Below are positions 1 through 64,000 of a stretch of DNA of 64,000 nucleotides, piece by piece (the first letter of the stretch is position 1; each line of letters opens with the position of its first letter). The notes beneath the pieces were generated by a model that was given only the letters and a program-made list of their open reading frames with translations, searched no databases and was not told the origin of the DNA. The stretch is from Desulfomonilia bacterium (GTDB taxonomy: Bacteria > Desulfobacterota > Desulfomonilia > UBA1062). The position numbers were made by a program, and so were the translations under genes. Location: contig CAXXDQ010000004.1 in the NCBI GenBank assembly GCA_963664325.2, positions 768,001-832,000 of the forward strand. Reading direction: 5' to 3'.

Positions 1-2
1 TG

Positions 3-1658
3 ATTTCATCAGGCGCGTGCACGAGCGAGATACCTGTACCTGCAGCAACAAGCTGCGCTGACCTTACCGCGGCCGGCCTTGTATGCAGCGTATCCCAAAG
101 CTGCAGCGACACGGTTCTGGCCGGTATGGTGATAAGCCAGGATCCGCCCGAGGGCACAATGGTGGCACCCGGCACAACGGTGTCACTGGTAATTTCCACA
201 GGCCCGTGCGGGGCAGAGATTGAAGTGCCCAATGCCACTAGCTGCGAAGATGTCGTAGCGGCGGGATTCGTCTGCAGCCGTGTAAGGGAATGCAACGATA
301 CCGTGCCGCTTGACGCGGTCATCAGCCAGTCCCCGGCGCCCTATACCATGGCAATGCCCGGCTCCACAGTGACGCTGACGCTCTCTACAGGGCCATGCCC
401 ATTGCTGGTGCCTGATGCGCATACCTGTGCCGACCTGACGGCAGTTGGCCTTGCGTGCAACCTTGTTGAGACCTGCAGCAACGCCAATCCAATACCCGGC
501 ACACGCCTGAGCATCAGCCCGCCCGTTGGTACGCCTACGGAACTTGGCGCTGTCGTGACGCTCGAACTGTCGAACGGTCCCTGCACAGTGGAAGTGCCTT
601 CGGCTGGGGACTGCGACGACATAACCGGCACCGGCTGGCTCCTGTGCAGCACGAGCATGCAGTGCAGCGATACCATTCCCGAAGGTAATGTGATAAGCCA
701 GGATCCGCTGCCGGGCACCATTGTCCCGCCGGGATCAACTGTTCAGCTTGTCATTTCCAGCGGACCATGCACGATACAGCTTTCGACACCGCAGAATGTG
801 CAGGCCTCTGATGTCATACTGACATCTGGTACCAACCCGCTTCTCAACCACAACTTCAACGACAAGGTCAGGGTCACATGGGATGCCGTACCGTATGCCG
901 AGACCTACAAGGTATACCGCGCGGATTCGCCCACAGGCACCTATTACCTTGCAGGGACAGTCATTGCCCCGGATACGACATTCGACGATATGCAGACCGA
1001 GGTGCTGAGCCTGCCCGCCTGGCCCGACCCGCTGACATCGGGAGCGCTGGACGCCTACGAGGCAGCAGCGAGACCGATCGTAAACGACTTCAAGGGCTTC
1101 AAATATTACAAGGTAAGGGCATGCAGCGCCGATCCGCTGCACCCCAACAGTGAACTGAGCGCCTTTGACGAAGGCCGCATTGACTATACGCTGGAGGAAT
1201 TCTACGAGATCGCAACAGGCGTGATCGAGGGAATACCGATGGCAAGGATGATACTTTCGGCCGAGCCGCTGGCAGTCGGTACCAATATGTACTACTACGA
1301 CGATTGCAGCCTTACCGGTCAGATGCATGTCCTAGTTACCGAAGATGATCCAGTATTGATGGATATAACCGTTTCCAACTTCGTCGAATCACTGGTCTAT
1401 GGCGGTGGCGGTGGAGGCGGAATGAACTGCACCGAAAGCCTTGGCAGGCGCATGATAACGAACAGTGCGACCTCGGGTCATCTCGATGCGGACCTGAACG
1501 GTACCCTGACAGGTTCGATGGACTTCACGGGCAATTACGCCGGCAAGTTCACCAGCATGAGTGTCCCTGTCGCCCTCGGAGTGCTGCAGACCGGAACATG
1601 CACGGTCATATACAACGGCCAGACTGCAACCGGGCACGCCTGCAGTTTCTTCGATTAA
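3..1658 (+). CDS. Cys-rich PASTA-like repeat surface protein with Fn3-like domain (5'-partial)
   Basis: Frame is open from the window start (ISSGACTSEIPVP...). ~60-aa repeats VP..C....GxxC.....CxxxxPxxxVISQxP..G..V.L..SxGPC. Fn3-like segment TPQNVQASD...VTWDAVPYAETYKVYR. Paralog of 6930..9101. Confidence 0.8.
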   Translation: MSSGACTSEIPVPAATSCADLTAAGLVCSVSQSCSDTVLAGMVISQDPPEGTMVAPGTTVSLVISTGPCGAEIEVPNATSCEDVVAAGFVCSRVRECNDTVPLDAVISQSPAPYTMAMPGSTVTLTLSTGPCPLLVPDAHTCADLTAVGLACNLVETCSNANPIPGTRLSISPPVGTPTELGAVVTLELSNGPCTVEVPSAGDCDDITGTGWLLCSTSMQCSDTIPEGNVISQDPLPGTIVPPGSTVQLVISSGPCTIQLSTPQNVQASDVILTSGTNPLLNHNFNDKVRVTWDAVPYAETYKVYRADSPTGTYYLAGTVIAPDTTFDDMQTEVLSLPAWPDPLTSGALDAYEAAARPIVNDFKGFKYYKVRACSADPLHPNSELSAFDEGRIDYTLEEFYEIATGVIEGIPMARMILSAEPLAVGTNMYYYDDCSLTGQMHVLVTEDDPVLMDITVSNFVESLVYGGGGGGGMNCTESLGRRMITNSATSGHLDADLNGTLTGSMDFTGNYAGKFTSMSVPVALGVLQTGTCTVIYNGQTATGHACSFFD

Positions 1659-1667
1659 GAGGAGGTT

Positions 1668-4179
1668 ATGATGAGAAAACACATTCTATTGCTTTTTATC
1701 GTTCTGCTGGCGGCTATGCTGAGCGGGTGTATTGTCTACAAGACACCTTCGGCCAACAATGTCGTCATGTCATACGGCCAGACCAAGACCTTCAGCGTCA
1801 AGGTCGCTGCAACCAATGACAAGCTCTACTGGTACATAGACAATGTCCCCCAGGCTGTCCCGGTTACCACGACATCGATCTCCTACACGGCAACCGGCGG
1901 ACATCATACAATTATATGCCGTGCGGTGTATGTATTCGACCGTGTCCTCGAGGACACGGCAGTCTGGTATGTAGACTCTAACAGTCCGCCAACGGCGAGT
2001 GCGGGGGATGACCAGCTCGTCGGTGAAGGCATAACAGTGACGCTGGACGGTTCCAACTCCAGCGACCCGGACAGCGATATAGTGTCCTATGCCTGGGTGC
2101 AGACAGACGGGCCTGCGGTCACACTCACCGGTGCCGATACCGACAAGCCGACATTTACGTCACCCACCGTAGGCATGGGCGGGGCCTCGCTCGGCTTCCA
2201 GCTGACCGTGACTGACGCCACGGCACTGACTTCCACTGCAACCACAATAGTCAACGTCTCCTGGTCCAACGCCCCGCCGTCAGCCAATGCAGGGCCTGAC
2301 CAGCTGGTTGGCCAGGAAGAGCTGGTAACGCTGGACGCATCGGCATCCACAGACTCAGATGACGGCATCGCCTCATACTCATGGCAGCAGATAGCAGGGC
2401 CTCTGCCCTTCGTTACGCTGTCAGACCCGGCCGCTATCAACCCGACATTCACATCCCCGATAGTGGGCCAGGGCGGAGAGGCGCTTGTATTCAAACTTAC
2501 AGTTACCGATGTCGGCGGACTCAAAGCGACAGACACCGTCATCGTCAACGTCTCCTGGTCCAACACCCCGCCAGTAGCCATTGCGGGACCTGACCAGACC
2601 AAGGCCGAGGGCAGCGTGGTTACACTCGACGCATCGTCCTCATACGATACCGACGACGGCATCGCATCCTACTCCTGGGTGCAGACTGGCGGAGCATCGG
2701 TGACACTCAGCAACCCGCATGCCATCAAGCCGACATTCACGACACCCGATGTAGGCATGGCCGGAGATGTCCTGACATTCGAACTCACGGTCACCGACCG
2801 CGGCGGGCTGCAAGCGACAGACTCTGTAGTAATCGACATCACATGGGTGAACGCGCCGCCCGTGGCCGAAGCGGGTCCGAACCAGACCGTGGAGAAAGGC
2901 CTGGTGGCAACGCTCAACGGCACGGGCTCGACCGATCCTGACGACGGGATTGCATCCTATCTCTGGCAGCAGACAGGCGGGCCGGCCGTAACACTTGTGG
3001 ATGCCAATACGTCAATCGCAACATTCACGGCGAACGTCGCGGTCAATTCGGTGCTCACCTTCAGGCTGACCGTGACCGATGTAAACGGGCTCTTCACTTC
3101 AGACACATGCACGGTCACCGTTGTTGCGGTGCCCATATTTGTAAATATCTCCGGCGGATTTAATTTCTCCGCCGCCATCAAGAGCGACGGTACGCTCTGG
3201 ACCTGGGGCCTCAACGCCTATGGCCAGCTCGGCCAGGGCGACCTGGTAAACAGGCTGGTCCCGACACAGGTGGGAACCGACACCAACTGGGCATCAGTGG
3301 CTGCCGGCAGCTACCATACCGTTGCAATCAAGACCGACGGGACTCTCTGGGCCTGGGGCTACAACGCCGACGGCCAGCTTGGCGACGGGACCACTGCTAC
3401 CAAGATCGTCCCGACCAAGATAGGAACAGGCACCAGCTGGATCGTGGTGGACGCAGGGGCAATGTACACCGTGGCCATGAAGAACGACGCCTCGCTCTGG
3501 TGCTGGGGTGACAACAGCAAAGGCCAGCTCGGCGACGGCACAACGACGGGCAGGCTTGCGCCGACACGCATAGGAGCCAGCAACACCTGGGTCATGATAG
3601 ACTCCGGCCTGCAGCATACCGCGGCCGTTGACTCCAGCGGCAGGCTCTGGTGCTGGGGCCTCAACGCGTTCGGCCAGCTCGGCGACGGTACCATGGTAAA
3701 TAAGCTTGTTTCCCACCCAGATCGGCACAGGCACCACCTGGGTCTATGCAAGCGCCGGCGACAACCACACCGTTGCCAGGAAGGCGGACGGGACTCTGTG
3801 GGCCTGCGGTTCCAACAGCAACGGCCAGCTCGGACTCGGTGACCTGGCGGACAGGCTGACCCTGACGCAGGTAGGCTCGGATACCGACTGGGGCCGGGCA
3901 GATGCCGGAACCACGCACACCGCAGCAGTGAAGGCCAGCGGTACGCTCTGGTGCTGGGGCTATAACAGCAACGGCCAGCTCGGCGACGGCACCACTACCG
4001 ACAGCCTGGTGCCGATACAGATCGGAACCGACACAGACTGGGCCTCCGCAGACTCCGGCTATTACCATTCCCTTGGCATCAAGGCAGGCACAGCGCTATG
4101 GGCATGGGGTAAGAACAACGACGGCCAGCTCGGCGACGGGACCACTGTGGACGAGTGGACTCCGGTGTCGATCTGGTGA
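1668..4179 (+). CDS. PKD-like + RCC1-repeat lipoprotein, frameshifted at ~3710
   Basis: RBS GGAGG; lipobox LSGC; four PxAxAGxDQ...LDxSxSxD repeats; GQLGDG RCC1 repeats continue in ORF 3706..4179. Removing one T from GTTTCCC (3708-3714) restores KLVPTQIG. Confidence 0.8.
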
Positions 4180-4304
4180 CGGTACAGGAAGACAGTCCAT
4201 GAAGCGCTTAATCTTAAATAGAGCATCATCAGGGATCCCGCGGAACCGGGAGGGAACGACTGCAACTGCAGTGTTGCACGTCAAATAAAATGCAGGAGGT
4301 TAAA

Positions 4305-6812
4305 ATGAAGAGAAATGCAATCTTGCTAGCCATGCTATCGATCATGGCAATATGGTTGAGTGGCTGCATAACGGGCCACAGCCCTAGCGGTGATGTGAAA
4401 ATCACTACAGGGGATTCTCAGAAATTCTCGGTAACGGGATCGAATAACGGACCTTACACATGGTACTGGGACAACGTCCTCATTACGGGGACCGCTGGCA
4501 CCTCCTACACCTACCTTGCCAAATCGGCGGATGTAGGTGAGCACGTCCTGAGGGTCGAGACAACGGACACGACCACCGGCGCTCTGCTCACCCTTGAATG
4601 GAATGTGACTGTCGTCGAGGACATCAAGCCGGTGGCAGTCATCTCGGGCTCCAATCCGCTGGACTTGACCTTTGACGGCGTCACCCCGGTCACGCTCGAC
4701 GGCAGCAGCAGCTTCGACCCGGAAAGCAAGCCTCTCAGCTACATCTGGGAGATTGTGGCGCAACCAGCGGGCAGCACTGCAAAAATTGACAATCCGGGCG
4801 CCATGATCACGAGCTTCATCCCTGACAAGATCGGCGCCTACACCATCCGCCTGATGGTGAACGACGGCAGGCTGAACAGCACAGGCGCCGGGCTGGTAGT
4901 CAACGTCTACACAAACAACGTGCCGCCTACCGCCAATGCCGGACCTGACCAGAACGTTCTGTTCGGCAACACCGCCCTGCTCGACGGGACAGGCAGCTTC
5001 GATCCTGAAGCCCAGCCGCTCACCTACAAGTGGGCCATAGACTCAGGCCCGTCAGGCACAGCGGCCACATTAGACGATCCAACAAAGGCCCAGCCGGTCT
5101 TCACGCCGGATATGAAGGGCATGTACGTAATCAGCCTGGTGGTGAACGACGGCGAGCTCGACAGCAACATGGACTTCGTCGTCATAACGGTCTTCAGCGA
5201 CGCGCCTGTGGCCGATGCGGGCGCCGCCATATTAGTCCCTGATCTCGGAGGCACAGCGCACCTGGACGGCAGTGCAAGCTATGACCCGGACGGAAGGCCT
5301 CTCACCTACGAGTGGTCGCTCATATCAAAGCCAAAGAGCAGCACTGCTGAACTCAGCAGCACGACAATCGTCAACCCGACGCTGACCTGCGACAAAAAGG
5401 GCGCGTATGTGGCAAAGCTCACAGTGAACAACGGCGATCTCAGCGCCTCGGACCAGGTGCTCATCACATGCAGCGACCAGGTGCCGGTTGCTAACGCAGG
5501 TCCTGACATAGAGATACCCTTCTTCAGCACCGCCAATCTCGACGGAAGCGCGAGCTATGACCCGGACAATGACCCGATCACCTACGCATGGTCGATCGTC
5601 TCTGCACCATCGGGCAGCACTGCAGCACTTTCAAGCACCACCATCGTCAACCCGACCTTCACTCCGGACGTAAGGGGTGTTTATGAGATCAGCCTTATAG
5701 TTACGGACAACGACGTTCCACCGATCTCCAGCGCACCCGACACGGTGCTGGTGACTGTCAAAAACCATCCGCCTGTAGCCGATGCCGGCGCTGACATCAA
5801 CGTCAGCCTAAACGGCACAGCCAGCCTCTTTGGCAGCGGCTCCGACTTCGACGGGGACGCCATAGTGGGCTATGCATGGACCATCATCAGCGCGCCTTAC
5901 GGCAGCACGGCAGCTATTTCCGACCCGGCCATAGCCGACCCGACATTCACGCCCGACATTAGGGGCGACTATACTCTGGGCCTCTCGGTTTACGACGGTA
6001 TGGACTGGAGCGCAGTGAACACCATGCAGGTTCACGTGTTCACGAACAGGCCTATCGCAGTCGCCGGCCCTGACCAGGCTGTGCATTATGCCAACCGCAA
6101 CAATATCAATCTTGATGGCACCGCAAGCTATGACCCGGACGGAAACCCGATCATGGGCTACCGCTGGGAGGTTGTATCCAAACCGGCGGGAAGCAACCCT
6201 GTGCTTTCGAATGACCTGATCGCCAAGCCGACACTGTCGATCGATAAATTCGGCACGTACCAGGTCAACCTGATCGTAACCAATGGAAACATCGAAAGCC
6301 CTCCAAGCACCATCACAATCACCACGCCGTATACCAGCGTCATAACAGAAAATTGGGAAAGCGGCGTTGGAACTTGGACATCAGTTAATACCGGCAGCGT
6401 GACTTCCGTTGGAATATCAACTTATTCGTATCACTCCGCCACTCATTGCTGGTCGGCATCATCAGGCGCTGCGGGTGGATGTTCCGGTCAGACAAATACC
6501 CACCGGGTCCATAAGGCTCTGCCTGCAGGCACACATGTTGTTAAGCTGAGCGTATGGAATGCTTATAGAATTACCACAACTTCTCTTGGGTTAACGGGCG
6601 GAGTATCTAATCAGATGTTTTATACTAATACAACTGCTTTAGGCAGTATACCTCAGTCCGGCTCTCAGATGACGTGGGTTTATAACGAACTTACGCTCAA
6701 CCAGGAATTAACCGACATCGGACTGTATGTCGAGCTTTTTGGTATGAATTTCCTGGGGACTGCATCTGGTTTAATATACTGGGATGATCTTCAAATTACT
6801 GTATGGAGTTAA
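4305..6812 (+). CDS. PKD-like repeat lipoprotein with C-terminal beta-sandwich (carbohydrate-binding-like) domain
   Basis: GGAGG RBS before ATG 4305; lipobox LSGC; ~6 LDGxxSxDP/PxAxAG repeats; C-terminal TENWESG...YWDDLQIT. Confidence 0.8.
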   Translation: MKRNAILLAMLSIMAIWLSGCITGHSPSGDVKITTGDSQKFSVTGSNNGPYTWYWDNVLITGTAGTSYTYLAKSADVGEHVLRVETTDTTTGALLTLEWNVTVVEDIKPVAVISGSNPLDLTFDGVTPVTLDGSSSFDPESKPLSYIWEIVAQPAGSTAKIDNPGAMITSFIPDKIGAYTIRLMVNDGRLNSTGAGLVVNVYTNNVPPTANAGPDQNVLFGNTALLDGTGSFDPEAQPLTYKWAIDSGPSGTAATLDDPTKAQPVFTPDMKGMYVISLVVNDGELDSNMDFVVITVFSDAPVADAGAAILVPDLGGTAHLDGSASYDPDGRPLTYEWSLISKPKSSTAELSSTTIVNPTLTCDKKGAYVAKLTVNNGDLSASDQVLITCSDQVPVANAGPDIEIPFFSTANLDGSASYDPDNDPITYAWSIVSAPSGSTAALSSTTIVNPTFTPDVRGVYEISLIVTDNDVPPISSAPDTVLVTVKNHPPVADAGADINVSLNGTASLFGSGSDFDGDAIVGYAWTIISAPYGSTAAISDPAIADPTFTPDIRGDYTLGLSVYDGMDWSAVNTMQVHVFTNRPIAVAGPDQAVHYANRNNINLDGTASYDPDGNPIMGYRWEVVSKPAGSNPVLSNDLIAKPTLSIDKFGTYQVNLIVTNGNIESPPSTITITTPYTSVITENWESGVGTWTSVNTGSVTSVGISTYSYHSATHCWSASSGAAGGCSGQTNTHRVHKALPAGTHVVKLSVWNAYRITTTSLGLTGGVSNQMFYTNTTALGSIPQSGSQMTWVYNELTLNQELTDIGLYVELFGMNFLGTASGLIYWDDLQITVWS

Positions 6813-6823
6813 TAACGGCTGGC

Positions 6824-6860
6824 AGTGCAGAGGGAAGGTTCGATCCCTTCCCTTTGCACT
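6824..6860 (+). terminator. 15-bp stem-loop after lipoprotein gene (terminator or mRNA stabiliser)
   Basis: AGTGCAGAGGGAAGG / CCTTCCCTTTGCACT with one G-U pair; no strong U tract. Confidence 0.55.
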
Positions 6861-6929
6861 TGACCCTAAAGGGGCCGGCCGAAAAGGCCTCCTTGGAAGG
6901 GCGATTATAATAATAAACGGAGGTAATGC

Positions 6930-9101
6930 ATGAAAAGAAACATTAAATTATTATTGATAATGATGATACCGCTGCTGGTATTGTCGGGGTGTATTATATC
7001 ATCCAACCCCCCGGCCGGTACCATTAAGCTAACCTGGGGCCAGAGCCAGACCTTCAAGGTTATCGGCATAGGGACCAATCAATGGTATCTGGACAGCGCC
7101 CCGCTTACAGGCGAGACCAAATCCAGCTATGTTTTCAAGAGTACCGAACATGTGCTCGGGACCTATCAGCTCAAGGTCATATCGACATCTCCGTTAGGCA
7201 ACGGTGAGCGCGACTGGACGATCACGGTAAGCTCTGTTCCGGTCCTTGTACCTGCTGCAGCAGGCTGTGCTGATGTCTGGGGCGTGGGCCTCGTCTGCTC
7301 CACTGAAACCAGTTGCAGCGACACTGTGGCTGAAGGAGAAGTGATCACCCAGTCGCCTGCGGCAGGTAAAAGCGTACCGGCAGGCTCGACCGTGCAGCTG
7401 ACCCTTTCCTCCGGCCTGTGCGGCATCCACGAGATCAAGGTGCCTGCGGCGATCAGCTGCGCATCCGTCGAGGCGGCAGGTTTCGTATGCAGCACGACAA
7501 CAAGCTGCAGCAACGATGTGCCGGCCGGAATAGTCCTCGAACAGACTCCGGCTGCCGACACGATGGCCATGCCTGGCACCACGGTCAACCTGGTCCTCTC
7601 ATCAGGCCCGTGCACTGCCGAGGTCGAGGTGCCGAACGCGACGAGCTGCGCCGACGTCGAAGCGGCGGGCTTTGTCTGCAGCCGTTTATACGAGTGCAGC
7701 ATGACCGTGCCCATAGACGCTGTGATCAGCCAGTCACCGTCTCCAGGCATGATGGAGATGCCGGGCTCGGTCGTAGAACTGACGCTTTCCTCAGGAATAT
7801 GCAAGATGCAGGTACCGGACGCGACCACGTGCGAGGAACTCACGGAAGTGGGCCTTGTCTGCAACCTGGTGAATGTATGCGACAACGCGCATCCGACGCC
7901 AGGCGAATTCATAAGCCTGAGCCCGGTCGCAGGAACGCCAATCGCACCTGGCGCGACAGTGACGCTCACGCAGTCTATCGGCCCGTGCACCGTGATTGTG
8001 CCTGATGCTGCGAGCTGCGCAGACATAACCGCAACCGGCTGGCTCACATGCAACCTCGTAACCGAGTGCAACGACGATATCCCGGCCGGAAATAAAATCA
8101 GCCAGAACCCGGCACCCGGCACTGAGGTGGCCGCCGGATCATCTGTCGAGCTGGTCATCAGCACCGGCAAATGCCCTGTAATGCTGCCCACGCCGACAAA
8201 CGTGAGCGCGACCGACGTGGTCCTGACCTCTCAGACCGACCCGATGCTCAACCACAACCTGAACGACAGGGTTACGGTGACATGGACAGGGGTCGCAGGC
8301 GCCGAGTACTACAAGGTCTACCGCGCCGACTCTCCAGTCAGCACATACAACTACATCGGCAGGACAGTAGGGACAGAGACCACATACAACGACATGCAGA
8401 GCGCGCAGACCATTCCGACCCTGGTGATACCACCGATGCCCGACATGCCGAACGGCCAGGGCAAGCAGGCCCAGAACTCGGCAGCGCTGGATGCCTACGA
8501 ACTCGTGGTAAGGCCTATTGTCCAGCAGTTCAAGGACTTCAAGTATTACAAGGTGAAGGCCTCAACCACAGACCCGGCATTCCTGGACAGCGCGTTCAGC
8601 AACTATGACGAGGGGCGCATGGACTACACGCTCGACGAGTTCTACGTCGTCTCGAAGGGCGTAATCGATGGCATACCGCTTGCGAGGCTGATGATAGCCG
8701 GCGACCCGATAGGCCTGGGCACGAACGCATACTGGTATGACAACTGCGGCGACGGCAACATGCACTTCACCATTACCATATCGGGCACAAGCGGCCTGAT
8801 CACCATGACCGTCACCAACTTCGTCGAGTCCGCGTACTTCAACCTGCTGAACAACACCATGGACTGCAGCCCGACAAAGAGAAAGCAGATGATAACCAAT
8901 ACCGTGAACCCCGTTTCAGGCACGGTAAACACCAGCATGAACGGCACTTTGACAAGTGCGGGGGGATTGGTGGTCACCGGTAACTATGTAGGTAAGATGA
9001 CCACCATAAGCATCCCGGTCACAGGTGGGAACATAATGCCAGGCACATGCACAATCATCTACAACGGCCAGACCGTAACCGGTCATGCGTTCGAGTTCTA
9101 G
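6930..9101 (+). CDS. Cys-rich PASTA-like repeat lipoprotein with Fn3-like domain
   Basis: GGAGG RBS; lipobox LSGC; five Cys-containing PASTA-like repeats; C-terminal half closely matches 3..1658. Confidence 0.82.
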   Translation: MKRNIKLLLIMMIPLLVLSGCIISSNPPAGTIKLTWGQSQTFKVIGIGTNQWYLDSAPLTGETKSSYVFKSTEHVLGTYQLKVISTSPLGNGERDWTITVSSVPVLVPAAAGCADVWGVGLVCSTETSCSDTVAEGEVITQSPAAGKSVPAGSTVQLTLSSGLCGIHEIKVPAAISCASVEAAGFVCSTTTSCSNDVPAGIVLEQTPAADTMAMPGTTVNLVLSSGPCTAEVEVPNATSCADVEAAGFVCSRLYECSMTVPIDAVISQSPSPGMMEMPGSVVELTLSSGICKMQVPDATTCEELTEVGLVCNLVNVCDNAHPTPGEFISLSPVAGTPIAPGATVTLTQSIGPCTVIVPDAASCADITATGWLTCNLVTECNDDIPAGNKISQNPAPGTEVAAGSSVELVISTGKCPVMLPTPTNVSATDVVLTSQTDPMLNHNLNDRVTVTWTGVAGAEYYKVYRADSPVSTYNYIGRTVGTETTYNDMQSAQTIPTLVIPPMPDMPNGQGKQAQNSAALDAYELVVRPIVQQFKDFKYYKVKASTTDPAFLDSAFSNYDEGRMDYTLDEFYVVSKGVIDGIPLARLMIAGDPIGLGTNAYWYDNCGDGNMHFTITISGTSGLITMTVTNFVESAYFNLLNNTMDCSPTKRKQMITNTVNPVSGTVNTSMNGTLTSAGGLVVTGNYVGKMTTISIPVTGGNIMPGTCTIIYNGQTVTGHAFEF

Positions 9102-9116
9102 GATGAGGAGGATGTT

Positions 9117-11612
9117 ATGATAAGAAAACATCTATTATTGATATTTATCGTAATGGTCACGGCCATACTGGGCGGGTGCGTCATAAACAGAACACCCGCA
9201 TCCAATGATGTAAACGTGCAGCTGGGTACCACGAAGGATTTCAGCGTATATGCGATACCGGGCGACGGTGCCTATAAATGGACACTGGACGGAGAAGTCC
9301 TGACGGAAACGACCGACAAGTACACCTTCACGGCGACTGTATCTGGCAAGCATGTCCTCATGGTCGAGGTTCCGCCTTCAATAGGCGTCAAGACACAGGC
9401 ATGGACAATCCACGTGAACTTCAAGCCTGTTGCCGATGCGGGGCCAGCCCAGCTCGTGGGCGAGAACGTGCTCGTGACTCTGGACGGGTCGAACTCACAT
9501 GACCCCGACGGCGATATAACTACCTATGCCTGGGTACAGACAGACGGGCCTGAGGTCACGCTTGACGATGCGAGCGCGATTCAGCCGACCTTCACCAGCC
9601 CACCAGTCCCGATAGGCGGGGTGTCCCTGGGCTTCGACCTGACAGTGACTGACTCTACAGGGCTGACTTCCACAGCGAGCACCATCGTGAACGTCTCTTG
9701 GGGCAACCTGCCGCCGACAGCGAACGCAGGCCCGGACCAGACCGTAGATGAGCAGACCCTTGTCACCCTTGACGGTTCAGGCTCGACCGACCCGGACGAC
9801 GGGATAGCAACATACGCCTGGAAGCAGCTTGCAGGCCCGAGGGTGGTACTCTCAGACCCGGCGGCAGTAATGCCTACATTCACGACGCCGGATGTTGGCT
9901 CTTCAGGAGAGGTCATCCAGTTCAAACTGACGGTGACTGACGTGGGCGGACTGAAATCAACGGACACGGTCATCATCAACGTAAGCTGGGTAAACATACC
10001 GCCCGTGGCCAATGCAGGACCTGACCAGACAGTTGCCGAGGGCAGTGTCGTGACGCTCGACGGTTCAGCCTCATCCGACATCGATGACCCGATAACCACA
10101 TATGCCTGGATCCAGACCGCAGGACCGTCGGTCACGCTCTCTAACCCGGCAGCTGTCAAGCCCACATTCACTACGCCGGACGTCAACATAGGCGGGGCGA
10201 TACTGACCTTCCAGCTGACCGTGACCGACAAGGGCGGCCTGCAGTCCACAGACTCAGTGGACATAAACGTCACCTGGGTGAACGCGCCGCCTGTGGCCGA
10301 AGCGGGGCCCAACCAGAATGTAGGCAGATACACAACAGTATACCTCGACGGCACGGGCTCTCACGACCCGGATTCCGACGGCATAGCATCCTATCTCTGG
10401 ACGCAGACCGCCGGCACAACGGTGACCCTTATCAACGCCACTTCGTCAATAGCATCGTTCTTCGCATCACCTGCGATCGGATCGACCTTCACATTCCAGC
10501 TGAAGGTTACCGACCCGAGCGGGCTCAACTCAACAGACACATGCATAGTCAAGATCACCACCGAAGGGCCAGTCTACAAAAAGATCTCCGGCGGGATGAA
10601 CTTCTCATTGGCGATCAAGGCTGACGGAACCCTGTGGGCATGGGGCACCAACGGCTTCGCCCAGCTCGGCGACGGCACCACGGTTAACAAGGAGCTCCCG
10701 GAGCAGATAGGCACCGGCACAAACTGGGTGAGCGTAGCAGCCGGCGACAACTTCAGCCTCGGAATCAAGTCCGACGGCACGCTCTGGGCATGGGGACTCA
10801 ACAACCACGGGCAGCTCGGTCTCGGGGACACCGTGACAAGGCTTGTCCCGACAAAGGTAGGCTCGGCACAGTGGGTCTCAATTGATGCCGGATCCGCCCA
10901 TTCAGTCGGCCTGCTGTCGGACGGCACGCTGCAGGCCTGGGGCTATGGCGCCTACGGCCAGCTCGGAAGCGGCGGCTTGTCTGATCAGCTCACCCCGTCA
11001 TACGTGGGCGACGGCCTTCCAGGCTGGAGGATGATCAGCGCAGGCCGCAACCACACCGCGGCGATCGACGGCAACGGCAAGCTCTGGACATGCGGCCGAA
11101 ACAGCTATGGCCAGCTCGGCATAGGCAGCTACGTCGACCAGGCATCACTCACGCAGGTCGGCACAGCGACCAACTGGGAGTATGCAAGCGCAGGCGATGA
11201 CCATACGGTTGCCAAGACGACCACCGGGCAGCTCTGGTCCTTCGGAAAGAACCTGCAGGGCCAGCTCGGCCTCGGCGACACCACATCAAGGAATGCCCCT
11301 GTGCAGATAGGCACGGCCACAAACTGGAGCTCGGTTGACACCGGCGCCGCGAACACTGCGGCCATCAAGACCGATGGTACTCTCTGGTGCTGGGGCTACA
11401 ACAGCAACGGTCAGATCGGCGACGGCACGACGACCAACAGGACATCACCGACCGCGATCGACGGAACCGGCTGGCTCAGTGCATCTGTCGGATATTTCCA
11501 CACCATGGGGGTCAAGTCAGACGGTACGCTCTGGTGCTGGGGCCTCAACTCCTTCGGACAGCTCGGCCTTGGCGACCTGGTTGACAGGCTTGTCCCGACC
11601 CAGACCTACTGA
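9117..11612 (+). CDS. PKD-like + RCC1-repeat lipoprotein
   Basis: Lipobox LGGC; four PKD-like repeats; about seven W(A/C)WGxNxxGQLGxG RCC1 blades; intact paralog of 1668..4179. Confidence 0.85.
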   Translation: MIRKHLLLIFIVMVTAILGGCVINRTPASNDVNVQLGTTKDFSVYAIPGDGAYKWTLDGEVLTETTDKYTFTATVSGKHVLMVEVPPSIGVKTQAWTIHVNFKPVADAGPAQLVGENVLVTLDGSNSHDPDGDITTYAWVQTDGPEVTLDDASAIQPTFTSPPVPIGGVSLGFDLTVTDSTGLTSTASTIVNVSWGNLPPTANAGPDQTVDEQTLVTLDGSGSTDPDDGIATYAWKQLAGPRVVLSDPAAVMPTFTTPDVGSSGEVIQFKLTVTDVGGLKSTDTVIINVSWVNIPPVANAGPDQTVAEGSVVTLDGSASSDIDDPITTYAWIQTAGPSVTLSNPAAVKPTFTTPDVNIGGAILTFQLTVTDKGGLQSTDSVDINVTWVNAPPVAEAGPNQNVGRYTTVYLDGTGSHDPDSDGIASYLWTQTAGTTVTLINATSSIASFFASPAIGSTFTFQLKVTDPSGLNSTDTCIVKITTEGPVYKKISGGMNFSLAIKADGTLWAWGTNGFAQLGDGTTVNKELPEQIGTGTNWVSVAAGDNFSLGIKSDGTLWAWGLNNHGQLGLGDTVTRLVPTKVGSAQWVSIDAGSAHSVGLLSDGTLQAWGYGAYGQLGSGGLSDQLTPSYVGDGLPGWRMISAGRNHTAAIDGNGKLWTCGRNSYGQLGIGSYVDQASLTQVGTATNWEYASAGDDHTVAKTTTGQLWSFGKNLQGQLGLGDTTSRNAPVQIGTATNWSSVDTGAANTAAIKTDGTLWCWGYNSNGQIGDGTTTNRTSPTAIDGTGWLSASVGYFHTMGVKSDGTLWCWGLNSFGQLGLGDLVDRLVPTQTY

Positions 11613-11667
11613 CAGGCTGGTGAGGAGACCAGAAAAGTTACACACAATAGTAGTGTAATGTAGTCAA

Positions 11668-11704
11668 AGCAGCGGCCGGTGGCTTGAAGCCACCGGCCGC
11701 TGCT
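11668..11704 (+). terminator. Perfect 17-bp hairpin ending the lipoprotein array
   Basis: AGCAGCGGCCGGTGGCT-TGA-AGCCACCGGCCGCTGCT. Confidence 0.65.
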
Positions 11705-11746
11705 GCCATTCAGGGCTGTGAGAATAAAAATCCATGGGGGTGGATC

Positions 11747-12436
11747 ATGCTGTTTGATGCTAAAATAAAAACCTTTCTATCATCTTTCATCTGCATTACA
11801 TTATTCTCAATCCCTCTCTTTGCACTTCCCCCCGAAATAATAAAGGCTATCAAACCATCAAAGGTGCTGGAAATCTCGAAGAACAACAAGAAAGACATCC
11901 TGCACCTCCAATCCGAGGCGAATCTGCCCAACTACGTTAAGCTGCATCTTGACAAGGGCGACCTTAACACCGAGCTGAAAGGCATCATCCTTGAATATGT
12001 CTATGCAGGGCACGGCCTTGAGATATCAGGACCAGGGCTGACCAAATACATGTTCCCTTTCCTCGGCATCGAAGGCAAACCCGTTACCTGTGCCGGAAGA
12101 TTCAAGGCCAATGAAAAGACCGTCCATCCGACACTGACGGGCGTTAAAGAGGTGGAATTCTCCTGCGGGTGCTCCCCTTCCGCCGCATATTTCATCTGCA
12201 ACAATCCGGATATCACACCGCTGCTGACAGATCAGTATAACTCCAGTGCAGCGATCGCATTCAGATATGGAAAAGGATGGGTCATCGCTTTCGACAGGCC
12301 GCTAAAGTGCATACCGGACATGAAGAATTCGAGCGATGCCAAATACGACACCTACAGGTTAGCGATTAATATCGACCAGTGGCTGAGCGGTTTCCCCGTG
12401 CCAGGCACCCCTTTCCAGCTGCATTTACACCGCTGA
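11747..12436 (+). CDS. Hypothetical exported protein
   Basis: Likely start ATG 11747 after GGGGGTGG; hydrophobic N-terminus ending LFA; no family recognised. Confidence 0.6.
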   Translation: MLFDAKIKTFLSSFICITLFSIPLFALPPEIIKAIKPSKVLEISKNNKKDILHLQSEANLPNYVKLHLDKGDLNTELKGIILEYVYAGHGLEISGPGLTKYMFPFLGIEGKPVTCAGRFKANEKTVHPTLTGVKEVEFSCGCSPSAAYFICNNPDITPLLTDQYNSSAAIAFRYGKGWVIAFDRPLKCIPDMKNSSDAKYDTYRLAINIDQWLSGFPVPGTPFQLHLHR

Positions 12437-12502
12437 AATATCCACCAGGGATAACCTGCAGCACACTCAACACTGTTCTCGATCATATCCCTATATCTTT
12501 TG

Positions 12503-13180
12503 TCAAATGTCTGTGGGTGAGCCCATGCTTGTTTGAGCACCGTTGAGGTTCACCCGGTTGTTATGCCGCGACCAGTAAATGGCGGCCAGGATCATGATGG
12601 AAAAAAGACACATCGTTCCACCAACTGAAAGCCTCTGCTGCAGGCCAATATAATGATGCAAGAATCGACCATGTCTCAATGCCCAGATAGTACCGCCTAC
12701 ATCGGCTACGGGAAACAGTGCCCACAAGCAAAATAGCGACTTGTAAGCGGGACGATCAGACCACGCGGGATGGTTCAGGGCTATGAGCACAATTGCCGGG
12801 GCCGACAAGCACGCAGTGGCCACAACAGAGATTATATGAACCGGCGAATGATAATTAAAGGCGCCGCACATCACCATGCCCAGTCCGCAAATGGCGGCCA
12901 GAGCTAAACCTGCCTCTCCCAGGCGACCGAACAGATGGGACCTGATAACCCATGCGGAGACACCCGCCAGGGCCGCACCGGGGAAAATGAGCCCACCCCA
13001 GATCGCGAGGTAACGATAGGGGGAGGAGCTAAGAGCAAGGTTGCTGATCGGTTCCAATCGGGTCACGTAGCCCGGGGTGTTCATGCTGGCGATGAGGACG
13101 GAAAATATGTGCACCACCGGTATTGCAACCATAATGGCCGCGATAAGGGCCGACGGGTCTCGTCGAGATGTCCTGCTCAT
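12503..13180 (-). CDS. DUF998-like membrane protein
   Basis: PGY....ISNLA, H motif and GLQQR motif; several TM segments; starts 2 nt after the lgt stop. Confidence 0.6.
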   Translation of the reverse strand: MSRTSRRDPSALIAAIMVAIPVVHIFSVLIASMNTPGYVTRLEPISNLALSSSPYRYLAIWGGLIFPGAALAGVSAWVIRSHLFGRLGEAGLALAAICGLGMVMCGAFNYHSPVHIISVVATACLSAPAIVLIALNHPAWSDRPAYKSLFCLWALFPVADVGGTIWALRHGRFLHHYIGLQQRLSVGGTMCLFSIMILAAIYWSRHNNRVNLNGAQTSMGSPTDI

Positions 13181-13182
13181 TG

Positions 13183-14040
13183 CTAGCGGCCTTCCGATGA
13201 GGTTGTATTTTTTAAGGGCTGCGCAGCAGGCTCCTGCCTGGTCAGATCATTTTTCGCCCTTGCATAAAGGTATAAAAATATTCCAAATCCCATCATCATA
13301 AAGCACATGACCTGCCCAATGGTGAAGGGGCCGATCACAAACCCTATCTGGGGGTCGGGCTGCCTGAAGAATTCGAGGATAAACCTGAAAAGACCGTAGA
13401 AGAAAATAAATGCGGATAATATCACCCCGTTGATCTTGGATTTATAACTGATGAAATAAAGGATCAGGAACAGCACTAGCCCCTCAAGGAAGGCCTCATA
13501 CAGCTGGGATGGATGCTTTGGTTCAGGCCCCCCGGAAGGAAATACCATGCCCCATGGGACATCGGTGGTGCGGCCGTACAGTTCGCCCTGGATGAAATTC
13601 CCTATCCTTCCGAAGAAAAGGCCCGGAGGCGCACTAATGGCACCGAGATCGGCCAGCATAAGGAATTTTACCCCCCTTCTCCTGCTATATATATATCCTG
13701 CAATCAATAAACCGATCAGGCCTCCATGAAATGACATCCCTCCAAACAATAGCATGGAAACAGGATGGGAAACAAACCATGAGAAGTTGTATACCAGGTC
13801 GTCGAACAGCCTGGCCCCTATCAACAGCCCCGGGATGGGATACATGAAAAGGTCTTTTAATGAGCTCGTTATACCGGAACGACTCCAGCTTTCGATCATC
13901 GGCATTCCGACCTGTCTTCTTTTCGCCTCTGATTTGTATATTACGAAAGCTATTGTGAAACCGATAATATACATCACCCAGTACCACCGGAGATCAACTC
14001 CCCACAAATGGATAAAAGGATCTATATTCGGGTATTTCAT
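13183..14040 (-). CDS. lgt: Prolipoprotein diacylglyceryl transferase
   Basis: Motifs RWY, GARL, GGMSFHGG, GRIGNFIQGELYGR, HPSQLYEA, RFILEFFRQPD; start MKYPNIDP at 14040. Confidence 0.93.
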   Translation of the reverse strand: MKYPNIDPFIHLWGVDLRWYWVMYIIGFTIAFVIYKSEAKRRQVGMPMIESWSRSGITSSLKDLFMYPIPGLLIGARLFDDLVYNFSWFVSHPVSMLLFGGMSFHGGLIGLLIAGYIYSRRRGVKFLMLADLGAISAPPGLFFGRIGNFIQGELYGRTTDVPWGMVFPSGGPEPKHPSQLYEAFLEGLVLFLILYFISYKSKINGVILSAFIFFYGLFRFILEFFRQPDPQIGFVIGPFTIGQVMCFMMMGFGIFLYLYARAKNDLTRQEPAAQPLKNTTSSEGR

Positions 14041-14112
14041 ATCCTGTATGTTTCTCACAACAAAGGCCTCAAAGTCAATATCCCTGCAGTTGGCTATAAG
14101 GAAGGATTTCAC

Positions 14113-14754
14113 GCGGGAGAATGGGTCCCCTGACGAAACCGCGTATCTGTTAACCCACTACCTGGCCGTGTGCAGGGCTGCCATGGAGCGGAACCGCGAC
14201 GAGTCGGCCGAAGCCACTCTTCAGGGCATCAGCGAAGTGCTCGAAGGCACAAGGGCGGAATTCACCATAGTATATCCATGCCACTCGCCGGAGAATCGGC
14301 GCAGGTTCATCATGCGCGTTTCGGCCTTGCAGGAACCCGAAACAGGCATAGTGATTGCCCATAATGACATCACCTGACGCAAGCAGGCGGAAGAGGACCT
14401 GAAGAGGAACGAAAACAAGTACAACACCTTGTTCAACAAGGCATCGATCTCCATGGTGCTGTCGCAGCAGCCGCATTACATCATTGTCGATGTCAATGAT
14501 GCGTGGATAGAATTATTCGGCTATACAAGAGACGAGGCCTCGGCAAGAACGCCATAGAGCTCATCATCAATCGTGATTATGCTGGGCGCACAGAGATGCT
14601 CGCAGAAGTTCAATCCCATGGTCAGATCGTCAAGCGGGAACAAAAGTTATTTACAAAGTCCGGCGATCCGATAACTGTTTTGACAAACATCTTCAAAGTC
14701 GAGATCGGGGACCGCACTTATTTTTTCAGTTCCATACAGGACATCAAAGATTAA
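14113..14754 (+). pseudogene. Degraded PAS/PAC sensor fragment
   Basis: YPCHSP...AHNDIT*RKQAEE (in-frame TGA 14375-14377), then IVDVNDAWIELFGYTRDEA, a 1-nt frameshift (~14537) into LGKNAIEL...SIQDIKD. Confidence 0.75.
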
Positions 14755-14911
14755 CTGACCATCCTGATAAAAATGGAACTCTTGTGCAGTTCACAACAAG
14801 AAAAGATAAAGAACCATTCTGATATTAAAATGTATAAATAATATTACATAAGCCTTGACAAAAACTTAATGGCAGACTAATGACTAGTTAATCAATAGTA
14901 TTAATAGGAAG

Positions 14912-15361
14912 ATGGAAATGATGAAGCTGTCGACCAGGACAAGATACGGGGTAAGGATGATGCTGGATCTGGCGCAGAAGTACGGAAGCGGGCCAGTACT
15001 TCTTAAAGACATTGCGCGCAAGGAGGACCTGTCCGAGAAATACCTGAGCCTGATCGTGCTGCCGCTGAAGGCCTCCGGCTTGCTGAAAGCGCTCAGGGGT
15101 TCAAGCGGCGGCTATACACTGTCAAGGGACCCCTCCAAGATTACACTGAAGGAAATTGTTGAAAGCCTTGAGGGTAAGATCTTTCTTGTGGATTGCGTGC
15201 CAGACCCCAAATCATGCACACGTTCCGGCGTCTGTGCCACAAGGGATGTCTGGCAGGTGGTTGCGGATAAAATGACAGGGACGCTTGAATCGATTACACT
15301 TTCGGACCTGGTGAGGATAAGCAGGGAAAAGTCTGGTGGCAGCAGCAATTACAATATCTGA
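14912..15361 (+). CDS. Rrf2-family transcriptional regulator (IscR/CymR-like)
   Basis: MKLSTRTRYG, RGSSGGYTL, three Cys (C-x6-C-x5-C); TTGACA at 14855 upstream. Confidence 0.9.
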   Translation: MEMMKLSTRTRYGVRMMLDLAQKYGSGPVLLKDIARKEDLSEKYLSLIVLPLKASGLLKALRGSSGGYTLSRDPSKITLKEIVESLEGKIFLVDCVPDPKSCTRSGVCATRDVWQVVADKMTGTLESITLSDLVRISREKSGGSSNYNI

Positions 15362-15371
15362 GAGGAATAAT

Positions 15372-16541
15372 ATGGACAGAATATATCTGGATCATGCGGC
15401 AACGACACCGGTTGCAAAAGAAGTAGCGGAGGCTATGATGCCATGCTTCACCGGAGTCTATGGAAACCCGTCGAGCCTTCATTCATACGGACTCGATGCC
15501 AGGGATATAATGGAGGCATCGAGGCTCAAGATCGCATCCTTCATAAATGCCCGCGAGGACGAGATCGTATTTACGGGTTCGGGTACTGAAAGCGACAACA
15601 CAGTTATAAAAGGAATTGCCTTTGCACTCAGAGAAAAGGGCAATCACATGATAACTACAGCCCTCGAACATCATGCCATACACGAACCCCTGCATTTTCT
15701 TGAGGAGCAGGGCCTTAAGGTAACATACCTCCCCAATGACGGCACTGGACTTGTCGACCCTGGTGATCTGAAAAAAGCGATCACGGACAAGACAATCCTT
15801 GTAAGCATCATGCACGCTAACAATGAGATAGGGACCATAGAGCCTGTCAAAGCCCTTGGCGCGGTCTGCCGCGAGGCGGGTGTCGCTTTTCACACAGATG
15901 CCGTCCAGACGTTCGGACACCTTCCCATTGACGTTATTGATATGAATATTGATCTGCTCAGCGCATCGGCCCACAAGCTTTACGGTCCCAAAGGCGTCGG
16001 ACTGCTCTATATAAGGAAAGGGGTTAAGCTGACGCCCCTTCTTCACGGTGGAGACCAGGAAAAAAGGAGGCGAGCATCAACCCAGAATGTACCGGGAATA
16101 GCAGGTTTCAGCCGGGCAGTGGAGCTTGCTGAAAAAGAGATGCTGCCTGAATCAATAAGACAGGCAGCTCTAAGGGACAGGCTCATCAGGGAACTGCTCG
16201 GGGCCATCCCGGAAAGCAGGCTTAACGGCCATCCTGTCCTCAGGCTCCCGAACAATGCGAACATATCGTTCGCCTATGTCGAAGGTGAGGCCATGCTGCT
16301 GAACCTGGATATGGAAGGTATTGCCGCATCGACAGGCAGCGCCTGTACATCCTCCAGCCTTGAACCGTCGCATGTGCTGACTGCGTGCGGCCTTACCCAC
16401 GAACTGGCCCACGGGTCACTGAGGTTTTCCCTGGGACGGGGCACGACAGAGGAAGAAATCGATCACGTGATCCGGGTATTGCCGCCGGTGATAGCAAAAC
16501 TCAGGGCGATGTCGCCTCTGTATAAAAAAGGAGTAAGATAA
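15372..16541 (+). CDS. iscS: Cysteine desulfurase (IscS/NifS)
   Basis: [20 protein letters not shown] (PLP Lys), STGSACTS (catalytic Cys). Confidence 0.95.
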
Positions 16542-16933
16542 TGGATAGTACATGCAGGATTTACAATGAAAAGGTGATGGATCACTTCAAGAATCCGAGA
16601 AACGTCGGTGAAGTCGAAAATGCTGACGCGACAGGTACAGCCGGCAATCCCCAGTGCGGAGATATCATGGAGCTTTCTCTGAAAGTGGATAACGATGTGA
16701 TAACCGACGTGAAATTCAAGACATTCGGCTGCGGTGCGGCCATTGCTACAAGTTCGATGGTGACCGAACTCGTCAAGGGAAAGACCCTCGATGAGGCGCT
16801 TGGGGTTTCCAACAAGGCCGTTGCCGAGGCCCTGGGCGGCCTGCCGCCTATCAAGATGCACTGTTCAGTGCTGGCCGAGGAGGCGCTCCAGGCCGCAATA
16901 GAGGATTACAGGAAAAAGCATCCCAGGGAATAG
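16541..16933 (+). CDS. iscU: Fe-S cluster scaffold (IscU/NifU N-terminal type)
   Basis: [23 protein letters not shown]. Confidence 0.95.
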
Positions 16934-16937
16934 CGTC

Positions 16938-17846
16938 ATGGATATTGTAGAAAAGATAAACAAGCTCAAGCGCACCAAGAATGCGGTGATCCTTGCACAT
17001 AATTATCAGCTGCCCGAGGTGCAGGATATTGCCGACTTCGTCGGCGATTCGCTCGGGCTGAGCATTCAGGCCGCGGGCACCGACGCGAAAGTGATAGTGT
17101 TCTGCGGGGTCTGGTTCATGGCCGAAACCGCAAAGATTCTCTCTCCGCAAAAAACGGTGCTGATACCCGACAGGGATGCCGGCTGTCCCATGGCGGACAT
17201 GGTTACCGCCGAGGATGTAAAAAGGCTCAAAAAAGAGCACCCCGGGGCGAAGGTTCTCTGCTATGTCAACACGACTGCCGATGTGAAGGCCGAATGCGAC
17301 CTTTCATGCACCTCCGCAAATGCGCTGGCCATGGTAAACGGGGCGCTTAAAAATGATGATGAGGTCATATTCGTGCCCGACATGCACCTTGCCGATTATG
17401 TGGCACAGCAGGCTGGCAGGGAATTCATCATCTGGAAAGGGTATTGCCCATCGCATGTCAAGATCCTGCCGGAAGACATAATAAGGCTGAAGGCCGAGCA
17501 TAAAGAGGCCCTTGTCATGGCGCATCCGGAATGTCCGGGGGCTGTTCGCGAGCTTGCCGACAAGGTGCTTTCGACAGAGGCGATGTGCACTTTCGCAGCA
17601 GGCTCTAACAATAAGGTTTTCATTGTGGCGACCGAAACCGGCATATTGCATAAACTGAGAAAAGAAAACCCCGGCAAAGTCTTCATCCCGGCGAGTGAAA
17701 AGGCATTGTGCCCCAACATGAAAAGAATAACACTGGAAAAAGTACTGTGGTCACTGGAGGAAATGACATTCGAGGTCAGGATAGAACAGGAAACCATGTT
17801 CAAGGCAAGACAGTGCCTGAGAAGGATGCTGGAATACAGGGCGTAG
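16938..17846 (+). CDS. nadA: Quinolinate synthase
   Basis: ILAHNYQ, GDSL, FCGVxFMAE, AGCPMA, AHPEC, CPNMK. Confidence 0.96.
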   Translation: MDIVEKINKLKRTKNAVILAHNYQLPEVQDIADFVGDSLGLSIQAAGTDAKVIVFCGVWFMAETAKILSPQKTVLIPDRDAGCPMADMVTAEDVKRLKKEHPGAKVLCYVNTTADVKAECDLSCTSANALAMVNGALKNDDEVIFVPDMHLADYVAQQAGREFIIWKGYCPSHVKILPEDIIRLKAEHKEALVMAHPECPGAVRELADKVLSTEAMCTFAAGSNNKVFIVATETGILHKLRKENPGKVFIPASEKALCPNMKRITLEKVLWSLEEMTFEVRIEQETMFKARQCLRRMLEYRA

Positions 17847-17849
17847 ATC

Positions 17850-18617
17850 ATGGAAAATTTTGAAATAACACAGATAGAAAAGGGCAGGCTTATCCCTGCC
17901 CAAAAAACGGTATGCTCCGAGGTCCCGTTTACCATAGAAGTCAACGGCACTGAGATTGCTACAGTCCTCGCGAGCCCCACATACCTTGATGAACTGGCCG
18001 TTGGGTTTTTGTTCACCTCAGGGCTGATTCAAGACCGTTCGGATGTAAAATCCATTTCAGTCGATATGGAGAGGTTCAGGACGTCTGTTTCAATCGACGG
18101 AATTCCTGACGACTTCATTTTTAAGCGTATCTACACATCAGGCTGCGGCAAGGGTGTGATCTTTCACAACCCTCTGGATGTGCTTGGTAAGGCCCCGCTT
18201 GAAAACGGTTTTACGATACCGGCCTCAAAGCTGCTGGAGCTCATGAAGGAGTTTGCAAAGAACCCGCTTGCCCACGGTGAAACCGGCGGGGTCCATGGGG
18301 CGGCAATGGCATCAGTCCGGGAGATACTCATTGTGAGGGAGGATATTGGACGGCACAACGCAATCGACAAGGTCATAGGCGCTGCGTTGGCCGCCGGAAT
18401 ATGTATGTCCGATAAGGTCCTGCTGACAACCGGAAGGGTATCCTCGGAGATATTCTCCAAGGTGCTCAGGGCGAGAATCCCTGTTATAGCCGCACTCGGC
18501 AGCGCGACCGACCAGGCCGTCAAGCTAGCCAGAGTGACCAATATAACGCTTGTGAGCAAGCTTATGGGTCAGCGCGGCGACATATTGAGCGGGGAACAGA
18601 GAATAACGGACAACTGA
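17850..18617 (+). CDS. fdhD: Formate dehydrogenase accessory sulfurtransferase
   Basis: [33 protein letters not shown]. Confidence 0.92.
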
Positions 18618-18654
18618 ACGGGCAATGTCCCCACATGTTAATAAGGAGATTATA

Positions 18655-19941
18655 ATGAGTAAAATAGACGATAAACTCAAGATTGAAACCCTGCTGCTGC
18701 ACGGAGGCCAGGAGCCGGACCCGACAACAGGCTCGCGCGCCGTGCCGATTTATCAGACGACTTCATATCAGTTCAAGAACACGGATCATGCGGCAAACCT
18801 TTTCGGTCTCAAGGAATCCGGCAATATCTATACAAGGCTTATGAATCCGACCACCGATGTGCTCGAAAAGCGCATTGCGCTTATAGACGGCGGCATAGCC
18901 TCTCTTGCCGTTGCAAGCGGGCAATCCGCCATAACACTGGCCCTTCTGAACATTGCCCGCTCAGGCGATGAGATCGTATCTGCGGATAACCTTTACGGAG
19001 GGACATATAACCTTTTTCACAACACGTTTCCCAGGTTCGGGATAAAGGTCAGATTCATGAAATCGAACGACCTGGGCGCCATAAAGGCTGCGGTAACAGA
19101 TAAGACAAAGGCTGTTTATGCAGAATCGATCGGAAATCCCAAACTCGATGTCGCAGACCTTGAAGGCATAGCCGCCATCGCACATGCAGCAGGCATACCG
19201 TTTGTTCTGGACAATACTGTGAGCCCTTACCTACTCAGGCCTTTTGATTTCGGGGTCGATATAGCCGTTTATTCGGCGACCAAATTTATCGGCGGACACG
19301 GTACATCAATGGGCGGCATCATTGTCGATTCCGGAAAATTTGATTTTGGAAACGGCAAGTTCCCGCTGATTGCAGGCCCCGATGACAGCTATCACGGACT
19401 TGATTTTCACGCAGCGCTGGGGGCGCAGGCCTATATTGCAAAGGCCCGCGTCATTCTCCTCAGGGATCTGGGGCCGGCCCTGAGCCCGTTTAATGCCTTC
19501 CTTCTTCTGCAGGGGCTCGAAACGCTTCATCTGAGAATGGAAAGGCATTCTGCGAATGCCCTAAAGGCCGCCGAATTCCTGAACAAGCATCCCAAAGTCG
19601 GGTGGGTCAACTATCCCGGTCTTGAAGGGAGCAGCGAAAAAAGAAGGGCTGATAAATACCTGGGCAAGGGCGCCGGGGCTATTATAGGTTTTGGCATAAA
19701 AGGGGGAATCGACGCAGGCAGGGGGTTTATCAACTCGCTTGAACTGACAAGCCACCTCGCTAACATAGGCGATGCAAAGACCCTGGCCATTCATCCCGCG
19801 ACGACAACGCATCAGCAGCTTTCTGCAAACGAACAGCTTGCAACAGGGGTGACGCCTGATTTCATAAGGCTCTCCATAGGCATAGAAAATATCGACGATA
19901 TAATTGCGGATTTTGATCAGGCCCTTGCAAAGGCACGGTAA
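18655..19941 (+). CDS. metY: O-acetylhomoserine sulfhydrylase
   Basis: [49 protein letters not shown]; RBS AAGGAG. Confidence 0.93.
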
Positions 19942-19950
19942 GATTCCCGT

Positions 19951-19976
19951 TGTCCTCCTTCGTAAAAAGGGGGACA
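19951..19976 (+). terminator. Intercistronic hairpin between metY and cysK
   Basis: TGTCCTCCTT-CGTAAA-AAGGGGGACA; no U tract. Confidence 0.4.
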
Positions 19977-19992
19977 GATAAAAGGAGATGAT

Positions 19993-20916
19993 ATGATTTA
20001 CAGCGACATAACAAAGACGGTAGGGAACACGCCCCTTGTACGTATCAACAGGATGGCGAAAGGTCTTGGCGCGAAGATCCTTGTGAAGGTGGAGTCATTC
20101 AACCCTCTTTCCAGTGTCAAGGACAGACTTGCCGTCGCCATGATTGACGATGCCGAGAAAAAAGGGCTCATCAAGCAGGGGACCGTAATCATCGAACCCA
20201 CGAGCGGCAATACAGGCATAGGGCTCGCTTTCGTATGTGCGGCCCGGGGCTACAGGCTGATACTCACCATGCCGGAAACCATGAGTATGGAGCGGAGGCA
20301 GCTGGTGGCTATACTGGGGGCCGAAATCGTGCTGACTGAAGGGGCCAAGGGGATGCCGGGCGCGGTGCAGAAGGCGGAAGAACTCTTGGCGGAAATCCCG
20401 GACAGCTTCATACCCCAGCAGTTCAAGAATCCGGCAAATCCTGAAATTCACAGGAAGACGACTGCCGTCGAGATAATATCCGACACAAAAGGCAAGGTTG
20501 ACTATTTTGTTGCGGGCATCGGAACCGGCGGAACCATTACCGGGGTGGGCGAAGTCCTTAAAGGTAAGCAGCCCCTTGTTAAAATAATCGGGGTCGAGCC
20601 CAAGGATTCGCCTGTTCTTTCAGGCGGCAAGCCCGGCCCTCATAAAATTCAGGGGATCGGCGCAGGTTTTGTGCCTGATGTGCTCAATATGGGCATAATC
20701 GATGAAATCATTACCGCCTCCCATGAGGATGCCGGAAAAACAGCAAGGGAACTTGCAAAAGAAGAGGGCATACTTGCAGGAATCTCAGGCGGCGCAGCGT
20801 TGTGGGCCGGCCTTCAGATTGCCGCAAGACCCGAGGCAAAAGGGAAAACCATTGTCGTCCTGCTGCCTGATACGGGCGAGCGCTATCTTTCGACCTGGCT
20901 GTTCCAGAATACGTGA
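19993..20916 (+). CDS. cysK: Cysteine synthase A
   Basis: [41 protein letters not shown]. Confidence 0.96.
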
Positions 20917-20953
20917 TGTTTAAACAGTACGTGAATATTTATCATAGGAGTCG

Positions 20954-21763
20954 GTGATGCCTGGATATGAGGTGATGGATGTATGGGAATCGGTTCAAAG
21001 CATAAGAAAAGCCTCGCCGGTTGTTCATAACATAACCAACTATGTTGTTATGAACAGCACGGCCAATGCGCTTCTTGCCATCGGGGCTTCGCCTGTAATG
21101 GCGCATGCAGTGGAAGAAATGGAAGAAATGGTCAATATCGCATCTGCCCTGGTTGTCAACATAGGCACGCTGAGCAGGGATTGGATAAAGGCCATGTTCA
21201 AGGCAGCGGAAAGGGCGAATGCCCGCGGCATTCCGGTTATCCTGGATCCTGTCGGTGCCGGGGCCACCGGTTTCAGGACAGAAACGGCCCGGGAATTTAT
21301 CAGGACCTTCAGGCCCTGTCTTATAAGGGGCAATGCCTCCGAGATCATGTCGGTTTTCGAGAACACCGGCAAAACAAAAGGTGTGGACAGCACGGAAGCC
21401 TCTCATGATGCCGTTTCAGCGGGTAGGGGGATCAATGAGACCTATGGCTCGGTTGTTTGCATAAGCGGGGAAACGGATTACATAATCGGTACCGGGCGTA
21501 TAATAAAAGTCAGAAACGGCCATCCGATGATGACAAGAGTGACCGGCCTCGGCTGTACGGCAACGGCTCTTTGCGGGGCTTTTGCCGCGGTAAATGAAGA
21601 TCGCACACAGGCTGCCGCGCATGCCATGGCGGTGATGGGCATTGCAGGCGAAATGGCGGCAGAGCGTGCATCAGGACCGGGAACATTGCAGGTCGGGTTA
21701 TATGATGCCCTCTATAATCTGTCTATTGACGGTATAAGTCAGCGCCTGAAAATTGAATACTGA
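20954..21763 (+). CDS. thiM: Hydroxyethylthiazole kinase
   Basis: HNITNYV, GASPVMA, NIGTL, LDPVG, RGNASEI, VTGLGC. Confidence 0.95.
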   Translation: MMPGYEVMDVWESVQSIRKASPVVHNITNYVVMNSTANALLAIGASPVMAHAVEEMEEMVNIASALVVNIGTLSRDWIKAMFKAAERANARGIPVILDPVGAGATGFRTETAREFIRTFRPCLIRGNASEIMSVFENTGKTKGVDSTEASHDAVSAGRGINETYGSVVCISGETDYIIGTGRIIKVRNGHPMMTRVTGLGCTATALCGAFAAVNEDRTQAAAHAMAVMGIAGEMAAERASGPGTLQVGLYDALYNLSIDGISQRLKIEY

Positions 21764-22385
21764 CATGCAGGGATTATATCTTGTTACAGACCGTGGATTA
21801 TGCGGTGACAGGCCCCTCGAAGAGGTCGTATTTTCGGCCGTAAGGGGCGGGGTTTCCTGTGTACAGGTCAGAGAAAAGGATATGCCCTTGGACCTGTTTA
21901 CGGAACAGGCAAAAAGGATAAAGAAGCTTATAAAACCTTTCAACGTCCCTCTGATCATAAATGACAGTGTGGAGGTGGCCCTGGCCTCAGGCGCCGATGG
22001 CGTGCACATAGGGCAGTCAGATATGCCCTTTGCTGAAGTCAGGAAGCTCCTCGGAAAAAAGGCCGTTGTAGGCCTTTCCGTTGAGACATGGGAGGATGTG
22101 GAAAATGCCCAGGGTCTCGATGCAGACTATCTCGGGGTGAGCCCTGTCTTTGATACGCCCACCAAAACGGATACGAAAGGCGCCTGGGGACTTGCCGGGC
22201 TCTCCCGGATCAAGGCATATTCAAGGCATAAGCTTGTGGCAATAGGAGGGATAAATATTAGAAATGCCGCTGATGTGATCAGGGCGGGCGCCGATTCCAT
22301 TGCGGTCGTCTCGGCCATCTGCGCGGCTCCTGACCCTTATGAAGCGGCCTGCGAACTCAGCAGCCTTATAAGGAGTATAAGATGA
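21753..22385 (+). CDS. thiE: Thiamine-phosphate synthase
   Basis: LYLVTD, QVREK, LIIND, GVHIGQSD, TPTK, VAIGGI. Confidence 0.95.
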   Translation: MNTDMQGLYLVTDRGLCGDRPLEEVVFSAVRGGVSCVQVREKDMPLDLFTEQAKRIKKLIKPFNVPLIINDSVEVALASGADGVHIGQSDMPFAEVRKLLGKKAVVGLSVETWEDVENAQGLDADYLGVSPVFDTPTKTDTKGAWGLAGLSRIKAYSRHKLVAIGGINIRNAADVIRAGADSIAVVSAICAAPDPYEAACELSSLIRSIR

Positions 22386-22491
22386 CATCAAAATGTAAAG
22401 GCTGTACGGTAAAATGGTGCATTCCGGGAATGACCTTGTTTTAACGGGAATTGGCCCTACTATAAAAGTTATAAAGAAAAGGGAGGATCAA

Positions 22492-22881
22492 ATGAAAAAA
22501 ACGGTTCTGGCAATAATGATGATAATGCTGGCGGCTTCTGCCGCTTATGCAAAGGGTTACGAAGCGAGCAAACAGGCAGGTCCTTTCAAACTGAATATAA
22601 CACTGGAGAAGAATCCTCCGGCCACCGGGGATAACAACATCAGCATCATTGTATGGGACGGCGCGGGTAAGCCCCTAAAGGATGCAAAGGTGAATGTAGA
22701 TTATGGAATGCCCGCCATGCCCGGCATGCCGGCCATGAATTACAAAACGGCCCTTGCCGGAAAGGACGGTAAGTTCTCTGGCAAGCTCAATTTTTCAATG
22801 CCCGGGGCTTGGTCTGTTGAAGTGATGGTTGAATCCGCCGGCAAGAAAGGGAAAACCAAGCTTAACATAGATGTAAGATAA
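22492..22881 (+). CDS. FixH/YtkA-like exported Met-rich protein
   Basis: GGGAGG RBS; signal peptide (AYA); MPAMPGMPAM and FSMPGAW motifs; first gene of the efflux operon. Confidence 0.75.
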   Translation: MKKTVLAIMMIMLAASAAYAKGYEASKQAGPFKLNITLEKNPPATGDNNISIIVWDGAGKPLKDAKVNVDYGMPAMPGMPAMNYKTALAGKDGKFSGKLNFSMPGAWSVEVMVESAGKKGKTKLNIDVR

Positions 22882-22893
22882 GAGGGCCGTAAC

Positions 22894-24156
22894 ATGCGCA
22901 AGGCCGCCTTTATGACGCTGCTGGCCTTTTTGTCTGTTCTTGTAGCCCTGCCCCTTCAAGCCCGGGACGCCCGGCTTGAAGGGCTTATAGCAGATGCCCT
23001 TAAAAACAATCCGCAATTGATTGCAGCAACACAGAAATCGGATGCAGCCTTTAAAATAGTGGCAGTGAAAGAGTCTCTTCCTGATCCGATGCTTATGTTC
23101 GGGTATCAGAATGCGGGTTTTAACAAGATAACCTACGGCGAAATGAACGATTCCCAATTAATGTTTACGGCTTCTCAGATGTTCCTTTATCCGGGCAAGC
23201 GCAGGCTTGCCGGCGAGGCGGCCGATTATGAGGCCAGGGTGCTCAAGTCTTCCGCCGATTCCCTTGGAAGAAAGACGGAGCTTGCCGTGACCGAGCAGTA
23301 TTACGATATCATGTATGCATGCCGTGAGCAGTACGTCCTTTCATTGAAAAATGAGATCAACGTCAAACTGGAGCAGGCCACCCTTTCAATGTACGCCTCA
23401 AACATGGCATCTCAGGAAGATGTTATAATGGCCCAATCGGAAAAGTATATGATCCTCGAACGCCAGGAAATGGCGAAGCAGAAGGTGGAAGCGCTTAACG
23501 CAATGCTTAGCAGCGAGACGGGCACACAGACAAATCTCTCATTTGATATGAATGCCGAATATCAGGCCACACCTTTTCCCTATAGTCTCGATGATCTGAT
23601 AAAGAGGGCGGAAGAGGCCTCGCCCGATATCATGATGCAGAAAAACATGATCGAGGCGCAGACCCGGACACTTCAAATTGCGGAAAAAGATGCCTTGCCC
23701 GATGTCACACTGAACGCCTCATACATGAACAAGGGAGGAGGATTCGACGACATGTGGAGCCTTACAGCGAGCCTGCCCATCCCGGTCTTCTATGCAAACA
23801 AGCAGAAGAACCAGATTGAGGGCGCCGGTCTCGTCAGGGCTGCCGCTGAAAGGGAAATGGAAGGAGCAAGGCTGATGGCGGTTTCACTCATAAGGGATAA
23901 CTATTCCATGATAAGAACAGCGGACAGGCTTATGGAGATTTACAAAAAGGCCCTCATTCCAAAAACAAAGCAGGATATCGATTCTGTTCTGGCAAGGTTT
24001 GCATCCGGAAAATCGAACTCCATGCAGATGATTTCCAGGCTCAAGCAGCCGCTTGAGTTTGAACTTTCTTATTACCAGCAGTTCGCTAACCGGGAAAAGG
24101 CGATAGCCAGGATAAATTCAGTTACAGGCATACTCGATGCCGAAGGTGCAAGATGA
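22894..24156 (+). CDS. TolC-family outer-membrane efflux protein (CusC-like)
   Basis: Signal peptide; ALKNNPQL, LPDPML, PGKRRL; upstream of the membrane fusion protein gene. Confidence 0.85.
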   Translation: MRKAAFMTLLAFLSVLVALPLQARDARLEGLIADALKNNPQLIAATQKSDAAFKIVAVKESLPDPMLMFGYQNAGFNKITYGEMNDSQLMFTASQMFLYPGKRRLAGEAADYEARVLKSSADSLGRKTELAVTEQYYDIMYACREQYVLSLKNEINVKLEQATLSMYASNMASQEDVIMAQSEKYMILERQEMAKQKVEALNAMLSSETGTQTNLSFDMNAEYQATPFPYSLDDLIKRAEEASPDIMMQKNMIEAQTRTLQIAEKDALPDVTLNASYMNKGGGFDDMWSLTASLPIPVFYANKQKNQIEGAGLVRAAAEREMEGARLMAVSLIRDNYSMIRTADRLMEIYKKALIPKTKQDIDSVLARFASGKSNSMQMISRLKQPLEFELSYYQQFANREKAIARINSVTGILDAEGAR

Positions 24157-25310
24157 ATAGAAATAGGATTGCCGCTATTGTCGTTTCTGTCCTGGTTATC
24201 ATTGTTGCTTCCGGTTTGTCCTTTTATTTTTTTGGCAGAAACAGGACGCAAACACAGGCACAGATGCCACAAACGGCCGCAGCACCGCTGAGAGAAAATG
24301 CCCCGTCAGTCGATGTCTCAGATGATGCGCAAAGGATGATCGGCGTCAGGACAGTACCGGTCACATATGCAGACATGCGTTCGGAATTAAGGTTTGCAGG
24401 CCGAGTTGAATATGACGAGCAGCGCATATCCACCATTAATGCAAAACTTGAAGGATGGATCGAAAGGCTTTACGTGGATTACGAGGGCAGGCCTGTGAAC
24501 AAGGGGGAGCCCCTCATTGATATATACAGCCCGGAGCTTTTAAGCGCTCAGAAGGAGCTTTTGAGCCTGAAGGCCTTTGCCTCAAGAAAGGATTCGACGG
24601 AACTCTCAAAGATGGTTGACAAGGATACAGAGAATCTTATTGCCGCATCCAGAAAACGCTTGAGCCTCTGGGATATAAGCGATGAGCAGATCGGAAGAAT
24701 CGAGCAGACAGGCAAACCCGTAAGGGCCCTAACCATAACAAGCCCGGTGTCCGGCATTGTCCTGAAGCGTTATGCTTCAAGGGGCATGCGGGTTATGCCC
24801 GGTGAGCCCCTTTTCGATGTGGCTGACCTGTCAAGGGTATGGGTTGTGGCCGAAGTTCCCGAAGCCGATATGCTGCAGATCAAGGGGGGTATGTCTGTTA
24901 AAATTATTTTTGAAGGCCTCCCGGGAAAATCCTTCAGTTCCAAAGTTGATTATATCTATCCGGTGATGAGCGGTTCCACCAGGACCGTGCGGATAAGGGG
25001 CACGCTGAACAATCCGGGCGGCTTATTAAAACCGCAGATGTATGCAACGATGACTTCCTCGGCAAGCCTTGGCAGGAGGCTGGCCGTGCCTGTTGACGCC
25101 GTAATCGATACCGGCCTGAGGCAGGTGGTCTATGTCGACAGGGGTGACGGGACATTCGAGCCCAGGGAGGTAAAGGCGGGAATCTCGGCAGGAGGCCTGA
25201 GGGAAATACTCTCAGGCGTCAAAGCCGGTGAAAAGGTTGCGGCAACAGCTACATTCCTCATCGATTCCGAGGCCCAGCTAAAGGGGGTCACCCTTCATGA
25301 CCGGAAGTAG
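24153..25310 (+). CDS. cusB: Heavy-metal RND membrane fusion protein (CusB-like)
   Basis: GWIERLY, IYSPEL..AQ.E, ADLSRVWV, LKPQMY, FLIDSE. Confidence 0.88.
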   Translation: MNRNRIAAIVVSVLVIIVASGLSFYFFGRNRTQTQAQMPQTAAAPLRENAPSVDVSDDAQRMIGVRTVPVTYADMRSELRFAGRVEYDEQRISTINAKLEGWIERLYVDYEGRPVNKGEPLIDIYSPELLSAQKELLSLKAFASRKDSTELSKMVDKDTENLIAASRKRLSLWDISDEQIGRIEQTGKPVRALTITSPVSGIVLKRYASRGMRVMPGEPLFDVADLSRVWVVAEVPEADMLQIKGGMSVKIIFEGLPGKSFSSKVDYIYPVMSGSTRTVRIRGTLNNPGGLLKPQMYATMTSSASLGRRLAVPVDAVIDTGLRQVVYVDRGDGTFEPREVKAGISAGGLREILSGVKAGEKVAATATFLIDSEAQLKGVTLHDRK

Positions 25311-25326
25311 CCTGAAGCAGCGGCCG

Positions 25327-26214
25327 TTATGTTCTTTTCAGAGCGTTTCCTGTCTGTATAATGAATTCCTTGTCTGTCCCGCAGCAGCCGCCGATGAAAT
25401 TGGCGCCTGCCTCGACGAGAAGAGGGACATGGCGGGCGAAATCCTGTGCAGACGTGCTGTACACGGTCTGCCCGTCAACAATTTCGGGTGAGCCTGCATT
25501 GGGTTTCATCCAGAGAGGAAGGTCGGTGACCGAGCGCATGCGTTTGCAGATCGGAATAAAACCCTCGATACCCTGCCCGCAGTTTGCACCTATGCCGTCA
25601 ATCCCGACCCCGGTTAAGACTTCAACCGCCTGCTCGGGCGTGTTCCCTATCATGGTGCGGTCCTTGTTTTTACCCGCATCAAAGACCAGGCAGGCGATAA
25701 CCGGCAGGCCGGTCTTTTTTGCGGCAGCAGCGGCTATCCTGGCCTCATTCAAATCCATCATGGTCTCAACGACAATGGCGTCCGCACCGGCGGCGGAAAT
25801 GGCCTGCGCCTGTTCTTCAAAGGCCCCTTTCAAGTCATCTTCCGTAACATCCTTTGTTATGAGCAGTTTTCCGCTCGGTCCTATCGAGGCAAAGACATAC
25901 GCCTTTCCTCCGGCCGCCTTTTTCGATATCTCGACGCCCCGCTTGTTCAGTTCAACCGCTTGTTCGGCCATGCCGAATTTGCCCAGCACAAAGCGGTTGG
26001 CTCCGAACGTGTTTGTAAGGATTATGCGGCTGCCTGCATCGACGTACTCCCGGGCTATTTCCTCGACTTTATCGGGATCGGTAAGATTCCATGAATCCGG
26101 GGCAGCACCTGCTTTCAGGCCCCGTTTCAGCATCTGCGAACCCCATGACCCGTCTGTCAGAACCGGGCCGTCTTTGATCAGTCTGGCAATTAATTCATTC
26201 ATCAGATCCTCCAA
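25327..26214 (-). CDS. Homocysteine S-methyltransferase family protein (stand-alone Hcy-binding domain)
   Basis: DGSWGS, TNTFGAN, SIGPSG, GANC, PNAG, IGGCCGT (Zn ligands). Confidence 0.9.
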   Translation of the reverse strand: MEDLMNELIARLIKDGPVLTDGSWGSQMLKRGLKAGAAPDSWNLTDPDKVEEIAREYVDAGSRIILTNTFGANRFVLGKFGMAEQAVELNKRGVEISKKAAGGKAYVFASIGPSGKLLITKDVTEDDLKGAFEEQAQAISAAGADAIVVETMMDLNEARIAAAAAKKTGLPVIACLVFDAGKNKDRTMIGNTPEQAVEVLTGVGIDGIGANCGQGIEGFIPICKRMRSVTDLPLWMKPNAGSPEIVDGQTVYSTSAQDFARHVPLLVEAGANFIGGCCGTDKEFIIQTGNALKRT

Positions 26215-26295
26215 TCGGATAAATTATTATGGAAACCATATGAGAATAAAGACGTGTTCACGCATTAAGTCAATCTTTATTAAGGGAGAAAGACG

Positions 26296-29200
26296 GTGAT
26301 TGAAAAGATAATAGGCCTCAGCGCCCGTAACCGTTTCTTCGTTATACTGATAACGGTATTTGCCGTCGTCTGGGGGGTCTGGGCCCTGAAGAGGACGCCG
26401 CTTGACGCAATACCGGACCTGAGCGACACCCAGGTGATTATTTATACAGAATGGCCGGGCCGGAGCCCTGATCTTGTTGAGAACCAGATAACCTATCCGA
26501 TATCGACCACTCTGCTTGCCGCCCCTAAGGTGCAGGCCGTAAGGGGATTCTCATTCCTCGGCAGCTCTTTCATCTATGTCATATTCGATGAAGGTACCGA
26601 CATATACTGGGCACGAAGCCGGATAATCGAATACATTGAGGCCGTTAAGAATAAGATACCCCAGGGGGTGAACCCGGTCCTCGGTCCTGACGCCACAAGC
26701 CTCGGATGGGGTTTTTCCTACGCCATTGTCGATGAAAAGGGCGGCCATGATCTTTCCCAGCTTCGCTCGATCGAGGATTACACCGTAAAACTGGCGCTTG
26801 AAAGCGTGCAGGGTGTTTCCCAGGTTGCGTCCGTCGGGGGGTTCGTCAAACAGTATCAGGTAAATATCGACCCGGTAAAACTCAGGTCCTATAATATCCC
26901 GCTCATGAAGGTTATAGAGGCGGTGAAAAAGAGCAATCTGGATGTTGAAGGCCGTGTGCTTGAGATGTCCGGCACCGAATACATGATACGGGGCCGGGGC
27001 TACATAAAGAACCTCTCGGATATCGAAAATATTGCCGTCTCCAATAACGGCAGGGGAACTCCTGTCATCCTTAAAGATGTCGCTTTAATTGAGTTGGGGC
27101 CGGAAATAAGGCGGGGGCTTGCAGACCTGAACGGCAGAGGCGAGGTCGCAGGCGGAATAGTTATAGTACGCTTCGGGGAGAACGTGCTCAATGTGATTGA
27201 GCGTGTAAAGGAAAAGATAAAAAACGATATAGGTCCATCCCTGCCGAAAGGGGTGAAAATCGTCGTCACCTATGACCGTTCCGATCTTATAAAGCGGAGC
27301 ATCGCAACACTCAGGGATGAGATAATCAAACTTGCCGTTGCCGTCAGCGTTGTCTGCCTTATATTCCTCTTCCACCTGCCAAGCGCCTTTGTCGTAATCC
27401 TCACGCTCCCTGTTGCCATAATCATGTCTTTTGTCTGCATGTACTATCTTGGCATTACATCGAACATCATGAGTCTGAGCGGTATCGCGATAGCCATAGG
27501 CGCAATGGTCGACGCCTCGATAATAATGGTGGAGAACGCCCACAAGAAACTGGAGGAATGGGAGGAAAACCGGTCAGGGACAAGATTTGACGCCATATTG
27601 GAGGCGGCAAAGGAAGTGGGGCCGTCCTTGTTCTTCTCGCTGCTTGTCATAACGGTCGGATTCCTTCCCGTTTTCACCCTCGAGGAACAGGCCGGAAGGC
27701 TTTTCAAGCCGCTTGCATTCACTAAGACCTTTGCCATGCTGTTTTCATCTCTGCTTGCCGTTACCCTTACCCCTGTGCTCATGACCATGCTTATCAGGGG
27801 CAGAGTCAGGCATGAGGACAGAAACCCCATAAGCATGTTCCTCAGGTGGATATACAGGCCTGTCGCGTCTCTGGCGCTTAAACATACCTGGGTTGTGATC
27901 GGGCTTTCAATAATCATTATGGCGGCTACGGTTTACCCGATAAAAAAACTGGGCAGCGAATTCATGCCTCCGCTCAATGAAGGCACGCTTTTCTACATGC
28001 CGGTGACCGTTCCGGCTGCCTCCATCAGCGAGGTTCAGAAACTTCTGAACCTCCAGGACCGGTTAATCATGCAGGTCCCGGAAGTGGAATCGGTATTCGG
28101 CAAGGCGGGCCGGGCGGAAACCGCAACCGACCCTGCGCCGCTTGAGATGTTCGAGACGGTTATCAATCTCAAACCCGAAGATAAATGGAGAAAGGGCGTA
28201 ACGACAGACGACATCAAGGATGAGCTTAATGACAGGCTGAGCATCCCGGGTGTGGCCAATTCCTTCACCATGCCGATAAAGGCCAGGATCGACATGCTGG
28301 CTACAGGCATCAGGACCCCGGTGGGCATAAAGGTAATGGGCCCTGACCTTGGTGTTATTGACAGGATCGGGCTTGAACTTGAAAATGCGGTTAAAAAGGT
28401 TCCCGGTATAAGGAGCGTCTATTCCGAGCGTGTCACGACGGGCTATTATATTGATTTTGAAATAAACAGGGATGCCGCCGCGCGATACGGCCTGAGCGTG
28501 GAGGATGTCCAGTCAGTGGTGGAAGCCGCAATAGGCGGCATGAACATCACCACAACGGTCGAGGGCAGGGAGCGCTATCCGGTTAACGTCCGCTATGCCA
28601 GGGAACTCAGAAACGATATCGGGAAAATGAAAAATATTGAGGTGCCTGTTCAGGCAGACGCTGCGGGAAACGGTATGGGCGGTTCCGGCATGGGGGCTCA
28701 GGCCGTTGGCGCTGCCGCAGGGCAGATCGCATGGATTCCGCTTTCAGAGCTTGCGGATGTAAGGATTGTCCGGGGCCCCACCATGATAAAAAGCGAAAAG
28801 GGTCTGCTCAATTCCTATGTTTATATTGACTTTTCGGGCAAGGACATCGGGGATTTCGTTAACGAGGCCAAGAAGGCTGCTTCAACGGTGAAAATCCCTT
28901 CCGGCTACCGGCTTGAGTGGAGCGGGGAATACGAATATCTCCTGAAGACGCAGGAAAGGCTCATGCTGGTCATCCCGCTTACTCTTTTCATCATATTCGT
29001 CCTTATCTACATGAACACCCGCTCTGTTACGAAAACGGCGATCGTGCTTCTTGCAGTGCCGTTTTCTCTGGTAGGCTCATTCTGGTTTCTTTATATCATG
29101 GGGTACAACCTGAGTATCGCGGTATGGGTGGGCATCATTGCGCTTGCGGGGCTTGATGCGGAGACGGGCGTGGTCATGCTTTTATACCTCAGCCTTGCCT

Positions 29201-29478
29201 ATGAAAAATATAGAACATCCAAACGCATGGAATCGACAGTTGATTTAAAGGCCTCGATAATGGAAGGCGCGGTCAAGCGCATACGCCCTAAAATAATGAC
29301 CGTAAGCGTCATCCTTGCAGGGCTTATCCCGATTATGTTCAGCCACGGGGCAGGCTCGGACATCATGAAGCGTATTGCAGCGCCAATGGTCGGAGGCGTC
29401 ATTACATCGACGCTGCTCGAGCTGCTTATCTATCCCAGTATATTTTTCATCTGGAAGAAAAAGGGGCTCAAAGATTAG
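26296..29478 (+). CDS. cusA: Heavy-metal RND efflux permease (CusA-like)
   Basis: LDAIPDLSDTQV, LGPDAT, GAMVDA, EFMPPLNEG; Met at CusA triad-equivalent motifs (FYMP, LEMFET, RIDML). Confidence 0.95.
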   Translation: MIEKIIGLSARNRFFVILITVFAVVWGVWALKRTPLDAIPDLSDTQVIIYTEWPGRSPDLVENQITYPISTTLLAAPKVQAVRGFSFLGSSFIYVIFDEGTDIYWARSRIIEYIEAVKNKIPQGVNPVLGPDATSLGWGFSYAIVDEKGGHDLSQLRSIEDYTVKLALESVQGVSQVASVGGFVKQYQVNIDPVKLRSYNIPLMKVIEAVKKSNLDVEGRVLEMSGTEYMIRGRGYIKNLSDIENIAVSNNGRGTPVILKDVALIELGPEIRRGLADLNGRGEVAGGIVIVRFGENVLNVIERVKEKIKNDIGPSLPKGVKIVVTYDRSDLIKRSIATLRDEIIKLAVAVSVVCLIFLFHLPSAFVVILTLPVAIIMSFVCMYYLGITSNIMSLSGIAIAIGAMVDASIIMVENAHKKLEEWEENRSGTRFDAILEAAKEVGPSLFFSLLVITVGFLPVFTLEEQAGRLFKPLAFTKTFAMLFSSLLAVTLTPVLMTMLIRGRVRHEDRNPISMFLRWIYRPVASLALKHTWVVIGLSIIIMAATVYPIKKLGSEFMPPLNEGTLFYMPVTVPAASISEVQKLLNLQDRLIMQVPEVESVFGKAGRAETATDPAPLEMFETVINLKPEDKWRKGVTTDDIKDELNDRLSIPGVANSFTMPIKARIDMLATGIRTPVGIKVMGPDLGVIDRIGLELENAVKKVPGIRSVYSERVTTGYYIDFEINRDAAARYGLSVEDVQSVVEAAIGGMNITTTVEGRERYPVNVRYARELRNDIGKMKNIEVPVQADAAGNGMGGSGMGAQAVGAAAGQIAWIPLSELADVRIVRGPTMIKSEKGLLNSYVYIDFSGKDIGDFVNEAKKAASTVKIPSGYRLEWSGEYEYLLKTQERLMLVIPLTLFIIFVLIYMNTRSVTKTAIVLLAVPFSLVGSFWFLYIMGYNLSIAVWVGIIALAGLDAETGVVMLLYLSLAYEKYRTSKRMESTVDLKASIMEGAVKRIRPKIMTVSVILAGLIPIMFSHGAGSDIMKRIAAPMVGGVITSTLLELLIYPSIFFIWKKKGLKD

Positions 29479-29578
29479 GGAACAGAAAAAAACCTGCTTG
29501 AAAAGGTATTTTTTGCCGATAAGAATAAGCGGGTAACAGATTGTTTAAAAGGGTCTGTTTGCCGTAAGGAGGTGGGTA

Positions 29579-29884
29579 ATGTTGATAAAATACGGGATAA
29601 AACTGCTGCTTCTGACGATATGTTGTGCGGTCGTCTTTATTGCGGGTTCGAAGGTTCTTGCATCTTCGTCTTATCAGGACGGTTCTCCGGCCAATGCAAA
29701 AATAATCATGTGTGCGGGCGGTTCGGATGAAGACAAGGAGTCGGTTATCGACGATGAAGACAAGGGAGCCCAGAAGGATATTGACAAGAATGCCGTTATC
29801 GATGACGACGAAGATACACAGAAGGATGTCGATAAGAATGCCGTTATCGATGATGATTCGAAAAACAAGAACAGTTCAGAGTAG
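29579..29884 (+). CDS. Small exported acidic repeat protein
   Basis: GGAGG RBS; signal peptide; VIDD x3 and QKD(I/V)DKNAVIDDD x2. Confidence 0.65.
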   Translation: MLIKYGIKLLLLTICCAVVFIAGSKVLASSSYQDGSPANAKIIMCAGGSDEDKESVIDDEDKGAQKDIDKNAVIDDDEDTQKDVDKNAVIDDDSKNKNSSE

Positions 29885-29907
29885 AGTTTTATTTCCGGCA
29901 GACAAAT

Positions 29908-29941
29908 AAAAAGGCCGCACTTCAGTCAATAAAGTGCGGCC
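29908..29941 (-). terminator. Intrinsic terminator of the acyl-CoA dehydrogenase gene
   Basis: GGCCGCACTT / AAGTGCGGCC stem with a 5-U tract on the minus strand. Confidence 0.7.
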
Positions 29942-29962
29942 CCTGCTTTAGAATAAAACCGG

Positions 29963-31105
29963 CTATTTCGAAAGAAGCACTTTCCCCAGTGTCATGATCT
30001 CCGCTTCCTTCGTCCCTTCGTAGAGTTCGAGTATCTTTGCGTCGCGATACCATTTCTGAACCTTGTATTCCTCAATATAACCATAGCCGCCGTGAAGCTC
30101 GACCGCCAGGTTTGCGCAGAAAACAGCCGTCTGTCCGGCAAAAAATTTGGCCATTGCGGAAATATGATAGTCGGGTTTCTTGCTGTCCAGGGATACGGCG
30201 CCCTTATATGTCATGGTCCTCAGGGCCTCTATCCTGATCCACATCTCGGCAAGCTTCTGCATACTTATCTGAAAAGACCCGAGGGGCTTGCCGAAAACAG
30301 TCCTTTCCTTGCAGTATTTCACGGACTCGTCAAGGCATGCCTGTGAAATGCCCGTACCCTGGGCTGCAACGAATATACGGGTGGTATCAAAGAAATGCAT
30401 GAGCTGGTAGAAGCCGGCCCCTTTCTTGCCTATCATATTCTCCTTCGGCACACGGACGCCGTCGAAAGCGATCTCGGCCGTGTCACTGGCGCGGATTCCA
30501 AGCTTGCCCTTGATCTTTGTTGAAGTTATTCCCGGTTCCTTTGCAGGCACGACAAACTGGCTGAAACCTTTATGTATCTTTTCGTCAGGGTCTGTAATCG
30601 CCTGGACCACCATGAAATCGCAGACCGTGCCGTTTGTTATGAACATCTTGTTTCCGGTGATGAGATAATCATCCCCGTCTGCAACCGCCCTGGTCCTGTA
30701 TCCTGCAACATCGGTGCCGGCATTGGGTTCGGTGTATGCGCCTGCGCATACGGAATCTCCCGCACATACGGGGGGCAGGTATTTCTGCTTCTGTTCTTCG
30801 GAACCGTAATAAAAAAGGTTTTCGCACCCGAAGGTCGCGGCGATGACATTGAGCCCGATCCCCATGTCAACCCGTGACAGCTGCTCGGTGATGATGGTGT
30901 TTCCCAGGAAACCGACGCCAGCTCCGCCGTATTCCTCAGGTATCCAGCTGCCGACCAGACCGTTTTCAGCCGCTTTTTTCCTGATGTCCGGCGTATACTT
31001 CTCCAGCTTGTCGGCCTCTTCCGATATCGGACCGATTTCATTTACGGCAAACTTGTAGGCCATGTCCGACAACATCCTCATTTCTTCCGAAAGTTCAAAA
31101 TCCAT
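29963..31105 (-). CDS. Acyl-CoA dehydrogenase
   Basis: PEEYGGAG, YTEPNAGTD, GNKMFITNG, HGGYGY, YRDAKILELYEGT; start MDFELS after GGAGG. Confidence 0.93.
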   Translation of the reverse strand: MDFELSEEMRMLSDMAYKFAVNEIGPISEEADKLEKYTPDIRKKAAENGLVGSWIPEEYGGAGVGFLGNTIITEQLSRVDMGIGLNVIAATFGCENLFYYGSEEQKQKYLPPVCAGDSVCAGAYTEPNAGTDVAGYRTRAVADGDDYLITGNKMFITNGTVCDFMVVQAITDPDEKIHKGFSQFVVPAKEPGITSTKIKGKLGIRASDTAEIAFDGVRVPKENMIGKKGAGFYQLMHFFDTTRIFVAAQGTGISQACLDESVKYCKERTVFGKPLGSFQISMQKLAEMWIRIEALRTMTYKGAVSLDSKKPDYHISAMAKFFAGQTAVFCANLAVELHGGYGYIEEYKVQKWYRDAKILELYEGTKEAEIMTLGKVLLSK

Positions 31106-31314
31106 GTTTTCCTCCCATTTTTTATCGGTTTTATATGAAGAAGCGATTCTAATAGATAAGAAATCCAATATCAATGCCAAGTAGGCATTAAAAGAAAATA
31201 TTTATTTGTGGCGGGAGATCGTTCGGTTAATGACTATGGGCAATTCCGGGTATCTGTTTATAATAATGGCGGCAATGGGCTTTCTTCAGGGAGAGCCCAT
31301 TGCCAGCGCGCCAT

Positions 31315-32736
31315 TTACATTGTCTTGTCCAGGAGCTTGTGATAGCTGGCCAGCCAGTATGCGGCAAGGTAGTCGACGCCAGGGTTTACATGCCTGGGAT
31401 TGTCGCTGCCGCATGCCGTTATGACAAACGGGTTGCGCTGCCACAGGAAATCGGAAGGGCACTGCAGCGGAACCGGGAATGCCTCAAGCGCCTGTGCGTT
31501 GATCGGCTTCCATATGTCATCCACATTAAGCGCCTCGAAGAGGTTGTGAAGCTTAACCGACTGGGGGTCGATCGTATAGGTCGACGGGTCACGGTCAGGC
31601 AGGTAATATTCTCCATTGGGCGCATTTCTGAATTCGGTTAGGTCTTCTACAAGCTGTGAATAATACTGATCCGCGGGAGACATATCGTTTATCCACCCGC
31701 CCTGGCTCATGTAGATACCGTTGAACCATGCGTTATGGGACAGCCTTGTAAAGGTATGAACCGATTTGTTGAATTCGCTGACAAGCCAGTTGTAGTCGTC
31801 CTCGCCGAAATAAACCCTGCCGAGCCTGAGGAGATTGTACCAGTTGGTGTGTGCAAGGTTGTTGCCGTAATATTCAAGGTAGCGGTTGAAATAGTTGATG
31901 TCGGACACGAAAAGGCTCGTACGGTTGGCGTTCAGCAGCATGATCTTGAGCTGCTCGAGCATGCGGGCATCCCCGGTCATGTGATAGCCTATCAGAAGGA
32001 AGTTCATCTTCATCGTGGCGATCACCTGGGGAGCCGTCTTGCTGGGCTTGCCGTCCTGGGCCGTGATATTCCAGCTGTTGTCCATGAGCGCCGTAACAAC
32101 CTCTTTGACATCGGCCCGGATTTTTAACTTTACGGCATCGTCGTCAATCAGGTCGTAGGCCAGCGCCATACCGAAAAACCAGCCCGTATACTGGTCGCGG
32201 CTTGTGTTGCCTTCCCAGAAATCTCCGGCATAGGTGCCGGTTTCGATGCGGTGGCAGCTGTCGCTGCTGTCGCATGCCGCGTCGCCCCTGTACGCAAGTG
32301 AAGCCTGCGGGGCATGGTAGCGGGCGATAAAACCTTCCTTGCCGGTAACATGCAGATAACCGTCAAGCGTATCAACCATACGTATGGCGTTTTCCTTTGC
32401 TTCAAGATCGCCGGTAACATAGTAGCGCATGGCCTGGCTGCCAAGGTATGTCCCGGTCCATATGCAGCTGTCACCATAACCGCCGACTCCGCTCATCACA
32501 GTCCTTGCATCGTCGGCAAAATAAACTTCCACGGTCCCTCCGTAATAAGGCTGATGCCACTGGAGATGCCAGGCATCAAACTGGACAGCCTTGTCACGCA
32601 ACAAACCGCCCGGCACTGACTCGTCATAATCCCGGGTCTCAACTGCACTCTGGGGCCATGGTTTCACAAAGGTGTCATTACACCCCGAGAAAAAGATTAA
32701 CAGAACTATTGCCGCCGGCAGAATAACCTTACTCAT
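31315..32736 (-). CDS. Uncharacterised lipoprotein (possibly alpha/alpha-toroid fold)
   Basis: Lipobox FSGC; motifs GDSCIWTG, GNTSRDQYTG, PGVDYLAAYW. The fold is inference. Confidence 0.7.
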   Translation of the reverse strand: MSKVILPAAIVLLIFFSGCNDTFVKPWPQSAVETRDYDESVPGGLLRDKAVQFDAWHLQWHQPYYGGTVEVYFADDARTVMSGVGGYGDSCIWTGTYLGSQAMRYYVTGDLEAKENAIRMVDTLDGYLHVTGKEGFIARYHAPQASLAYRGDAACDSSDSCHRIETGTYAGDFWEGNTSRDQYTGWFFGMALAYDLIDDDAVKLKIRADVKEVVTALMDNSWNITAQDGKPSKTAPQVIATMKMNFLLIGYHMTGDARMLEQLKIMLLNANRTSLFVSDINYFNRYLEYYGNNLAHTNWYNLLRLGRVYFGEDDYNWLVSEFNKSVHTFTRLSHNAWFNGIYMSQGGWINDMSPADQYYSQLVEDLTEFRNAPNGEYYLPDRDPSTYTIDPQSVKLHNLFEALNVDDIWKPINAQALEAFPVPLQCPSDFLWQRNPFVITACGSDNPRHVNPGVDYLAAYWLASYHKLLDKTM

Positions 32737-32791
32737 AAGTGCACCTCCAGACATGATAAATTAAAGATATTATGATCATCTACACATAGGC

Positions 32792-32824
32792 GAATGGCCT
32801 GACAATGTTTTTGTCAGGCCATTC
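32792..32824. terminator. 14-bp perfect hairpin
   Basis: GAATGGCCTGACAA-TGTTT-TTGTCAGGCCATTC. Confidence 0.55.
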
Positions 32825-33240
32825 AAACCTTTCCTCATAATGTTGCATCCACCAGATGACTTGTATGGAATATATTAATGCATGCACTGTGCCATAAGAT
32901 GGTATCCTTAACTTGTTGTTTATTCGAAGGATTGGTGGATGGTTGAGGGAAAATGTTTTTCCGATGGGAAATTCTTTTCATCCTGATAGGGATATTGTTT
33001 GCCATCCCCGTATGTATTCTTGAATCCGGGAATCATGTGTCATTAACCGGTCTCTGCTGTCAGAGGTCCTGATGACTCAAATTACTTTTTTATTATACAT
33101 TCGCTTTTGTATCCTGACAGACAGGCAGGTTTCCTTTATCGAAAAGACGGCGCTTTTTATGATAGGGTCAAGAGTATCATATACAAGCGATGCAGGGCTT
33201 TCATCTTTAAGTACAATTTTCAATTATTAAAACATCATCG

Positions 33241-33256
33241 GCAAAAACAATGCCGG
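33241..33256 (-). promoter_or_regulatory. Putative sigma54 (-24/-12) promoter
   Basis: Minus strand CCGGCATTGTTTTTGC = GG-N10-GC, close to the TGGCAC-N5-TTGC consensus. Confidence 0.55.
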
Positions 33257-33326
33257 CCTTTTGTGTAAGCTCAAGCAGGCCCGTATAGAAAATCTCCTTA
33301 TTATTTTCTTACTGCCCCGGCAAAGT

Positions 33327-34820
33327 TCAATCAGTCCTTGTCATTATAGCGGCAGTGACAGAACAGGGGGGAAAGACAAGGCGTCCGTTCAGTTCGACCT
33401 CTGTCGTTTTCCCGCAGACGGTTTCAGGCTTATTCTCGAAATTCCGGGAAAGATAACCTGGCGCCGCGACAGTATGAACATGAGCTGTTCCTGAAAAGCA
33501 TGCCCCGGAAATTTCGAGTCCGGCTTCATGGCTCTTTTCATGGTCGCGGTTTATTACGAATACGGTTAAACGGCTGCCGTTTATGGAGGCGCTGACATCA
33601 AGAAGAGGAAATGATTTCTGCTCAGGCAGGTTTATAAGCTTCGGAATGTCTATCGTTGGACATATGGTCTCGCTGCGCACGCTGAACTTCCCTGTAAATT
33701 GTCTGTACATCTTGAGAATATGAAAGACGGGCGTGCGGACCATCCGGTCCCTTGTCGTTATTATGGGAGGGCTCGCCGCGTTGAGCATTGCGAACATTGC
33801 GGCTATTTTCACATATTTTGCCTGACGGTGAAACTCGTGAATAATTCCGGCGGCGCCTACGGCCTCCCTCATTGACCGCCAGGGATTGATGAAACTGCGC
33901 AGGGGCCCCAGGATATTCCATTCGTCAAAAGAAACGGGGATTGTTTTGCCGGTTAGCTTATCGGCAAGCTCTTCTATTCTGAGTATCTGTTCCTGAATGG
34001 CAAGCCCTGATGCGGCTACGGCATAGTAATGTCCGGCGGAGTCGTTGATGCGAGATACAAAAGGTATCCCGGCGGGCGTATACAGATGCATGGAAATATA
34101 ATCCATGTTTTCGCCTATTCCGCCCACGATTTCCCTGTTCCAGCCCGGGAAGATAAGAACGTCGCCCCCGCAGGCGATAAGCTTTATATCAGGATCGGCC
34201 TTTCTCATTTTATCAGCGAACCTGTGAAATCGCTCGACGTATTTTTTGGGCCTGAATGCGCAGCCCCCCGGCTCAACCGGATTCCACTGCTCGTTTCCCA
34301 CGCTCCACGCCGGGACCGATCCGGCCCCGTATTTGTCTTTTATGTAGCCTATCCATGCCGCCGCCTCGCCGGGATCGTCCCGTCCCAGGCTTGCTGTTAT
34401 GCTCGGTTCCGCTCCTGTTTCACGGCAGAGATTCATGAATTCATCGGTTCCCAGGCGGTTGTCTTCAACAGGGCCAACTGGAAAAGGGGGATTGCCGAAG
34501 AAATACTGGGCCGGGAGTCTTCCCCACATGCGGTTTTTTACAACAGGGCGGTTTTCGCCTATGCCGTCTCTCCAGCGATATGAATCCGCGAAGCATCCGC
34601 CGGGCCATCGTAGAAGGGATGGGTTAAGGTCTTTTGCCGATTCCAGCGCATCGAGGCGAAACCCTTTCGAATCAACAGGGGCACCTGATCCGGTTTCGGC
34701 GAGAATGCCCCCCAGCACCTGCCTGCCCATGTGTTCTATATTCTGGCCGTAAATACGCGGATCGATCTCATCAAGAATTTCATTTGCATTCACTCTGATC
34801 AAAGATCTGGTTTCAGCCAT
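33327..34820 (-). CDS. GH51 alpha-L-arabinofuranosidase-like glycosidase
   Basis: IYGQNIEH, LRWPGGCFAD, GTDEF, VGNE (acid/base), FDEWN (nucleophile). Confidence 0.88.
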   Translation of the reverse strand: MAETRSLIRVNANEILDEIDPRIYGQNIEHMGRQVLGGILAETGSGAPVDSKGFRLDALESAKDLNPSLLRWPGGCFADSYRWRDGIGENRPVVKNRMWGRLPAQYFFGNPPFPVGPVEDNRLGTDEFMNLCRETGAEPSITASLGRDDPGEAAAWIGYIKDKYGAGSVPAWSVGNEQWNPVEPGGCAFRPKKYVERFHRFADKMRKADPDIKLIACGGDVLIFPGWNREIVGGIGENMDYISMHLYTPAGIPFVSRINDSAGHYYAVAASGLAIQEQILRIEELADKLTGKTIPVSFDEWNILGPLRSFINPWRSMREAVGAAGIIHEFHRQAKYVKIAAMFAMLNAASPPIITTRDRMVRTPVFHILKMYRQFTGKFSVRSETICPTIDIPKLINLPEQKSFPLLDVSASINGSRLTVFVINRDHEKSHEAGLEISGACFSGTAHVHTVAAPGYLSRNFENKPETVCGKTTEVELNGRLVFPPCSVTAAIMTRTD

Positions 34821-35171
34821 ACAAGCTCCTCGTCATGAAATAACCATGGATGCGAATTCAAGAAAGATTGCCGTATTATAATCACTTGAATTGGGCATTG
34901 CCAATGGGAATTGGAATTGCGGAAGCGCATTGTTTGCAAGTCTCGCATTGATGCATTAAAAAGATGATGCCATTTATGCATAGAGGTTACTCTGAAAAAA
35001 ATATTTCGGTGCAGCATGCTATCATACTATAAATGTTCAAGTCGGGTTGATGAACTGCCAAGCTCGTAAAAAAGCTATTTTGAACTCTTTCAGCTTATCA
35101 GCTAAAAGTTCATCGGCCAGAATATCTTTGATAAAAAAAGTTGTCCTGATTAAACACAAAGAACCGTAAAC

Positions 35172-35246
35172 GGGTCGTTAGCTCAGCAGGAGAGCCCCAC
35201 CTTCACACGGTAGAAGTCACTGGTTCAATCCCGGTACGACCCACCA
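35172..35246 (+). tRNA. tRNA-Val(CAC), atypical and possibly degenerate
   Basis: GGGTCGT/ACGACCC acceptor stem, TTCAATC T-loop, CCA end, anticodon CAC; C-A mismatch in the anticodon stem and D-loop AGCAGGA. Confidence 0.8.
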
Positions 35247-35289
35247 GACTTTTAAATGAGCGGCAAAATAGAGGTAATATTCATTTTTA

Positions 35290-38200
35290 TCATTTTACCG
35301 CATTAATCTCAGCATCCTTCATGATCCCGTAATTCACCCCGTAACATATGGCGAAGGTAACTATGTTGTTTTCCTTCATGAAGTCCGAACTCCAGGGCAA
35401 GTCGGCTGCCGTAGCGCCCTCCTTCGGCAGGAAGAGGTAAATCGTGTCCGTTATCTGCTTAGGATAGTCTATGTCCTTGTATCTAATCATCTGATAATCC
35501 CATATCCATTCGTTCTTTTCCGACAGAGTCGCGTTTGTCGAGTTCGTGACATTAACAAAGCGCTCTTTGACGAACGGGAGCTTCAGCCTTACCTTTTTGC
35601 TTCTGCTCTCAATCGTTCTCCTGGCATCCGTTATAGCGAATCTGTCGGTGTCGCTTGTGGAAGTGTTGATCTTTATCACTTTGACATCATATTTATTGCC
35701 GGACAGCGCGTTCTGTCGCCAGAGTTCGCCCCTGTCATCCTTTACCCATTTTCCGATATCGTCGTTCGCGAAAAATGTAGGCAGGCCTTTTACGACCTCA
35801 TTCCAGCCCGGGTCAAGACCGCCGAAAACCGCATCAGGACTGTCCGGTTTGCTGATATCGTAGCACATATAGGAATATTTGTTCGTGTCCGCCTGAAGCA
35901 CGACAGGGAGCGCCGAATAGCTTAAGAAATCCAGCGGCCCCTTCTGCGACATCACCTTGAGCGGTTCTCCGGAAACATGATTCCTTGTTTCGTAAAGATA
36001 ATAGTTGATATAAGTAGGCGCGCCGATGACCCATGCGCTCATTTTGCCGTAAGACTCTATGGAAACCGTCTGCGAGGCGTACAGGTCTATCTGTTTTGTC
36101 TGGCTCTTGATCACACTGTTTGAGAACTCGTTCGATTTTGTAAAGCTCTTGTTTATGGTTTTCCATTCCTTGTTCGTGGTTGACGCCGTACCGAACGTTG
36201 TCGCGTAAATCATGCTGCTTGCATCGCTCGATGCAGTGGCTAGGGTGAACCTGCTCGCGCCCGTCGTTTTGTCGTCATACCTCGGCGGAACCCCGAAGAC
36301 GACTCCTACAGGCCTGAATCTGCCCAGGCTGAATGTCTTGTAATTTTTGTCCTCTTCCATCGATGAAATGAATTTCAGCCCCGAATCGGTCATCATTTTC
36401 CAGTCCGGACCGTGACCGTACCAGTATCTGTCCAGATAACGCAGCTCATCCACAAATCCCGCGTCGAATTTTTTGGCGGGCGTGAACCCGATGTTGTGGT
36501 ACATGAGCGAAGGCAGACGGGATATGTCGAATTTTTTCTTTACGCTTTCAATCGAGCCGCTGGTGAAATAAAAATTTTCCAGATTTTCGTCTTCGGCATA
36601 TAGAGGTATGAAAAAAATATCATGAGCAGGGGACATTTTATATTCATTGGAGGCGAAACCGGCAATAAAACCCAGCTTGCCGTCTATCGCCGCATGGCAG
36701 ACATCGCTCATCCATTTGTCATCGAAGTATCCTTTGGATGATATCCTGTCAGCCTGAACTTTATCCCTGCGTGCAAGCGCGCTGTTTTTCATCGTGTCAA
36801 GATTGATTACATAACAGTTCAGCGCCGCATACTCGTAGTCATATTTTTTCCGTCCCTCCTTTGTTTTCCTGTCAACAGGGTCTATATTCGAGCTCCTTAT
36901 GAATACAGCCGCACTGTTGGTATCCGGTATCCTTCTGACCCTGACATCATATATATGTCCGTTTACCGATATTTCACCGCCGGGGACGGCTGATGCTCCG
37001 CCGCCTGTTCGTGAATATTTCCAGAACCTGACCGACTTCCTGTCCTTTACCGACAGAACGTAAATGAAGTTTTCATCTACTACAGGACATATTTTAAGAT
37101 TTTCAGCCGGATCGCTGTCCAGAAAAGAAATACTTTTGAAACTCTTGAAATCATCGGTGCTGGAGTATTCCTTTAAAACGCATTTTCCGTTTCCGGTATT
37201 GTCCAGCACGAACATGGAATCATCATACTGGCATGTCATTTCCCCGAAGGGACGCTCGCTCAGCATTGTGAGTGTCTTGCATGCAGTTGGCCACCCGTTG
37301 TCGTCAAGACTGCACATATAAAGATACCTTCCTTCGCACTCATAGAAAAGGTACTGGCCGATTCTGCTTGCATTGTCCCCGCTGCCGATATCGATGGCAT
37401 CAGATCGGGCCTTTGCCGAACGAAGCGCTTCAGTCTCGGCCGCAGCCGCCCCGGCGGATTTCACGCTTACTTCAAGGGCTTTTTTGCCTTCCGTGTTGAT
37501 ATAAAACACCAGGTCATCTTTCTTTACCAGCGCATAGCCGTCTGAGAAGTCAGCCGCCTCATCGAACTGATGGGCGATCACATCGCCCCCTTTCGGGTCG
37601 ATATATCCCCATTTGCCGTTTTCTTTCACGGCAGCGAGCTTTTCACTGAACTGTTTTGCATCCTCATACTGGGGGTTGATCCTGTATCTGCCATTGTAAT
37701 CCACGAAGCCCCACTTGCTCTCAACCCTCACCGGGGCGAGGCCTTCGCTGAATTCACCGGCCTCGTCGAACTGTGTTTCAATGTATATCTCGCCTCTGGT
37801 ATCTATGAAGCCCCACTGGTTTTCAAGGTCTTTTACAGGCGCCAGACCCTCCTGGAATGACCCTGCGTCAAGCCATACCCTGTCCAGAACATACTTGTTC
37901 TTTCTGTTAATGAACCCCCATTTACCGACCCTTTTGGCAGGCGCAAGGCCCGAGTTGAATCCCTTGAGGTCTTCGTATGAATAGTCGATTATCAGCCTGC
38001 CTTTCTTGTCTATCATCCCCCACAGGTCACCCTTTCTCACTGGAGCCATCCCGCTGCTGAACGGCCTTGCCCCGTCGTACCTGGGATTTATGACATATAG
38101 TCCCTTTTTGTTGATGTAACCCCATTTCTTCTTGTCGACCCTTGCAGGTGCAAGGTCTACATCGAAGGAGCCTATTTCCTTGAATATGAACTTGATCACG

Positions 38201-38409
38201 ACCTGGCCAGCCGTGTTTATGAATCCCCACTGGCCGCCTGAGCATACACCCGCAAGCCCGCCGGCGAAGCTAAGCAGCTTTTCGGCCGTGCCCGCTGTTT
38301 CAGGCTGCACTACCGGTTCCGCCTTAGTCGGGGGACAGACAAATGCGATGAAAAGAATCAGACAGGCCAGAACTTTTATAAACGGCATTGAAGATGTGTT
38401 GTTTTTCAT
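35290..38409 (-). CDS. Secreted WG-repeat protein with a large unknown C-terminal region
   Basis: GGAGG RBS; signal peptide; 7 WG(F/Y/M)(I/V) repeats plus one degenerate (WG_beta_rep-like); Ala-rich linker; Ser/Thr-rich C-terminal domain. Confidence 0.85.
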   Translation of the reverse strand: MKNNTSSMPFIKVLACLILFIAFVCPPTKAEPVVQPETAGTAEKLLSFAGGLAGVCSGGQWGFINTAGQVVIKFIFKEIGSFDVDLAPARVDKKKWGYINKKGLYVINPRYDGARPFSSGMAPVRKGDLWGMIDKKGRLIIDYSYEDLKGFNSGLAPAKRVGKWGFINRKNKYVLDRVWLDAGSFQEGLAPVKDLENQWGFIDTRGEIYIETQFDEAGEFSEGLAPVRVESKWGFVDYNGRYRINPQYEDAKQFSEKLAAVKENGKWGYIDPKGGDVIAHQFDEAADFSDGYALVKKDDLVFYINTEGKKALEVSVKSAGAAAAETEALRSAKARSDAIDIGSGDNASRIGQYLFYECEGRYLYMCSLDDNGWPTACKTLTMLSERPFGEMTCQYDDSMFVLDNTGNGKCVLKEYSSTDDFKSFKSISFLDSDPAENLKICPVVDENFIYVLSVKDRKSVRFWKYSRTGGGASAVPGGEISVNGHIYDVRVRRIPDTNSAAVFIRSSNIDPVDRKTKEGRKKYDYEYAALNCYVINLDTMKNSALARRDKVQADRISSKGYFDDKWMSDVCHAAIDGKLGFIAGFASNEYKMSPAHDIFFIPLYAEDENLENFYFTSGSIESVKKKFDISRLPSLMYHNIGFTPAKKFDAGFVDELRYLDRYWYGHGPDWKMMTDSGLKFISSMEEDKNYKTFSLGRFRPVGVVFGVPPRYDDKTTGASRFTLATASSDASSMIYATTFGTASTTNKEWKTINKSFTKSNEFSNSVIKSQTKQIDLYASQTVSIESYGKMSAWVIGAPTYINYYLYETRNHVSGEPLKVMSQKGPLDFLSYSALPVVLQADTNKYSYMCYDISKPDSPDAVFGGLDPGWNEVVKGLPTFFANDDIGKWVKDDRGELWRQNALSGNKYDVKVIKINTSTSDTDRFAITDARRTIESRSKKVRLKLPFVKERFVNVTNSTNATLSEKNEWIWDYQMIRYKDIDYPKQITDTIYLFLPKEGATAADLPWSSDFMKENNIVTFAICYGVNYGIMKDAEINAVK

Positions 38410-38447
38410 CTTATCCTCCTGAAATCAGAACATGCAGCTGTTACATC

Positions 38448-38474
38448 ATATCGGCTGCAGGGCAGGGCAACTGA
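38448..38474 (-). promoter_or_regulatory. Putative sigma28 (FliA-type) promoter
   Basis: Minus strand TCAG-N15-GCCGATAT, ~40 nt upstream of the start at 38409. Confidence 0.4.
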
Positions 38475-38507
38475 AGAAATCCTGTGGTTTGCTTTTAAAA
38501 GAGGAAG

Positions 38508-38547
38508 GGTCTCAACATTTGAGCATATCCTGCCGGATGTTGAGACC
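38508..38547 (-). terminator. Stem-loop after the RHS gene
   Basis: GGTCTCAACAT ... ATGTTGAGACC (11 bp), followed by a pyrimidine run on the minus strand. Confidence 0.45.
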
Positions 38548-38568
38548 TGATCCCTGATGTGTATGGTT

Positions 38569-41500
38569 TCAATCGTTTTCGTATCTTATTTTTTGTCTCG
38601 GGTTGCTTGCTTTGTATTCTCTGTCCAGTTGATCAAGGTAGTCACTCTGTTCCTGCGCATTCATTTCATTGTAAGGCTTATGGTTAATGACCTGCTGTTT
38701 GTTAAGGTTCTGATTTCGAAATACCGGCTGCTCTTGAGGAACTTTCTGTTTTTTATTAAACTTAAAGTAAGTCTCTTTTTTTGACTTATTCTGTAAGGAG
38801 GGTTGCTGATATTTTGTTCTGAGATTTCTCTGTATATTGCTTTCTCTGGGTATTGTTCTTTCTTCCGGTATTATATTTAATGGCTGGTTCTGCTGATATT
38901 TAATCCGTATTTTTCTCTGTATTCCGCTTTCGATGGGCCTTTCTTCCGGTATTATCCTTAATGACTGGTTTCTGAACTCAAGACGTCTTGCGTCTCTTTG
39001 CGCATTGAGCCTGGTGATGGCCGCCTCTTGACGTAACGCCGCCTGACGAAGTTTATAGGCTTTATATGCTTTGTAACCGGATCCTGCCGCGGCGCCCAAT
39101 CCTGTCGCAAGAGATACTCCACCGAATACACGAGACGATGTCCTGAGGTTTTTTACGGTTTGATATCCTGAATCGGGATTCTTTTCTTCTATCTTGTTCG
39201 CCGCTATGCTGAGGCCGCCCCCGATGGCCCCGGATGCAAGTGTTACTATCGCCAGCACCGCAACCACTCCTATCTGGCCGTCGGGATCGACTATCTCTAC
39301 AGGGTTGCCGTCGGCATATGCGTATCTGTTCGTCAGGTCATAGGAGTCCCTGGAGGTGAACCTCATAAGCTCCGGCGAGTAGGACCTTGCCTTGAGATAA
39401 TACATGCCAGATTCCTCATCCTCATAATAGCCGGAGAACCTGTAGGGATTGCCGGATATGGAGAAGGATCCTCCCTCATTCGCCTTTCGCTGTGATTGAG
39501 GGGCTCTCCCCTGTTCTTTTCCGTATGCCGTGTAACTGTATTCCTCAACCGGCGCTCTCGCCTTTTCATCCGTGAAGCCTATGACGTCCTTCCTGTCGGT
39601 TATCAGCCATTGATGTTTCCCGTCAACAACCCTTAGAAGGCTGGCGAGCGTCGAAACCCTGCTGCCATTCGAATCCTCTTCGTTCATTATACGTTTGTCG
39701 AAGTCATAATAGTACCTGATCGAATATTTGGTATTGTTGTCCTTCTTGATGCTCCTCAGGCCTTCGGCGTCATACGAATAGCTTACGTCGGAGCCGGATG
39801 GACCTGAATACCTGACAAGCTGGCCGAATGAGTTGTATTCGAATTTTTTCACCTCTTTGCCGTTGATAAGGATTTTTTTTAGGGCGCCGTTTTCGTCATA
39901 GGCATAGGATGTGATCGATCCGTTGGGGCCATTCGAGCTTTTGAGCCTGTTGTCGGCGTCATATTCAAAAGAAGTCTTTCCGTGAGCGGAAGAACCGCTC
40001 ACCGTCCTTGATATGATGTTACCCCTGATGTCGTAGACGTATGAGGTCTTTTCAAGGGGCGAACCCGCGAGGCTTGATGTCTCATCGGAAATGAGCTGAT
40101 TGTTGTCGTTGTAGATGAACGTCCTTGTGCTGTCCTCATCCTTTTCGGATGATTTCCTTGTGAGCTTCGCGGTGCGTCCCATTTCGTCGTACTCGTAGGA
40201 AAGCGAGCCGAGCAGGACGCCGCCGGAACCGGTTGCCGTTATGCCCTTGAGCATCAGCGGAGACGGCGCAGACGAATTTGCGATCTGATTATAATAGTCA
40301 TAGGTTATTTCAACGCTTATGGCGAATGCCCCGTCTGTGCCGCTGCTGAAGGACGCCTGCCTGAGCGTCGTGCCCGGGCCGAGAAGACCTCCCGCTTCAG
40401 GCGGAAAATAGCTGTAGTCTACTCTTCCGTATCTGTTTTCAATTCTCACGATGTTTTCAGGGATAAGATTGTCGTATGTAACCAGCGTTTTTGTCCCATT
40501 GATGTCTGTAATGCTTTTAAGCCTGTCGAAATCGTCGTATTCTGCAAGCCTTGTCTTGCCGTTCATATATGTCACCTTTTCAAGCAGGCCTCGGCTGTTA
40601 TAGCCGTATTCGATCTTGTCTGTCAGCTTCCTGCCGATATGAAGTTCCCTTGACCGGATCAGGCCTTCTGCAGGCGACCCGGCAGGGTAATATGTGAAGG
40701 TGGCGGCCATATCCCCTGATTCTACCGAAAGAAGCCTGTCCATGACGTCGTATTTATATTCGGTCTTCTTTCTGGTGAAGTCCGTCATTAAGGTCATGTT
40801 TGAGCTTTTGTCATAAGTGAAATGCATGGACTGCAAGAGGCCGTTGGTCACCTTGACGATATTTCCTGCGTTGTCGTATTCCTTCACCTCGCTGCCGAAG
40901 CCCATCATCGGGCCGCCCACTCCGGGTGAAAGTTTTTTATATGCTATATCCGAGCTGTTCACATATCCGAATGCGTTGAACTCCGCTTTAACTGCGTTCA
41001 TGCCGCCGTCGGAGGTCTTTACATTGGATGATATCTCGTTTTCATCAAGGTCATATTCTGATGTTTTCGATATAACCTCTCTGCCGGGGGCGTTTATGTC
41101 AGGCGCCATGAGAAGTTTAGATGAAATCTCCTGCCCCTTGCCGTTATAGAAGAATTCCCTTACTGGGTGGAGCGCCCCGCCCGGCCTCCCGCCAAGGCAG
41201 TCGGCTGTCTTAAGCACATTACCTCTGTCGTCGTACTGTGTCCTGGAGACTTTGACGCCTTTAAATGAAACCGTCTCGGTCAGGTTCTCATCATCATACT
41301 CGTAGATTGTCTCATTTACGTAAGAGCTTCCGACATCCGGAACATATGGGGTTTCGACAGTCCTTGTCTCTCTTCCCTGCCAGTCGCTGTAAAAATGCTC
41401 TGTCTTCCTTGAAAACCTGTCAGTTTCCGTGGCTATCTCGCCGAGCTCGTTGTAGGTACATTCGTAAAGCGTTCTTTCCGACCCGCCATGTCCGTTGTTG

Positions 41501-43491
41501 TCCGTCCTTTTCACGAGCCTGCCGAAGCCGTCGAGATATTCGGTCTCGACATATCCCGACGATGAGGTCCTGAGAGTTTTTTTCGGATCGCTCTCATCGA
41601 TTGTCTCCCAGCTTTTGTCGGGGTATTTTTTTGTGACCTTAAGGCCGTTGTTCTCGTATTTGTAAGTCGTGCTTCGACCCATGGCGTCTGTTTCCTTCAT
41701 GACGAAGCCGTTCCTTAAATCAACACTCACCGAGGTTTCATGCCCCAGGCCGTCCCAGGTCGTTGTGGTCAGCTCGTGCCCTCCCAGAAGAGGATGTGTA
41801 TAAGTGCTCTTTTCAGTTATTGTTGAGGGTTCGGCGCCTGCCTGCTTGTTTGTTTTCACCTGCGTTATCCTGCCGTAGATGTCCATGGCGGTATTAACGA
41901 TGACCTTTTCACCGCCCCTTTGCGTGACGGTCCCGGCTATGTATTTGCCGGATGCATCGAGCGTGTTTTCCGATGAGATATCGCTGTCCTTTTCCGCGCT
42001 GTCTGCGACCCTGGATGTATCTTCAAGCCCGTATCTGGAGAAGTAGGAGGTCGTGATCTCGGCCGTGGCCGGACCAGTCCTCTCGGTGCTCGAAGAGACC
42101 AGCCCTTCGGGATTGTATGTCAGCGTCTCGTTGTTTATTTTTCTTGAGCCCGTCTGTACGAGGGTTTCCCTGGTCCTGCTGTAGTTCCCGTCGAGCTGGG
42201 AAAGCGACGGGAAAAGGCCCTGGGCGTCCTGTCCTGCAAATTTTGGGGTTGTGGTCTGTTTCAGACTGCCGCCCTGTCTGATTTCCGTCCTTACCGGCAG
42301 GCTGAGGTTGTTGAAAGTAATACAGGTCATCTGATCGCCGCCGTTTTCAGGTTTACGCCTGCTGGTGACCAATGTCGAGAAGCTGAAGGAATTGTCGCCG
42401 CTCGTAAACAGTGTGTTGCTTCCGAAGGGGTAATTGGGATAGCCAGTATAAAACCTGCCTATGCCTGCCCGGTAATCATATGAGGTGGTTTTTTTGGCCG
42501 ACCCTGCATGGCCCGAATCTTCAATGACCCTGCTTACCGCCGGGAATGACTTCCTGTTGTCCCCCCTGGCCAGAATGTAGTCGATGGCGTTGTCATTGTA
42601 TTCATACCTTATGCTTCCCCCCGAAGGGTACGCCACTTCGCGGATTCTTCCGTTTTCAGAAAGTCTTATCACAACCGTCCTGCCCTCGGGGCTGACGATC
42701 GTCACATTGCTTGACAGGCTCGGCGTGATATTGAAGCTGCAGGATGCCTTGCGTTCGTCAGGCATGGTTATTACGGCTTCCTTCACAACCTTGTCGCCCG
42801 TATACGAAATGCGGATGTCCTGTCCGTAACTGTCGTTTATCCTTACCAGTCTTGAATCTTCGATGAAGGTGTCTTTTTCGAAATAATAGAGAATCCGGTT
42901 GCCGAAGCGGTCGTCTATGCATATCAGCCTGCCGTATTTGTCGAAATACCTGCTGCTCCCGTCGAGCATAGTGAGCCTGTATGAGTATGCTCTTTTGTCA
43001 TAAGTCAGCTCCCCTGGAAGCCTTTCCATCCTGAACATACCGCTTTTTACATACCTGAGCCCGCTCGGCCAGGAGGAGTCGAGGGCAAGGCTTGCGCTGC
43101 CGGTCAGATTGAGAACGTCGTTTTTCGTATCCACATAGTCGAGGTCCCATTTCCAGCCCGGAGGAAAACCGTAAATCGTCGACCTGTCGCCCTGCGCCAG
43201 ATCGTGCGCGCTCAAGCCCAGGCTCAGGTCCATCTCATCTGCAATACCCGGCAGGTTTATGCATTCTATGTTTACCCCGGGCTGGCCCGTCTGGGGATTC
43301 ACCTCTATGCCGAAACCGCTGACGGCGTTAGCGGCAAAGGAATCCGAGGGTTTGACGTTCTTCGCTGAAACTTCAAGATTCGGCTTCATTTCTGAGTTTG
43401 CATCATCAGACGCCGATGCCTCGCCGCAAAAAGCGAAGACAAATAAACACGCCGTCAGGATACGGTAAGCTCTTCTATTTATCATTTTCAT
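38569..43491 (-). CDS. Sec-signal RHS/YD-repeat protein with C-terminal cargo
   Basis: Signal peptide (ASA); many YD repeats; RHS core PYRFSGYYEDEESGMYYLKARSYSP...RF...NRYAYADGNPVEIVDPDG. Confidence 0.92.
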   Translation of the reverse strand: MKMINRRAYRILTACLFVFAFCGEASASDDANSEMKPNLEVSAKNVKPSDSFAANAVSGFGIEVNPQTGQPGVNIECINLPGIADEMDLSLGLSAHDLAQGDRSTIYGFPPGWKWDLDYVDTKNDVLNLTGSASLALDSSWPSGLRYVKSGMFRMERLPGELTYDKRAYSYRLTMLDGSSRYFDKYGRLICIDDRFGNRILYYFEKDTFIEDSRLVRINDSYGQDIRISYTGDKVVKEAVITMPDERKASCSFNITPSLSSNVTIVSPEGRTVVIRLSENGRIREVAYPSGGSIRYEYNDNAIDYILARGDNRKSFPAVSRVIEDSGHAGSAKKTTSYDYRAGIGRFYTGYPNYPFGSNTLFTSGDNSFSFSTLVTSRRKPENGGDQMTCITFNNLSLPVRTEIRQGGSLKQTTTPKFAGQDAQGLFPSLSQLDGNYSRTRETLVQTGSRKINNETLTYNPEGLVSSSTERTGPATAEITTSYFSRYGLEDTSRVADSAEKDSDISSENTLDASGKYIAGTVTQRGGEKVIVNTAMDIYGRITQVKTNKQAGAEPSTITEKSTYTHPLLGGHELTTTTWDGLGHETSVSVDLRNGFVMKETDAMGRSTTYKYENNGLKVTKKYPDKSWETIDESDPKKTLRTSSSGYVETEYLDGFGRLVKRTDNNGHGGSERTLYECTYNELGEIATETDRFSRKTEHFYSDWQGRETRTVETPYVPDVGSSYVNETIYEYDDENLTETVSFKGVKVSRTQYDDRGNVLKTADCLGGRPGGALHPVREFFYNGKGQEISSKLLMAPDINAPGREVISKTSEYDLDENEISSNVKTSDGGMNAVKAEFNAFGYVNSSDIAYKKLSPGVGGPMMGFGSEVKEYDNAGNIVKVTNGLLQSMHFTYDKSSNMTLMTDFTRKKTEYKYDVMDRLLSVESGDMAATFTYYPAGSPAEGLIRSRELHIGRKLTDKIEYGYNSRGLLEKVTYMNGKTRLAEYDDFDRLKSITDINGTKTLVTYDNLIPENIVRIENRYGRVDYSYFPPEAGGLLGPGTTLRQASFSSGTDGAFAISVEITYDYYNQIANSSAPSPLMLKGITATGSGGVLLGSLSYEYDEMGRTAKLTRKSSEKDEDSTRTFIYNDNNQLISDETSSLAGSPLEKTSYVYDIRGNIISRTVSGSSAHGKTSFEYDADNRLKSSNGPNGSITSYAYDENGALKKILINGKEVKKFEYNSFGQLVRYSGPSGSDVSYSYDAEGLRSIKKDNNTKYSIRYYYDFDKRIMNEEDSNGSRVSTLASLLRVVDGKHQWLITDRKDVIGFTDEKARAPVEEYSYTAYGKEQGRAPQSQRKANEGGSFSISGNPYRFSGYYEDEESGMYYLKARSYSPELMRFTSRDSYDLTNRYAYADGNPVEIVDPDGQIGVVAVLAIVTLASGAIGGGLSIAANKIEEKNPDSGYQTVKNLRTSSRVFGGVSLATGLGAAAGSGYKAYKAYKLRQAALRQEAAITRLNAQRDARRLEFRNQSLRIIPEERPIESGIQRKIRIKYQQNQPLNIIPEERTIPRESNIQRNLRTKYQQPSLQNKSKKETYFKFNKKQKVPQEQPVFRNQNLNKQQVINHKPYNEMNAQEQSDYLDQLDREYKASNPRQKIRYEND

Positions 43492-43564
43492 ATATTATTC
43501 TCCGCTTCACGGTTTTATTCTCACCACTCACAACCCTTCTCTCGTAATTATCTTTTTTCACTTC

Positions 43565-46543
43565 TCACCATGGATCGTTCAAAACGAACCATTTTTTATT
43601 TTTATCTTTAACAACGGAACCATAGAAGTCGCCTCCTTCAACATGGCCATACTCCCAGTCTCCGTCGTGTCTCCAGTAGCCGCTGTGAACATTATCCCAG
43701 TCGTTGCACCTTACTTCCCAGGAGCGGGCGTATCTGTCATGGCCCTTACTGGTTGCGAAAAACACAAACTCTCCTTCCGTCCCGTAAGGTTTAAGGCTGC
43801 TTTTTTCTTTGTAAGTCCTTTCGCTTCTGATCTGTAACCGATTGAGGGCGGGTCCGATTTTTTTCGCCTCATACTTGTTATGAAAGAGCTCATCTTTTGA
43901 AACAAGTGAGTATCCCTTCATTTCCCAGCAGACCTTGCTGCCTTTCCAGAAAATCTGGTCGTCGCCGGTTGCATAAAAAACCCGTTTATCTCTTCCTTCC
44001 GATGATCTTGGCGCTGCAATTATCTCTGTGGCGGCATATTCCCTTCTTTTATAATCGGGCCCGTCTTCGGTCTTCCCCCATGTTTTAAAAATTACAGGGA
44101 CTTGCGTTTCATTATCGAGGCCTATCAGGAACCTCTTTCCATCTGCATTTCCATCGCGGGCGCCTGCCTCTTTGACTTTGGCGCAAGGCTGGCTTTCGTA
44201 TATGGAACACCACTCAATGTTGAGCATTTCCTCGGAACCTCCGCCGCTTAGCCTCTTCACAAGCTTTTTCCTGTTGTCTGTGAATAAAGGAGAGCGGGCG
44301 TATCTCCCATATATGTCGAATATAAATGCATATATGTCCCTGCCGCATGTGTAGTAAAGCGATGATGTCCTGTCGGAGACCTTGAATCGTTTGATTTTGC
44401 CTCCCATGTCCGGCGGCCTCATGTAAAATCCGCTCCTGAACGTGCTGAAATTGAACCTTGCGAACAGGTTCCTTTCGTTCATGCCCTCGGGCAGCAGGGG
44501 CACAATGAAATAATTATCCGGGGATGACGCCCTTTCGAACACGAAATCGAAATCTCCTTTCGAGGGGTCGGAAAGAAACGGTTCACCCTCCAGATACAGC
44601 GTCCTGAGCTTTTCTGAATTCATCTCAGCTTCACGCAAATCGCAAACATTATTGACCTCTATGGGCAGTCTGGGGTTCAGGGTGAAATCGTTGTCCTTGA
44701 CTATCGTTCCGCTGTCATCGAGCAGCTGAACGCTGATGGATCTGTCAGGCTTGTTGTAGGGCATCGCGTATACATAATAAGTCCGGTATTTCATCGATGA
44801 GCCCTGTTCATACTCGTTTGGGATTCCGTAGTGCGGCTGTGCGGACTTCATCTTGTTCCCCCATTCGGAAGGCATCAACGCCAGTTTGTTGTTGTCAGAG
44901 GGATCGGCGCCGACAGTTTTGTCCTTGTTCAGGGCGCCTGTCTGCTCCTTGCTGTAGAAGACCAGCCGGTCGTAGATTTCATCGGGGGCTTCGATGCCGT
45001 TCTTTGTGATCCTGATGTCGACAGGGTAGGCGCATACCCCGTTGAAATAGGTCTCTCCTGACGGCGCCCTGAAACTGATTGTATAATCCAGATCGGCCGG
45101 CGCCGGTATGATGGAAGGCAGGGCTTTTGCAGCAGGTTCTGCAAATATGACATCTTTATTGCTGTTGAAGTCACGGGCGAGCTGCATTACCGTTACATGG
45201 TGTTTCCCGTAAGGTTTCGGGCCTATCCAGTAGAAAGCGATGTCACCGGGATTCAAAGCTGCATTCTTAAGTCCGTCGTCGCTGTATTTCACCCCGTTCA
45301 GCGGATATGCATAAACCCTGTACCTGTCGGGATCCGGAGAATTTGGTTTTTCGGCTACATCGATTTCATATCTGAAGCCGTTCAAGCCGCTTTTGAAAAG
45401 CTGTTCCTGATTCAGGCCGGCGCCTTTTATCTTTATCAGATATACCGCATCGTTTTTGTGCTTCACAGATTCCATGCTGTTTGCCGCCGAGACATAATAT
45501 ATTTCGAAATCCAGCGTAGAAGCCTTTAATGAGTTTCCGGCAACCGGGGCGGTTGCCGGAGCAGACGCTACCGGAGCGCTTCCTGTCTTCATGGTTACAT
45601 CGAGCGCCTTTTCCCCTTCATCGTCTATGTAATATGCAAGCCCGTCTTTAGAAACAAGGGCAAGCCCGTCGGAGAAGTCGGCGGCTTCGTCATATATGTT
45701 CGGTATGGCGTCATGGCCCCTAGGGTCTACATAGCCCCACTTACCGTTTTCTTTCACCGCTGCAAGCCCTTCCGAGAATTGTCTTGCCTGGTCGAACTGG
45801 GGATTGATCCTGTATTTCCCCTTGTAGCTGACGAATCCCCATTTGCTTTCCACCTTTACGGGGGCAAGCCTCTCGCTGAATTCCATTGCGTCGTCGAACT
45901 GCGTTTCGATGTAGATATTTCCTTTTGTATCGATATAACCCCACTGGTTCTCGAGGTCTTTTACAGGCGCCAGGCCTTCCCGGAATTCACCGGCTTCAAG
46001 CCACTGCCTTTTAATCGCGAACCTGCCGTTCTTGTCTATGAACCCCCATTTGCCGACCCTCTTTGCGGGGGCGAGCCCGTAGTAGAAGCCCTTGAGGTCT
46101 TCGTATGCATAGTCATGCACAAGCCTTCCTTTTGTGTCGATGAATCCCCAGAGGTTCCCTTTCTTCACAGGCGCCAGCCCGCTGGAAAAAGGCCTTGCAG
46201 CGTCGAATCTCGGGTTGATGACGAAGAGCCCCTTCTTGTTTATATATCCCCACTTCTGTTTATCGACGCGAGCCGGAGCAAGGTCAGCATTGAACGAGCT
46301 CACTTCCTTGAATATGAATTTTATAGCCACCAGGCCCGCAGTGTTTATGAATCCCCACTGGCCGCCTGAGCATACGCCCGCAAGCCCGCCTGAAAAACTC
46401 AGGATTCCCTGCACTGAACCGCCTGCCTTGTTTTCAGATACGGCACCTGCCGCATTAAGAGGTTCCGCAAGCACAAAAACAGACATAAGGATGAGAAAAA
46501 GGGATATATAACTTGAAAAAATCCTGCCGGAGTTTTTTTTCAT
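43565..46543 (-). CDS. Secreted WG-repeat protein (paralog) with an unrelated C-terminal region
   Basis: GGAGG RBS; signal peptide; WG-repeat block highly similar to that of 35290..38409; APATAP linker. Confidence 0.85.
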   Translation of the reverse strand: MKKNSGRIFSSYISLFLILMSVFVLAEPLNAAGAVSENKAGGSVQGILSFSGGLAGVCSGGQWGFINTAGLVAIKFIFKEVSSFNADLAPARVDKQKWGYINKKGLFVINPRFDAARPFSSGLAPVKKGNLWGFIDTKGRLVHDYAYEDLKGFYYGLAPAKRVGKWGFIDKNGRFAIKRQWLEAGEFREGLAPVKDLENQWGYIDTKGNIYIETQFDDAMEFSERLAPVKVESKWGFVSYKGKYRINPQFDQARQFSEGLAAVKENGKWGYVDPRGHDAIPNIYDEAADFSDGLALVSKDGLAYYIDDEGEKALDVTMKTGSAPVASAPATAPVAGNSLKASTLDFEIYYVSAANSMESVKHKNDAVYLIKIKGAGLNQEQLFKSGLNGFRYEIDVAEKPNSPDPDRYRVYAYPLNGVKYSDDGLKNAALNPGDIAFYWIGPKPYGKHHVTVMQLARDFNSNKDVIFAEPAAKALPSIIPAPADLDYTISFRAPSGETYFNGVCAYPVDIRITKNGIEAPDEIYDRLVFYSKEQTGALNKDKTVGADPSDNNKLALMPSEWGNKMKSAQPHYGIPNEYEQGSSMKYRTYYVYAMPYNKPDRSISVQLLDDSGTIVKDNDFTLNPRLPIEVNNVCDLREAEMNSEKLRTLYLEGEPFLSDPSKGDFDFVFERASSPDNYFIVPLLPEGMNERNLFARFNFSTFRSGFYMRPPDMGGKIKRFKVSDRTSSLYYTCGRDIYAFIFDIYGRYARSPLFTDNRKKLVKRLSGGGSEEMLNIEWCSIYESQPCAKVKEAGARDGNADGKRFLIGLDNETQVPVIFKTWGKTEDGPDYKRREYAATEIIAAPRSSEGRDKRVFYATGDDQIFWKGSKVCWEMKGYSLVSKDELFHNKYEAKKIGPALNRLQIRSERTYKEKSSLKPYGTEGEFVFFATSKGHDRYARSWEVRCNDWDNVHSGYWRHDGDWEYGHVEGGDFYGSVVKDKNKKWFVLNDPW

Positions 46544-46925
46544 TTTTCCTCCCGGTATACAGTAATGTAATGTATTTTTCGGTTATAAAGATTGAAATAT
46601 TTAATTTTTAAAAATGAGAAATCCGGAATTTTCTTATATCAAGTGTCATGTTGCATGGATATTCAAGTCAATATCCTTTATATTCAATATGACATCAGTG
46701 AGGCTGGGGAAATGGGATATCATGCACTCTGTTCAGTTCCTCGAGCCGGAGATAAAGGAAAAGCGGAACAGGTGTTTTTTTAGTATTCCTTGAAGCCTAT
46801 AACGCAGCCGGCACAATTTTCCGGACAGCGGAATTTGACGATCAGCGGAAATGCCCGAAGGGTGAGGAACATATCTGTCCCGAATCCAAGGCTCCACTTG
46901 AATTTGAGTTGGAATCAGTCGTATC

Positions 46926-47900
46926 TCACAATTTAAGCGATATCCCGGCAATCGCTGCCGCCTGCTCCGCATACGGTGCCGTTTTCGTTCCTCCGATGCC
47001 TTCGAGCGTGCATGTTGCCACCGCTGCAGCGAACCGGGCGGTTTTTTCCAGGCCCCAGCCGTTGAGCACGCCGTAAACAAAGCCGGAATCAAACGCATCG
47101 CCCGCGCCTATTGAGTCCTGAAAAGTTTTAGGCGTTATTGCGTCTTGAGTAAAAATTCTGTCCGCTGTCGCAATTAATGCGCCATTGGCGCCCTGCTTGA
47201 TGACTGCAAGCTCAGGTCCGTGGGCGAGCAGATCCCGGGCTGCCGATTCGATCGAATCAAGCCCCGTTATCTCGAGCGCTTCAACTTCGTCGGTGAAAAC
47301 GATATCCACATAGTCTAGCAGGTTATCAAAATGCTTTATCCATGGCCGATCGAGGGGTGTCATTGGAAACTGTGTATCGAGAGCCGTTAAGAGTCCGTAT
47401 TGCTTCGCCTTTCTGAAAAGCTCGACAGTGGGCGCTCCCCACATCTGTGGATAGTGTAAATACCCTGCACAGAGAAGCATGCGGGCGCGCTTGAGCTGAT
47501 TTTCCTGCTCCGCTGTCAGCCGGGCCGGCCATGGCGCATGCGTCGAAAGCCTGCCGGTAAGCGGGCGCTTCCTGTCGCCGAACAGCAGGATATATATACC
47601 GATGCCGCTTGTTTCTCCGGGTATGGTTTCAACATGGCTGACATCGGCGCCGGCTTTTGTCAGGCTTCGCAATATCCATTCGCCGAAAAAATCGTCCGCT
47701 ACACATGATACGACCGCCACGCGCAGACCCAGCTTCGACATATCCGCAGCGCAATATCCCATCGAACCGGCTGGCGTAAGCTCGACCTCTGAAATATCGA
47801 CCCATTTTGTAAGGGCCTCCATATCGCGAGGCGCATTGCCTGCGATTATCATGTCCAGATTCAGTGTTCCCACTGCCACGACATCGTAATCCATAGACAC
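46926..47900 (-). CDS. PfkB-family carbohydrate kinase
   Basis: N-terminal AVGTLNLD; C-terminal DSIGAGDAF anion-hole motif. Confidence 0.88.
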   Translation of the reverse strand: MSMDYDVVAVGTLNLDMIIAGNAPRDMEALTKWVDISEVELTPAGSMGYCAADMSKLGLRVAVVSCVADDFFGEWILRSLTKAGADVSHVETIPGETSGIGIYILLFGDRKRPLTGRLSTHAPWPARLTAEQENQLKRARMLLCAGYLHYPQMWGAPTVELFRKAKQYGLLTALDTQFPMTPLDRPWIKHFDNLLDYVDIVFTDEVEALEITGLDSIESAARDLLAHGPELAVIKQGANGALIATADRIFTQDAITPKTFQDSIGAGDAFDSGFVYGVLNGWGLEKTARFAAAVATCTLEGIGGTKTAPYAEQAAAIAGISLKL

Positions 47901-47994
47901 GTCCTCCCCGAGCTTGCGTCTTGTGACAAATCAGTTTTCGTCAATATGCGCCTGATGTCATCGGTAAATCCCGGAGTCCTCTGCTTTCAAAAAT

Positions 47995-49251
47995 TTAATG
48001 GGAACCCGGCGGGAACAGCTGCATCCAGACACGCGCGTGCTTGGGGACGTTTGACCGCTGGCAGTCGGGATTGATATCACCGAGTTCCACTGCGCAGTAA
48101 TACGGCAGCAGCTGTATGACAAAAGTCGAAACGACCGCGAAAATGTGTTCATCGACATCCGGCAGTCGCAGAACATAGTCCATTAAGGGCGCGATGTCCT
48201 TGTCTTTCTCCGACACAATTCCAATTGCGGGAGTCTTGAGGCCGAGGGTCGCCTGGGCAATCTGTTTGAGCCATGGATATGACGGCCCGGGAGGGGCGAT
48301 GATTGCGGTTACTATGCGCTCATCGGTAAGGCCGAGCGCGCCATGAATATGACGGTCAGGGCACATGCCCTTGCAGGGGATGTGAGCCATCTCGTCGAAC
48401 TTCAGCGCGAGCTCTTCCGCTGTCGCAAGGTTGGGCCCTCCGCCGACGGATATAAAAGCTCGCGCGTTTTTGTATCTTTTGGCTATGGTGCGGCAGCGCG
48501 CATCGAGATTCTCTTTATTAGCCTCCAGCCAGTCCGGCATCGCATACAGCTGCTTGCGGAACTTTTCGTAATTCACTCTGCCCGGGGCTACCCTCCTGCC
48601 AAGTTCGAGGGCAAGCAGGACGCCGGCGGCGAACCTGGTCGCATAATGAAAGGTGTCTGAGCCCCCGGTGTCGAATCCGCCCTGGCAGATAACCGAGTCC
48701 TCGGTTATCTTTGTGAGCGGGCTGTGCGGTACGCTCGTCACGGCGATGAGGTATGCGCCGCCGCTCGCCGCCTTCGTTGCAGCGGCGTTTGCATCGAATG
48801 TCCGCCCGCTGCCCGAGAACACAAGGAATGCCGACTTCTTCAGGTTCCAGTTTCGTGTGCTGGTCATGAACTCGCCGCTGTCCACCTGGTCGGCGTCAAA
48901 GTCCGCGAACGCCCCGAATGCGCTTGCTGAGCCCATGCACACGAACTGAGATGTGCCGAGGCCCGTGCCTATTATGCGCGAGAGCTTCCTTTTGGCTATC
49001 TTTTCCGCAACAACGGCCACCTGGTCCGGAATGGTGTCGAGAGTGTCGCGCAACGCCTGAGGGATGCTCATTATGTCCCGATAAAGGTTGAAAGGATGCT
49101 CAGTTTTCGGTTCCGATCCGAGCGCAATATACATTGTGGGATATTCGCCGGTTCCCTCAATGGTGCGTTCGCCGCCGCCCTCAAGCCAGTCCCATTTCTT
49201 CCTAGGCTCTACTCCTTCGGATTTTTTCTTCCCGGCTTCCTTCTTCGTCAT
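47995..49251 (-). CDS. Double SIS-domain sugar-phosphate isomerase/deaminase (GlmS-C/FrlB/AgaS-like)
   Basis: GLGTS, FSGSGRT, GGGPNLATAEELALKFDE, HG. Confidence 0.78.
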   Translation of the reverse strand: MTKKEAGKKKSEGVEPRKKWDWLEGGGERTIEGTGEYPTMYIALGSEPKTEHPFNLYRDIMSIPQALRDTLDTIPDQVAVVAEKIAKRKLSRIIGTGLGTSQFVCMGSASAFGAFADFDADQVDSGEFMTSTRNWNLKKSAFLVFSGSGRTFDANAAATKAASGGAYLIAVTSVPHSPLTKITEDSVICQGGFDTGGSDTFHYATRFAAGVLLALELGRRVAPGRVNYEKFRKQLYAMPDWLEANKENLDARCRTIAKRYKNARAFISVGGGPNLATAEELALKFDEMAHIPCKGMCPDRHIHGALGLTDERIVTAIIAPPGPSYPWLKQIAQATLGLKTPAIGIVSEKDKDIAPLMDYVLRLPDVDEHIFAVVSTFVIQLLPYYCAVELGDINPDCQRSNVPKHARVWMQLFPPGSH

Positions 49252-49275
49252 TACGGTCGCTCCTTTCGGTCTGTT

Positions 49276-50133
49276 CTAAAATGTTTTTCCGCTGCTTTTG
49301 AACAGGCGCATCTTTGTTCTCACGGCTTCCTTCATATTGTCTATGCCCGGCTTGAATATTTTTCGAATGTCTATGGCGTCAGGATTGTCAGAGAGATACT
49401 CCCTCACTCCCGCTGTGAAACTCTTCTGAAGTTCCGTGGCGATATTGATTTTCCGGATGCCGCAGCGGATGAGCTCCAAGAAGATATCATCCGGAACACC
49501 GGAGGCGCCATGCAGTACAAGAGGGACTTTGACGAGGGCCGCGATTGCGGAGACACGCTCCAGATCGATCCTGGCGGTCTGCTTCCTCATTCCATGAACC
49601 GTGCCGACGGCCACAGCGAGCGAGTCCACCATGCTCGCCTCGGCGAACCTGGCGGCTTCATCGGGATCCGTAAGGGCTTCATCCTCTCCGCCATCCGTTG
49701 TTCCGGCTTCCTTTCCTCCCACATGCCCGATCTCTCCTTCGAGGCTCACGCCAGCCGGTCTTGCCAAGGCAGCGACACGCTGCATCTGTCTCACATTTTC
49801 ATCGAACGAGAGCGTCGAACAATCGTACATCACCGATGTGAAGCCGCCGTTTACAGCCTTGATTACATTTTCGAATTTCATACCGTGATCGAGATGTACG
49901 GACACCGGAACCGGCATGGCGGCCGCCATCTTCGGCAGGGCCTCGCAGAAAAGCGGCCATCCGGCGTGTTTGATCGCGCCTTCTGTCACTCCCACGATGA
50001 CAGGCGATTTTTCCTCGACGGCCGTTTCAATCACGGCTCTGATCTGCTCGATATTGTTGACATTGAACGCCCCCACGGCATATCCGTAGGAGGCCGCGTG
50101 CTGCAAAAGATCGTGGTTGTTTTTCAGCGGCAT
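49276..50133 (-). CDS. Class II fructose/tagatose-bisphosphate aldolase
   Basis: YAVGAFN, HLDHG, GTVHG, LVLHGASG, KINIATE; start MPLK at 50133. Confidence 0.92.
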   Translation of the reverse strand: MPLKNNHDLLQHAASYGYAVGAFNVNNIEQIRAVIETAVEEKSPVIVGVTEGAIKHAGWPLFCEALPKMAAAMPVPVSVHLDHGMKFENVIKAVNGGFTSVMYDCSTLSFDENVRQMQRVAALARPAGVSLEGEIGHVGGKEAGTTDGGEDEALTDPDEAARFAEASMVDSLAVAVGTVHGMRKQTARIDLERVSAIAALVKVPLVLHGASGVPDDIFLELIRCGIRKINIATELQKSFTAGVREYLSDNPDAIDIRKIFKPGIDNMKEAVRTKMRLFKSSGKTF

Positions 50134-51074
50134 CGCCGTTGTTCCGAGATGAGAGACATCACCTGTCTGAGTGATGGTATTCCTGCGCGGGCGCCGATCG
50201 AGCCGCAAGACAGGAAAGCGGCAGCATTCGCGAACTCGGCGCATTTTTCAGGGGGCCAGCCGCTCAGAAGACCGTGGATGTAACCTCCGTGGAAAACGTC
50301 GCCTGCACCGGTGGTGTCGACTATGGCGCCTTTAGCTTTGTATCCCGGCGATATGAATTTGCGCTGGGCCGTTGCGCCTATGCAGCCCTTTTCCCCAAGG
50401 GTGATCAGTGCGACTTTCGGGCCCCGCTCGAGGATCTTCCATACTGCGTCTTCCGGTTTTGCCTTTTCACCGAAATACTTGCGCACAAACGTATGGGAAG
50501 CAATGAAGTGATCCGTGTGGGTGAACAGCTCATCCATCCGCTCGCGCGGCCTGCCCAGGTCGATCACGGTTTCACCGCCCCGTTCCCGCACGAGCTGCAT
50601 CGCTTTCAGCGCAACCTGAGTTTCGTTGCCGTCTACGTGAAGCACCCGGCAGAACGGGAGGTTCTTTCTGGCGGCGACCCTCGCAGGCAACGGTATCACG
50701 CGCTCGCGCCCGAGGACCATCGTCCGGGTTCCTTTCGACATGTCGATCCACACAAACGCCTTTTTCGTCTCTGTTTTCTTTGACAGAATCATGTGGGCGG
50801 TATCGACTCCGAAACTCTCCATCTCTCTGGTGATAAAGCGTCCTTCGTCATCGTCGCCCGCTATTCCGATCATAGCAACATTGCGCTTCCATTTTCCCAG
50901 CGCCACCAGCGCGGTTACGACCGGCGCGCCGCCCTGATGGATATATTTCTTCGCCACTGTTTTGTCGTCTATTGCAGGGAATTTGTCGAGCAGGCACTGA
51001 TAATCGACAACACAGAATCCCAGGCCGATGCAATCGTATAAATTTTGTCCGCCTGACTTCAGGATTTTCTTCAT
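50124..51074 (-). CDS. PfkB-family carbohydrate kinase
   Basis: QGGAP, ITLGEKG, DTTGAGDVFHGG. Confidence 0.88.
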   Translation of the reverse strand: MKKILKSGGQNLYDCIGLGFCVVDYQCLLDKFPAIDDKTVAKKYIHQGGAPVVTALVALGKWKRNVAMIGIAGDDDEGRFITREMESFGVDTAHMILSKKTETKKAFVWIDMSKGTRTMVLGRERVIPLPARVAARKNLPFCRVLHVDGNETQVALKAMQLVRERGGETVIDLGRPRERMDELFTHTDHFIASHTFVRKYFGEKAKPEDAVWKILERGPKVALITLGEKGCIGATAQRKFISPGYKAKGAIVDTTGAGDVFHGGYIHGLLSGWPPEKCAEFANAAAFLSCGSIGARAGIPSLRQVMSLISEQRRCR

Positions 51075-51562
51075 TATTCCAGATCTCCGGAAAACAATTT
51101 CCCAAGTACGGCAGGGCGGAATAGCTTCTGGCGGAGATGATCAATACAGCCGCCTTAAGTCGAGTATGCTTTTATCCTGATGACAGCAGCTTCTCTTTGG
51201 CGTGAGCAGCTTCAGCCCGTGCGATTTGAATGCCTTCAATAATGACATGAACTCGCCCTGGGATAAATTGAATACACAAAGAAAAAGTGATGTATGTCAA
51301 GAAGAAAAAATCTCAAGATAAAGTGGCCTTTCTCATTACATCCCGTGAAGATAATGACAAACAGATTCCAAAATGTTAGCGGGATGACCCAAGATACGAT
51401 GACCTTGCTCCACGGCCGATAGCAGGAGTTTTTGCATGTGCTAAGCTGTAGCATGGCGCATTCCGACATTTTAAATATCATCAAATTCAGCATTTAAAAA
51501 AGGAGGATCATCATAGTATCCTGTCATTTGTTTAAAATGTCATTGACAATTAACACTGATAT

Positions 51563-51578
51563 TTGTAAACGTTTACAA
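51563..51578. promoter_or_regulatory. LacI-family operator
   Basis: Perfect 16-bp palindrome TTGTAAACGTTTACAA with central CG, overlapping the promoter downstream of TTGACA (51543-51548). Confidence 0.8.
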
Positions 51579-51606
51579 TAAATCAATCCGAGTTAGGACC
51601 AGGGAA

Positions 51607-52626
51607 ATGAATATGCCAATTTTTACCGTAGCAGTGATCGGTGCCGGACGTATGGGCTCGATCCACATAACCAACATCATGGATCATATGACCTCTGTAA
51701 CCATCAGCGGGGTGTATGACACGGACCCTGGTGCCGCCGATAAGGAGATCATACGAAAGTATGGTCTTATCTGTTACGGCTCCGACTCCGAAATATGGCG
51801 GGATACAACAGTTGATGCAGTTTGCATCTGCTCTCCTACCACGACCCATCTGGAGTACATTCGAAAAGCCGCCCGCGCAGGAAAGCATATCTTCTGCGAG
51901 AAGCCGATCGGTGAGGATATCTCCGGGATCAAGGAAACTCTTAAAATAGTAAAGTCTGCCGGTGTGACCCTGATGGTCGGATTCAACCGCCGTTTCGACA
52001 ACAATTTCCAGCGGGCGGCGAGCGCGGTCAGGAAGGGGGAGATCGGATCTCCCCATGTAGTTAAGATTACCTCCCGCGATCCCCATCCGCCTTCAATGGA
52101 ATTCATCAAAACCTCGGGCGGGCTTTTTTTCGATATGAGCATACATGACTGGGACATGGCCCGCTTCCTCATGGGGGCCGAGATCGAATCGGTATACGCC
52201 ACCGGTTCGAACCTTGTTGACCCGGAGATAGGCAAGCTCGGTGACATCGATACCGCCGCAGCAGTGCTGCGTTTCACATCAGGGGCTATTGCCGTTATCG
52301 ACAACTCGCGCCAGGCCGTATACGGTTATGACCAGCGTATCGAGATATTCGGCTCAAAGGGATCGGTCGTCATCGGCAACCAGCCGACCAACACGGCTTG
52401 CATCAGCACGGCTGAATGCATAAAACACGATTCCATCCCGCACTTTTTCATAAACCGGTATATGCAGTCGTACTGCGACGAGCTGAAAATGTTTTTTGAA
52501 ACCCTAGAAAAAAAGGGGCCGTCCCCGGTATCCGGCGAAGACGGGCTTGCTGCGGTAAAGATAGCCCGCGCGGCGCTCATATCTCACAGGGAAAACCGCC
52601 CGGTTTCATTAAAAGAGGTGGAATAG
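51607..52626 (+). CDS. iolG: Inositol 2-dehydrogenase-like (Gfo/Idh/MocA) oxidoreductase
   Basis: GAGRMG, CEKP, VGFNRRFD, TSRDP, SGGLFFDMSIHD, YGYDQRIE. Confidence 0.85.
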   Translation: MNMPIFTVAVIGAGRMGSIHITNIMDHMTSVTISGVYDTDPGAADKEIIRKYGLICYGSDSEIWRDTTVDAVCICSPTTTHLEYIRKAARAGKHIFCEKPIGEDISGIKETLKIVKSAGVTLMVGFNRRFDNNFQRAASAVRKGEIGSPHVVKITSRDPHPPSMEFIKTSGGLFFDMSIHDWDMARFLMGAEIESVYATGSNLVDPEIGKLGDIDTAAAVLRFTSGAIAVIDNSRQAVYGYDQRIEIFGSKGSVVIGNQPTNTACISTAECIKHDSIPHFFINRYMQSYCDELKMFFETLEKKGPSPVSGEDGLAAVKIARAALISHRENRPVSLKEVE

Positions 52627-52647
52627 GGCCCTATCGGTATTAATAAA

Positions 52648-53643
52648 ATGAACGCAACCATAAAAGACATCGCTAAAAGACTGGATATATCTTATGCCAC
52701 GGTTTCCCGGGCCCTGAACGACCGGTACGGAGTCCATCCGAAAACGAAGGAAAGAATATTGGCGATGGCGCAGGATATGAACTATCTCCCCAATGCAATC
52801 GCCCGCGGGCTGGTCAGGCAGCGCACGGAAACCATCGGCCTCGTGATCCCGGATATCACCAACCCCTTTTTTCCTGAAGTGGCCCGCGGAATCGAGGACA
52901 GGGCGGAAGAAAAAGGATACAGCGTATTGCTCTGCAACACCAACTGGGAGCAGGAGCGTGAGGCACGCTACCTTTCGCTTCTCAGGGAAAAACGGGTTGA
53001 CGGCATTATTCTTGCTCCCGTATCCAACAAGTCTCTGTTTGACCGGGAGTTTGATGACAAAGCGCGGCCTCTCGTATTCGTCAGCGAAGTCCGGCGAGGC
53101 ATGGGTAAAAGCTATGTGGCCATAGACAATATCCACGGAGGATACATCGCAACCCGGCATCTCATACAGAAAGGATACAAACGAATCGGCTTTTTCGGCG
53201 CGGCAGAGGACGAACTCACCAGTGAAGAGAGATATCAGGGATATACCAAGGCATTGAAAGAGGCCGGAATTAAGGAAAGAAAAAAATTCATCAGGTTCGG
53301 CGATTACAGCACAAACACAGGCAACAGGCTCATAACAGGCATGATAAAAAAAGGTGACTATCCCGACGCGGTATTCGCGGTGAATGACCTGTTTGCGCTC
53401 AGCGTCATGCAGGGAATCCGGGAAGCAGGGCTCAGAATACCCGGGGATATAGCGGTGATCGGCTTTGATGACATCCCTTTTGCATCTTTCCCGGAAATCC
53501 AGCTAACTACAATCGCCCAGCCTAAATACCAGATGGGCCGTATTGCGGCGGATCTGCTGCTGGAACAGATACATGAAAAATCAGGCGCAAAAAAAAAGGA
53601 GATCATCCTTGAAACAGAACTCATCGAGAGGGGGACTGCATAA
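52648..53643 (+). CDS. LacI-family transcriptional regulator
   Basis: TIKDIA...SYATVSRALN HTH; IPDITNPFF; VIGFDD; LTTI. Confidence 0.95.
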   Translation: MNATIKDIAKRLDISYATVSRALNDRYGVHPKTKERILAMAQDMNYLPNAIARGLVRQRTETIGLVIPDITNPFFPEVARGIEDRAEEKGYSVLLCNTNWEQEREARYLSLLREKRVDGIILAPVSNKSLFDREFDDKARPLVFVSEVRRGMGKSYVAIDNIHGGYIATRHLIQKGYKRIGFFGAAEDELTSEERYQGYTKALKEAGIKERKKFIRFGDYSTNTGNRLITGMIKKGDYPDAVFAVNDLFALSVMQGIREAGLRIPGDIAVIGFDDIPFASFPEIQLTTIAQPKYQMGRIAADLLLEQIHEKSGAKKKEIILETELIERGTA

Positions 53644-54479
53644 TGAAACCGACCAGCGAGATTTTAGGATATTCACCGGATGCGAGATTGCTCATCATCA
53701 ACATCGACGACTTCGGGTTCTGTCATACGGCTAATATCTCGGCAATTCAAACGATGAAGCACGGCCTGGCAAGCTCATTGACAGTCATGGTCCCCTGTCC
53801 GTGGGGCCTGCACGGGTTGAAGCTCCTTGCCGAGAACCCGGACATTCCCTTCGGTGTTCACCTCACGGCCATGAGCGAACATGAAATCTTCAGATGGGGG
53901 CCGGTATGCCCGCCTGATGAGGTGCCGAGTCTTGTGGCCGAGCGCGGCTTTTTCCCTACGGAAGATGAGAGAGACGGCTTCATATCGAGGATAAACGTCA
54001 AAGACATCGAAAAGGAATTCAGGAAACAGATCGAGATCGTCTTTAATGCAGGGCTCAGTCCCAACCATCTGGACAGCCATTGCAACATCCATGACAGCCG
54101 GGAAGACATCTTCGATATGACTGTGGGGCTGGCAAGAGAATACGGACTGGCGCTGAGGGTCCACGAGCCGCGTTTTTTAAAGAAACTGAAAGAGAAGGGA
54201 TACGCAGTTATCGATTACCCGGATGTGGACAGTTTCAGGCTTCCGACCGAGGGAAAGGATGCGCTGTATAAAAAGATGCTCAGGGAACTGCCGCCAGGGC
54301 TCTCCGAGTGGGGTATACATCCGGCAAGAGAAACCGACGAACTGAAAAGCATTACCGACGAGTGGCCGGTGCGCGACGCCGATTACCGCTTCTTCAATTC
54401 CGAACTGGCCAGACAGGTCGTTCAAGAGGAAGGGATAAAGATAATTACATACAAGGAACTGCAGAAGTTCTGGAAATAA
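53643..54479 (+). CDS. YdjC/ChbG-family carbohydrate deacetylase
   Basis: LLIINIDDFG, GVHLT, HLDSH, HP. Confidence 0.85.
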   Translation: MKPTSEILGYSPDARLLIINIDDFGFCHTANISAIQTMKHGLASSLTVMVPCPWGLHGLKLLAENPDIPFGVHLTAMSEHEIFRWGPVCPPDEVPSLVAERGFFPTEDERDGFISRINVKDIEKEFRKQIEIVFNAGLSPNHLDSHCNIHDSREDIFDMTVGLAREYGLALRVHEPRFLKKLKEKGYAVIDYPDVDSFRLPTEGKDALYKKMLRELPPGLSEWGIHPARETDELKSITDEWPVRDADYRFFNSELARQVVQEEGIKIITYKELQKFWK

Positions 54480-54498
54480 TAGAAGGGGGAAATAAATT

Positions 54499-55701
54499 AT
54501 GCCTGGACCCGGAGCATATTTAATAGATGAAGAAGAGTACAACGAAGTTGTCGATGTCCTGAAAGCGAAGCATATCAGCAGGTACGGGAGTGACGACGAT
54601 CCTTCATTCAGACAGAAGGTGCATACCCTTGAAAGGGAATTCGCATCAGCAATGAACGCGCAGTTCAGCGTCGCGGTCAATTCCGGGACAAGCGCGCTGA
54701 TGGCCTCTCTTGTAGCCCTGGGCATAGGCCGCGGCGACGAAGTCCTGGTGCCGGGGTATACCTTTATCGCATCCATGTCATCCATAATAGCCATAGGCGG
54801 CACCCCTGTGCTTGTCGAGGTGGACGAGTCCCTCACCATGGACCCCGCAGACTTGGAGAAGAAGATAACGAAAAAGACAAAGGCCGTCATGCCGGTTCAC
54901 ATGCTGGGCAATCCCTGCAACATGAAGGCGATATGCGAAATAGCCGGCAGACACAAACTGTCTGTAGTCGAAGACTGCTGCCAGGCGCTGGGTGGAACAT
55001 TTCAGGGAAAGCGTCTAGGAACGTGGGGAAATATCGGGGCCTATTCGCTGAATGTCTACAAAGTAATCAGCGCAGGGGATGCCGGCATCCTCGTAACCGA
55101 CGACAGGGGACTCTACGAGCGCGCCTTCGGATTCCACGACCAGGGACATTTGCCCCACCGCAAGGGCGTCGAGATAGGGAACCGGAGCCTGATCGGCATT
55201 AATATGCGCATGAACGAGCTCACGGGTGCCTTTGCCCTGGCACAGCTCAGAAAGCTGGAACGCATCCTCACGCTCCTCAAGGAGAAGAAAGCGAGGTTTA
55301 AAGAAGCCCTCTCTGACGCAGGCCTCAAGGGGATGCATTTCAGGACCATAAACGACCCCGGCGAGTGCAACACGCTGCTTACGGTCATCTTCGAATCTGC
55401 GGAGCTGGCCGAAAGGGCGGCGAAAGCGCTGGGGACGAAAACGCTCAACAAGAGCGGATGGCATGTGTACAACAACATGGAGCAGATGATCGCATGGAGG
55501 GATGAAGATGGAAACGCGCCGATCAGGAAAAATATGCTGCCGAGGACCGATGACATCCTTTCACGGAGCCTGAACTTTAGCGTCGGCGTTGTCGACGGCG
55601 GCATAGGGTCCGATTTCGGTATAACCATACTCTCAAACGACAGTGAAATAGACAGGAAAGCCGAGGAATTTGTAAAGCGGATCAAACCTATTATCGATTA
55701 A
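54499..55701 (+). CDS. DegT/DnrJ/EryC1/StrS-family PLP aminotransferase
   Basis: VNSGTSAL, GDEVLVPGYTF, MPVHMLG, EDCCQA, SLNVYK. Confidence 0.92.
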   Translation: MPGPGAYLIDEEEYNEVVDVLKAKHISRYGSDDDPSFRQKVHTLEREFASAMNAQFSVAVNSGTSALMASLVALGIGRGDEVLVPGYTFIASMSSIIAIGGTPVLVEVDESLTMDPADLEKKITKKTKAVMPVHMLGNPCNMKAICEIAGRHKLSVVEDCCQALGGTFQGKRLGTWGNIGAYSLNVYKVISAGDAGILVTDDRGLYERAFGFHDQGHLPHRKGVEIGNRSLIGINMRMNELTGAFALAQLRKLERILTLLKEKKARFKEALSDAGLKGMHFRTINDPGECNTLLTVIFESAELAERAAKALGTKTLNKSGWHVYNNMEQMIAWRDEDGNAPIRKNMLPRTDDILSRSLNFSVGVVDGGIGSDFGITILSNDSEIDRKAEEFVKRIKPIID

Positions 55702-55708
55702 GGGGGGG

Positions 55709-57004
55709 ATGCCTATGTGGTACGTGGCGGGCATTGTCTGCATCTGCTTCATACTTGTGCTGCTGCTGAAACCGCGGAACAGGGGAGGAGCTCATGACGG
55801 CTATTTCAAGTCAGTAAATGAGGTCCTTAAAAAGGAAACCGACGGAACACCGAAGATATTCTGCGACCTTGACCGTCTCGACAGGAATATCGAGCGCATG
55901 ATGGAAACATTAGGCAGCGGAAGAACAGTCAGGATCGTCGACAAGTCCCTTCCCTGTTATGACCTTCTCCGTTATGTCATGGGTAAAATGGGGACTAAGA
56001 AACTGATGTGTTTCCATACCCCGTTCATTCCGTCGATCCTTGCCGAACTGGGATACGACATCGATATTCTCATGGGCAAGCCTCTTCCCGTGAGATCCGC
56101 CGAGGGATTTTTTCAAGCCATTGCAGATAAGGAAAAGGCAGCGCTGGCGATCAAGTGGCTCATTGATACGCCGCAGCGTCTCTTGGAATACCGGAGCCTT
56201 GCCGAAAAAATGAACCTCACGATGCAACTGAGCATAGAGCTCAACATCGGCCTCAACCGTGGAGGGGTGACCAGCATTGAAATGCTTCATGAAATGATGG
56301 AGACGATAAGGTCAAACCCGAAAACACTTTGCTTTACGGGATTCATGGGCTACGAGGGGCATGTGCCACATGTGCCCGCTCTCTTCAATCACGTATCGGC
56401 CATTCAAAAAGAGCTGAAAAAGACAATGGACCGATACCATGAATACTGCCGGTACGCAGAAGAGAACTTCAGGGAAGTTTACTCGAAGGCAACGACATTC
56501 AACACAGGCGGCAGCGGAACCGTCAGTTTTTACCATGACAGGTTTCCTGAAATGGAACTTGCAGCCGGAGGCGCCTTCCTAAGGCCGGCAAGCTATCCGG
56601 ACGTTTCCCTAAAAGGCTTCGAGCCGGCCATGTTCATCGCAGCACCCGTCATCAGCAAACCGGGCCCTGTAAAGATACCTTTTGTGGAGTTTCTGACTCC
56701 GCTTGTAACATGGTGGAATCCGAACATGTTGCAGTCCGTCTGTGTGTATGGTGGCGGATGGGCGGGACAGTTTATTTCCCCGCCCGGGATCGATCCGCTC
56801 AATATGCTGAACGATCCTCCGAACCAGAACCTGCTGCCTAACCAGTCCCTGCTGGGCATATCCGACAGGACGCCGCTCTCCATCGGGGATTATATCTTTT
56901 ACTGGCCCAAGCAAAGTGACGCGATGTTTCAGTTCCACAATCTGCTTACCATTCGGGGAGGTGCGATCACAGGCGAGTGGAAGACCTTCCCGTTCGGATT
57001 TTAG
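55709..57004 (+). CDS. Fold-type III PLP enzyme (alanine racemase-N / DSD1-like) with N-terminal membrane anchor
   Basis: DLDRLDRNI, RIVDKSLP, ELNIGLNRGG, GFMGYEGH, TGGSGT. Confidence 0.75.
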   Translation: MPMWYVAGIVCICFILVLLLKPRNRGGAHDGYFKSVNEVLKKETDGTPKIFCDLDRLDRNIERMMETLGSGRTVRIVDKSLPCYDLLRYVMGKMGTKKLMCFHTPFIPSILAELGYDIDILMGKPLPVRSAEGFFQAIADKEKAALAIKWLIDTPQRLLEYRSLAEKMNLTMQLSIELNIGLNRGGVTSIEMLHEMMETIRSNPKTLCFTGFMGYEGHVPHVPALFNHVSAIQKELKKTMDRYHEYCRYAEENFREVYSKATTFNTGGSGTVSFYHDRFPEMELAAGGAFLRPASYPDVSLKGFEPAMFIAAPVISKPGPVKIPFVEFLTPLVTWWNPNMLQSVCVYGGGWAGQFISPPGIDPLNMLNDPPNQNLLPNQSLLGISDRTPLSIGDYIFYWPKQSDAMFQFHNLLTIRGGAITGEWKTFPFGF

Positions 57005-57053
57005 GAAAGGTATCGTGTATCAGAACATTATTGAATAAAAAGGAGGTTAATCC

Positions 57054-58427
57054 ATGAAAAAAGGTTATGTAGTTCCCCTGCTGGAAAAAATAGCCTTCGG
57101 CGTTGGGGACATGCCCGGCAATCTGACCTACCCGGCCCTTCAATTTTATTTCGTTTACTACATTGTAAACATTTCAGGTGTTCCCGCGCATCTTGCCGCC
57201 CTCGTCTATCCGATAGGCAGGGTGTGGGGCGCGATCCTGGACGTCATCATCGGAAGGATTTCCGATCGAACGGAAAGCAGGTTCGGACGGCGGCGGCCCT
57301 ACCTTCTTTTCGGCGCGATACCGCTCGGTTTGTCTTTCGTGCTTCTCTGGCTCATTCCGTTCAAATCCACGACTGCCATGTTCGTGTATTACCTTGCCGT
57401 GGTGGTGCTGTTCAACACCATATTCAGCATAACGACCATCCCGTATAACGCGCTTCACCCTGAATTGACCCAGAACTATGACGAGCGGACGACACTGTCC
57501 GGATTCAGGATAGTCTGTTCTTTCGTTGCCAATATAATCGCAGCCGCAGGGGTTGCGGTCATCGTCGACAATATCTATCCGGGTCGCCAGGCGTACAGGG
57601 AAAGCTATCCGGTCATGGGGTGGATCGTTGCCGCCCTGGTCGTGATCATGTACCTTTTCACATTCACGTTCACTAAGGAACGGGTGAAACCCGAAACCAG
57701 GGAAACAGAGGGAATTATACAGACGTTGAAATCTTTCTGGAAAATGAAAGAGTTCAGAAGCGTCCTTGCCATTTTCCTCTTCAATCAGATAGGGGCGGAT
57801 GTCTTCATGTTCATTATCATTTTCTTTTTGAAAGATGTCATCATGATTCCGGAAGACACCACCTTTATCATTATGGGCATCCCTATCATCACTGCGATCG
57901 TAGTGGCGCCATTCTGGGTCTGGATGGGGTCGCGTCTGGGGAAACCGAAGACGCTTACCATATCGTCCATTTACTTTGCCTCGGTACTGCTTTTCTGTCT
58001 CCTTGCCCCTGTGAAAAACCTCTACTTCGTGATCGGCATCGCAATATTCATCGGCATCGGCATGTCGGCTTCGCAAGTCCTTATCTGGTCCATTATGCCT
58101 GATGTGATCGAAATCGACGAATACGAGAACGGGGAAAGGCGGGAAGGAGCCTTTTACGGCATTACATCACTTATCTATAAGGCGGCCTCTGCGGTAGCTG
58201 TAGCCGCTGCAGGGTCTTTGATCGCCTGGTTCGGATATGTGGAAAACAGTGCGGCACAGCCGCAGTCGTCGCTCACGGCCATACGGTTTCTTATGGGCAT
58301 AGGCCCGGCAATGTTCTTCCTGCTGACTGCCATTACGGTGAGCAGGCTGCCGATAACGAAAGAGCGTTTCGAAGAGGTCATGAAAGCGCTTGACGAACGG
58401 AAGAAGCAGAAACAGCAGGCTGTATAA
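57054..58427 (+). CDS. MFS glycoside-pentoside-hexuronide (GPH) transporter
   Basis: ISDRTESRFGRRRPY, IPYNAL, YDERT, RREGAFYG. Confidence 0.9.
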   Translation: MKKGYVVPLLEKIAFGVGDMPGNLTYPALQFYFVYYIVNISGVPAHLAALVYPIGRVWGAILDVIIGRISDRTESRFGRRRPYLLFGAIPLGLSFVLLWLIPFKSTTAMFVYYLAVVVLFNTIFSITTIPYNALHPELTQNYDERTTLSGFRIVCSFVANIIAAAGVAVIVDNIYPGRQAYRESYPVMGWIVAALVVIMYLFTFTFTKERVKPETRETEGIIQTLKSFWKMKEFRSVLAIFLFNQIGADVFMFIIIFFLKDVIMIPEDTTFIIMGIPIITAIVVAPFWVWMGSRLGKPKTLTISSIYFASVLLFCLLAPVKNLYFVIGIAIFIGIGMSASQVLIWSIMPDVIEIDEYENGERREGAFYGITSLIYKAASAVAVAAAGSLIAWFGYVENSAAQPQSSLTAIRFLMGIGPAMFFLLTAITVSRLPITKERFEEVMKALDERKKQKQQAV

Positions 58428-58457
58428 ATCGGGAAAAAAACAAGAAGGGGGGAAAAT

Positions 58458-59273
58458 ATGGCCAGTTCATTCATCAAGGAAACCATGCTGGAAATGACGT
58501 GGGTTGAGATTAAGGAGGCGGCCGAAAAAGATGCGGTCGTACTGTTCCCCATAGGTGTCGTGGAAGAGCACGGGCCGCATATGACGGTTTCTGCCGATAT
58601 ATATCTGTCGTATCTGGTTGCCCGTGAAGCCCGGAAGTGTCTGTTGCAACAGGGAAAAGAGTCAATCATTGCGCCGCCCTTTTATTGGGGAATAAACGGG
58701 ACCACGGTCAAATTTCCCGGTTCGTTCGTCGTCACCAGACAGACAATGACGGCAATTCTGATCGAACTCCACATGTCGCTAAAAAACTGGGGTTTTAAAA
58801 AAATTGTGGACATCCCGGGTCATGGCGAGACGGACCATCTTCTCGCCATAGAGGATGCCTTGAAAGTCGTATATGAAAACACTGGCGAAGGGGTCTATAT
58901 GGTCCTGCCGACATTCATGGCCGAAAAGGCGGGAGTCAAAAAGAGTCCGTATATCGTTTTGATTGATGTTCCTGAACTGTCGAGTGAGGACCCCGATTCA
59001 TATCTGGATATTCATGCGGGAGCCCTCGAGGTTTCACCGATGCTGCATTTTTTCCCGGACATTGTAAACACGGAAATACTCAAGACACTGAAACCGACCG
59101 AGTTGACCTTGAAAGACTACCGGCTGTGGGAAGAGGGAGGAGAATTCTTCGACCGGACATCGCCCCTGGGATACGCGGGTGATCCGGCTTCAGCCAATCC
59201 GGAATTGGGCAGGATTATGATTCAAACATTCGTAGAAGAATCGGTAAAAACCATGATGGATAAACTGAGATAA
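58458..59273 (+). CDS. Creatininase-family amidohydrolase
   Basis: EMTW, PIGVVEEHGPH, FPGS, GHG, HAGALE. Confidence 0.88.
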   Translation: MASSFIKETMLEMTWVEIKEAAEKDAVVLFPIGVVEEHGPHMTVSADIYLSYLVAREARKCLLQQGKESIIAPPFYWGINGTTVKFPGSFVVTRQTMTAILIELHMSLKNWGFKKIVDIPGHGETDHLLAIEDALKVVYENTGEGVYMVLPTFMAEKAGVKKSPYIVLIDVPELSSEDPDSYLDIHAGALEVSPMLHFFPDIVNTEILKTLKPTELTLKDYRLWEEGGEFFDRTSPLGYAGDPASANPELGRIMIQTFVEESVKTMMDKLR

Positions 59274-59359
59274 CTGGAATGTAGCAGTGCCGGGCATTCC
59301 GGACGGGACAAGGGCAATCGGAATATCCGGTACGGCCGTAAAGACCCGGGAGGGAATTA

Positions 59360-60718
59360 ATGAATTCTGCCGAATCGGTCACATCAGGTGAAATGAGGCC
59401 TTTTGAGGGCTTTGTGATTCCCCTGTCTGCGTTCACTCAATCCATACTTTACACGCTGATCGGAAACTTTGCCATGTTCTTCAGCACCGACATTATCGGT
59501 CTGGCCCCGGCTGCAATAGGGACAATGTTCCTCATAGCCAAGGTATGGGACGGAATATTCAATCCTATATTCGGATTCATAGCCGATAAAACAAATACGC
59601 GATGGGGTAAATTCAGGCCGTACTTGATGTTCGCATCCGTCTTTGTTTCATTATTCGCGGTCATGACTTTCAGGGTCCCGCAGGCGGATAAGCAGTGGCA
59701 GTTCATATACATCGGCGCGGCGTATATTCTCTTCAGCATGGCATATACCGTCATCGATATCCCGGTGTGGGCTTCCCCGACCATCGTTACCAAAGATAAC
59801 AACAGGACCACCTCCATTGTGGCAAGGGTTCAGCTCTCCGCCATCCTCGGAGCGATCCTGGCATTCGTTCTCACAACGCCGCTCGTCGGCGCCCTTGGCC
59901 GGGGGGACGCGCGGGACGGCTTTGCATATACCGCCATGGCCTATGGCCTGTTGAACCTCGCCGTACTTATCTTAACCGGCATCGTCATAAGGGAAAGGGT
60001 CTCGACGGATGCCAGAAGGGAAAGAGTGGACATAAAAAACGTTCTCAGAATCATTTTCCGAAATAAATTTCTTGTTATCGCAATGATCACATCGATACTC
60101 GTCAATACGATGTTCACATTAAAAAGCATAATGGTTCCGTATTTCGCCACCTACGACCTCGGCAATATCAAGCTGCTGCCCCTGATCATGATCGCGATAA
60201 CCATTCCAGGGCTTGTGGGCTTGATGTTCGCACCGTTGCTCATCAGAAAATTCGGAAAGCAGAAAACCGTGATAGCCACTCTGTCTGTCAGCCTGGCATT
60301 GAGCGTATTCACATATTTCGTCCCATACAACAACCTCATTGCTTTAATCGTATTGCACGGAATCATATCCTTTTTCATGTTTGTTCCGTTTGTCATATCG
60401 ACAACGATGTTTGTCGATTGCGTCATTTATGCCGAATGGAAATTCAACGTAAGGGCGGAAGGCATAATATTTTCCTGCAGGACATTGACTGGAAATGTCG
60501 GTATAGCGCTGGCGTCGTTTTTATCAGGCCTTATCCTGACCCTGATCGGCTATGTTGCAAACACGGCGCAGACACGGACCGCCCTGTACGGTCTGCAGGC
60601 ATCCCTTACGCTCTTTCCCGCAATCATCATCGGCCTGAGCATCATCCCGCTCTTCTTCTACAATTTATCTCAGAATAAACTCGATCAGATGTCAGCTGAA
60701 AATGAAATGAAGGCATAG
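59360..60718 (+). CDS. MFS GPH transporter (second copy)
   Basis: DKTNTRWGKFRPY, DIP, RAEG, IGY. Confidence 0.9.
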   Translation: MNSAESVTSGEMRPFEGFVIPLSAFTQSILYTLIGNFAMFFSTDIIGLAPAAIGTMFLIAKVWDGIFNPIFGFIADKTNTRWGKFRPYLMFASVFVSLFAVMTFRVPQADKQWQFIYIGAAYILFSMAYTVIDIPVWASPTIVTKDNNRTTSIVARVQLSAILGAILAFVLTTPLVGALGRGDARDGFAYTAMAYGLLNLAVLILTGIVIRERVSTDARRERVDIKNVLRIIFRNKFLVIAMITSILVNTMFTLKSIMVPYFATYDLGNIKLLPLIMIAITIPGLVGLMFAPLLIRKFGKQKTVIATLSVSLALSVFTYFVPYNNLIALIVLHGIISFFMFVPFVISTTMFVDCVIYAEWKFNVRAEGIIFSCRTLTGNVGIALASFLSGLILTLIGYVANTAQTRTALYGLQASLTLFPAIIIGLSIIPLFFYNLSQNKLDQMSAENEMKA

Positions 60719-61011
60719 GACTCAGACACAGGCATGTTTGGTGATTGTCCGGCGCTGGCGGCAATACATGCATAAAGTGCATAAGCGGTGGCGTGTTAAA
60801 GGCATTCTGAGCGGAAGAGGCCTTTAATGGCAAGCCATGGAGAAGTCACCCTATGTGATCAAATATGTACTGGTTTGAACCGCTTTTTTGAACAAGATTT
60901 CAACGTGGTATTTTTCAGGGGTTTTTACTATGAGTATGAACCTAAAATGGAGAGTTTTTTTGAGTGGGCCAGTAGCGTTTACAGCCTGCCGGATAAATTG
61001 ATGAAAATTAT

Positions 61012-61086
61012 TGGCTCCCCAGGTAGGACTCGAACCTACAACCCTGCAGTTAACAGCCGCATGCTCTGCCATTGAGCTACTGAGGA
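61012..61086 (-). tRNA. tRNA-Asn(GTT)
   Basis: TCCTCAG...GCT-GTT-AA...TTCGAGT...CTGGGGAGCCA cloverleaf with CCA. Confidence 0.95.
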
Positions 61087-61099
61087 ACGTCGGATATAT

Positions 61100-62119
61100 C
61101 TATGCATTCTCTTTTGGCTTGTCAAGACCTATTGTTTTGGTATCTTTGCAGGTTTCAGCCTGCTCCAGAAGAGGAGAGATTGCCCTCCTTATTCTTAAAA
61201 CATCATTGCGCAGATAATTGATCTGCGAAGCAAGAAATCCGAAAGACAGTATCTGCATGCCCCCTAATATGAATATGGCCATAAACATTAGGAGAGGCCG
61301 GCCAGGGCTGAGGGTCTGGTTTAAAAACAGGGCAAGTATATATATGCCGATACACAGCCCGATCAGTGTGAGTAAAATTCCGATTATGCCGAATAAGAGA
61401 ACAGGCCTTTCAAAGGCAGTGAATATCAGGTGAGTAACTGCTGTCGATCTGAACTTGAACTTCGATTTGCCTTTTTCCCTGGCCCTGAGAACGGCAGGAA
61501 TCTCTTTTATCCTGAATCCCATTGCAATGGCCTTGGAGAGAATCTCGAGATGGATTTCCTTGTCATCAGATTCAAGGTCAAGGCTTTCTATCACAGCCCG
61601 CCTGTAACACCTGACAATGCATGTAACGGTATGTATCTCTTCTGTTATTGAGAGTCTCAGAATCCTGTTGCCGACCTTGCTGATCAAGAGCCTGTTTCTG
61701 GGCACTCCGACCGTTGCTCCGCCGGGCATGTAGGCGCTGGCCAGTATGATGTCGACATCCGAATCTTCATGAAGCTCCTGGACCATCTTAAGTATATATT
61801 CGGGATCATATGAGAGATCGGCGTCGATAGAGGCTATCAGTTCACCTCTTGCAGCCCGGAAGCCATACCTTAAGGCCTTGCCCCTGCCCCCGTTTTTCCA
61901 GTATGAAACAACCCTTATCCTCGGATTTTGACCGGCGATCTCATCGAGCTTTTTAAGGGTCGAGTCAGTGCTGCCGTCATTCACAGGAAGAATCTCAAAT
62001 GTTTTACCCAGGGTTAAGAGCGTTGCTTCAACCCGGTCAATAGTTGACCGGACATTAGCCTCTTCATTGAACATAGGGATTATCACACTTAAATAAGGTC
62101 TGCTGTTTGAATGCTCCAT
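61100..62119 (-). CDS. GT2 glycosyltransferase (polyprenol-phosphate glycosyltransferase-like)
   Basis: LSVIIPMFNE, NDGSTD, GKA...G, IDADL, two C-terminal TM segments. Confidence 0.9.
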   Translation of the reverse strand: MEHSNSRPYLSVIIPMFNEEANVRSTIDRVEATLLTLGKTFEILPVNDGSTDSTLKKLDEIAGQNPRIRVVSYWKNGGRGKALRYGFRAARGELIASIDADLSYDPEYILKMVQELHEDSDVDIILASAYMPGGATVGVPRNRLLISKVGNRILRLSITEEIHTVTCIVRCYRRAVIESLDLESDDKEIHLEILSKAIAMGFRIKEIPAVLRAREKGKSKFKFRSTAVTHLIFTAFERPVLLFGIIGILLTLIGLCIGIYILALFLNQTLSPGRPLLMFMAIFILGGMQILSFGFLASQINYLRNDVLRIRRAISPLLEQAETCKDTKTIGLDKPKENA

Positions 62120-62155
62120 GGGAAACTAATTTAATATAAACTATAAAAAATTACC

Positions 62156-62317
62156 ACAAAAGAAAACCCGCCATTTGGCGGGTTTTCTTATAATAGATAT
62201 CCCTGTGCAACCCTGTTCTCTAACCATACCCATTTTCTTAAACAATTCAATCAAAAGTGCAGTACCAGACCACCTCTTTTTAAGCCCCCTTTGCCTTTAA
62301 AAGGCCTGCACAGAGAC
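62156..62317 (-). ncRNA. Candidate structured small RNA or attenuated leader
   Basis: TTGATA-N17-TATAAA promoter at 62352-62324; closing stem GUCUCUGUGCAG / UUGCACAGGGAU with G-U pairs that work only on the minus strand; ends in a terminator. Confidence 0.55.
62160..62189 (-). terminator. Intrinsic terminator (potentially bidirectional)
   Basis: AAGAAAACCCGCCA-TT-TGGCGGGTTTTCTT; U-rich tail TTTTCTTTTG on the minus strand. Confidence 0.8.
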
Positions 62318-62384
62318 TTGCTATTTATAAAACAATGCCGGTTTTATATCAACATATTATATAAAGGGAGTCTAAAATTATTAT

Positions 62385-62750
62385 CTAGGTGATTTCCTTG
62401 CCGGAGAGTGATTTAGGTTTTTTTTTAGGCGAACTCGCAACTGCAGCCGCCAGGGATGTTTGCCCCAAAGTTATAAACCCATGTCGTGCCGTCGATCCAT
62501 CTCCCTTTTCCTGTCATTTTGCATGAAACATCAAAAGGCTCTTTATCCGCATGACTGCCAACGGTAACCATGGGTTCTGAAAATCTAAAACTGACCTTAC
62601 GGGCATCCTTCACGGCTCCTTCGGGATTGAAGGATTCAATAAACGCGGTCTCGGAGGCGCCCAGTGAAAAGACAAGAAATATTAAGGAAACCGCCAGCAA
62701 TAAAGATTTAAGATTTCTGTGCCATTGTATGATTTCAATATTAATCCTCC
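62385..62750 (-). pseudogene. Alpha-2-macroglobulin-family N-terminal remnant
   Basis: FNPEGAVKDARKVSFRFSEPMV...PF...C...GRWIDGTTWVYNF...PGG..C.F, then a stop beside an A-run; shifted frames continue LKKNL..SLSGKEIT*. Confidence 0.65.
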
Positions 62751-63351
62751 GGTTAACAGCTGTGGATTGCTTGCCAATTTCCGGATGAAGGTAGGTGAAT
62801 GTCAGCTCAAACAATACCTCTTAAAATAATAACCGCTGTAGAAAATTCAATCGGGCAAGTATCCTTGACTTTACATACATACCGGATAATATCATCCCAG
62901 ATATGAGAGATAAAATTTTTAAAAATCATATTCTTTTCAGGGTCTTTATTATCCCGGTATTTCTTATTCTTGCAATCTCTTCGGTATCCTCCGGGAGGTA
63001 TTATCACCGGCAAACAGTTTTTTGTGAGGATATTTCAGGAATGGCCCGCATAAAAGGGGATCACGGTTATTTTCTTTTATCGGACACTTTGGAGCAAGGA
63101 CAGCCAGGGATAAATATCAGGACCGGTATTTTACCGGGTCGGACGTCTTTTATTTACGGAATCCCGTATTGCCGGACATTTCCAGCCCAGGCATTCTCAA
63201 CCGTGCGCTCTGAAAATAACTTGTCTTTAATATCAATGTCTATAGGGTCATCTTTGAATGGCATATTTAAAAAATTAAAAAGAATGCTGTCCGGTATCTC
63301 GAGATTTTTTTAGTTTTGAAAAAGTTTTAACTTGACTTGTAATACTATCAG

Positions 63352-63366
63352 TAATAATTATCATTA
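63352..63366. promoter_or_regulatory. Fur/PerR-type box
   Basis: 7-1-7 near-palindrome TAATAAT-T-ATCATTA directly before the regulator ATG; TTGACT at 63332. Confidence 0.55.
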
Positions 63367-63368
63367 GT

Positions 63369-63767
63369 ATGTCTTGTCCGGCTCAAAGAATAACCAAACA
63401 GAAGCTCATAATTATTGATGAGCTCAGGAAGGTGAGGTCTCATCCGACTGCTTATGAAGTATATGCAATGGTCCGAAAGGCATTGCCCAAGATCAGCCTC
63501 GGGACTATCTACAGGAATCTTGAAGCATTGTCTGATAATGGCAATATTCAGAGGCTTGCCTTTCATTCCGGTAAGAGGCGTTATGACGGAAATCCGCATA
63601 ATCACCCCCATATATGCTGCAAGGTATGCGGAAGGGTTGACGATCTGCCCGAGAATTCAGGGATTAATGAAAAGATAATTCCCTCCCTGAAGAATGTTTG
63701 CGGTTACAAGATTACAGACTACAGCATAGAGCTTTTCGGCATATGCGGTAATTGTAGAAAAGAGTAA
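63369..63767 (+). CDS. perR: Fur-family regulator (PerR-like)
   Basis: HPTAYEVY, SLGTIYRNL, RYD, HxH, CxxC x2; upstream of rubrerythrin. Confidence 0.85.
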   Translation: MSCPAQRITKQKLIIIDELRKVRSHPTAYEVYAMVRKALPKISLGTIYRNLEALSDNGNIQRLAFHSGKRRYDGNPHNHPHICCKVCGRVDDLPENSGINEKIIPSLKNVCGYKITDYSIELFGICGNCRKE

Positions 63768-63794
63768 ATAAATCCTAAATGAAAGGAGTCTATT

Positions 63795-64000
63795 ATGGGA
63801 AATCTCAAAGGAACAAGAACGGAGAAAAATCTCCTCGGATCTTTTGCCGGGGAATCTCAGGCCAGAAACCGCTATACATATTTTGCCAGTCAGGCCAGGA
63901 AAGAAGGCTATGTTCAGATAGCCGACATATTTGAAGAAACAGCCAACCAGGAAAAGGAACATGCAAAGCGCTTTTTTAAATCCCTTGAGGGCGGCGATGT
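63795..64000 (+). CDS. rbr: Rubrerythrin (3'-partial; absent from the ORF track)
   Basis: AAGGAG RBS; MGNLKGTRTEKNLLGSFAGESQARNRYTYFAS...FEETANQEKEHAKRFFK. Confidence 0.93.
   Translation, partial: MGNLKGTRTEKNLLGSFAGESQARNRYTYFASQARKEGYVQIADIFEETANQEKEHAKRFFKSLEGGD

What the first reader, a model, noticed from the sequence alone, without database searches (positions are those of the whole stretch)
35290..46543. WG-repeat / RHS / WG-repeat trio: candidate undescribed Sec-exported toxin-delivery system
Seen: three co-oriented large genes, all with Sec-type signal peptides. A 1640-aa RHS protein is flanked by two proteins sharing one WG-repeat N-terminus but having unrelated C-termini. No PAAR/VgrG, TcA or immunity ORF is present (only ~160 bp follows the RHS stop). 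Known: RHS shells encapsulate a cargo released at the PxxxxDPxG motif and usually need a T6SS spike, a TcA pore or a wall anchor. The N-terminal VNPQTG...GFPPGWKW resembles the start of TcB/SpvB-like shells. Inference: the WG proteins act as targeting or translocation partners, and lack of immunity hints at a non-kin or eukaryotic target.
Basis: partly seen in the sequence, partly recalled or inferred. Interest (0 to 1): 0.82.

Follow-up and report, generated by a model that had tools for sequence, protein, structure and literature searches.

The report
Exported RHS cage with partner proteins
A bacterium encodes a signal-peptide-bearing RHS "cage" protein whose enclosed tail is a pair of membrane-seeking helices, next to two secreted WG-repeat proteins of unknown fold, one of which stays beside the cage gene even in a very distant bacterium.

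Summary
Three co-oriented minus-strand genes encode WG-A (992 aa), an RHS protein (1640 aa) and WG-B (1039 aa). The two WG modules are 68% identical, their C-domains are unrelated, and only 159 bp with a strong hairpin follow the RHS stop.

The RHS belongs to a small family with a conserved N-domain, an intact self-cleavage site (R1369, D1382, D1402; predicted cut Q1406|I1407) and a hydrophobic Gly-rich helical hairpin directly after the cut. The closest solved match across the cut site is mosquito SGS1, which stores predicted membrane helices inside its shell. Tse5 is the bacterial precedent.

The tail is orthologous among four orthologues, not swapped, and no immunity gene follows it.

The conserved partner is the A-type C-domain, not the WG repeat. 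A lipoprotein with that domain and no WG repeats sits 16 bp upstream of a 44%-identical RHS in a high-GC genome.

WG-B is optional: it is not found in that genome and is intact without the RHS in a sister species.

Both C-domains lack Pfam, PDB or confident fold assignments.

Verdict: a new variant of the known Sec-exported RHS toxin class, with a new accessory family. Binding, secretion and toxicity are untested.

The parts
43565..46543 (-). WG-A gene (992 aa): signal-peptide-like leader, 7 WG repeats, then the A-type C-terminal domain
   Evidence: ORF. Pfam WG_beta_rep E 1.1e-72, 7 stretches.
46451..46543 (-). WG-A leader, residues ~1-31 (basic, then hydrophobic, then LNA|A)
   Evidence: Read from the sequence. 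Hydropathy peak 2.35. No predictor was run.
45584..46426 (-). WG-A repeat module (residues ~40-320)
   Evidence: It is 68% identical to the WG-B module.
43568..45526 (-). A-type C-terminal domain (residues 340-992), an all-beta family without a Pfam model; the part that stays next to the RHS in the distant genome
   Evidence: 5 proteins in the word-indexed search. 36 of 1.84 billion representatives at E<=1e-3. No Pfam or PDB match. AF2 pLDDT 45.1. Only residues 8-146 resemble an FN3/Ig/C2 sandwich, best Z 7.9.
38569..43491 (-). RHS gene (1640 aa)
43411..43491 (-). RHS leader, residues 1-27 (MKMINRRAYR, hydrophobic stretch, ASA|S)
   Evidence: Read from the sequence. Orthologues also start with hydrophobic leaders.
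42232..43359 (-). Conserved family-specific N-domain of the RHS (residues 45-420)
   Evidence: 48-75% identical among 4 orthologues. Matched at E ~1e-41 to 1e-44 in leaderless RHS genes of four other genomes. No SpvB or DUF6531 hit.
39274..39534 (-). Rhs-associated core (residues 1320-1406) with the aspartyl self-cleavage site: R1369, D1382, D1402; predicted cut Q1406|I1407
   Evidence: TIGR03696. Residue-level alignments to SGS1, Tse5 and other solved Rhs cores. Positions. Catalytic roles taken from PMC9935623 and PMC10684867.
39199..39273 (-). Cargo helix 1 (residues 1407-1431), strongly hydrophobic
   Evidence: Hydropathy 2.21 over 19 residues. Aligns with the first predicted membrane helix of SGS1. 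72/36/36% identical in the three orthologues.
39073..39129 (-). Cargo helix 2 (residues 1455-1473), Gly/Ala-rich
   Evidence: Sequence. Conservation 74/32/37%.
38572..39072 (-). Polar, basic, Q/N-rich tail of the cargo (residues 1474-1640), with two copies of a ~25-residue IIPEER...KYQQ unit
   Evidence: In the last 160 residues (1481-1640): K+R 33, D+E 19, Q+N 38. Only 32/19/13% identical in orthologues.
38493..38555 (-). Hairpin plus U-run just after the RHS stop, terminator- or attenuator-like
   Evidence: dG -25.2 kcal/mol, z -3.84, 0 of 200 shuffles fold as well. The consensus scan missed it, probably because its loop is longer than the 3-8 nt allowed.
35290..38409 (-). WG-B gene (1039 aa): leader, 7 WG repeats, then the B-type C-terminal domain
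36400..37392 (-). First third of the B-type C-domain (residues ~340-670), probably a beta-propeller
   Evidence: Low-confidence AF2 model (pLDDT 39.8 overall, ~55-74 in this part). All top fold matches are propellers: best 3hrp_A Z 11.3, rmsd 3.9, 211 aligned; 331 chains at Z>=8.
35293..36399 (-). Rest of the B-type C-domain (residues ~671-1039), fold unknown, Ser/Thr-rich middle, conserved LPWSSD...N motif near the end
   Evidence: 5 proteins in 5.8 billion. No Pfam, PDB or Atlas hit.

Best explanation
Shown by sequence:
- The middle gene encodes a Sec-exported RHS cocoon.
- Its aspartyl self-cleavage site is intact.
- Its ~235-residue tail is a hydrophobic, glycine-rich helical hairpin followed by a basic, disordered stretch.

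Inferred:
1. By analogy with Tse5 and SGS1, the hairpin is kept shielded inside the cocoon after cleavage. It is later released into a lipid membrane, where it perturbs that membrane as a pore or ion leak.
2. The upstream gene product (A-type C-terminal domain, here carried on a WG-repeat module) is a secreted accessory protein. It holds, exports or aims the cocoon through the cocoon's conserved N-domain or shell. This is comparable in logic to the MafA lipoprotein that is always encoded upstream of MafB toxins.
3. WG-B shares the WG module, so it probably shares whatever that module binds. It is a lineage-specific add-on that can work without the RHS.
4. A and the RHS are probably one transcript. 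The hairpin after the RHS stop lets WG-B be expressed separately or by read-through.
For: RHS identity and cleavage site:
- RHS repeats and Rhs_assc_core are present.
- In the alignments, R1369, D1382 and D1402 sit under the corresponding residues of SGS1 and Tse5. The papers assign catalysis to one Arg plus two Asp in SGS1, with cleavage at 2733|2734, and to D1141/D1164 in Tse5 (passages read).

Cargo:
- The best PDB match to residues 1320-1420 is SGS1 (E 1.5e-10). The alignment runs through DPDGQ into the first hydrophobic helix.
- SGS1 stores ~230 residues of predicted membrane helices inside its shell. Tse5 delivers an encapsulated pore-forming fragment to membranes.
- Helix 1 has a hydropathy of 2.21.
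- Leaderless relatives with the same N-domain in four other genomes carry 236-282-residue Gly/Ala-rich tails with strongly hydrophobic segments (19-residue hydropathy 2.0-2.6 in the first 60 residues) at the same place. A hydrophobic tail is therefore a family trait that does not depend on Sec export.
- 31 of 102 RHS homologues that have the motif carry a hydrophobic 19-mer within 60 residues after it, and 10 of those 31 also have a hydrophobic N-terminus.

Partner A:
- A sits directly upstream in 3 of 4 species of the genus.
- In the distant genome G428, A and the RHS are 16 bp apart and the RHS is 44% identical over 1541 residues.
- The A-domain was not found in 400 other genomes of the window's phylum or in 150 others of G428's order. 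The pair is therefore patchy and travels together.
- The cluster sits in different flanks in G000 and in G001/G002.
- The Maf analogy comes from Zhang et al. 2012.

Transcription: hairpin after the RHS stop.
Against: - No experiment or confident model shows that A binds the RHS.
- Leaderless relatives of the RHS in four genomes have no A- or B-type gene within about 7-14 kb, so the family does not need A.
- The tail is orthologous rather than polymorphic (72/36/36% identity in helix 1), and no immunity gene follows it in any of the 4 loci. Both points are unusual for an interbacterial toxin.
- A 25-residue helix of this hydrophobicity should act as a stop-transfer signal in SecYEG. It could trap the protein in the producer's inner membrane (inference from translocon biology).
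- No route across the outer membrane is evident. T2SS GspL was not found and there is no PAAR, although two secretins and a T6SS sheath gene exist elsewhere in the genome.
- The tail has no sequence similarity to Tse5-CT or any other solved chain, and it lacks the Wx[ST]IP motif of Tox-WTIP (read).
Confidence: 0.5

Rival explanations
1. The RHS is an inner-membrane-anchored envelope protein, not a delivered toxin. During Sec export, helix 1 stops transfer. The cage then sits in the periplasm tethered by the helix, and the basic tail stays in the cytoplasm. In effect this is a bacterial, inverted teneurin-like receptor or scaffold. The WG proteins would be periplasmic or surface ligands of the cage.
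For: - Helix 1 has a hydropathy of 2.21 over 19 residues, directly after the core.
- The tail is net basic (K+R 33 against D+E 19 in its last 160 residues), which fits the positive-inside rule.
- The tail architecture is conserved, not polymorphic.
- No immunity gene is present.
- No outer-membrane export route was identified.
Against: - The catalytic R/D/D of the self-cleavage site are all kept, so the shell would be cut from its anchor.
- The cut lies only about 5 residues before the helix. The core normally points into the shell (SGS1, Tse5).
- Leaderless relatives, which must fold in the cytoplasm, have hydrophobic tails at the same position.
- 10 of 31 other RHS homologues with hydrophobic tails also have hydrophobic N-termini, so this combination is common in toxin-type RHS proteins.
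Confidence: 0.2
2. Neighbourhood without partnership. WG-A and WG-B are independent secreted binding proteins (adhesins or glycan binders). An RHS toxin gene has lodged between two recombining paralogues, and no physical complex exists.
For: - WG-B is an intact gene without the RHS in G003.
- Stand-alone homologues of both C-domains without WG repeats exist (P0131, P0134).
- About 20 distant A-domain homologues share only the first ~400 positions and have unknown contexts.
- Relatives of the RHS lack A and B.
- Synteny within one genus is largely inherited and counts as one observation.
Against: - An A-domain gene lies 16 bp upstream of the orthologous RHS in a genome with 69% G+C against the window's ~50%.
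- Both families are very rare: the A-domain was found in 0 of 550 other genomes sampled.
- Chance adjacency arising twice is therefore unlikely.
Confidence: 0.2
3. One reading: both WG proteins are translocation or targeting subunits of a three-part, TcA-like delivery machine for the RHS cargo.
For: - The trio is kept in 3 species.
- The B-domain probably starts with a beta-propeller. The A-domain probably starts with a beta-sandwich.
- Propellers and Ig-like sugar-binding modules decorate the SGS1 and Tc cocoons.
Against: - B was not found in the distant genome that keeps A plus the RHS.
- B survives without the RHS in G003.
- No TcA/VRP1 or SpvB signal was found.
- A hairpin separates the RHS from B.
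- The fold assignments rest on models with pLDDT 40-45.
Confidence: 0.1

Closest known systems
Tse5 of Pseudomonas aeruginosa (Rhs cocoon with an encapsulated pore-forming C-terminal fragment; PDB 8cp6; PMC10684867, abstract and passages read)
   Same: - RHS shell.
- Aspartyl self-cleavage with two Asp. The core aligns with it at E 5.6e-7.
- Hydrophobic cargo that works in membranes rather than as an enzyme.
   Different: - Tse5 has no signal peptide, is T6SS-delivered, has a DUF6531 N-plug, and has a cognate immunity gene, tsi5.
- The window's RHS has a Sec leader, no PAAR/VgrG nearby, no DUF6531 hit and no immunity ORF.
- Its tail shows no sequence similarity to Tse5-CT.
Mosquito SGS1/SGS4 (Rhs/YD shell with about 230 residues of predicted membrane helices stored inside; PDB 8fjp, 9on3; PMC9935623, abstract and passages read)
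   Same: - Best solved match across the cleavage site (E 1.5e-10), with the alignment continuing into the first hydrophobic helix.
- R + D + D catalytic residues are kept.
- Tail of about 235 residues.
- No enzymatic toxin domain follows directly.
   Different: - SGS1 is a 3364-residue eukaryotic protein.
- It has two propellers, a CBM, a lectin domain and a wedge domain built into the same chain, six predicted helices, and a Tox-SGS end.
- Here the RHS chain is bare, has two helices plus a polar tail, and any receptor-like modules are in separate genes.
Sec-dependent ('T2SS') RHS polymorphic toxins and Tox-WTIP (two membrane-spanning helices on RHS proteins), as classified by Zhang et al. 2012 (PMC3482391, tables and passages read)
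   Same: Signal peptide, then RHS repeats, then a C-terminal module. A two-helix pore-forming tip on RHS proteins is already listed there.
   Different: - No RxxR or Wx[ST]IP motif in the tail (read).
- The tip is orthologous, not polymorphic.
- A conserved upstream accessory gene is present.
MafB toxins with the upstream MafA lipoprotein of Neisseria (as described by Zhang et al. 2012, passage read)
   Same: A signal peptide is followed by a lineage-restricted conserved N-domain on the toxin. A secreted or lipoprotein partner is always encoded just upstream (A is a lipoprotein in the distant genome).
   Different: There is no sequence relation. MafB has no RHS shell. The anchoring role of MafA is itself a prediction in that paper.
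Tc toxin BC subunits (TcdB2-TccC3; PDB 4o9x, 6h6e)
   Same: RHS cocoon, aspartyl protease core (E 3e-4) and an encapsulated unfolded cargo.
   Different: - No SpvB domain.
- No propeller detected in the same chain.
- No TcA/VRP1 gene found (the control did not ring, so this is inconclusive).
- The window's RHS has a signal peptide.

Membership tests
RHS/YD cocoon proteins with Rhs-associated core | RHS/YD repeats | tested here: met
   PF05593 E 7.7e-40. TIGR01643 75.7 bits against a cut-off of 15.8.
RHS/YD cocoon proteins with Rhs-associated core | Rhs_assc_core ending in PxxxxDPxG, with catalytic Arg and two Asp | tested here: met
   TIGR03696 at residues 1320-1406, 66.9 bits. PVEIVDPDG at 1397. 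R1369, D1382 and D1402 align with SGS1 and Tse5. Cleavage itself has not been assayed.
Polymorphic RHS toxin systems | C-terminal tip that varies between close relatives while the shell stays conserved | tested here: not met
   Identity falls gradually. Core 82/69/57%, helix 1 72/36/36%, helix 2 74/32/37%. The same architecture is seen in all 4 orthologues.
Polymorphic RHS toxin systems | Cognate immunity gene directly downstream | tested here: not met
   In the window, a 159-bp gap with no plausible ORF. In G001/G002 the next gene of 200 aa or more is a Fib_succ_major lipoprotein; in G428 it is a C11 peptidase lipoprotein. ORFs under 200 aa were not scanned in those three loci, and an unrecognised immunity role for these neighbours cannot be excluded.
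T6SS Rhs effectors | PAAR, VgrG or Eag chaperone in the protein or next to it, and no Sec leader | tested here: not met
   No PAAR family match in the genome. Neighbours are unrelated. The N-terminus is a Sec-type leader. A T6SS sheath gene exists on another contig.
Tc toxin BC (TcB/TcC) | N-terminal SpvB domain | tested here: not met
   No PF03534 hit at E<=1 on residues 1-500, and none at E<=10 in the genome (the control rang in 2 genomes).
Tc toxin BC (TcB/TcC) | TcA partner (VRP1 family) in the genome | tested here: inconclusive
   No PF03538 hit, but the control search rang nowhere.
SGS1-like RHS proteins with stored membrane helices | Predicted membrane helices directly after the aspartyl cleavage site | tested here: met
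   The alignment to SGS1 residues 2674-2743 runs through the cut. Hydropathy 2.21.
SGS1-like RHS proteins with stored membrane helices | Receptor domains (propellers, CBM, lectin) inserted in the same chain, and a Tox-SGS end | tested here: not met
   No domain other than RHS was found in the 1640 residues. The tail ends in a polar, low-complexity stretch.
Tox-WTIP | Two membrane helices with RxxR and Wx[ST]IP motifs | tested here: not met
   Two helices are present, but the 235-residue tail contains no Trp at all (sequence printed).
WG_beta_rep proteins (PF14903) | Tandem ~35-residue WG repeats | tested here: met
   7 stretches in each of WG-A and WG-B. No function is attached to this family: 3 papers mention the name, none in the title or abstract (listing only).

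The most novel reading that the evidence does not exclude
The cluster is a bacterial 'SGS1 in pieces'. A Sec-exported RHS cocoon stores a membrane-inserting helical hairpin, and its receptor modules are supplied in trans by separate secreted proteins that dock on the cocoon. These would be the WG repeats plus a beta-sandwich-led A-domain, the WG repeats plus a propeller-led B-domain, and in sister species a Fib_succ_major lipoprotein. Together they would form a contact-dependent or vesicle-borne delivery device that needs no T6SS spike and no TcA pore. The two co-oriented WG modules would also act as recombination arms that excise or reinstall the A-RHS cassette, as the chimeric gene in G003 suggests.
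Probability: 0.15. Interest if true: 0.8.

Novelty: new variant of a known kind. Interest (0 to 1): 0.5.

Why it matters
How RHS cocoons that are exported by the Sec pathway in double-membrane bacteria reach a target is an open question. The studied cases use a T6SS spike, a TcA pore or a Gram-positive wall anchor.

This locus offers a compact test case. It has a Sec-leader RHS with a simple two-helix cargo and a dedicated upstream partner from a protein family with no Pfam model, no solved relative and only about 36 detectable relatives among 1.84 billion representative proteins.

If A proves to be the export, retention or targeting factor, it would define a new accessory class for RHS toxins. 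It would also give a bacterial counterpart for the still unexplained membrane-helix cargo of mosquito SGS1.

If instead the helix anchors the cage in the producer's own membrane, this would be a non-toxin use of the RHS fold in bacteria.

Tried and rejected
Fold and family searches that gave nothing usable:
- AlphaFold2 on both C-domains with 5-row alignments gave poor models: pLDDT 39.8 for B and 45.1 for A. I use only the first domain of each, and only as a lead.
- PDB sequence and profile searches gave nothing for A, B or the RHS tail.
- Pfam at E<=1 gave nothing above cut-off on either C-domain, the RHS N-domain or the tail.
- Of 25 distant A-domain homologues scanned, the only hits were WG repeats in P0140, a sub-threshold B_lectin in P0157, and Ig-type hits in P0171, which is probably a chance hit of the search.
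- Protein Atlas was unreachable. The one answered query, on the B-domain, gave no usable hit. The A-domain did not complete.

Binding and expression:
- Complex prediction on RHS residues 40-380 with the A-domain returned 'no answer' (score 0.00). The partner's own fold was uncertain, so this is not evidence either way.
- No RNA holder was listed for the locus, so co-expression could not be examined and read laying was not used.

Context searches:
- Metagenome scans with both C-domain alignments found no relative.
The genomic contexts of P0131, P0135, P0140 and the distant A-domain homologues could therefore not be seen.
- The earlier-findings index returned nothing in any of 4 look-ups.

Families looked for in the window's genome:
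- SpvB: none at E<=10.
- VRP1/TcA: none, but the control was silent.
- PAAR: none.
- T2SS GspL: none.
- Fib_succ_major: none.

Other points:
- The consensus terminator scan did not list the post-RHS hairpin. Folding it did show it.
- Rejected: T6SS delivery of this RHS, because of the Sec leader and the absence of PAAR or VgrG.
- Rejected: classing the tail as Tox-WTIP, because the motif is absent.
Full report
**What is there.** On the minus strand lie three ORFs: 43565-46543 (WG-A, 992 aa), 38569-43491 (RHS, 1640 aa) and 35290-38409 (WG-B, 1039 aa).
- Pfam finds seven WG_beta_rep units in each flanking protein and RHS repeats in the middle one. NCBIfam places the Rhs-associated core at residues 1320-1406.
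- The two WG modules are 68% identical over 320 residues. The remaining 660-700 residues do not align.
- All 14 WG-repeat matches in the 4.3-Mb genome fall in these two genes.
- Each protein begins with a basic-then-hydrophobic leader ending in a small-x-small site. No predictor was available, so this is read from the sequence.
- The A-to-RHS gap is 73 bp. The RHS-to-B gap is 159 bp with no plausible ORF. It contains an 11-bp-stem hairpin followed by a U-run (dG -25.2 kcal/mol, z -3.84).
- The flanking genes are an RND efflux operon, an acyl-CoA dehydrogenase, a glycosidase, sugar kinases, an aldolase and a LacI regulator.

**The RHS protein.** A word-indexed search of 5.8 billion proteins found only two close relatives (64% and 53% identity). 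All the others were at or below 27%.
- The region after the leader (residues 45-420) is highly conserved (48-75% identity).
- Against solved structures, the whole protein matches bacterial Rhs cocoons only in the last third.
- Searching residues 1320-1420 alone, the best hit is mosquito SGS1 (E 1.5e-10), ahead of bacterial Rhs proteins, Tse5 and TcdB2-TccC3. The alignment continues past DPDGQ into the following hydrophobic helix.
- The SGS1 paper (PMC9935623, abstract and passages) assigns catalysis to one Arg and two Asp, with cleavage at 2733|2734. The aligned residues here are R1369, D1382 and D1402, with a predicted cut at Q1406|I1407. The Tse5 paper gives the same two-Asp logic (D1141, D1164).

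**The cargo.** After the cut come four parts:
1. A 25-residue helix with hydropathy 2.21.
2. A 23-residue polar loop.
3. A Gly/Ala-rich helix.
4. About 165 residues of basic, Q/N-rich sequence, including a twice-repeated ~25-residue unit.

- The tail has no match in Pfam or the PDB, and no Trp, so it is not Tox-WTIP as defined.
- Among the four orthologues, identity declines smoothly from core (82/69/57%) to helix 1 (72/36/36%) and helix 2 (74/32/37%), and drops in the tail (32/19/13%). The tip is therefore orthologous, not a swapped polymorphic cassette.
- A hydrophobic start to the tail is common. It is seen in 31 of 102 motif-bearing RHS homologues (20 of 122 had no motif). Ten of those 31 also have a hydrophobic N-terminus.

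**A wider family.** Searching the N-domain alignment found the following.
- In 400 other genomes of G428's phylum, four further genomes carry RHS genes of 1604-1715 codons matching positions ~40-432 at E ~1e-41 to 1e-44. A fifth has only a weak partial match (E 6.7e-6).
- In 400 other genomes of the window's own phylum there were only weak matches, E >= 5e-8.
- The four strong relatives start without a leader. Two of the genomes carry them as tandem pairs. Their tails of 236-282 residues are Gly/Ala-rich with strongly hydrophobic segments right after PVMxSDPxG.
- In three of them the genes sit between RPE65-like, PLD-like and D-Ala-D-Ala-ligase genes.
- No A- or B-type gene lies within about 7-14 kb.
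- A hydrophobic helical cargo is therefore a trait of the family. The Sec leader and the A partner mark one subclade.

**Conservation of the neighbours.**
- In 40 relatives, strong RHS matches occur only in two other species of the genus. Both keep the order A / RHS / B, with an extra Fib_succ_major lipoprotein between RHS and B. That family was not found in the window's genome.
- Their flanks (a C45/AAT peptidase and others) differ from the window's.
- The one genome-collection scan with the A-domain found those two loci plus a third in a 69% G+C genome, G428. There, a 734-residue lipoprotein carries the A-domain (38-40% identity) and no WG repeats. It ends 16 bp before an RHS that is 44% identical over 1541 residues, with the same N-domain and the same two-helix tail. 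The next gene is a C11-peptidase lipoprotein.
- The A-domain was not found in 400 other genomes of the window's phylum or in 150 others of G428's order.
- The B-domain is present in G001, G002 and G003 but was not found in G428.

**A natural deletion.** G003, the fourth species of the genus, has no RHS and no A-domain in the locus fetched.
- At the place syntenic with G002 it has a single intact 1031-codon gene.
- The first ~120 nt of that gene are closer to the A gene, and the rest is closer to the B gene.
- The simplest reading is recombination between the two co-oriented WG modules, which removed the A-domain, the RHS and the lipoprotein.
- This shows that B can persist without the RHS.

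**The two C-domains.**
- The B-domain has five members in the indexed search, one of them a 784-residue stand-alone form.
- The A-domain has five members there. An exhaustive profile search of 1.84 billion representatives found 36 at E<=1e-3. About twenty of these share only the first ~400 positions.
- Of 25 A-domain relatives scanned, none has an above-cut-off Pfam domain other than WG repeats, apart from the probable chance hit P0171.
- About 20 of the 34 listed A-domain relatives begin with a hydrophobic leader, read by eye.
- The AlphaFold2 models are poor.
- The first ~140 residues of A resemble an FN3/Ig/C2 sandwich (best Z 7.9, which is weak).
- The first ~330 residues of B resemble a beta-propeller (best Z 11.3; 331 chains at Z>=8, and every listed match is a propeller).

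**Secretion context.** The genome has a T6SS sheath gene on another contig, two secretins, no PAAR match and no GspL match. A second, unrelated RHS-like locus with PKD and fn3 domains lies on contig 7.

**Interpretation.** I favour, at 0.5, a Sec-exported cocoon that cuts and stores a membrane-inserting hairpin, as in Tse5 and SGS1. Its secreted accessory protein would be defined by the A-domain, in an arrangement like the MafA/MafB logic described by Zhang et al.. WG-B would be an optional paralogous add-on.
- The main rival (0.2) is that helix 1 stops Sec transfer and anchors the cage in the producer's inner membrane. The basic tail and the lack of immunity fit that view. The intact cleavage site and the leaderless relatives with the same kind of tail argue against it.
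- A second rival (0.2) is adjacency without partnership.
- Nothing here shows binding, secretion, cleavage or toxicity.

**Novelty.**
- Signal-peptide RHS toxins and two-helix RHS tips are already catalogued, and stored membrane helices are structurally documented.
- The new elements are the conserved, non-polymorphic cargo without an immunity gene, the dedicated A-domain family, and the WG-module arms.
- A full-text search for 'WG repeat' with 'RHS' returned one paper, on an unrelated topic by its title and abstract. A search for WG_beta_rep returned three papers, with the term in no title or abstract.
- I rate it a new variant of a known kind.

Noticed in passing
L022 (G003:C62) 9373-12465, minus strand: A sister species has one intact chimeric gene (A-like first ~120 nt, B-like for the rest) where the others have A / RHS / lipoprotein / B. 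This looks like a deletion by recombination between the two WG modules.
   Followed up: yes
L039, L040, L041, L042 (G512, G557, G791, G828): These loci carry leaderless RHS genes with the same N-domain and 236-282-residue Gly/Ala-rich hydrophobic tails. Two of the genomes have them as tandem pairs. In three genomes they sit between RPE65-like, PLD-like and D-Ala-D-Ala-ligase genes. Their export route is unknown.
   Followed up: partly
L009 15616-16725 and L011 9129-10130: A Fib_succ_major lipoprotein (333-369 aa) lies between the RHS and WG-B in two sister species. It is missing from the window and from the rest of the window's genome.
   Followed up: partly
window 38572-39072 (RHS residues ~1510-1560): The polar tail holds two copies of a ~25-residue unit (IIPEER...KYQQ). 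Orthologues keep the composition of the tail but not its sequence.
   Followed up: no
L016 (G000 contig 7, 43-51 kb), outside the window: This is a second RHS-like locus in the same genome. The RHS repeats are split over two adjacent ORFs (1015 and 547 aa) carrying PKD, fn3 and a weak DUF6531 match. A 1187-aa PKD protein follows them.
   Followed up: partly
G000 contig 7, about 928 kb, outside the window: A T6SS sheath gene (VipB/TssC, E 7e-140) is present, although no PAAR-family match was found in the genome.
   Followed up: no
window 22894-29478: This looks like an RND efflux operon on the plus strand. HlyD-type fusion protein and AcrB-type pump were confirmed; the ORF before them was not scanned. 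It is consistent with a double-membrane cell.
   Followed up: partly
L015 17055-19652: In the distant genome the gene after the RHS is a lipoprotein with a clostripain-type (C11) peptidase domain. It could be a processing enzyme for the system, or it could be unrelated.
   Followed up: no
records behind L013-L015 and P0130: Public labels of the related assemblies disagree: Bacteriovoracaceae for two genus members, Desulfomonilia for the third, and Anaeromyxobacter for the distant one. I therefore drew no taxonomic conclusion from them.
   Followed up: no

Follow-up and report, generated by a model that had tools for sequence, protein, structure and literature searches.

For the degradation of inositol, two routes are described, the classical one with IolG, IolE, IolD, IolB, IolC, IolJ and IolA, and the Thermotoga-type one with IolG, IolM, IolN and IolO. 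Among the aminotransferases of the DegT family, most of which are biosynthetic, KdnA, the 8-amino-3,8-dideoxy-manno-octulosonate transaminase, acts on a free, not nucleotide-linked, sugar and has the iron alcohol dehydrogenase KdnB as its partner; its target is the terminal aldehyde / primary amine of Kdo. GlcNAc-inositol is known to be deacetylated by MshB and PIG-L. Concerning aminocyclitols, PMC6668481 describes an interconversion of myo-inositol, scyllo-inosose, and scyllo-inosamine that IolG carries out in vitro together with the aminotransferase MosB; the paper also names the moc genes as mocCABRDEF and describes MocB and MocR. In Pseudomonas, SphD, for which no activity is proven and which was dispensable in assays, belongs to the sphingosine-responsive operon sphBCD (PMC11398299).

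The locus studied here is situated at 46926-60718 of the window, i.e., the whole analysed stretch of 64,000 nucleotides from a Desulfomonilia bacterium, and consists of two divergent operons that adjoin across a common spacer of 532 bp (Table 1). All 12 ORFs listed in an initial annotation are present at their coordinates, and their families are confirmed by Pfam and NCBIfam. The locus is not one conserved 12-gene unit, only the eight rightward genes being conserved, and probably constitutes two independent units. We regard it as quite possible, and tentatively adopt the reading, that the rightward genes, as an operon under LacI repression, serve the breakdown of an N-acetylated amino-cyclitol, with the leftward operon as a separate unit; the substrate would probably be of the inosamine type or a closely similar amino sugar. 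The intergenic gaps of the rightward operon (-1 to 86 bp) are consistent with a single transcript. In the leftward operon, the true start of the aldolase is probably at 50133, since family alignments start only at residue Met38. Just beyond the locus, a GT2 gene is found on the other strand (61100-62119).

Table 1. Features of the locus in window coordinates, with family matches
Feature	Position	Strand	Match or remark
PfkB kinase 2	46926-47900	-	PF00294, 119.5 bits
SIS protein, two SIS domains	47995-49251	-	PF01380, 72 bits
Class II ketose-bisphosphate aldolase	49276-50133 (ORF to 50244)	-	PF01116, 316 bits; TIGR00167, 283.7 vs cut-off 215.6
PfkB kinase 1	50124-51074	-	PF00294, 133 bits; first gene of leftward operon
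16-bp perfect palindrome TTGTAAACGTTTACAA	51563..51578		28 bp before iolG start codon
IolG-type inositol 2-dehydrogenase	51607-52626	+	TIGR04380, 424 bits vs cut-off 355
LacI-family repressor	52648-53643	+	PF00356 and sugar-binding domains
YdjC-family deacetylase	53643-54479	+	PF04794, 160 bits
DegT-family PLP aminotransferase	54499-55701	+	PF01041, 255 bits
Fold-type III PLP enzyme (foldIII)	55709-57004	+	PF01168, 38 bits vs cut-off 24
GPH-family symporter 1 (GPH1)	57054-58427	+	TIGR00792, 250.5 vs 231
Creatininase-family hydrolase	58458-59273	+	PF02633, 158 bits
GPH-family symporter 2 (GPH2)	59360-60718	+	TIGR00792, 308 vs 231

The rightward operon is composed of a conserved core and exchangeable modules. 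The core iolG-lacI-ydjC-degT-foldIII-gph1 is present in all three sister genomes (G001-G003) with 72-92% identity, at a different chromosomal site and flanked by other genes than in the window. As the copies of these flanking genes in the window's own genome (G000) are situated 100 kb apart and around 480-580 kb away from the window locus, the core block moves as a unit. In a metagenome survey of 80 loci picked by DegT, 36 of which are at least 7 kb long, contig L115 exhibits the order iolG-lacI-ydjC-degT-creatininase-gph2 without foldIII and gph1, and because it swaps one pair for the other, foldIII with GPH1 and the creatininase-family gene with GPH2 can be regarded as interchangeable accessory pairs. 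Each pair contains a transporter and one enzyme and probably either widens the range of related substrates or provides an alternative C-C or C-N cleavage. GPH1 follows foldIII in the three sister genomes as well as, at 50% identity, in L120 and L132; a 73% identical copy of GPH2 follows the creatininase gene in L115, and the two symporters share only around 22% identity. Co-occurrence of the genes elsewhere is found for the right operon in sister genomes and metagenome loci, but not for the left operon, which adjoins the core in none of the three sister genomes and in none of the 80 metagenome loci.

Concerning the enzymes of the accessory pairs, the AlphaFold model of foldIII (pLDDT 89, with an N-terminal hydrophobic helix at residues 3-20) matches best the fold of D-threonine aldolase 4v15 (E 9e-21), followed by 6qkb, 3wqf, and 3awn, so that a PLP enzyme of the D-threonine-aldolase / D-serine-dehydratase (DSD1) type is predicted. 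Its K79 is invariant in 34 sequences, and foldIII genes are also found downstream of DegT in L120, L121, L132, and L148. The creatininase-family protein passes none of the NCBIfam cut-offs (MftE 83 vs 172, creatininase 79 vs 235), and its identification as IolN is rejected at 48 bits against a cut-off of 245. The gene has no match in the three sister genomes searched; its 77% identical copy in L115 directly follows DegT.

The LacI repressor, which passes no NCBIfam equivalog cut-off, has been retained by the three sister genomes as well as by L115. Judged from its position and conservation, the palindrome TTGTAAACGTTTACAA is likely the LacI operator: it occurs as a single exact copy in the 4.3-Mb genome and overlaps a promoter-like TTAACA-18-TACAAT site (51550-51579), a kind of site that is regionally not more frequent than expected from shuffling. 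The palindrome is conserved 5' of iolG or ydjC in six related loci; in the three sister genomes and L115, iolG is closely preceded by its 14-mer core, and TGCAAACGTTTGCA is situated upstream of ydjC in L118 and L124. The repressor with its conserved operator, the importers, and the lack of biosynthetic partners bear out the catabolic role initially assigned to the rightward genes. The opposite direction, in which myo-inositol would be converted by IolG and DegT into an inosamine (as in rhizopine or aminoglycoside synthesis) for export by the GPH proteins, appears extremely improbable. It would agree with the mostly biosynthetic role of DegT enzymes and with the formation of scyllo-inosamine by IolG and a DegT-type enzyme in vitro (PMC6668481), but the operon possesses a repressor, a deacetylase, and two symporters of an uptake family, contains no methyl-, glycosyl-, or nucleotidyltransferase, and has relatives embedded in inositol-degrading operons with binding-protein-dependent importers.

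Relatives of the window's DegT occur with both known inositol routes, that of IolB/IolD/IolA/IolE-like and that of IolM/IolN/IolO-like proteins. On one strand of L132, YdjC-DegT-foldIII-GPH is followed by IolB (320 vs 205), IolD (876 vs 715), a TAL-type aldolase, MMSDH (531 vs 448), an IolE-like protein (197, below 290), and an IolG cut by the contig end; by clustering, L120 holds the same gene set except that no IolB ORF is called. In L149 the order is LacI-IolM (473 vs 450)-IolN (317 vs 245)-IolO-like-IolG (416 vs 355)-DegT, and in L147 and L146 an APC-family permease precedes DegT-IolM-like-IolN (324 vs 245)-IolO-like-LacI, with no IolG in view. The last layout fits a free amine that is converted directly into inosose. 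At least one inositol-pathway equivalog lies above its cut-off in nine of the 80 loci (L124, L130, L132, L143, L146, L147, L149, L174, L189), the scan having covered members of selected gene clusters. These operons support the initially proposed joint action of DegT and an IolG-type dehydrogenase on an aminocyclitol. IolE, IolD, and IolB had been noted as absent, as had nucleotidyl- and glycosyltransferases; by Pfam and NCBIfam none of these is found within 46926-60718, but the genome as a whole does possess iol genes, with IolD (926), IolE (408), and IolG (466) on contig C8 and IolN (514) on contig C6. IolD and IolN exceed their cut-offs in all four genomes of the genus. As a downstream inositol route is already encoded elsewhere, the steps 'reduce, phosphorylate and cleave' need not come from the left operon.

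From the gene families, their conservation, the modules, the operator, and the link between DegT and inositol genes, we infer the substrate and all of the following chemical steps. A neutral N-acetyl compound would be taken up by a GPH symporter, YdjC would remove the acetyl group, and DegT would transfer the amino group to a 2-oxo acid, yielding a keto-cyclitol (inosose). The IolG-type dehydrogenase may interconvert inosose and inositol or create a second keto group, and the product would feed the IolE/IolD/IolB-like route on C8 and the IolN/IolM-like/IolO-like route on C6. Against amino-cyclitol catabolism it counts that IolG is not strictly required if DegT gives scyllo-inosose directly, yet is kept in the core, and we know of no natural, abundant N-acetyl-inosamine.

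The hub of the rightward module is DegT. Its subfamily comprises, among the matches listed, 119 other proteins with 61-91% identity; those outside the genus have 61-67% identity and a length of around 400 aa, some of them carrying the label Anaerolineae or Spirochaetota. The residue K188 is conserved without exception in 27 sequences. The best solved relative is KdnA 5k8b (2.9e-62, residues 4-335), with 214 bits compared to 156 bits for scyllo-inosose aminotransferase 7b0d, which counts against an amino-cyclitol as substrate. Furthermore, ten loci with related DegT proteins (53-59% identical) pair these with levoglucosan-dehydrogenase-like oxidoreductases and xylose-isomerase-like proteins, so the subfamily is not limited to cyclitols. 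Such observations would suit an ordinary N-acetyl amino sugar (a 2-, 3-, or 6-amino hexose or a 6-deoxy amino sugar), which deacetylation and transamination would turn into a keto sugar and the IolG-type enzyme would reduce to a common sugar; on this view, nothing but shared regulation or habitats would connect it with inositol genes. We consider this rather improbable. It is in line with the free sugar acid on which KdnA acts, with the sugar-3-dehydrogenase-like nature of the oxidoreductases in the ten loci (levoglucosan dehydrogenase 155-185 bits vs 650), with ribose-type ABC sugar transporters in 18 and PfkB-like kinases in 8 of the 80 loci, and with the oxidation of glucose by B. subtilis IolG. 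However, the partner dehydrogenase of the YdjC-linked clade scores best as IolG, exceeding the cut-off both in the window and, with 447 bits, in L124 and reaching 339 bits in L120 and 296 in L132, though shortened there by the contig end, and the downstream genes of L132 represent a full inositol set.

In the catabolic operons where it occurs, the DegT subfamily is accompanied by YdjC or PIG-L deacetylases. In 57 of the 80 loci, 800 bp or more of sequence precede DegT; the directly preceding gene is ydjC in 11 of these and encodes an unrelated PIG-L deacetylase in 5. With a DegT identity of at least 60%, YdjC is found in 11 of 31 loci and PIG-L in none; below 60%, YdjC is found in none and PIG-L in 5 of 26. 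In the neighbour-joining tree of DegT, branches carry no support values. The best solved relative of the window's YdjC is 8jqe, a 'YdjC family protein' (8e-41).

The deacetylases known for GlcNAc-type glycosides (ChbG among them) come from these two families, and their alternation also speaks for an N-acetylglucosamine-inositol glycoside, which we consider unlikely as the substrate. Examples are GlcNAc-inositol or GlcN-inositol, derived from mycothiol, GPI anchors, GIPCs of plants or fungi, or the head groups of archaeal lipids. The glycoside would be imported by GPH and deacetylated by YdjC, DegT and/or foldIII would attack the 2-amino sugar such that the resistant glucosaminide bond breaks, and the myo-inositol thus released would be oxidised by IolG and passed to the iol routes. 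The glucosamine could, in this genome, be processed by the left operon with its kinase, SIS deaminase, phosphofructokinase-type kinase, and aldolase. GPH transporters mostly carry glycosides, which favours this substrate and counts against the amino-cyclitol. IolG exceeds the cut-off of the myo-inositol dehydrogenase equivalog and remains part of the core despite another IolG in the genome, that of the C8 iol cluster, to which it is 46% identical (best solved relatives 3ezy, 6e-95, and 4hkt, inositol 2-dehydrogenase). GDPD phosphodiesterases are situated close to DegT in five loci, and a paralog cluster in the own genome consists of DegT, an oxidoreductase, and a GH1 glycosidase. However, neither the window operon nor L132 or L120 contains a glycoside hydrolase, a lyase, or an enzyme for the sugar moiety, DegT heads operons in L146 and L147 that come with an amino-acid-type permease and show no IolG, and the left operon is not conserved alongside the core.

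Judged from their families, the four leftward genes may constitute a unit of their own that funnels in a phosphorylated amino or keto sugar, probably acquired from elsewhere and adjoining the core only in this genome. PfkB kinase 1 falls short of the cut-offs for its best matches, ribokinase (108 bits) and IolC-N (90 bits), as does PfkB kinase 2 for IolC-N (TIGR04382, 119 bits vs cut-off 300), its best match. The SIS protein is probably a sugar-phosphate amino/keto isomerase, deaminase, or deglycase, to go by its NCBIfam matches, all below cut-off, of which the C-terminal (isomerase) half of GlmS is best (119 bits); among solved structures, 2poc is its closest relative (1e-16). Its family consists of unnamed 'SIS domain-containing' proteins of around 414 aa, many labelled Anaerolineae, and it has no match at E<=1e-60 among 300 other genomes of the phylum.

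That all 12 genes form one route, in which the left operon phosphorylates, isomerises, and cleaves a product that the right operon has deacylated, deaminated, and reduced, as initially proposed, is very doubtful. The divergent, adjacent arrangement and the affinity of PfkB and the class II aldolase to the families of IolC and IolJ are in its favour, as are two DegT loci (L153, L167) with a class II aldolase and an FGGY kinase; since the C8 iol cluster lacks an IolC/IolJ pair, having neither a PfkB nor a class II aldolase of its own, the left operon may be linked to the lower inositol route. On the other hand, G001 and G002, which keep the core and the iol routes, have no match to the SIS gene, and in G003, where the SIS gene and an 86% identical copy of PfkB kinase 1 are located on another contig, the left operon is surrounded by unrelated genes (amidohydrolase, CoA-transferases, ClpB). 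In the 80 metagenome loci, two aldolases with 30-35% identity are the only matches to leftward genes, none being to SIS or PfkB. Furthermore, no copy of the LacI operator is found near the left operon, and its G+C content is higher (0.55-0.57 vs 0.49-0.54).

In comparison with known systems, the left operon shares families and order of logic with Aga (AgaS/KbaY), Frl (FrlB/FrlD), and archaeal GlmD, namely a PfkB kinase, an SIS-type amino/keto isomerase, a second kinase, and a class II aldolase, whereas it passes none of their equivalogs (FrlD 73 and 61 vs 247, NagB-II 47 vs 430, GlmD 33.5 vs 580, KbaY 229 vs 542). KdnA is the nearest solved relative of the window's DegT, but the latter is a member of a distinct, highly conserved subfamily of 400-aa proteins, and both a KdnB counterpart and a Kdo/LPS context are absent from the locus. 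For foldIII, the likeness to SphD is drawn via proteobacterial relatives (33-38% identical), which in many of their loci follow a cytochrome c and an FAD oxidoreductase beside an AraC regulator and a MetA-like porin, a layout matching that of sphBCD (PMC11398299). Sphingoid bases and inosamines have the 2-amino-1,3-diol group in common; the partners in sphBCD are an oxidase and a cytochrome, whereas those of the window's foldIII are YdjC, DegT, and a GPH carrier.

With the two inositol routes, the window shares IolG, and relatives of its ydjC-degT pair are joined to both routes in single operons. The window locus itself lacks IolE, IolD, IolB, IolM, IolN, and IolO, and its deacetylase, aminotransferase, fold-type III PLP enzyme, and non-IolN creatininase-family protein belong to neither described route. 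Regarding rhizopines, nothing in the locus matches, to our knowledge, the moc gene families. The mos system of Sinorhizobium (IolG/IdhA and MosB) resembles it, by the description in PMC6668481, in the pair of dehydrogenase and aminotransferase around scyllo-inosose. Mos is biosynthetic, whereas the window operon, whose host belongs to an uncultured anaerobe lineage, would run in the catabolic direction and add N-deacetylation; common to it and rhizopine metabolism would be the logic of using an aminocyclitol as a source of both carbon and nitrogen.

The twelve genes described in the initial annotation, four leftward and eight rightward, are confirmed by the ORF listing and by Pfam and NCBIfam scans (see the table below). 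In the NCBIfam scan, the dehydrogenase at the head of the rightward operon passes the IolG inositol 2-dehydrogenase equivalog TIGR04380 (424 bits, cut-off 355), has inositol dehydrogenases as its best solved relatives, and is the only enzyme of the locus that passes an equivalog model. Both GPH symporters pass the general GPH model TIGR00792 only, and the aldolase of the leftward operon passes only the ketose-bisphosphate aldolase subfamily TIGR00167. The operons are separated by a long, AT-rich spacer (window positions 51075-51562; G+C 0.41 over 51075-51606). Directly beyond the leftward operon (38569-46543) are situated a 1640-aa RHS/YD-repeat protein with an RHS-associated core domain and a 992-aa WG-repeat protein; the region around them looks like a mosaic of accessory genes.

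Features of the divergent locus (window positions)
Feature	Position	Direction	Basis
PfkB kinase	50124-51074	leftward	Pfam/NCBIfam
Class II aldolase	49276-50244, start probably 50133	leftward	Pfam/NCBIfam
Two-SIS-domain protein, GlmS isomerase-half-like	47995-49251	leftward	Pfam/NCBIfam
Second PfkB kinase	46926-47900	leftward	Pfam/NCBIfam
Right operon: IolG-type dehydrogenase, LacI, YdjC, DegT, fold-type III PLP enzyme (foldIII), GPH1, creatininase-family protein, GPH2	51607-60718	rightward	

The genome carrying the window (4.3 Mb in 9 contigs) was compared with three sister species in the reference set. The block iolG-lacI-ydjC-degT-foldIII-gph1 is kept in all three at protein identities of 72-92%, and iolG-lacI-ydjC-degT is also found in the metagenome locus L115, such that the core genes do co-occur elsewhere. 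In the sister genomes the block is flanked by radical-SAM and AMP-ligase genes, an LPP20-like lipoprotein and an EF-hand protein, the counterparts of which in the window's genome are separated from each other by 100 kb and from the window locus by about 480-580 kb; since the flanks differ and their counterparts are so distant, the six genes move as a unit. One of these counterparts, that of the sisters' 469-aa AMP-binding-like gene, matches at positions 341364-342771 of contig C4 as two overlapping pieces (residues 1-389 and 384-469), which may reflect a frameshift. None of the three sister genomes yielded the creatininase gene. In L115 (DegT 83% identical), iolG-lacI-ydjC-degT is followed by creatininase, gph2 and then an amino-acid-type permease, and foldIII and gph1 are absent from the contig. 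Judged from these variants, the eight-gene operon of the window is the union of two versions: it is a core (iolG, lacI, ydjC, degT) with two add-on pairs, each comprising one enzyme and one GPH carrier.

The leftward operon probably has a different history. Its G+C content (0.55-0.57) exceeds that of the rightward operon (0.49-0.54) and of the genome (0.479). Its SIS gene was found in only one of the three sister genomes, G003, in which the complete four-gene operon is situated on another contig, among amidohydrolase, CoA-transferase and ClpB genes. In 80 metagenome loci anchored on DegT, neither the SIS protein nor the PfkB kinases were found, and the aldolase was found twice (30-35% identity). 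As the leftward operon is kept beside the core neither in the sister genomes nor in these loci, the initial proposal of one 12-gene route is not supported. No close match to the SIS protein (E<=1e-60) was found in 300 other sampled genomes of the phylum; it belongs to a family of proteins of about 414 aa, many records of which carry the label Anaerolineae. The operon was probably acquired from elsewhere and is read as an independent pathway that would channel in a phosphorylated amino or keto sugar. Concerning the Aga/Frl systems, the scores remain far below the cut-offs for NagB-II (SIS protein, 47 vs 430) and FrlD (kinases, 73 and 61 vs 247), and those of the aldolase below KbaY (229 vs 542) and the GatY subfamily (285 vs 383). 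The kinases also remain below the IolC cut-off of the IolC/IolJ lower inositol route (119 and 90 vs 300 on TIGR04382). Elsewhere on C4 (193852-195634), a further PfkB kinase (best match IolC-N, 125 bits) is paired with a class II aldolase, accompanied by a DeoR regulator, a sulfoquinovose-isomerase-like protein and a 665-aa unknown; this pair is a candidate for another source of the missing IolC/IolJ functions.

The DegT protein (PF01041, 255 bits) has KdnA as its best solved relative (2.9e-62). Its K188, invariant in 27 aligned subfamily members, reads from the motif as the PLP-binding lysine. The family of 400-aa proteins counts 3617 members at E<=1e-60 among 8000 candidates scored; all 119 other proteins listed as relatives are 61-91% identical, and the named sources of those from outside the genus include Anaerolineae and Spirochaetota. 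DegT relatives from the same class (15 loci, 35-41% identity) were considered as orthologous clusters and rejected, since none of them shares any of the other 11 genes.

The 80 DegT-anchored metagenome loci, only 36 of which reach 7 kb or more, were compared in three ways: by tblastn, by grouping 549 ORFs into clusters, and by scanning representatives and members of these clusters for protein families. The most frequent neighbours are Gfo/Idh/MocA (GFO) dehydrogenases (27), LacI regulators (25) and ribose-type ABC permeases (18), followed by YdjC (13, or 15 by tblastn), PIG-L deacetylases (9), Zn-dependent dehydrogenases (9), PfkB-like kinases (8), four clusters of xylose-isomerase-like barrels (6, 5, 4 and 3), foldIII (5), GDPD (5), amino-acid-type permeases (5), GPH carriers (4) and creatininase-family proteins (4 and 3). 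Directly upstream of DegT, YdjC is found in 11 of 31 loci with a DegT at least 60% identical, and PIG-L in 5 of 26 with a DegT below 60%. The two deacetylases have unrelated folds and are split by DegT clade; that non-homologous enzymes occupy the same position argues for N-deacetylation preceding the aminotransferase step.

In a neighbour-joining tree of 90 DegT sequences, calculated without support values and rooted on four relatives of 38-41% identity, the window, the sister genomes and L115 group with the YdjC-linked loci, and loci linked to IolM/IolN/IolO form the neighbouring group. Further out are the PIG-L and levoglucosan-dehydrogenase-like loci together with a paralog from the window's own genome. 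In ten loci (DegT 53-59% identical), the oxidoreductases match levoglucosan dehydrogenase best, far below threshold, and are often accompanied by xylose-isomerase-like genes and PIG-L. The paralogous cluster contains a ROK regulator, a DegT (52% identical), GFO, a phosphotriesterase-family protein (possibly a lactonase), GH1, MFS and a histidine phosphatase. It is situated at C4:634000-654000, about 177 kb upstream of the window locus, as a leftward run headed by DegT, with the levoglucosan-dehydrogenase-like GFO next and the ROK regulator divergent beside it, and has the appearance of a catabolic cluster in its own right, directed at an amino-glycoside-type compound. Given these loci and the paralog, the whole subfamily looks like a general amine-to-ketone module, in which the partner dehydrogenase appears to tell the substrate class; in the window's clade this partner is IolG. 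Three loci (L165, L167, L179) repeat a run of divergent LacI, DegT, levoglucosan-dehydrogenase-like GFO, an MttB-family methyltransferase and a sulfoquinovose-isomerase-like 434-aa protein, thus mixing amine, methylamine and sugar enzymes. A classical alanine racemase gene adjoins DegT in two loci (L130:11686-12861 and L139:3-1019), which may hint at pyruvate/alanine as the amino acceptor/donor pair.

Several DegT loci contain inositol genes. In L132, a single strand carries YdjC, DegT, foldIII, GPH, IolB (320 vs 205) and IolD (876 vs 715), then a transaldolase/FSA-type aldolase, methylmalonate-semialdehyde dehydrogenase (IolA; 531 vs 448), an IolE-like protein (197, below 290) and an IolG truncated where the contig stops. 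Clustering assigns to L120 the same series of genes apart from IolB, for which no ORF is called. Neither an IolC kinase nor an IolJ aldolase occurs in the part seen of these loci (L132:9868-16915 and L120), the transaldolase/FSA-family gene standing in their stead, and their inositol operons may represent a non-phosphorylating variant of the lower route. In L149 the order is LacI, IolM (473 vs 450), IolN (317 vs 245), IolO-like, IolG (416 vs 355) and DegT. In L146 and L147, DegT heads a run of IolM-like, IolN (324 vs 245), IolO-like and LacI genes beside an amino-acid-type permease, with no IolG in view. IolG passes its equivalog in L124, L130 and L143, and IolN in L174 and L189. Altogether, at least 9 of the 80 loci contain an inositol-pathway equivalog above cut-off, a lower bound because only selected clusters were scanned.

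Scyllo-inosose is the compound common to both inositol routes. As DegT joins both of them and takes the place of IolG in L146 and L147, it would most simply be an inosamine:2-oxo-acid aminotransferase working towards the ketone. The initial suggestion that an aminocyclitol is processed by DegT with an IolG-type enzyme gains support from the inositol-gene neighbours of related loci, and so does the catabolic reading from these neighbours, from the deacetylases and from the repressor-controlled uptake operons. The conclusion drawn at first from the apparent lack of iol genes, namely a new lower pathway, is not supported: IolD, IolE and a second IolG pass their cut-offs on contig C8 of the same genome (an IolB-like gene reaches 108 vs 205), and IolN passes on contig C6 (514 bits), adjoining IolM-like, IolO-like and GPH genes. 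IolD and IolN are above cut-off in all four genomes of the genus, including two that lack the leftward operon. The organism can thus presumably use an inosose product via the iol routes on C8 and C6. The rightward operon is therefore best described as a putative amino-cyclitol or amino-sugar entry branch to inositol catabolism, in which N-deacetylation would come first, the amine would then be transaminated to the ketone, and the keto product would pass into inositol catabolism encoded elsewhere in the genome. The assignment of the substrate has at best an even chance of being correct.

Concerning the first add-on enzyme, sequence similarity of foldIII to the fold-type III family is weak (38 bits), and the AlphaFold model (pLDDT 89) confirms the fold. 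Foldseek matches are 4v15 (E 9e-21, TM 0.69/0.79), 6qkb, 3wqf and 3awn, the best being D-threonine aldolase, beta-hydroxyaspartate aldolase, D-threo-3-hydroxyaspartate dehydratase and D-serine dehydratase. With this fold and K79 in the N-terminal barrel, invariant in 34 sequences, the protein conforms to the DSD1/D-threonine-aldolase type. The model begins with a hydrophobic helix (residues 3-20) that has K/R residues behind it; from the charge pattern alone, this helix would tether the protein to the membrane and leave its catalytic domain on the cytoplasmic side. A 2-amino-1,3-diol is common to sphingoid bases, inosamines and 2-amino sugars, which makes retro-aldol cleavage, elimination or epimerisation of such a group candidate chemistry for foldIII.

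The wider foldIII family (455 of the scored candidates reach E<=0.001) lives in another context, a sphBCD-like operon. Among 80 foldIII-anchored reference-genome loci, 79 lack the window's core genes nearby, bar six weak GFO matches, the exception being one of the sister genomes (G002). In many of the loci from Proteobacteria, a small cytochrome c and an arabinonolactone-oxidase-type FAD oxidoreductase are encoded ahead of the foldIII gene, with an AraC regulator, an aldehyde dehydrogenase and a MetA-like porin near many of them. This cytochrome c/FAD oxidoreductase/fold-III PLP operon is widespread in Proteobacteria (Pseudomonas, Variovorax, Solimonas and others; L042-L114): of the 79 loci scanned, the oxidoreductase was found in 35 and the cytochrome in 23. 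The layout equals that of the sphingosine-responsive sphBCD/sphR/sphA genes of Pseudomonas, and SphD is described there as a 'predicted PLP-dependent aldolase' without proven activity (PMC11398299). An identity as D-glucosaminate dehydratase was considered and dropped, as nothing in the available parts of PMC12343721 and of the GapMind paper (PMC9007349) ties the family to glucosaminate.

The creatininase-family protein passes Pfam PF02633 only (158 vs 31) and fails both creatininase TIGR04448 (78.7 vs 235) and MftE TIGR03964 (82.7 vs 172). It is not an IolN of the Thermotoga type either (NF041098, 48 vs 245, over residues 12-125 only), and a Protein Atlas search returned 'creatininase family' clusters and nothing more specific.

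A perfect palindrome, TTGTAAACGTTTACAA, was found by eye at 51563-51578, 28 bp before iolG. It overlaps a promoter-like site of a kind no commoner in the region than in shuffled sequence. Its core precedes iolG in all three sister genomes and in L115, and TGCAAACGTTTGCA precedes ydjC in L118 and L124. No similar sequence was found near the leftward operon. A shared regulon was considered and rejected: the exact copy is unique in the genome, and a near copy at C8:293544 (two mismatches, without the central CG, some 750 bp ahead of the IolB-like gene) can be accounted for by chance, with about 1 near copy expected by our own estimate and 3 seen.

Enzymes of the DegT aminotransferase family are regarded almost exclusively as producers of the amino sugars found in antibiotics and on cell surfaces. 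The loci studied here reveal a large, tightly conserved clade in repressor-controlled uptake operons, beside deacetylases and both known inositol-degrading routes. No paper describing a DegT-dependent catabolic module was found in the literature searched, which did not cover most subscription journals. The boldest reading, which we regard as a long shot, is that the ydjC-degT-iolG core and its two add-ons constitute an undescribed amino-cyclitol breakdown, with the ring opened by either of two unrelated enzymes. The membrane-tethered foldIII, as a relative of SphD and D-threonine aldolase, would act as a retro-aldol lyase on a cyclic 2-amino-1,3-diol, a carbocycle counterpart of sphingosine-1-phosphate lyase, and the creatininase-family protein would be an IolN-like hydrolase acting on the keto-cyclitol made by DegT and IolG. 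More broadly, the DegT clade with YdjC or PIG-L might form a widespread catabolic gate for N-acetylated amino sugars and cyclitols in uncultured anaerobes. If the main reading of the rightward operon holds, inositol catabolism would gain an entry branch from N-acetyl amine via amine to ketone, and the uncharacterised SphD family a second context. Thousands of genes labelled 'DegT', 'YdjC', 'DSD1-like' or 'creatininase family', such as occur in Anaerolineae, Spirochaetota, Desulfomonilia, and termite-gut or sediment metagenomes, would obtain a first functional handle, and an unrecognised amino-cyclitol/amino-sugar pool would serve as carbon and nitrogen source in anoxic habitats.

Compared with known systems, the locus differs from a classical iol operon in that IolE, IolD and IolB were not found within 46926-60718. 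The KdnA system needs a partner iron alcohol dehydrogenase of the KdnB type; neither an Fe-ADH nor a Kdo gene is among the 15 proteins scanned around the locus, which sets it apart from the KdnA/Kdo8N system. From the NtdABC kanosamine system it differs in the lower score of DegT with NtdA (4k2b; 119 bits vs 214 for KdnA) and in the lack of a HAD phosphatase in the locus to match NtdB. YdjC remains below the ChbG-type chitooligosaccharide deacetylase model NF002559 (80 vs 227) and passes only the YdjC Pfam family; no paper on 8jqe, the closest solved YdjC structure, was found in the literature searched. The rhizopine moc families comprise an IolE-like MocC, the oxygenase/ferredoxin MocDEF, the binding protein MocB and the regulator MocR. 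These are absent from the locus, the regulator of which is of the LacI type. PMC6668481 gives the moc gene names and describes MocB and MocR; according to this paper, it is established biochemically that IolG works together with an aminotransferase (MosB) around scyllo-inosose in the synthetic direction.
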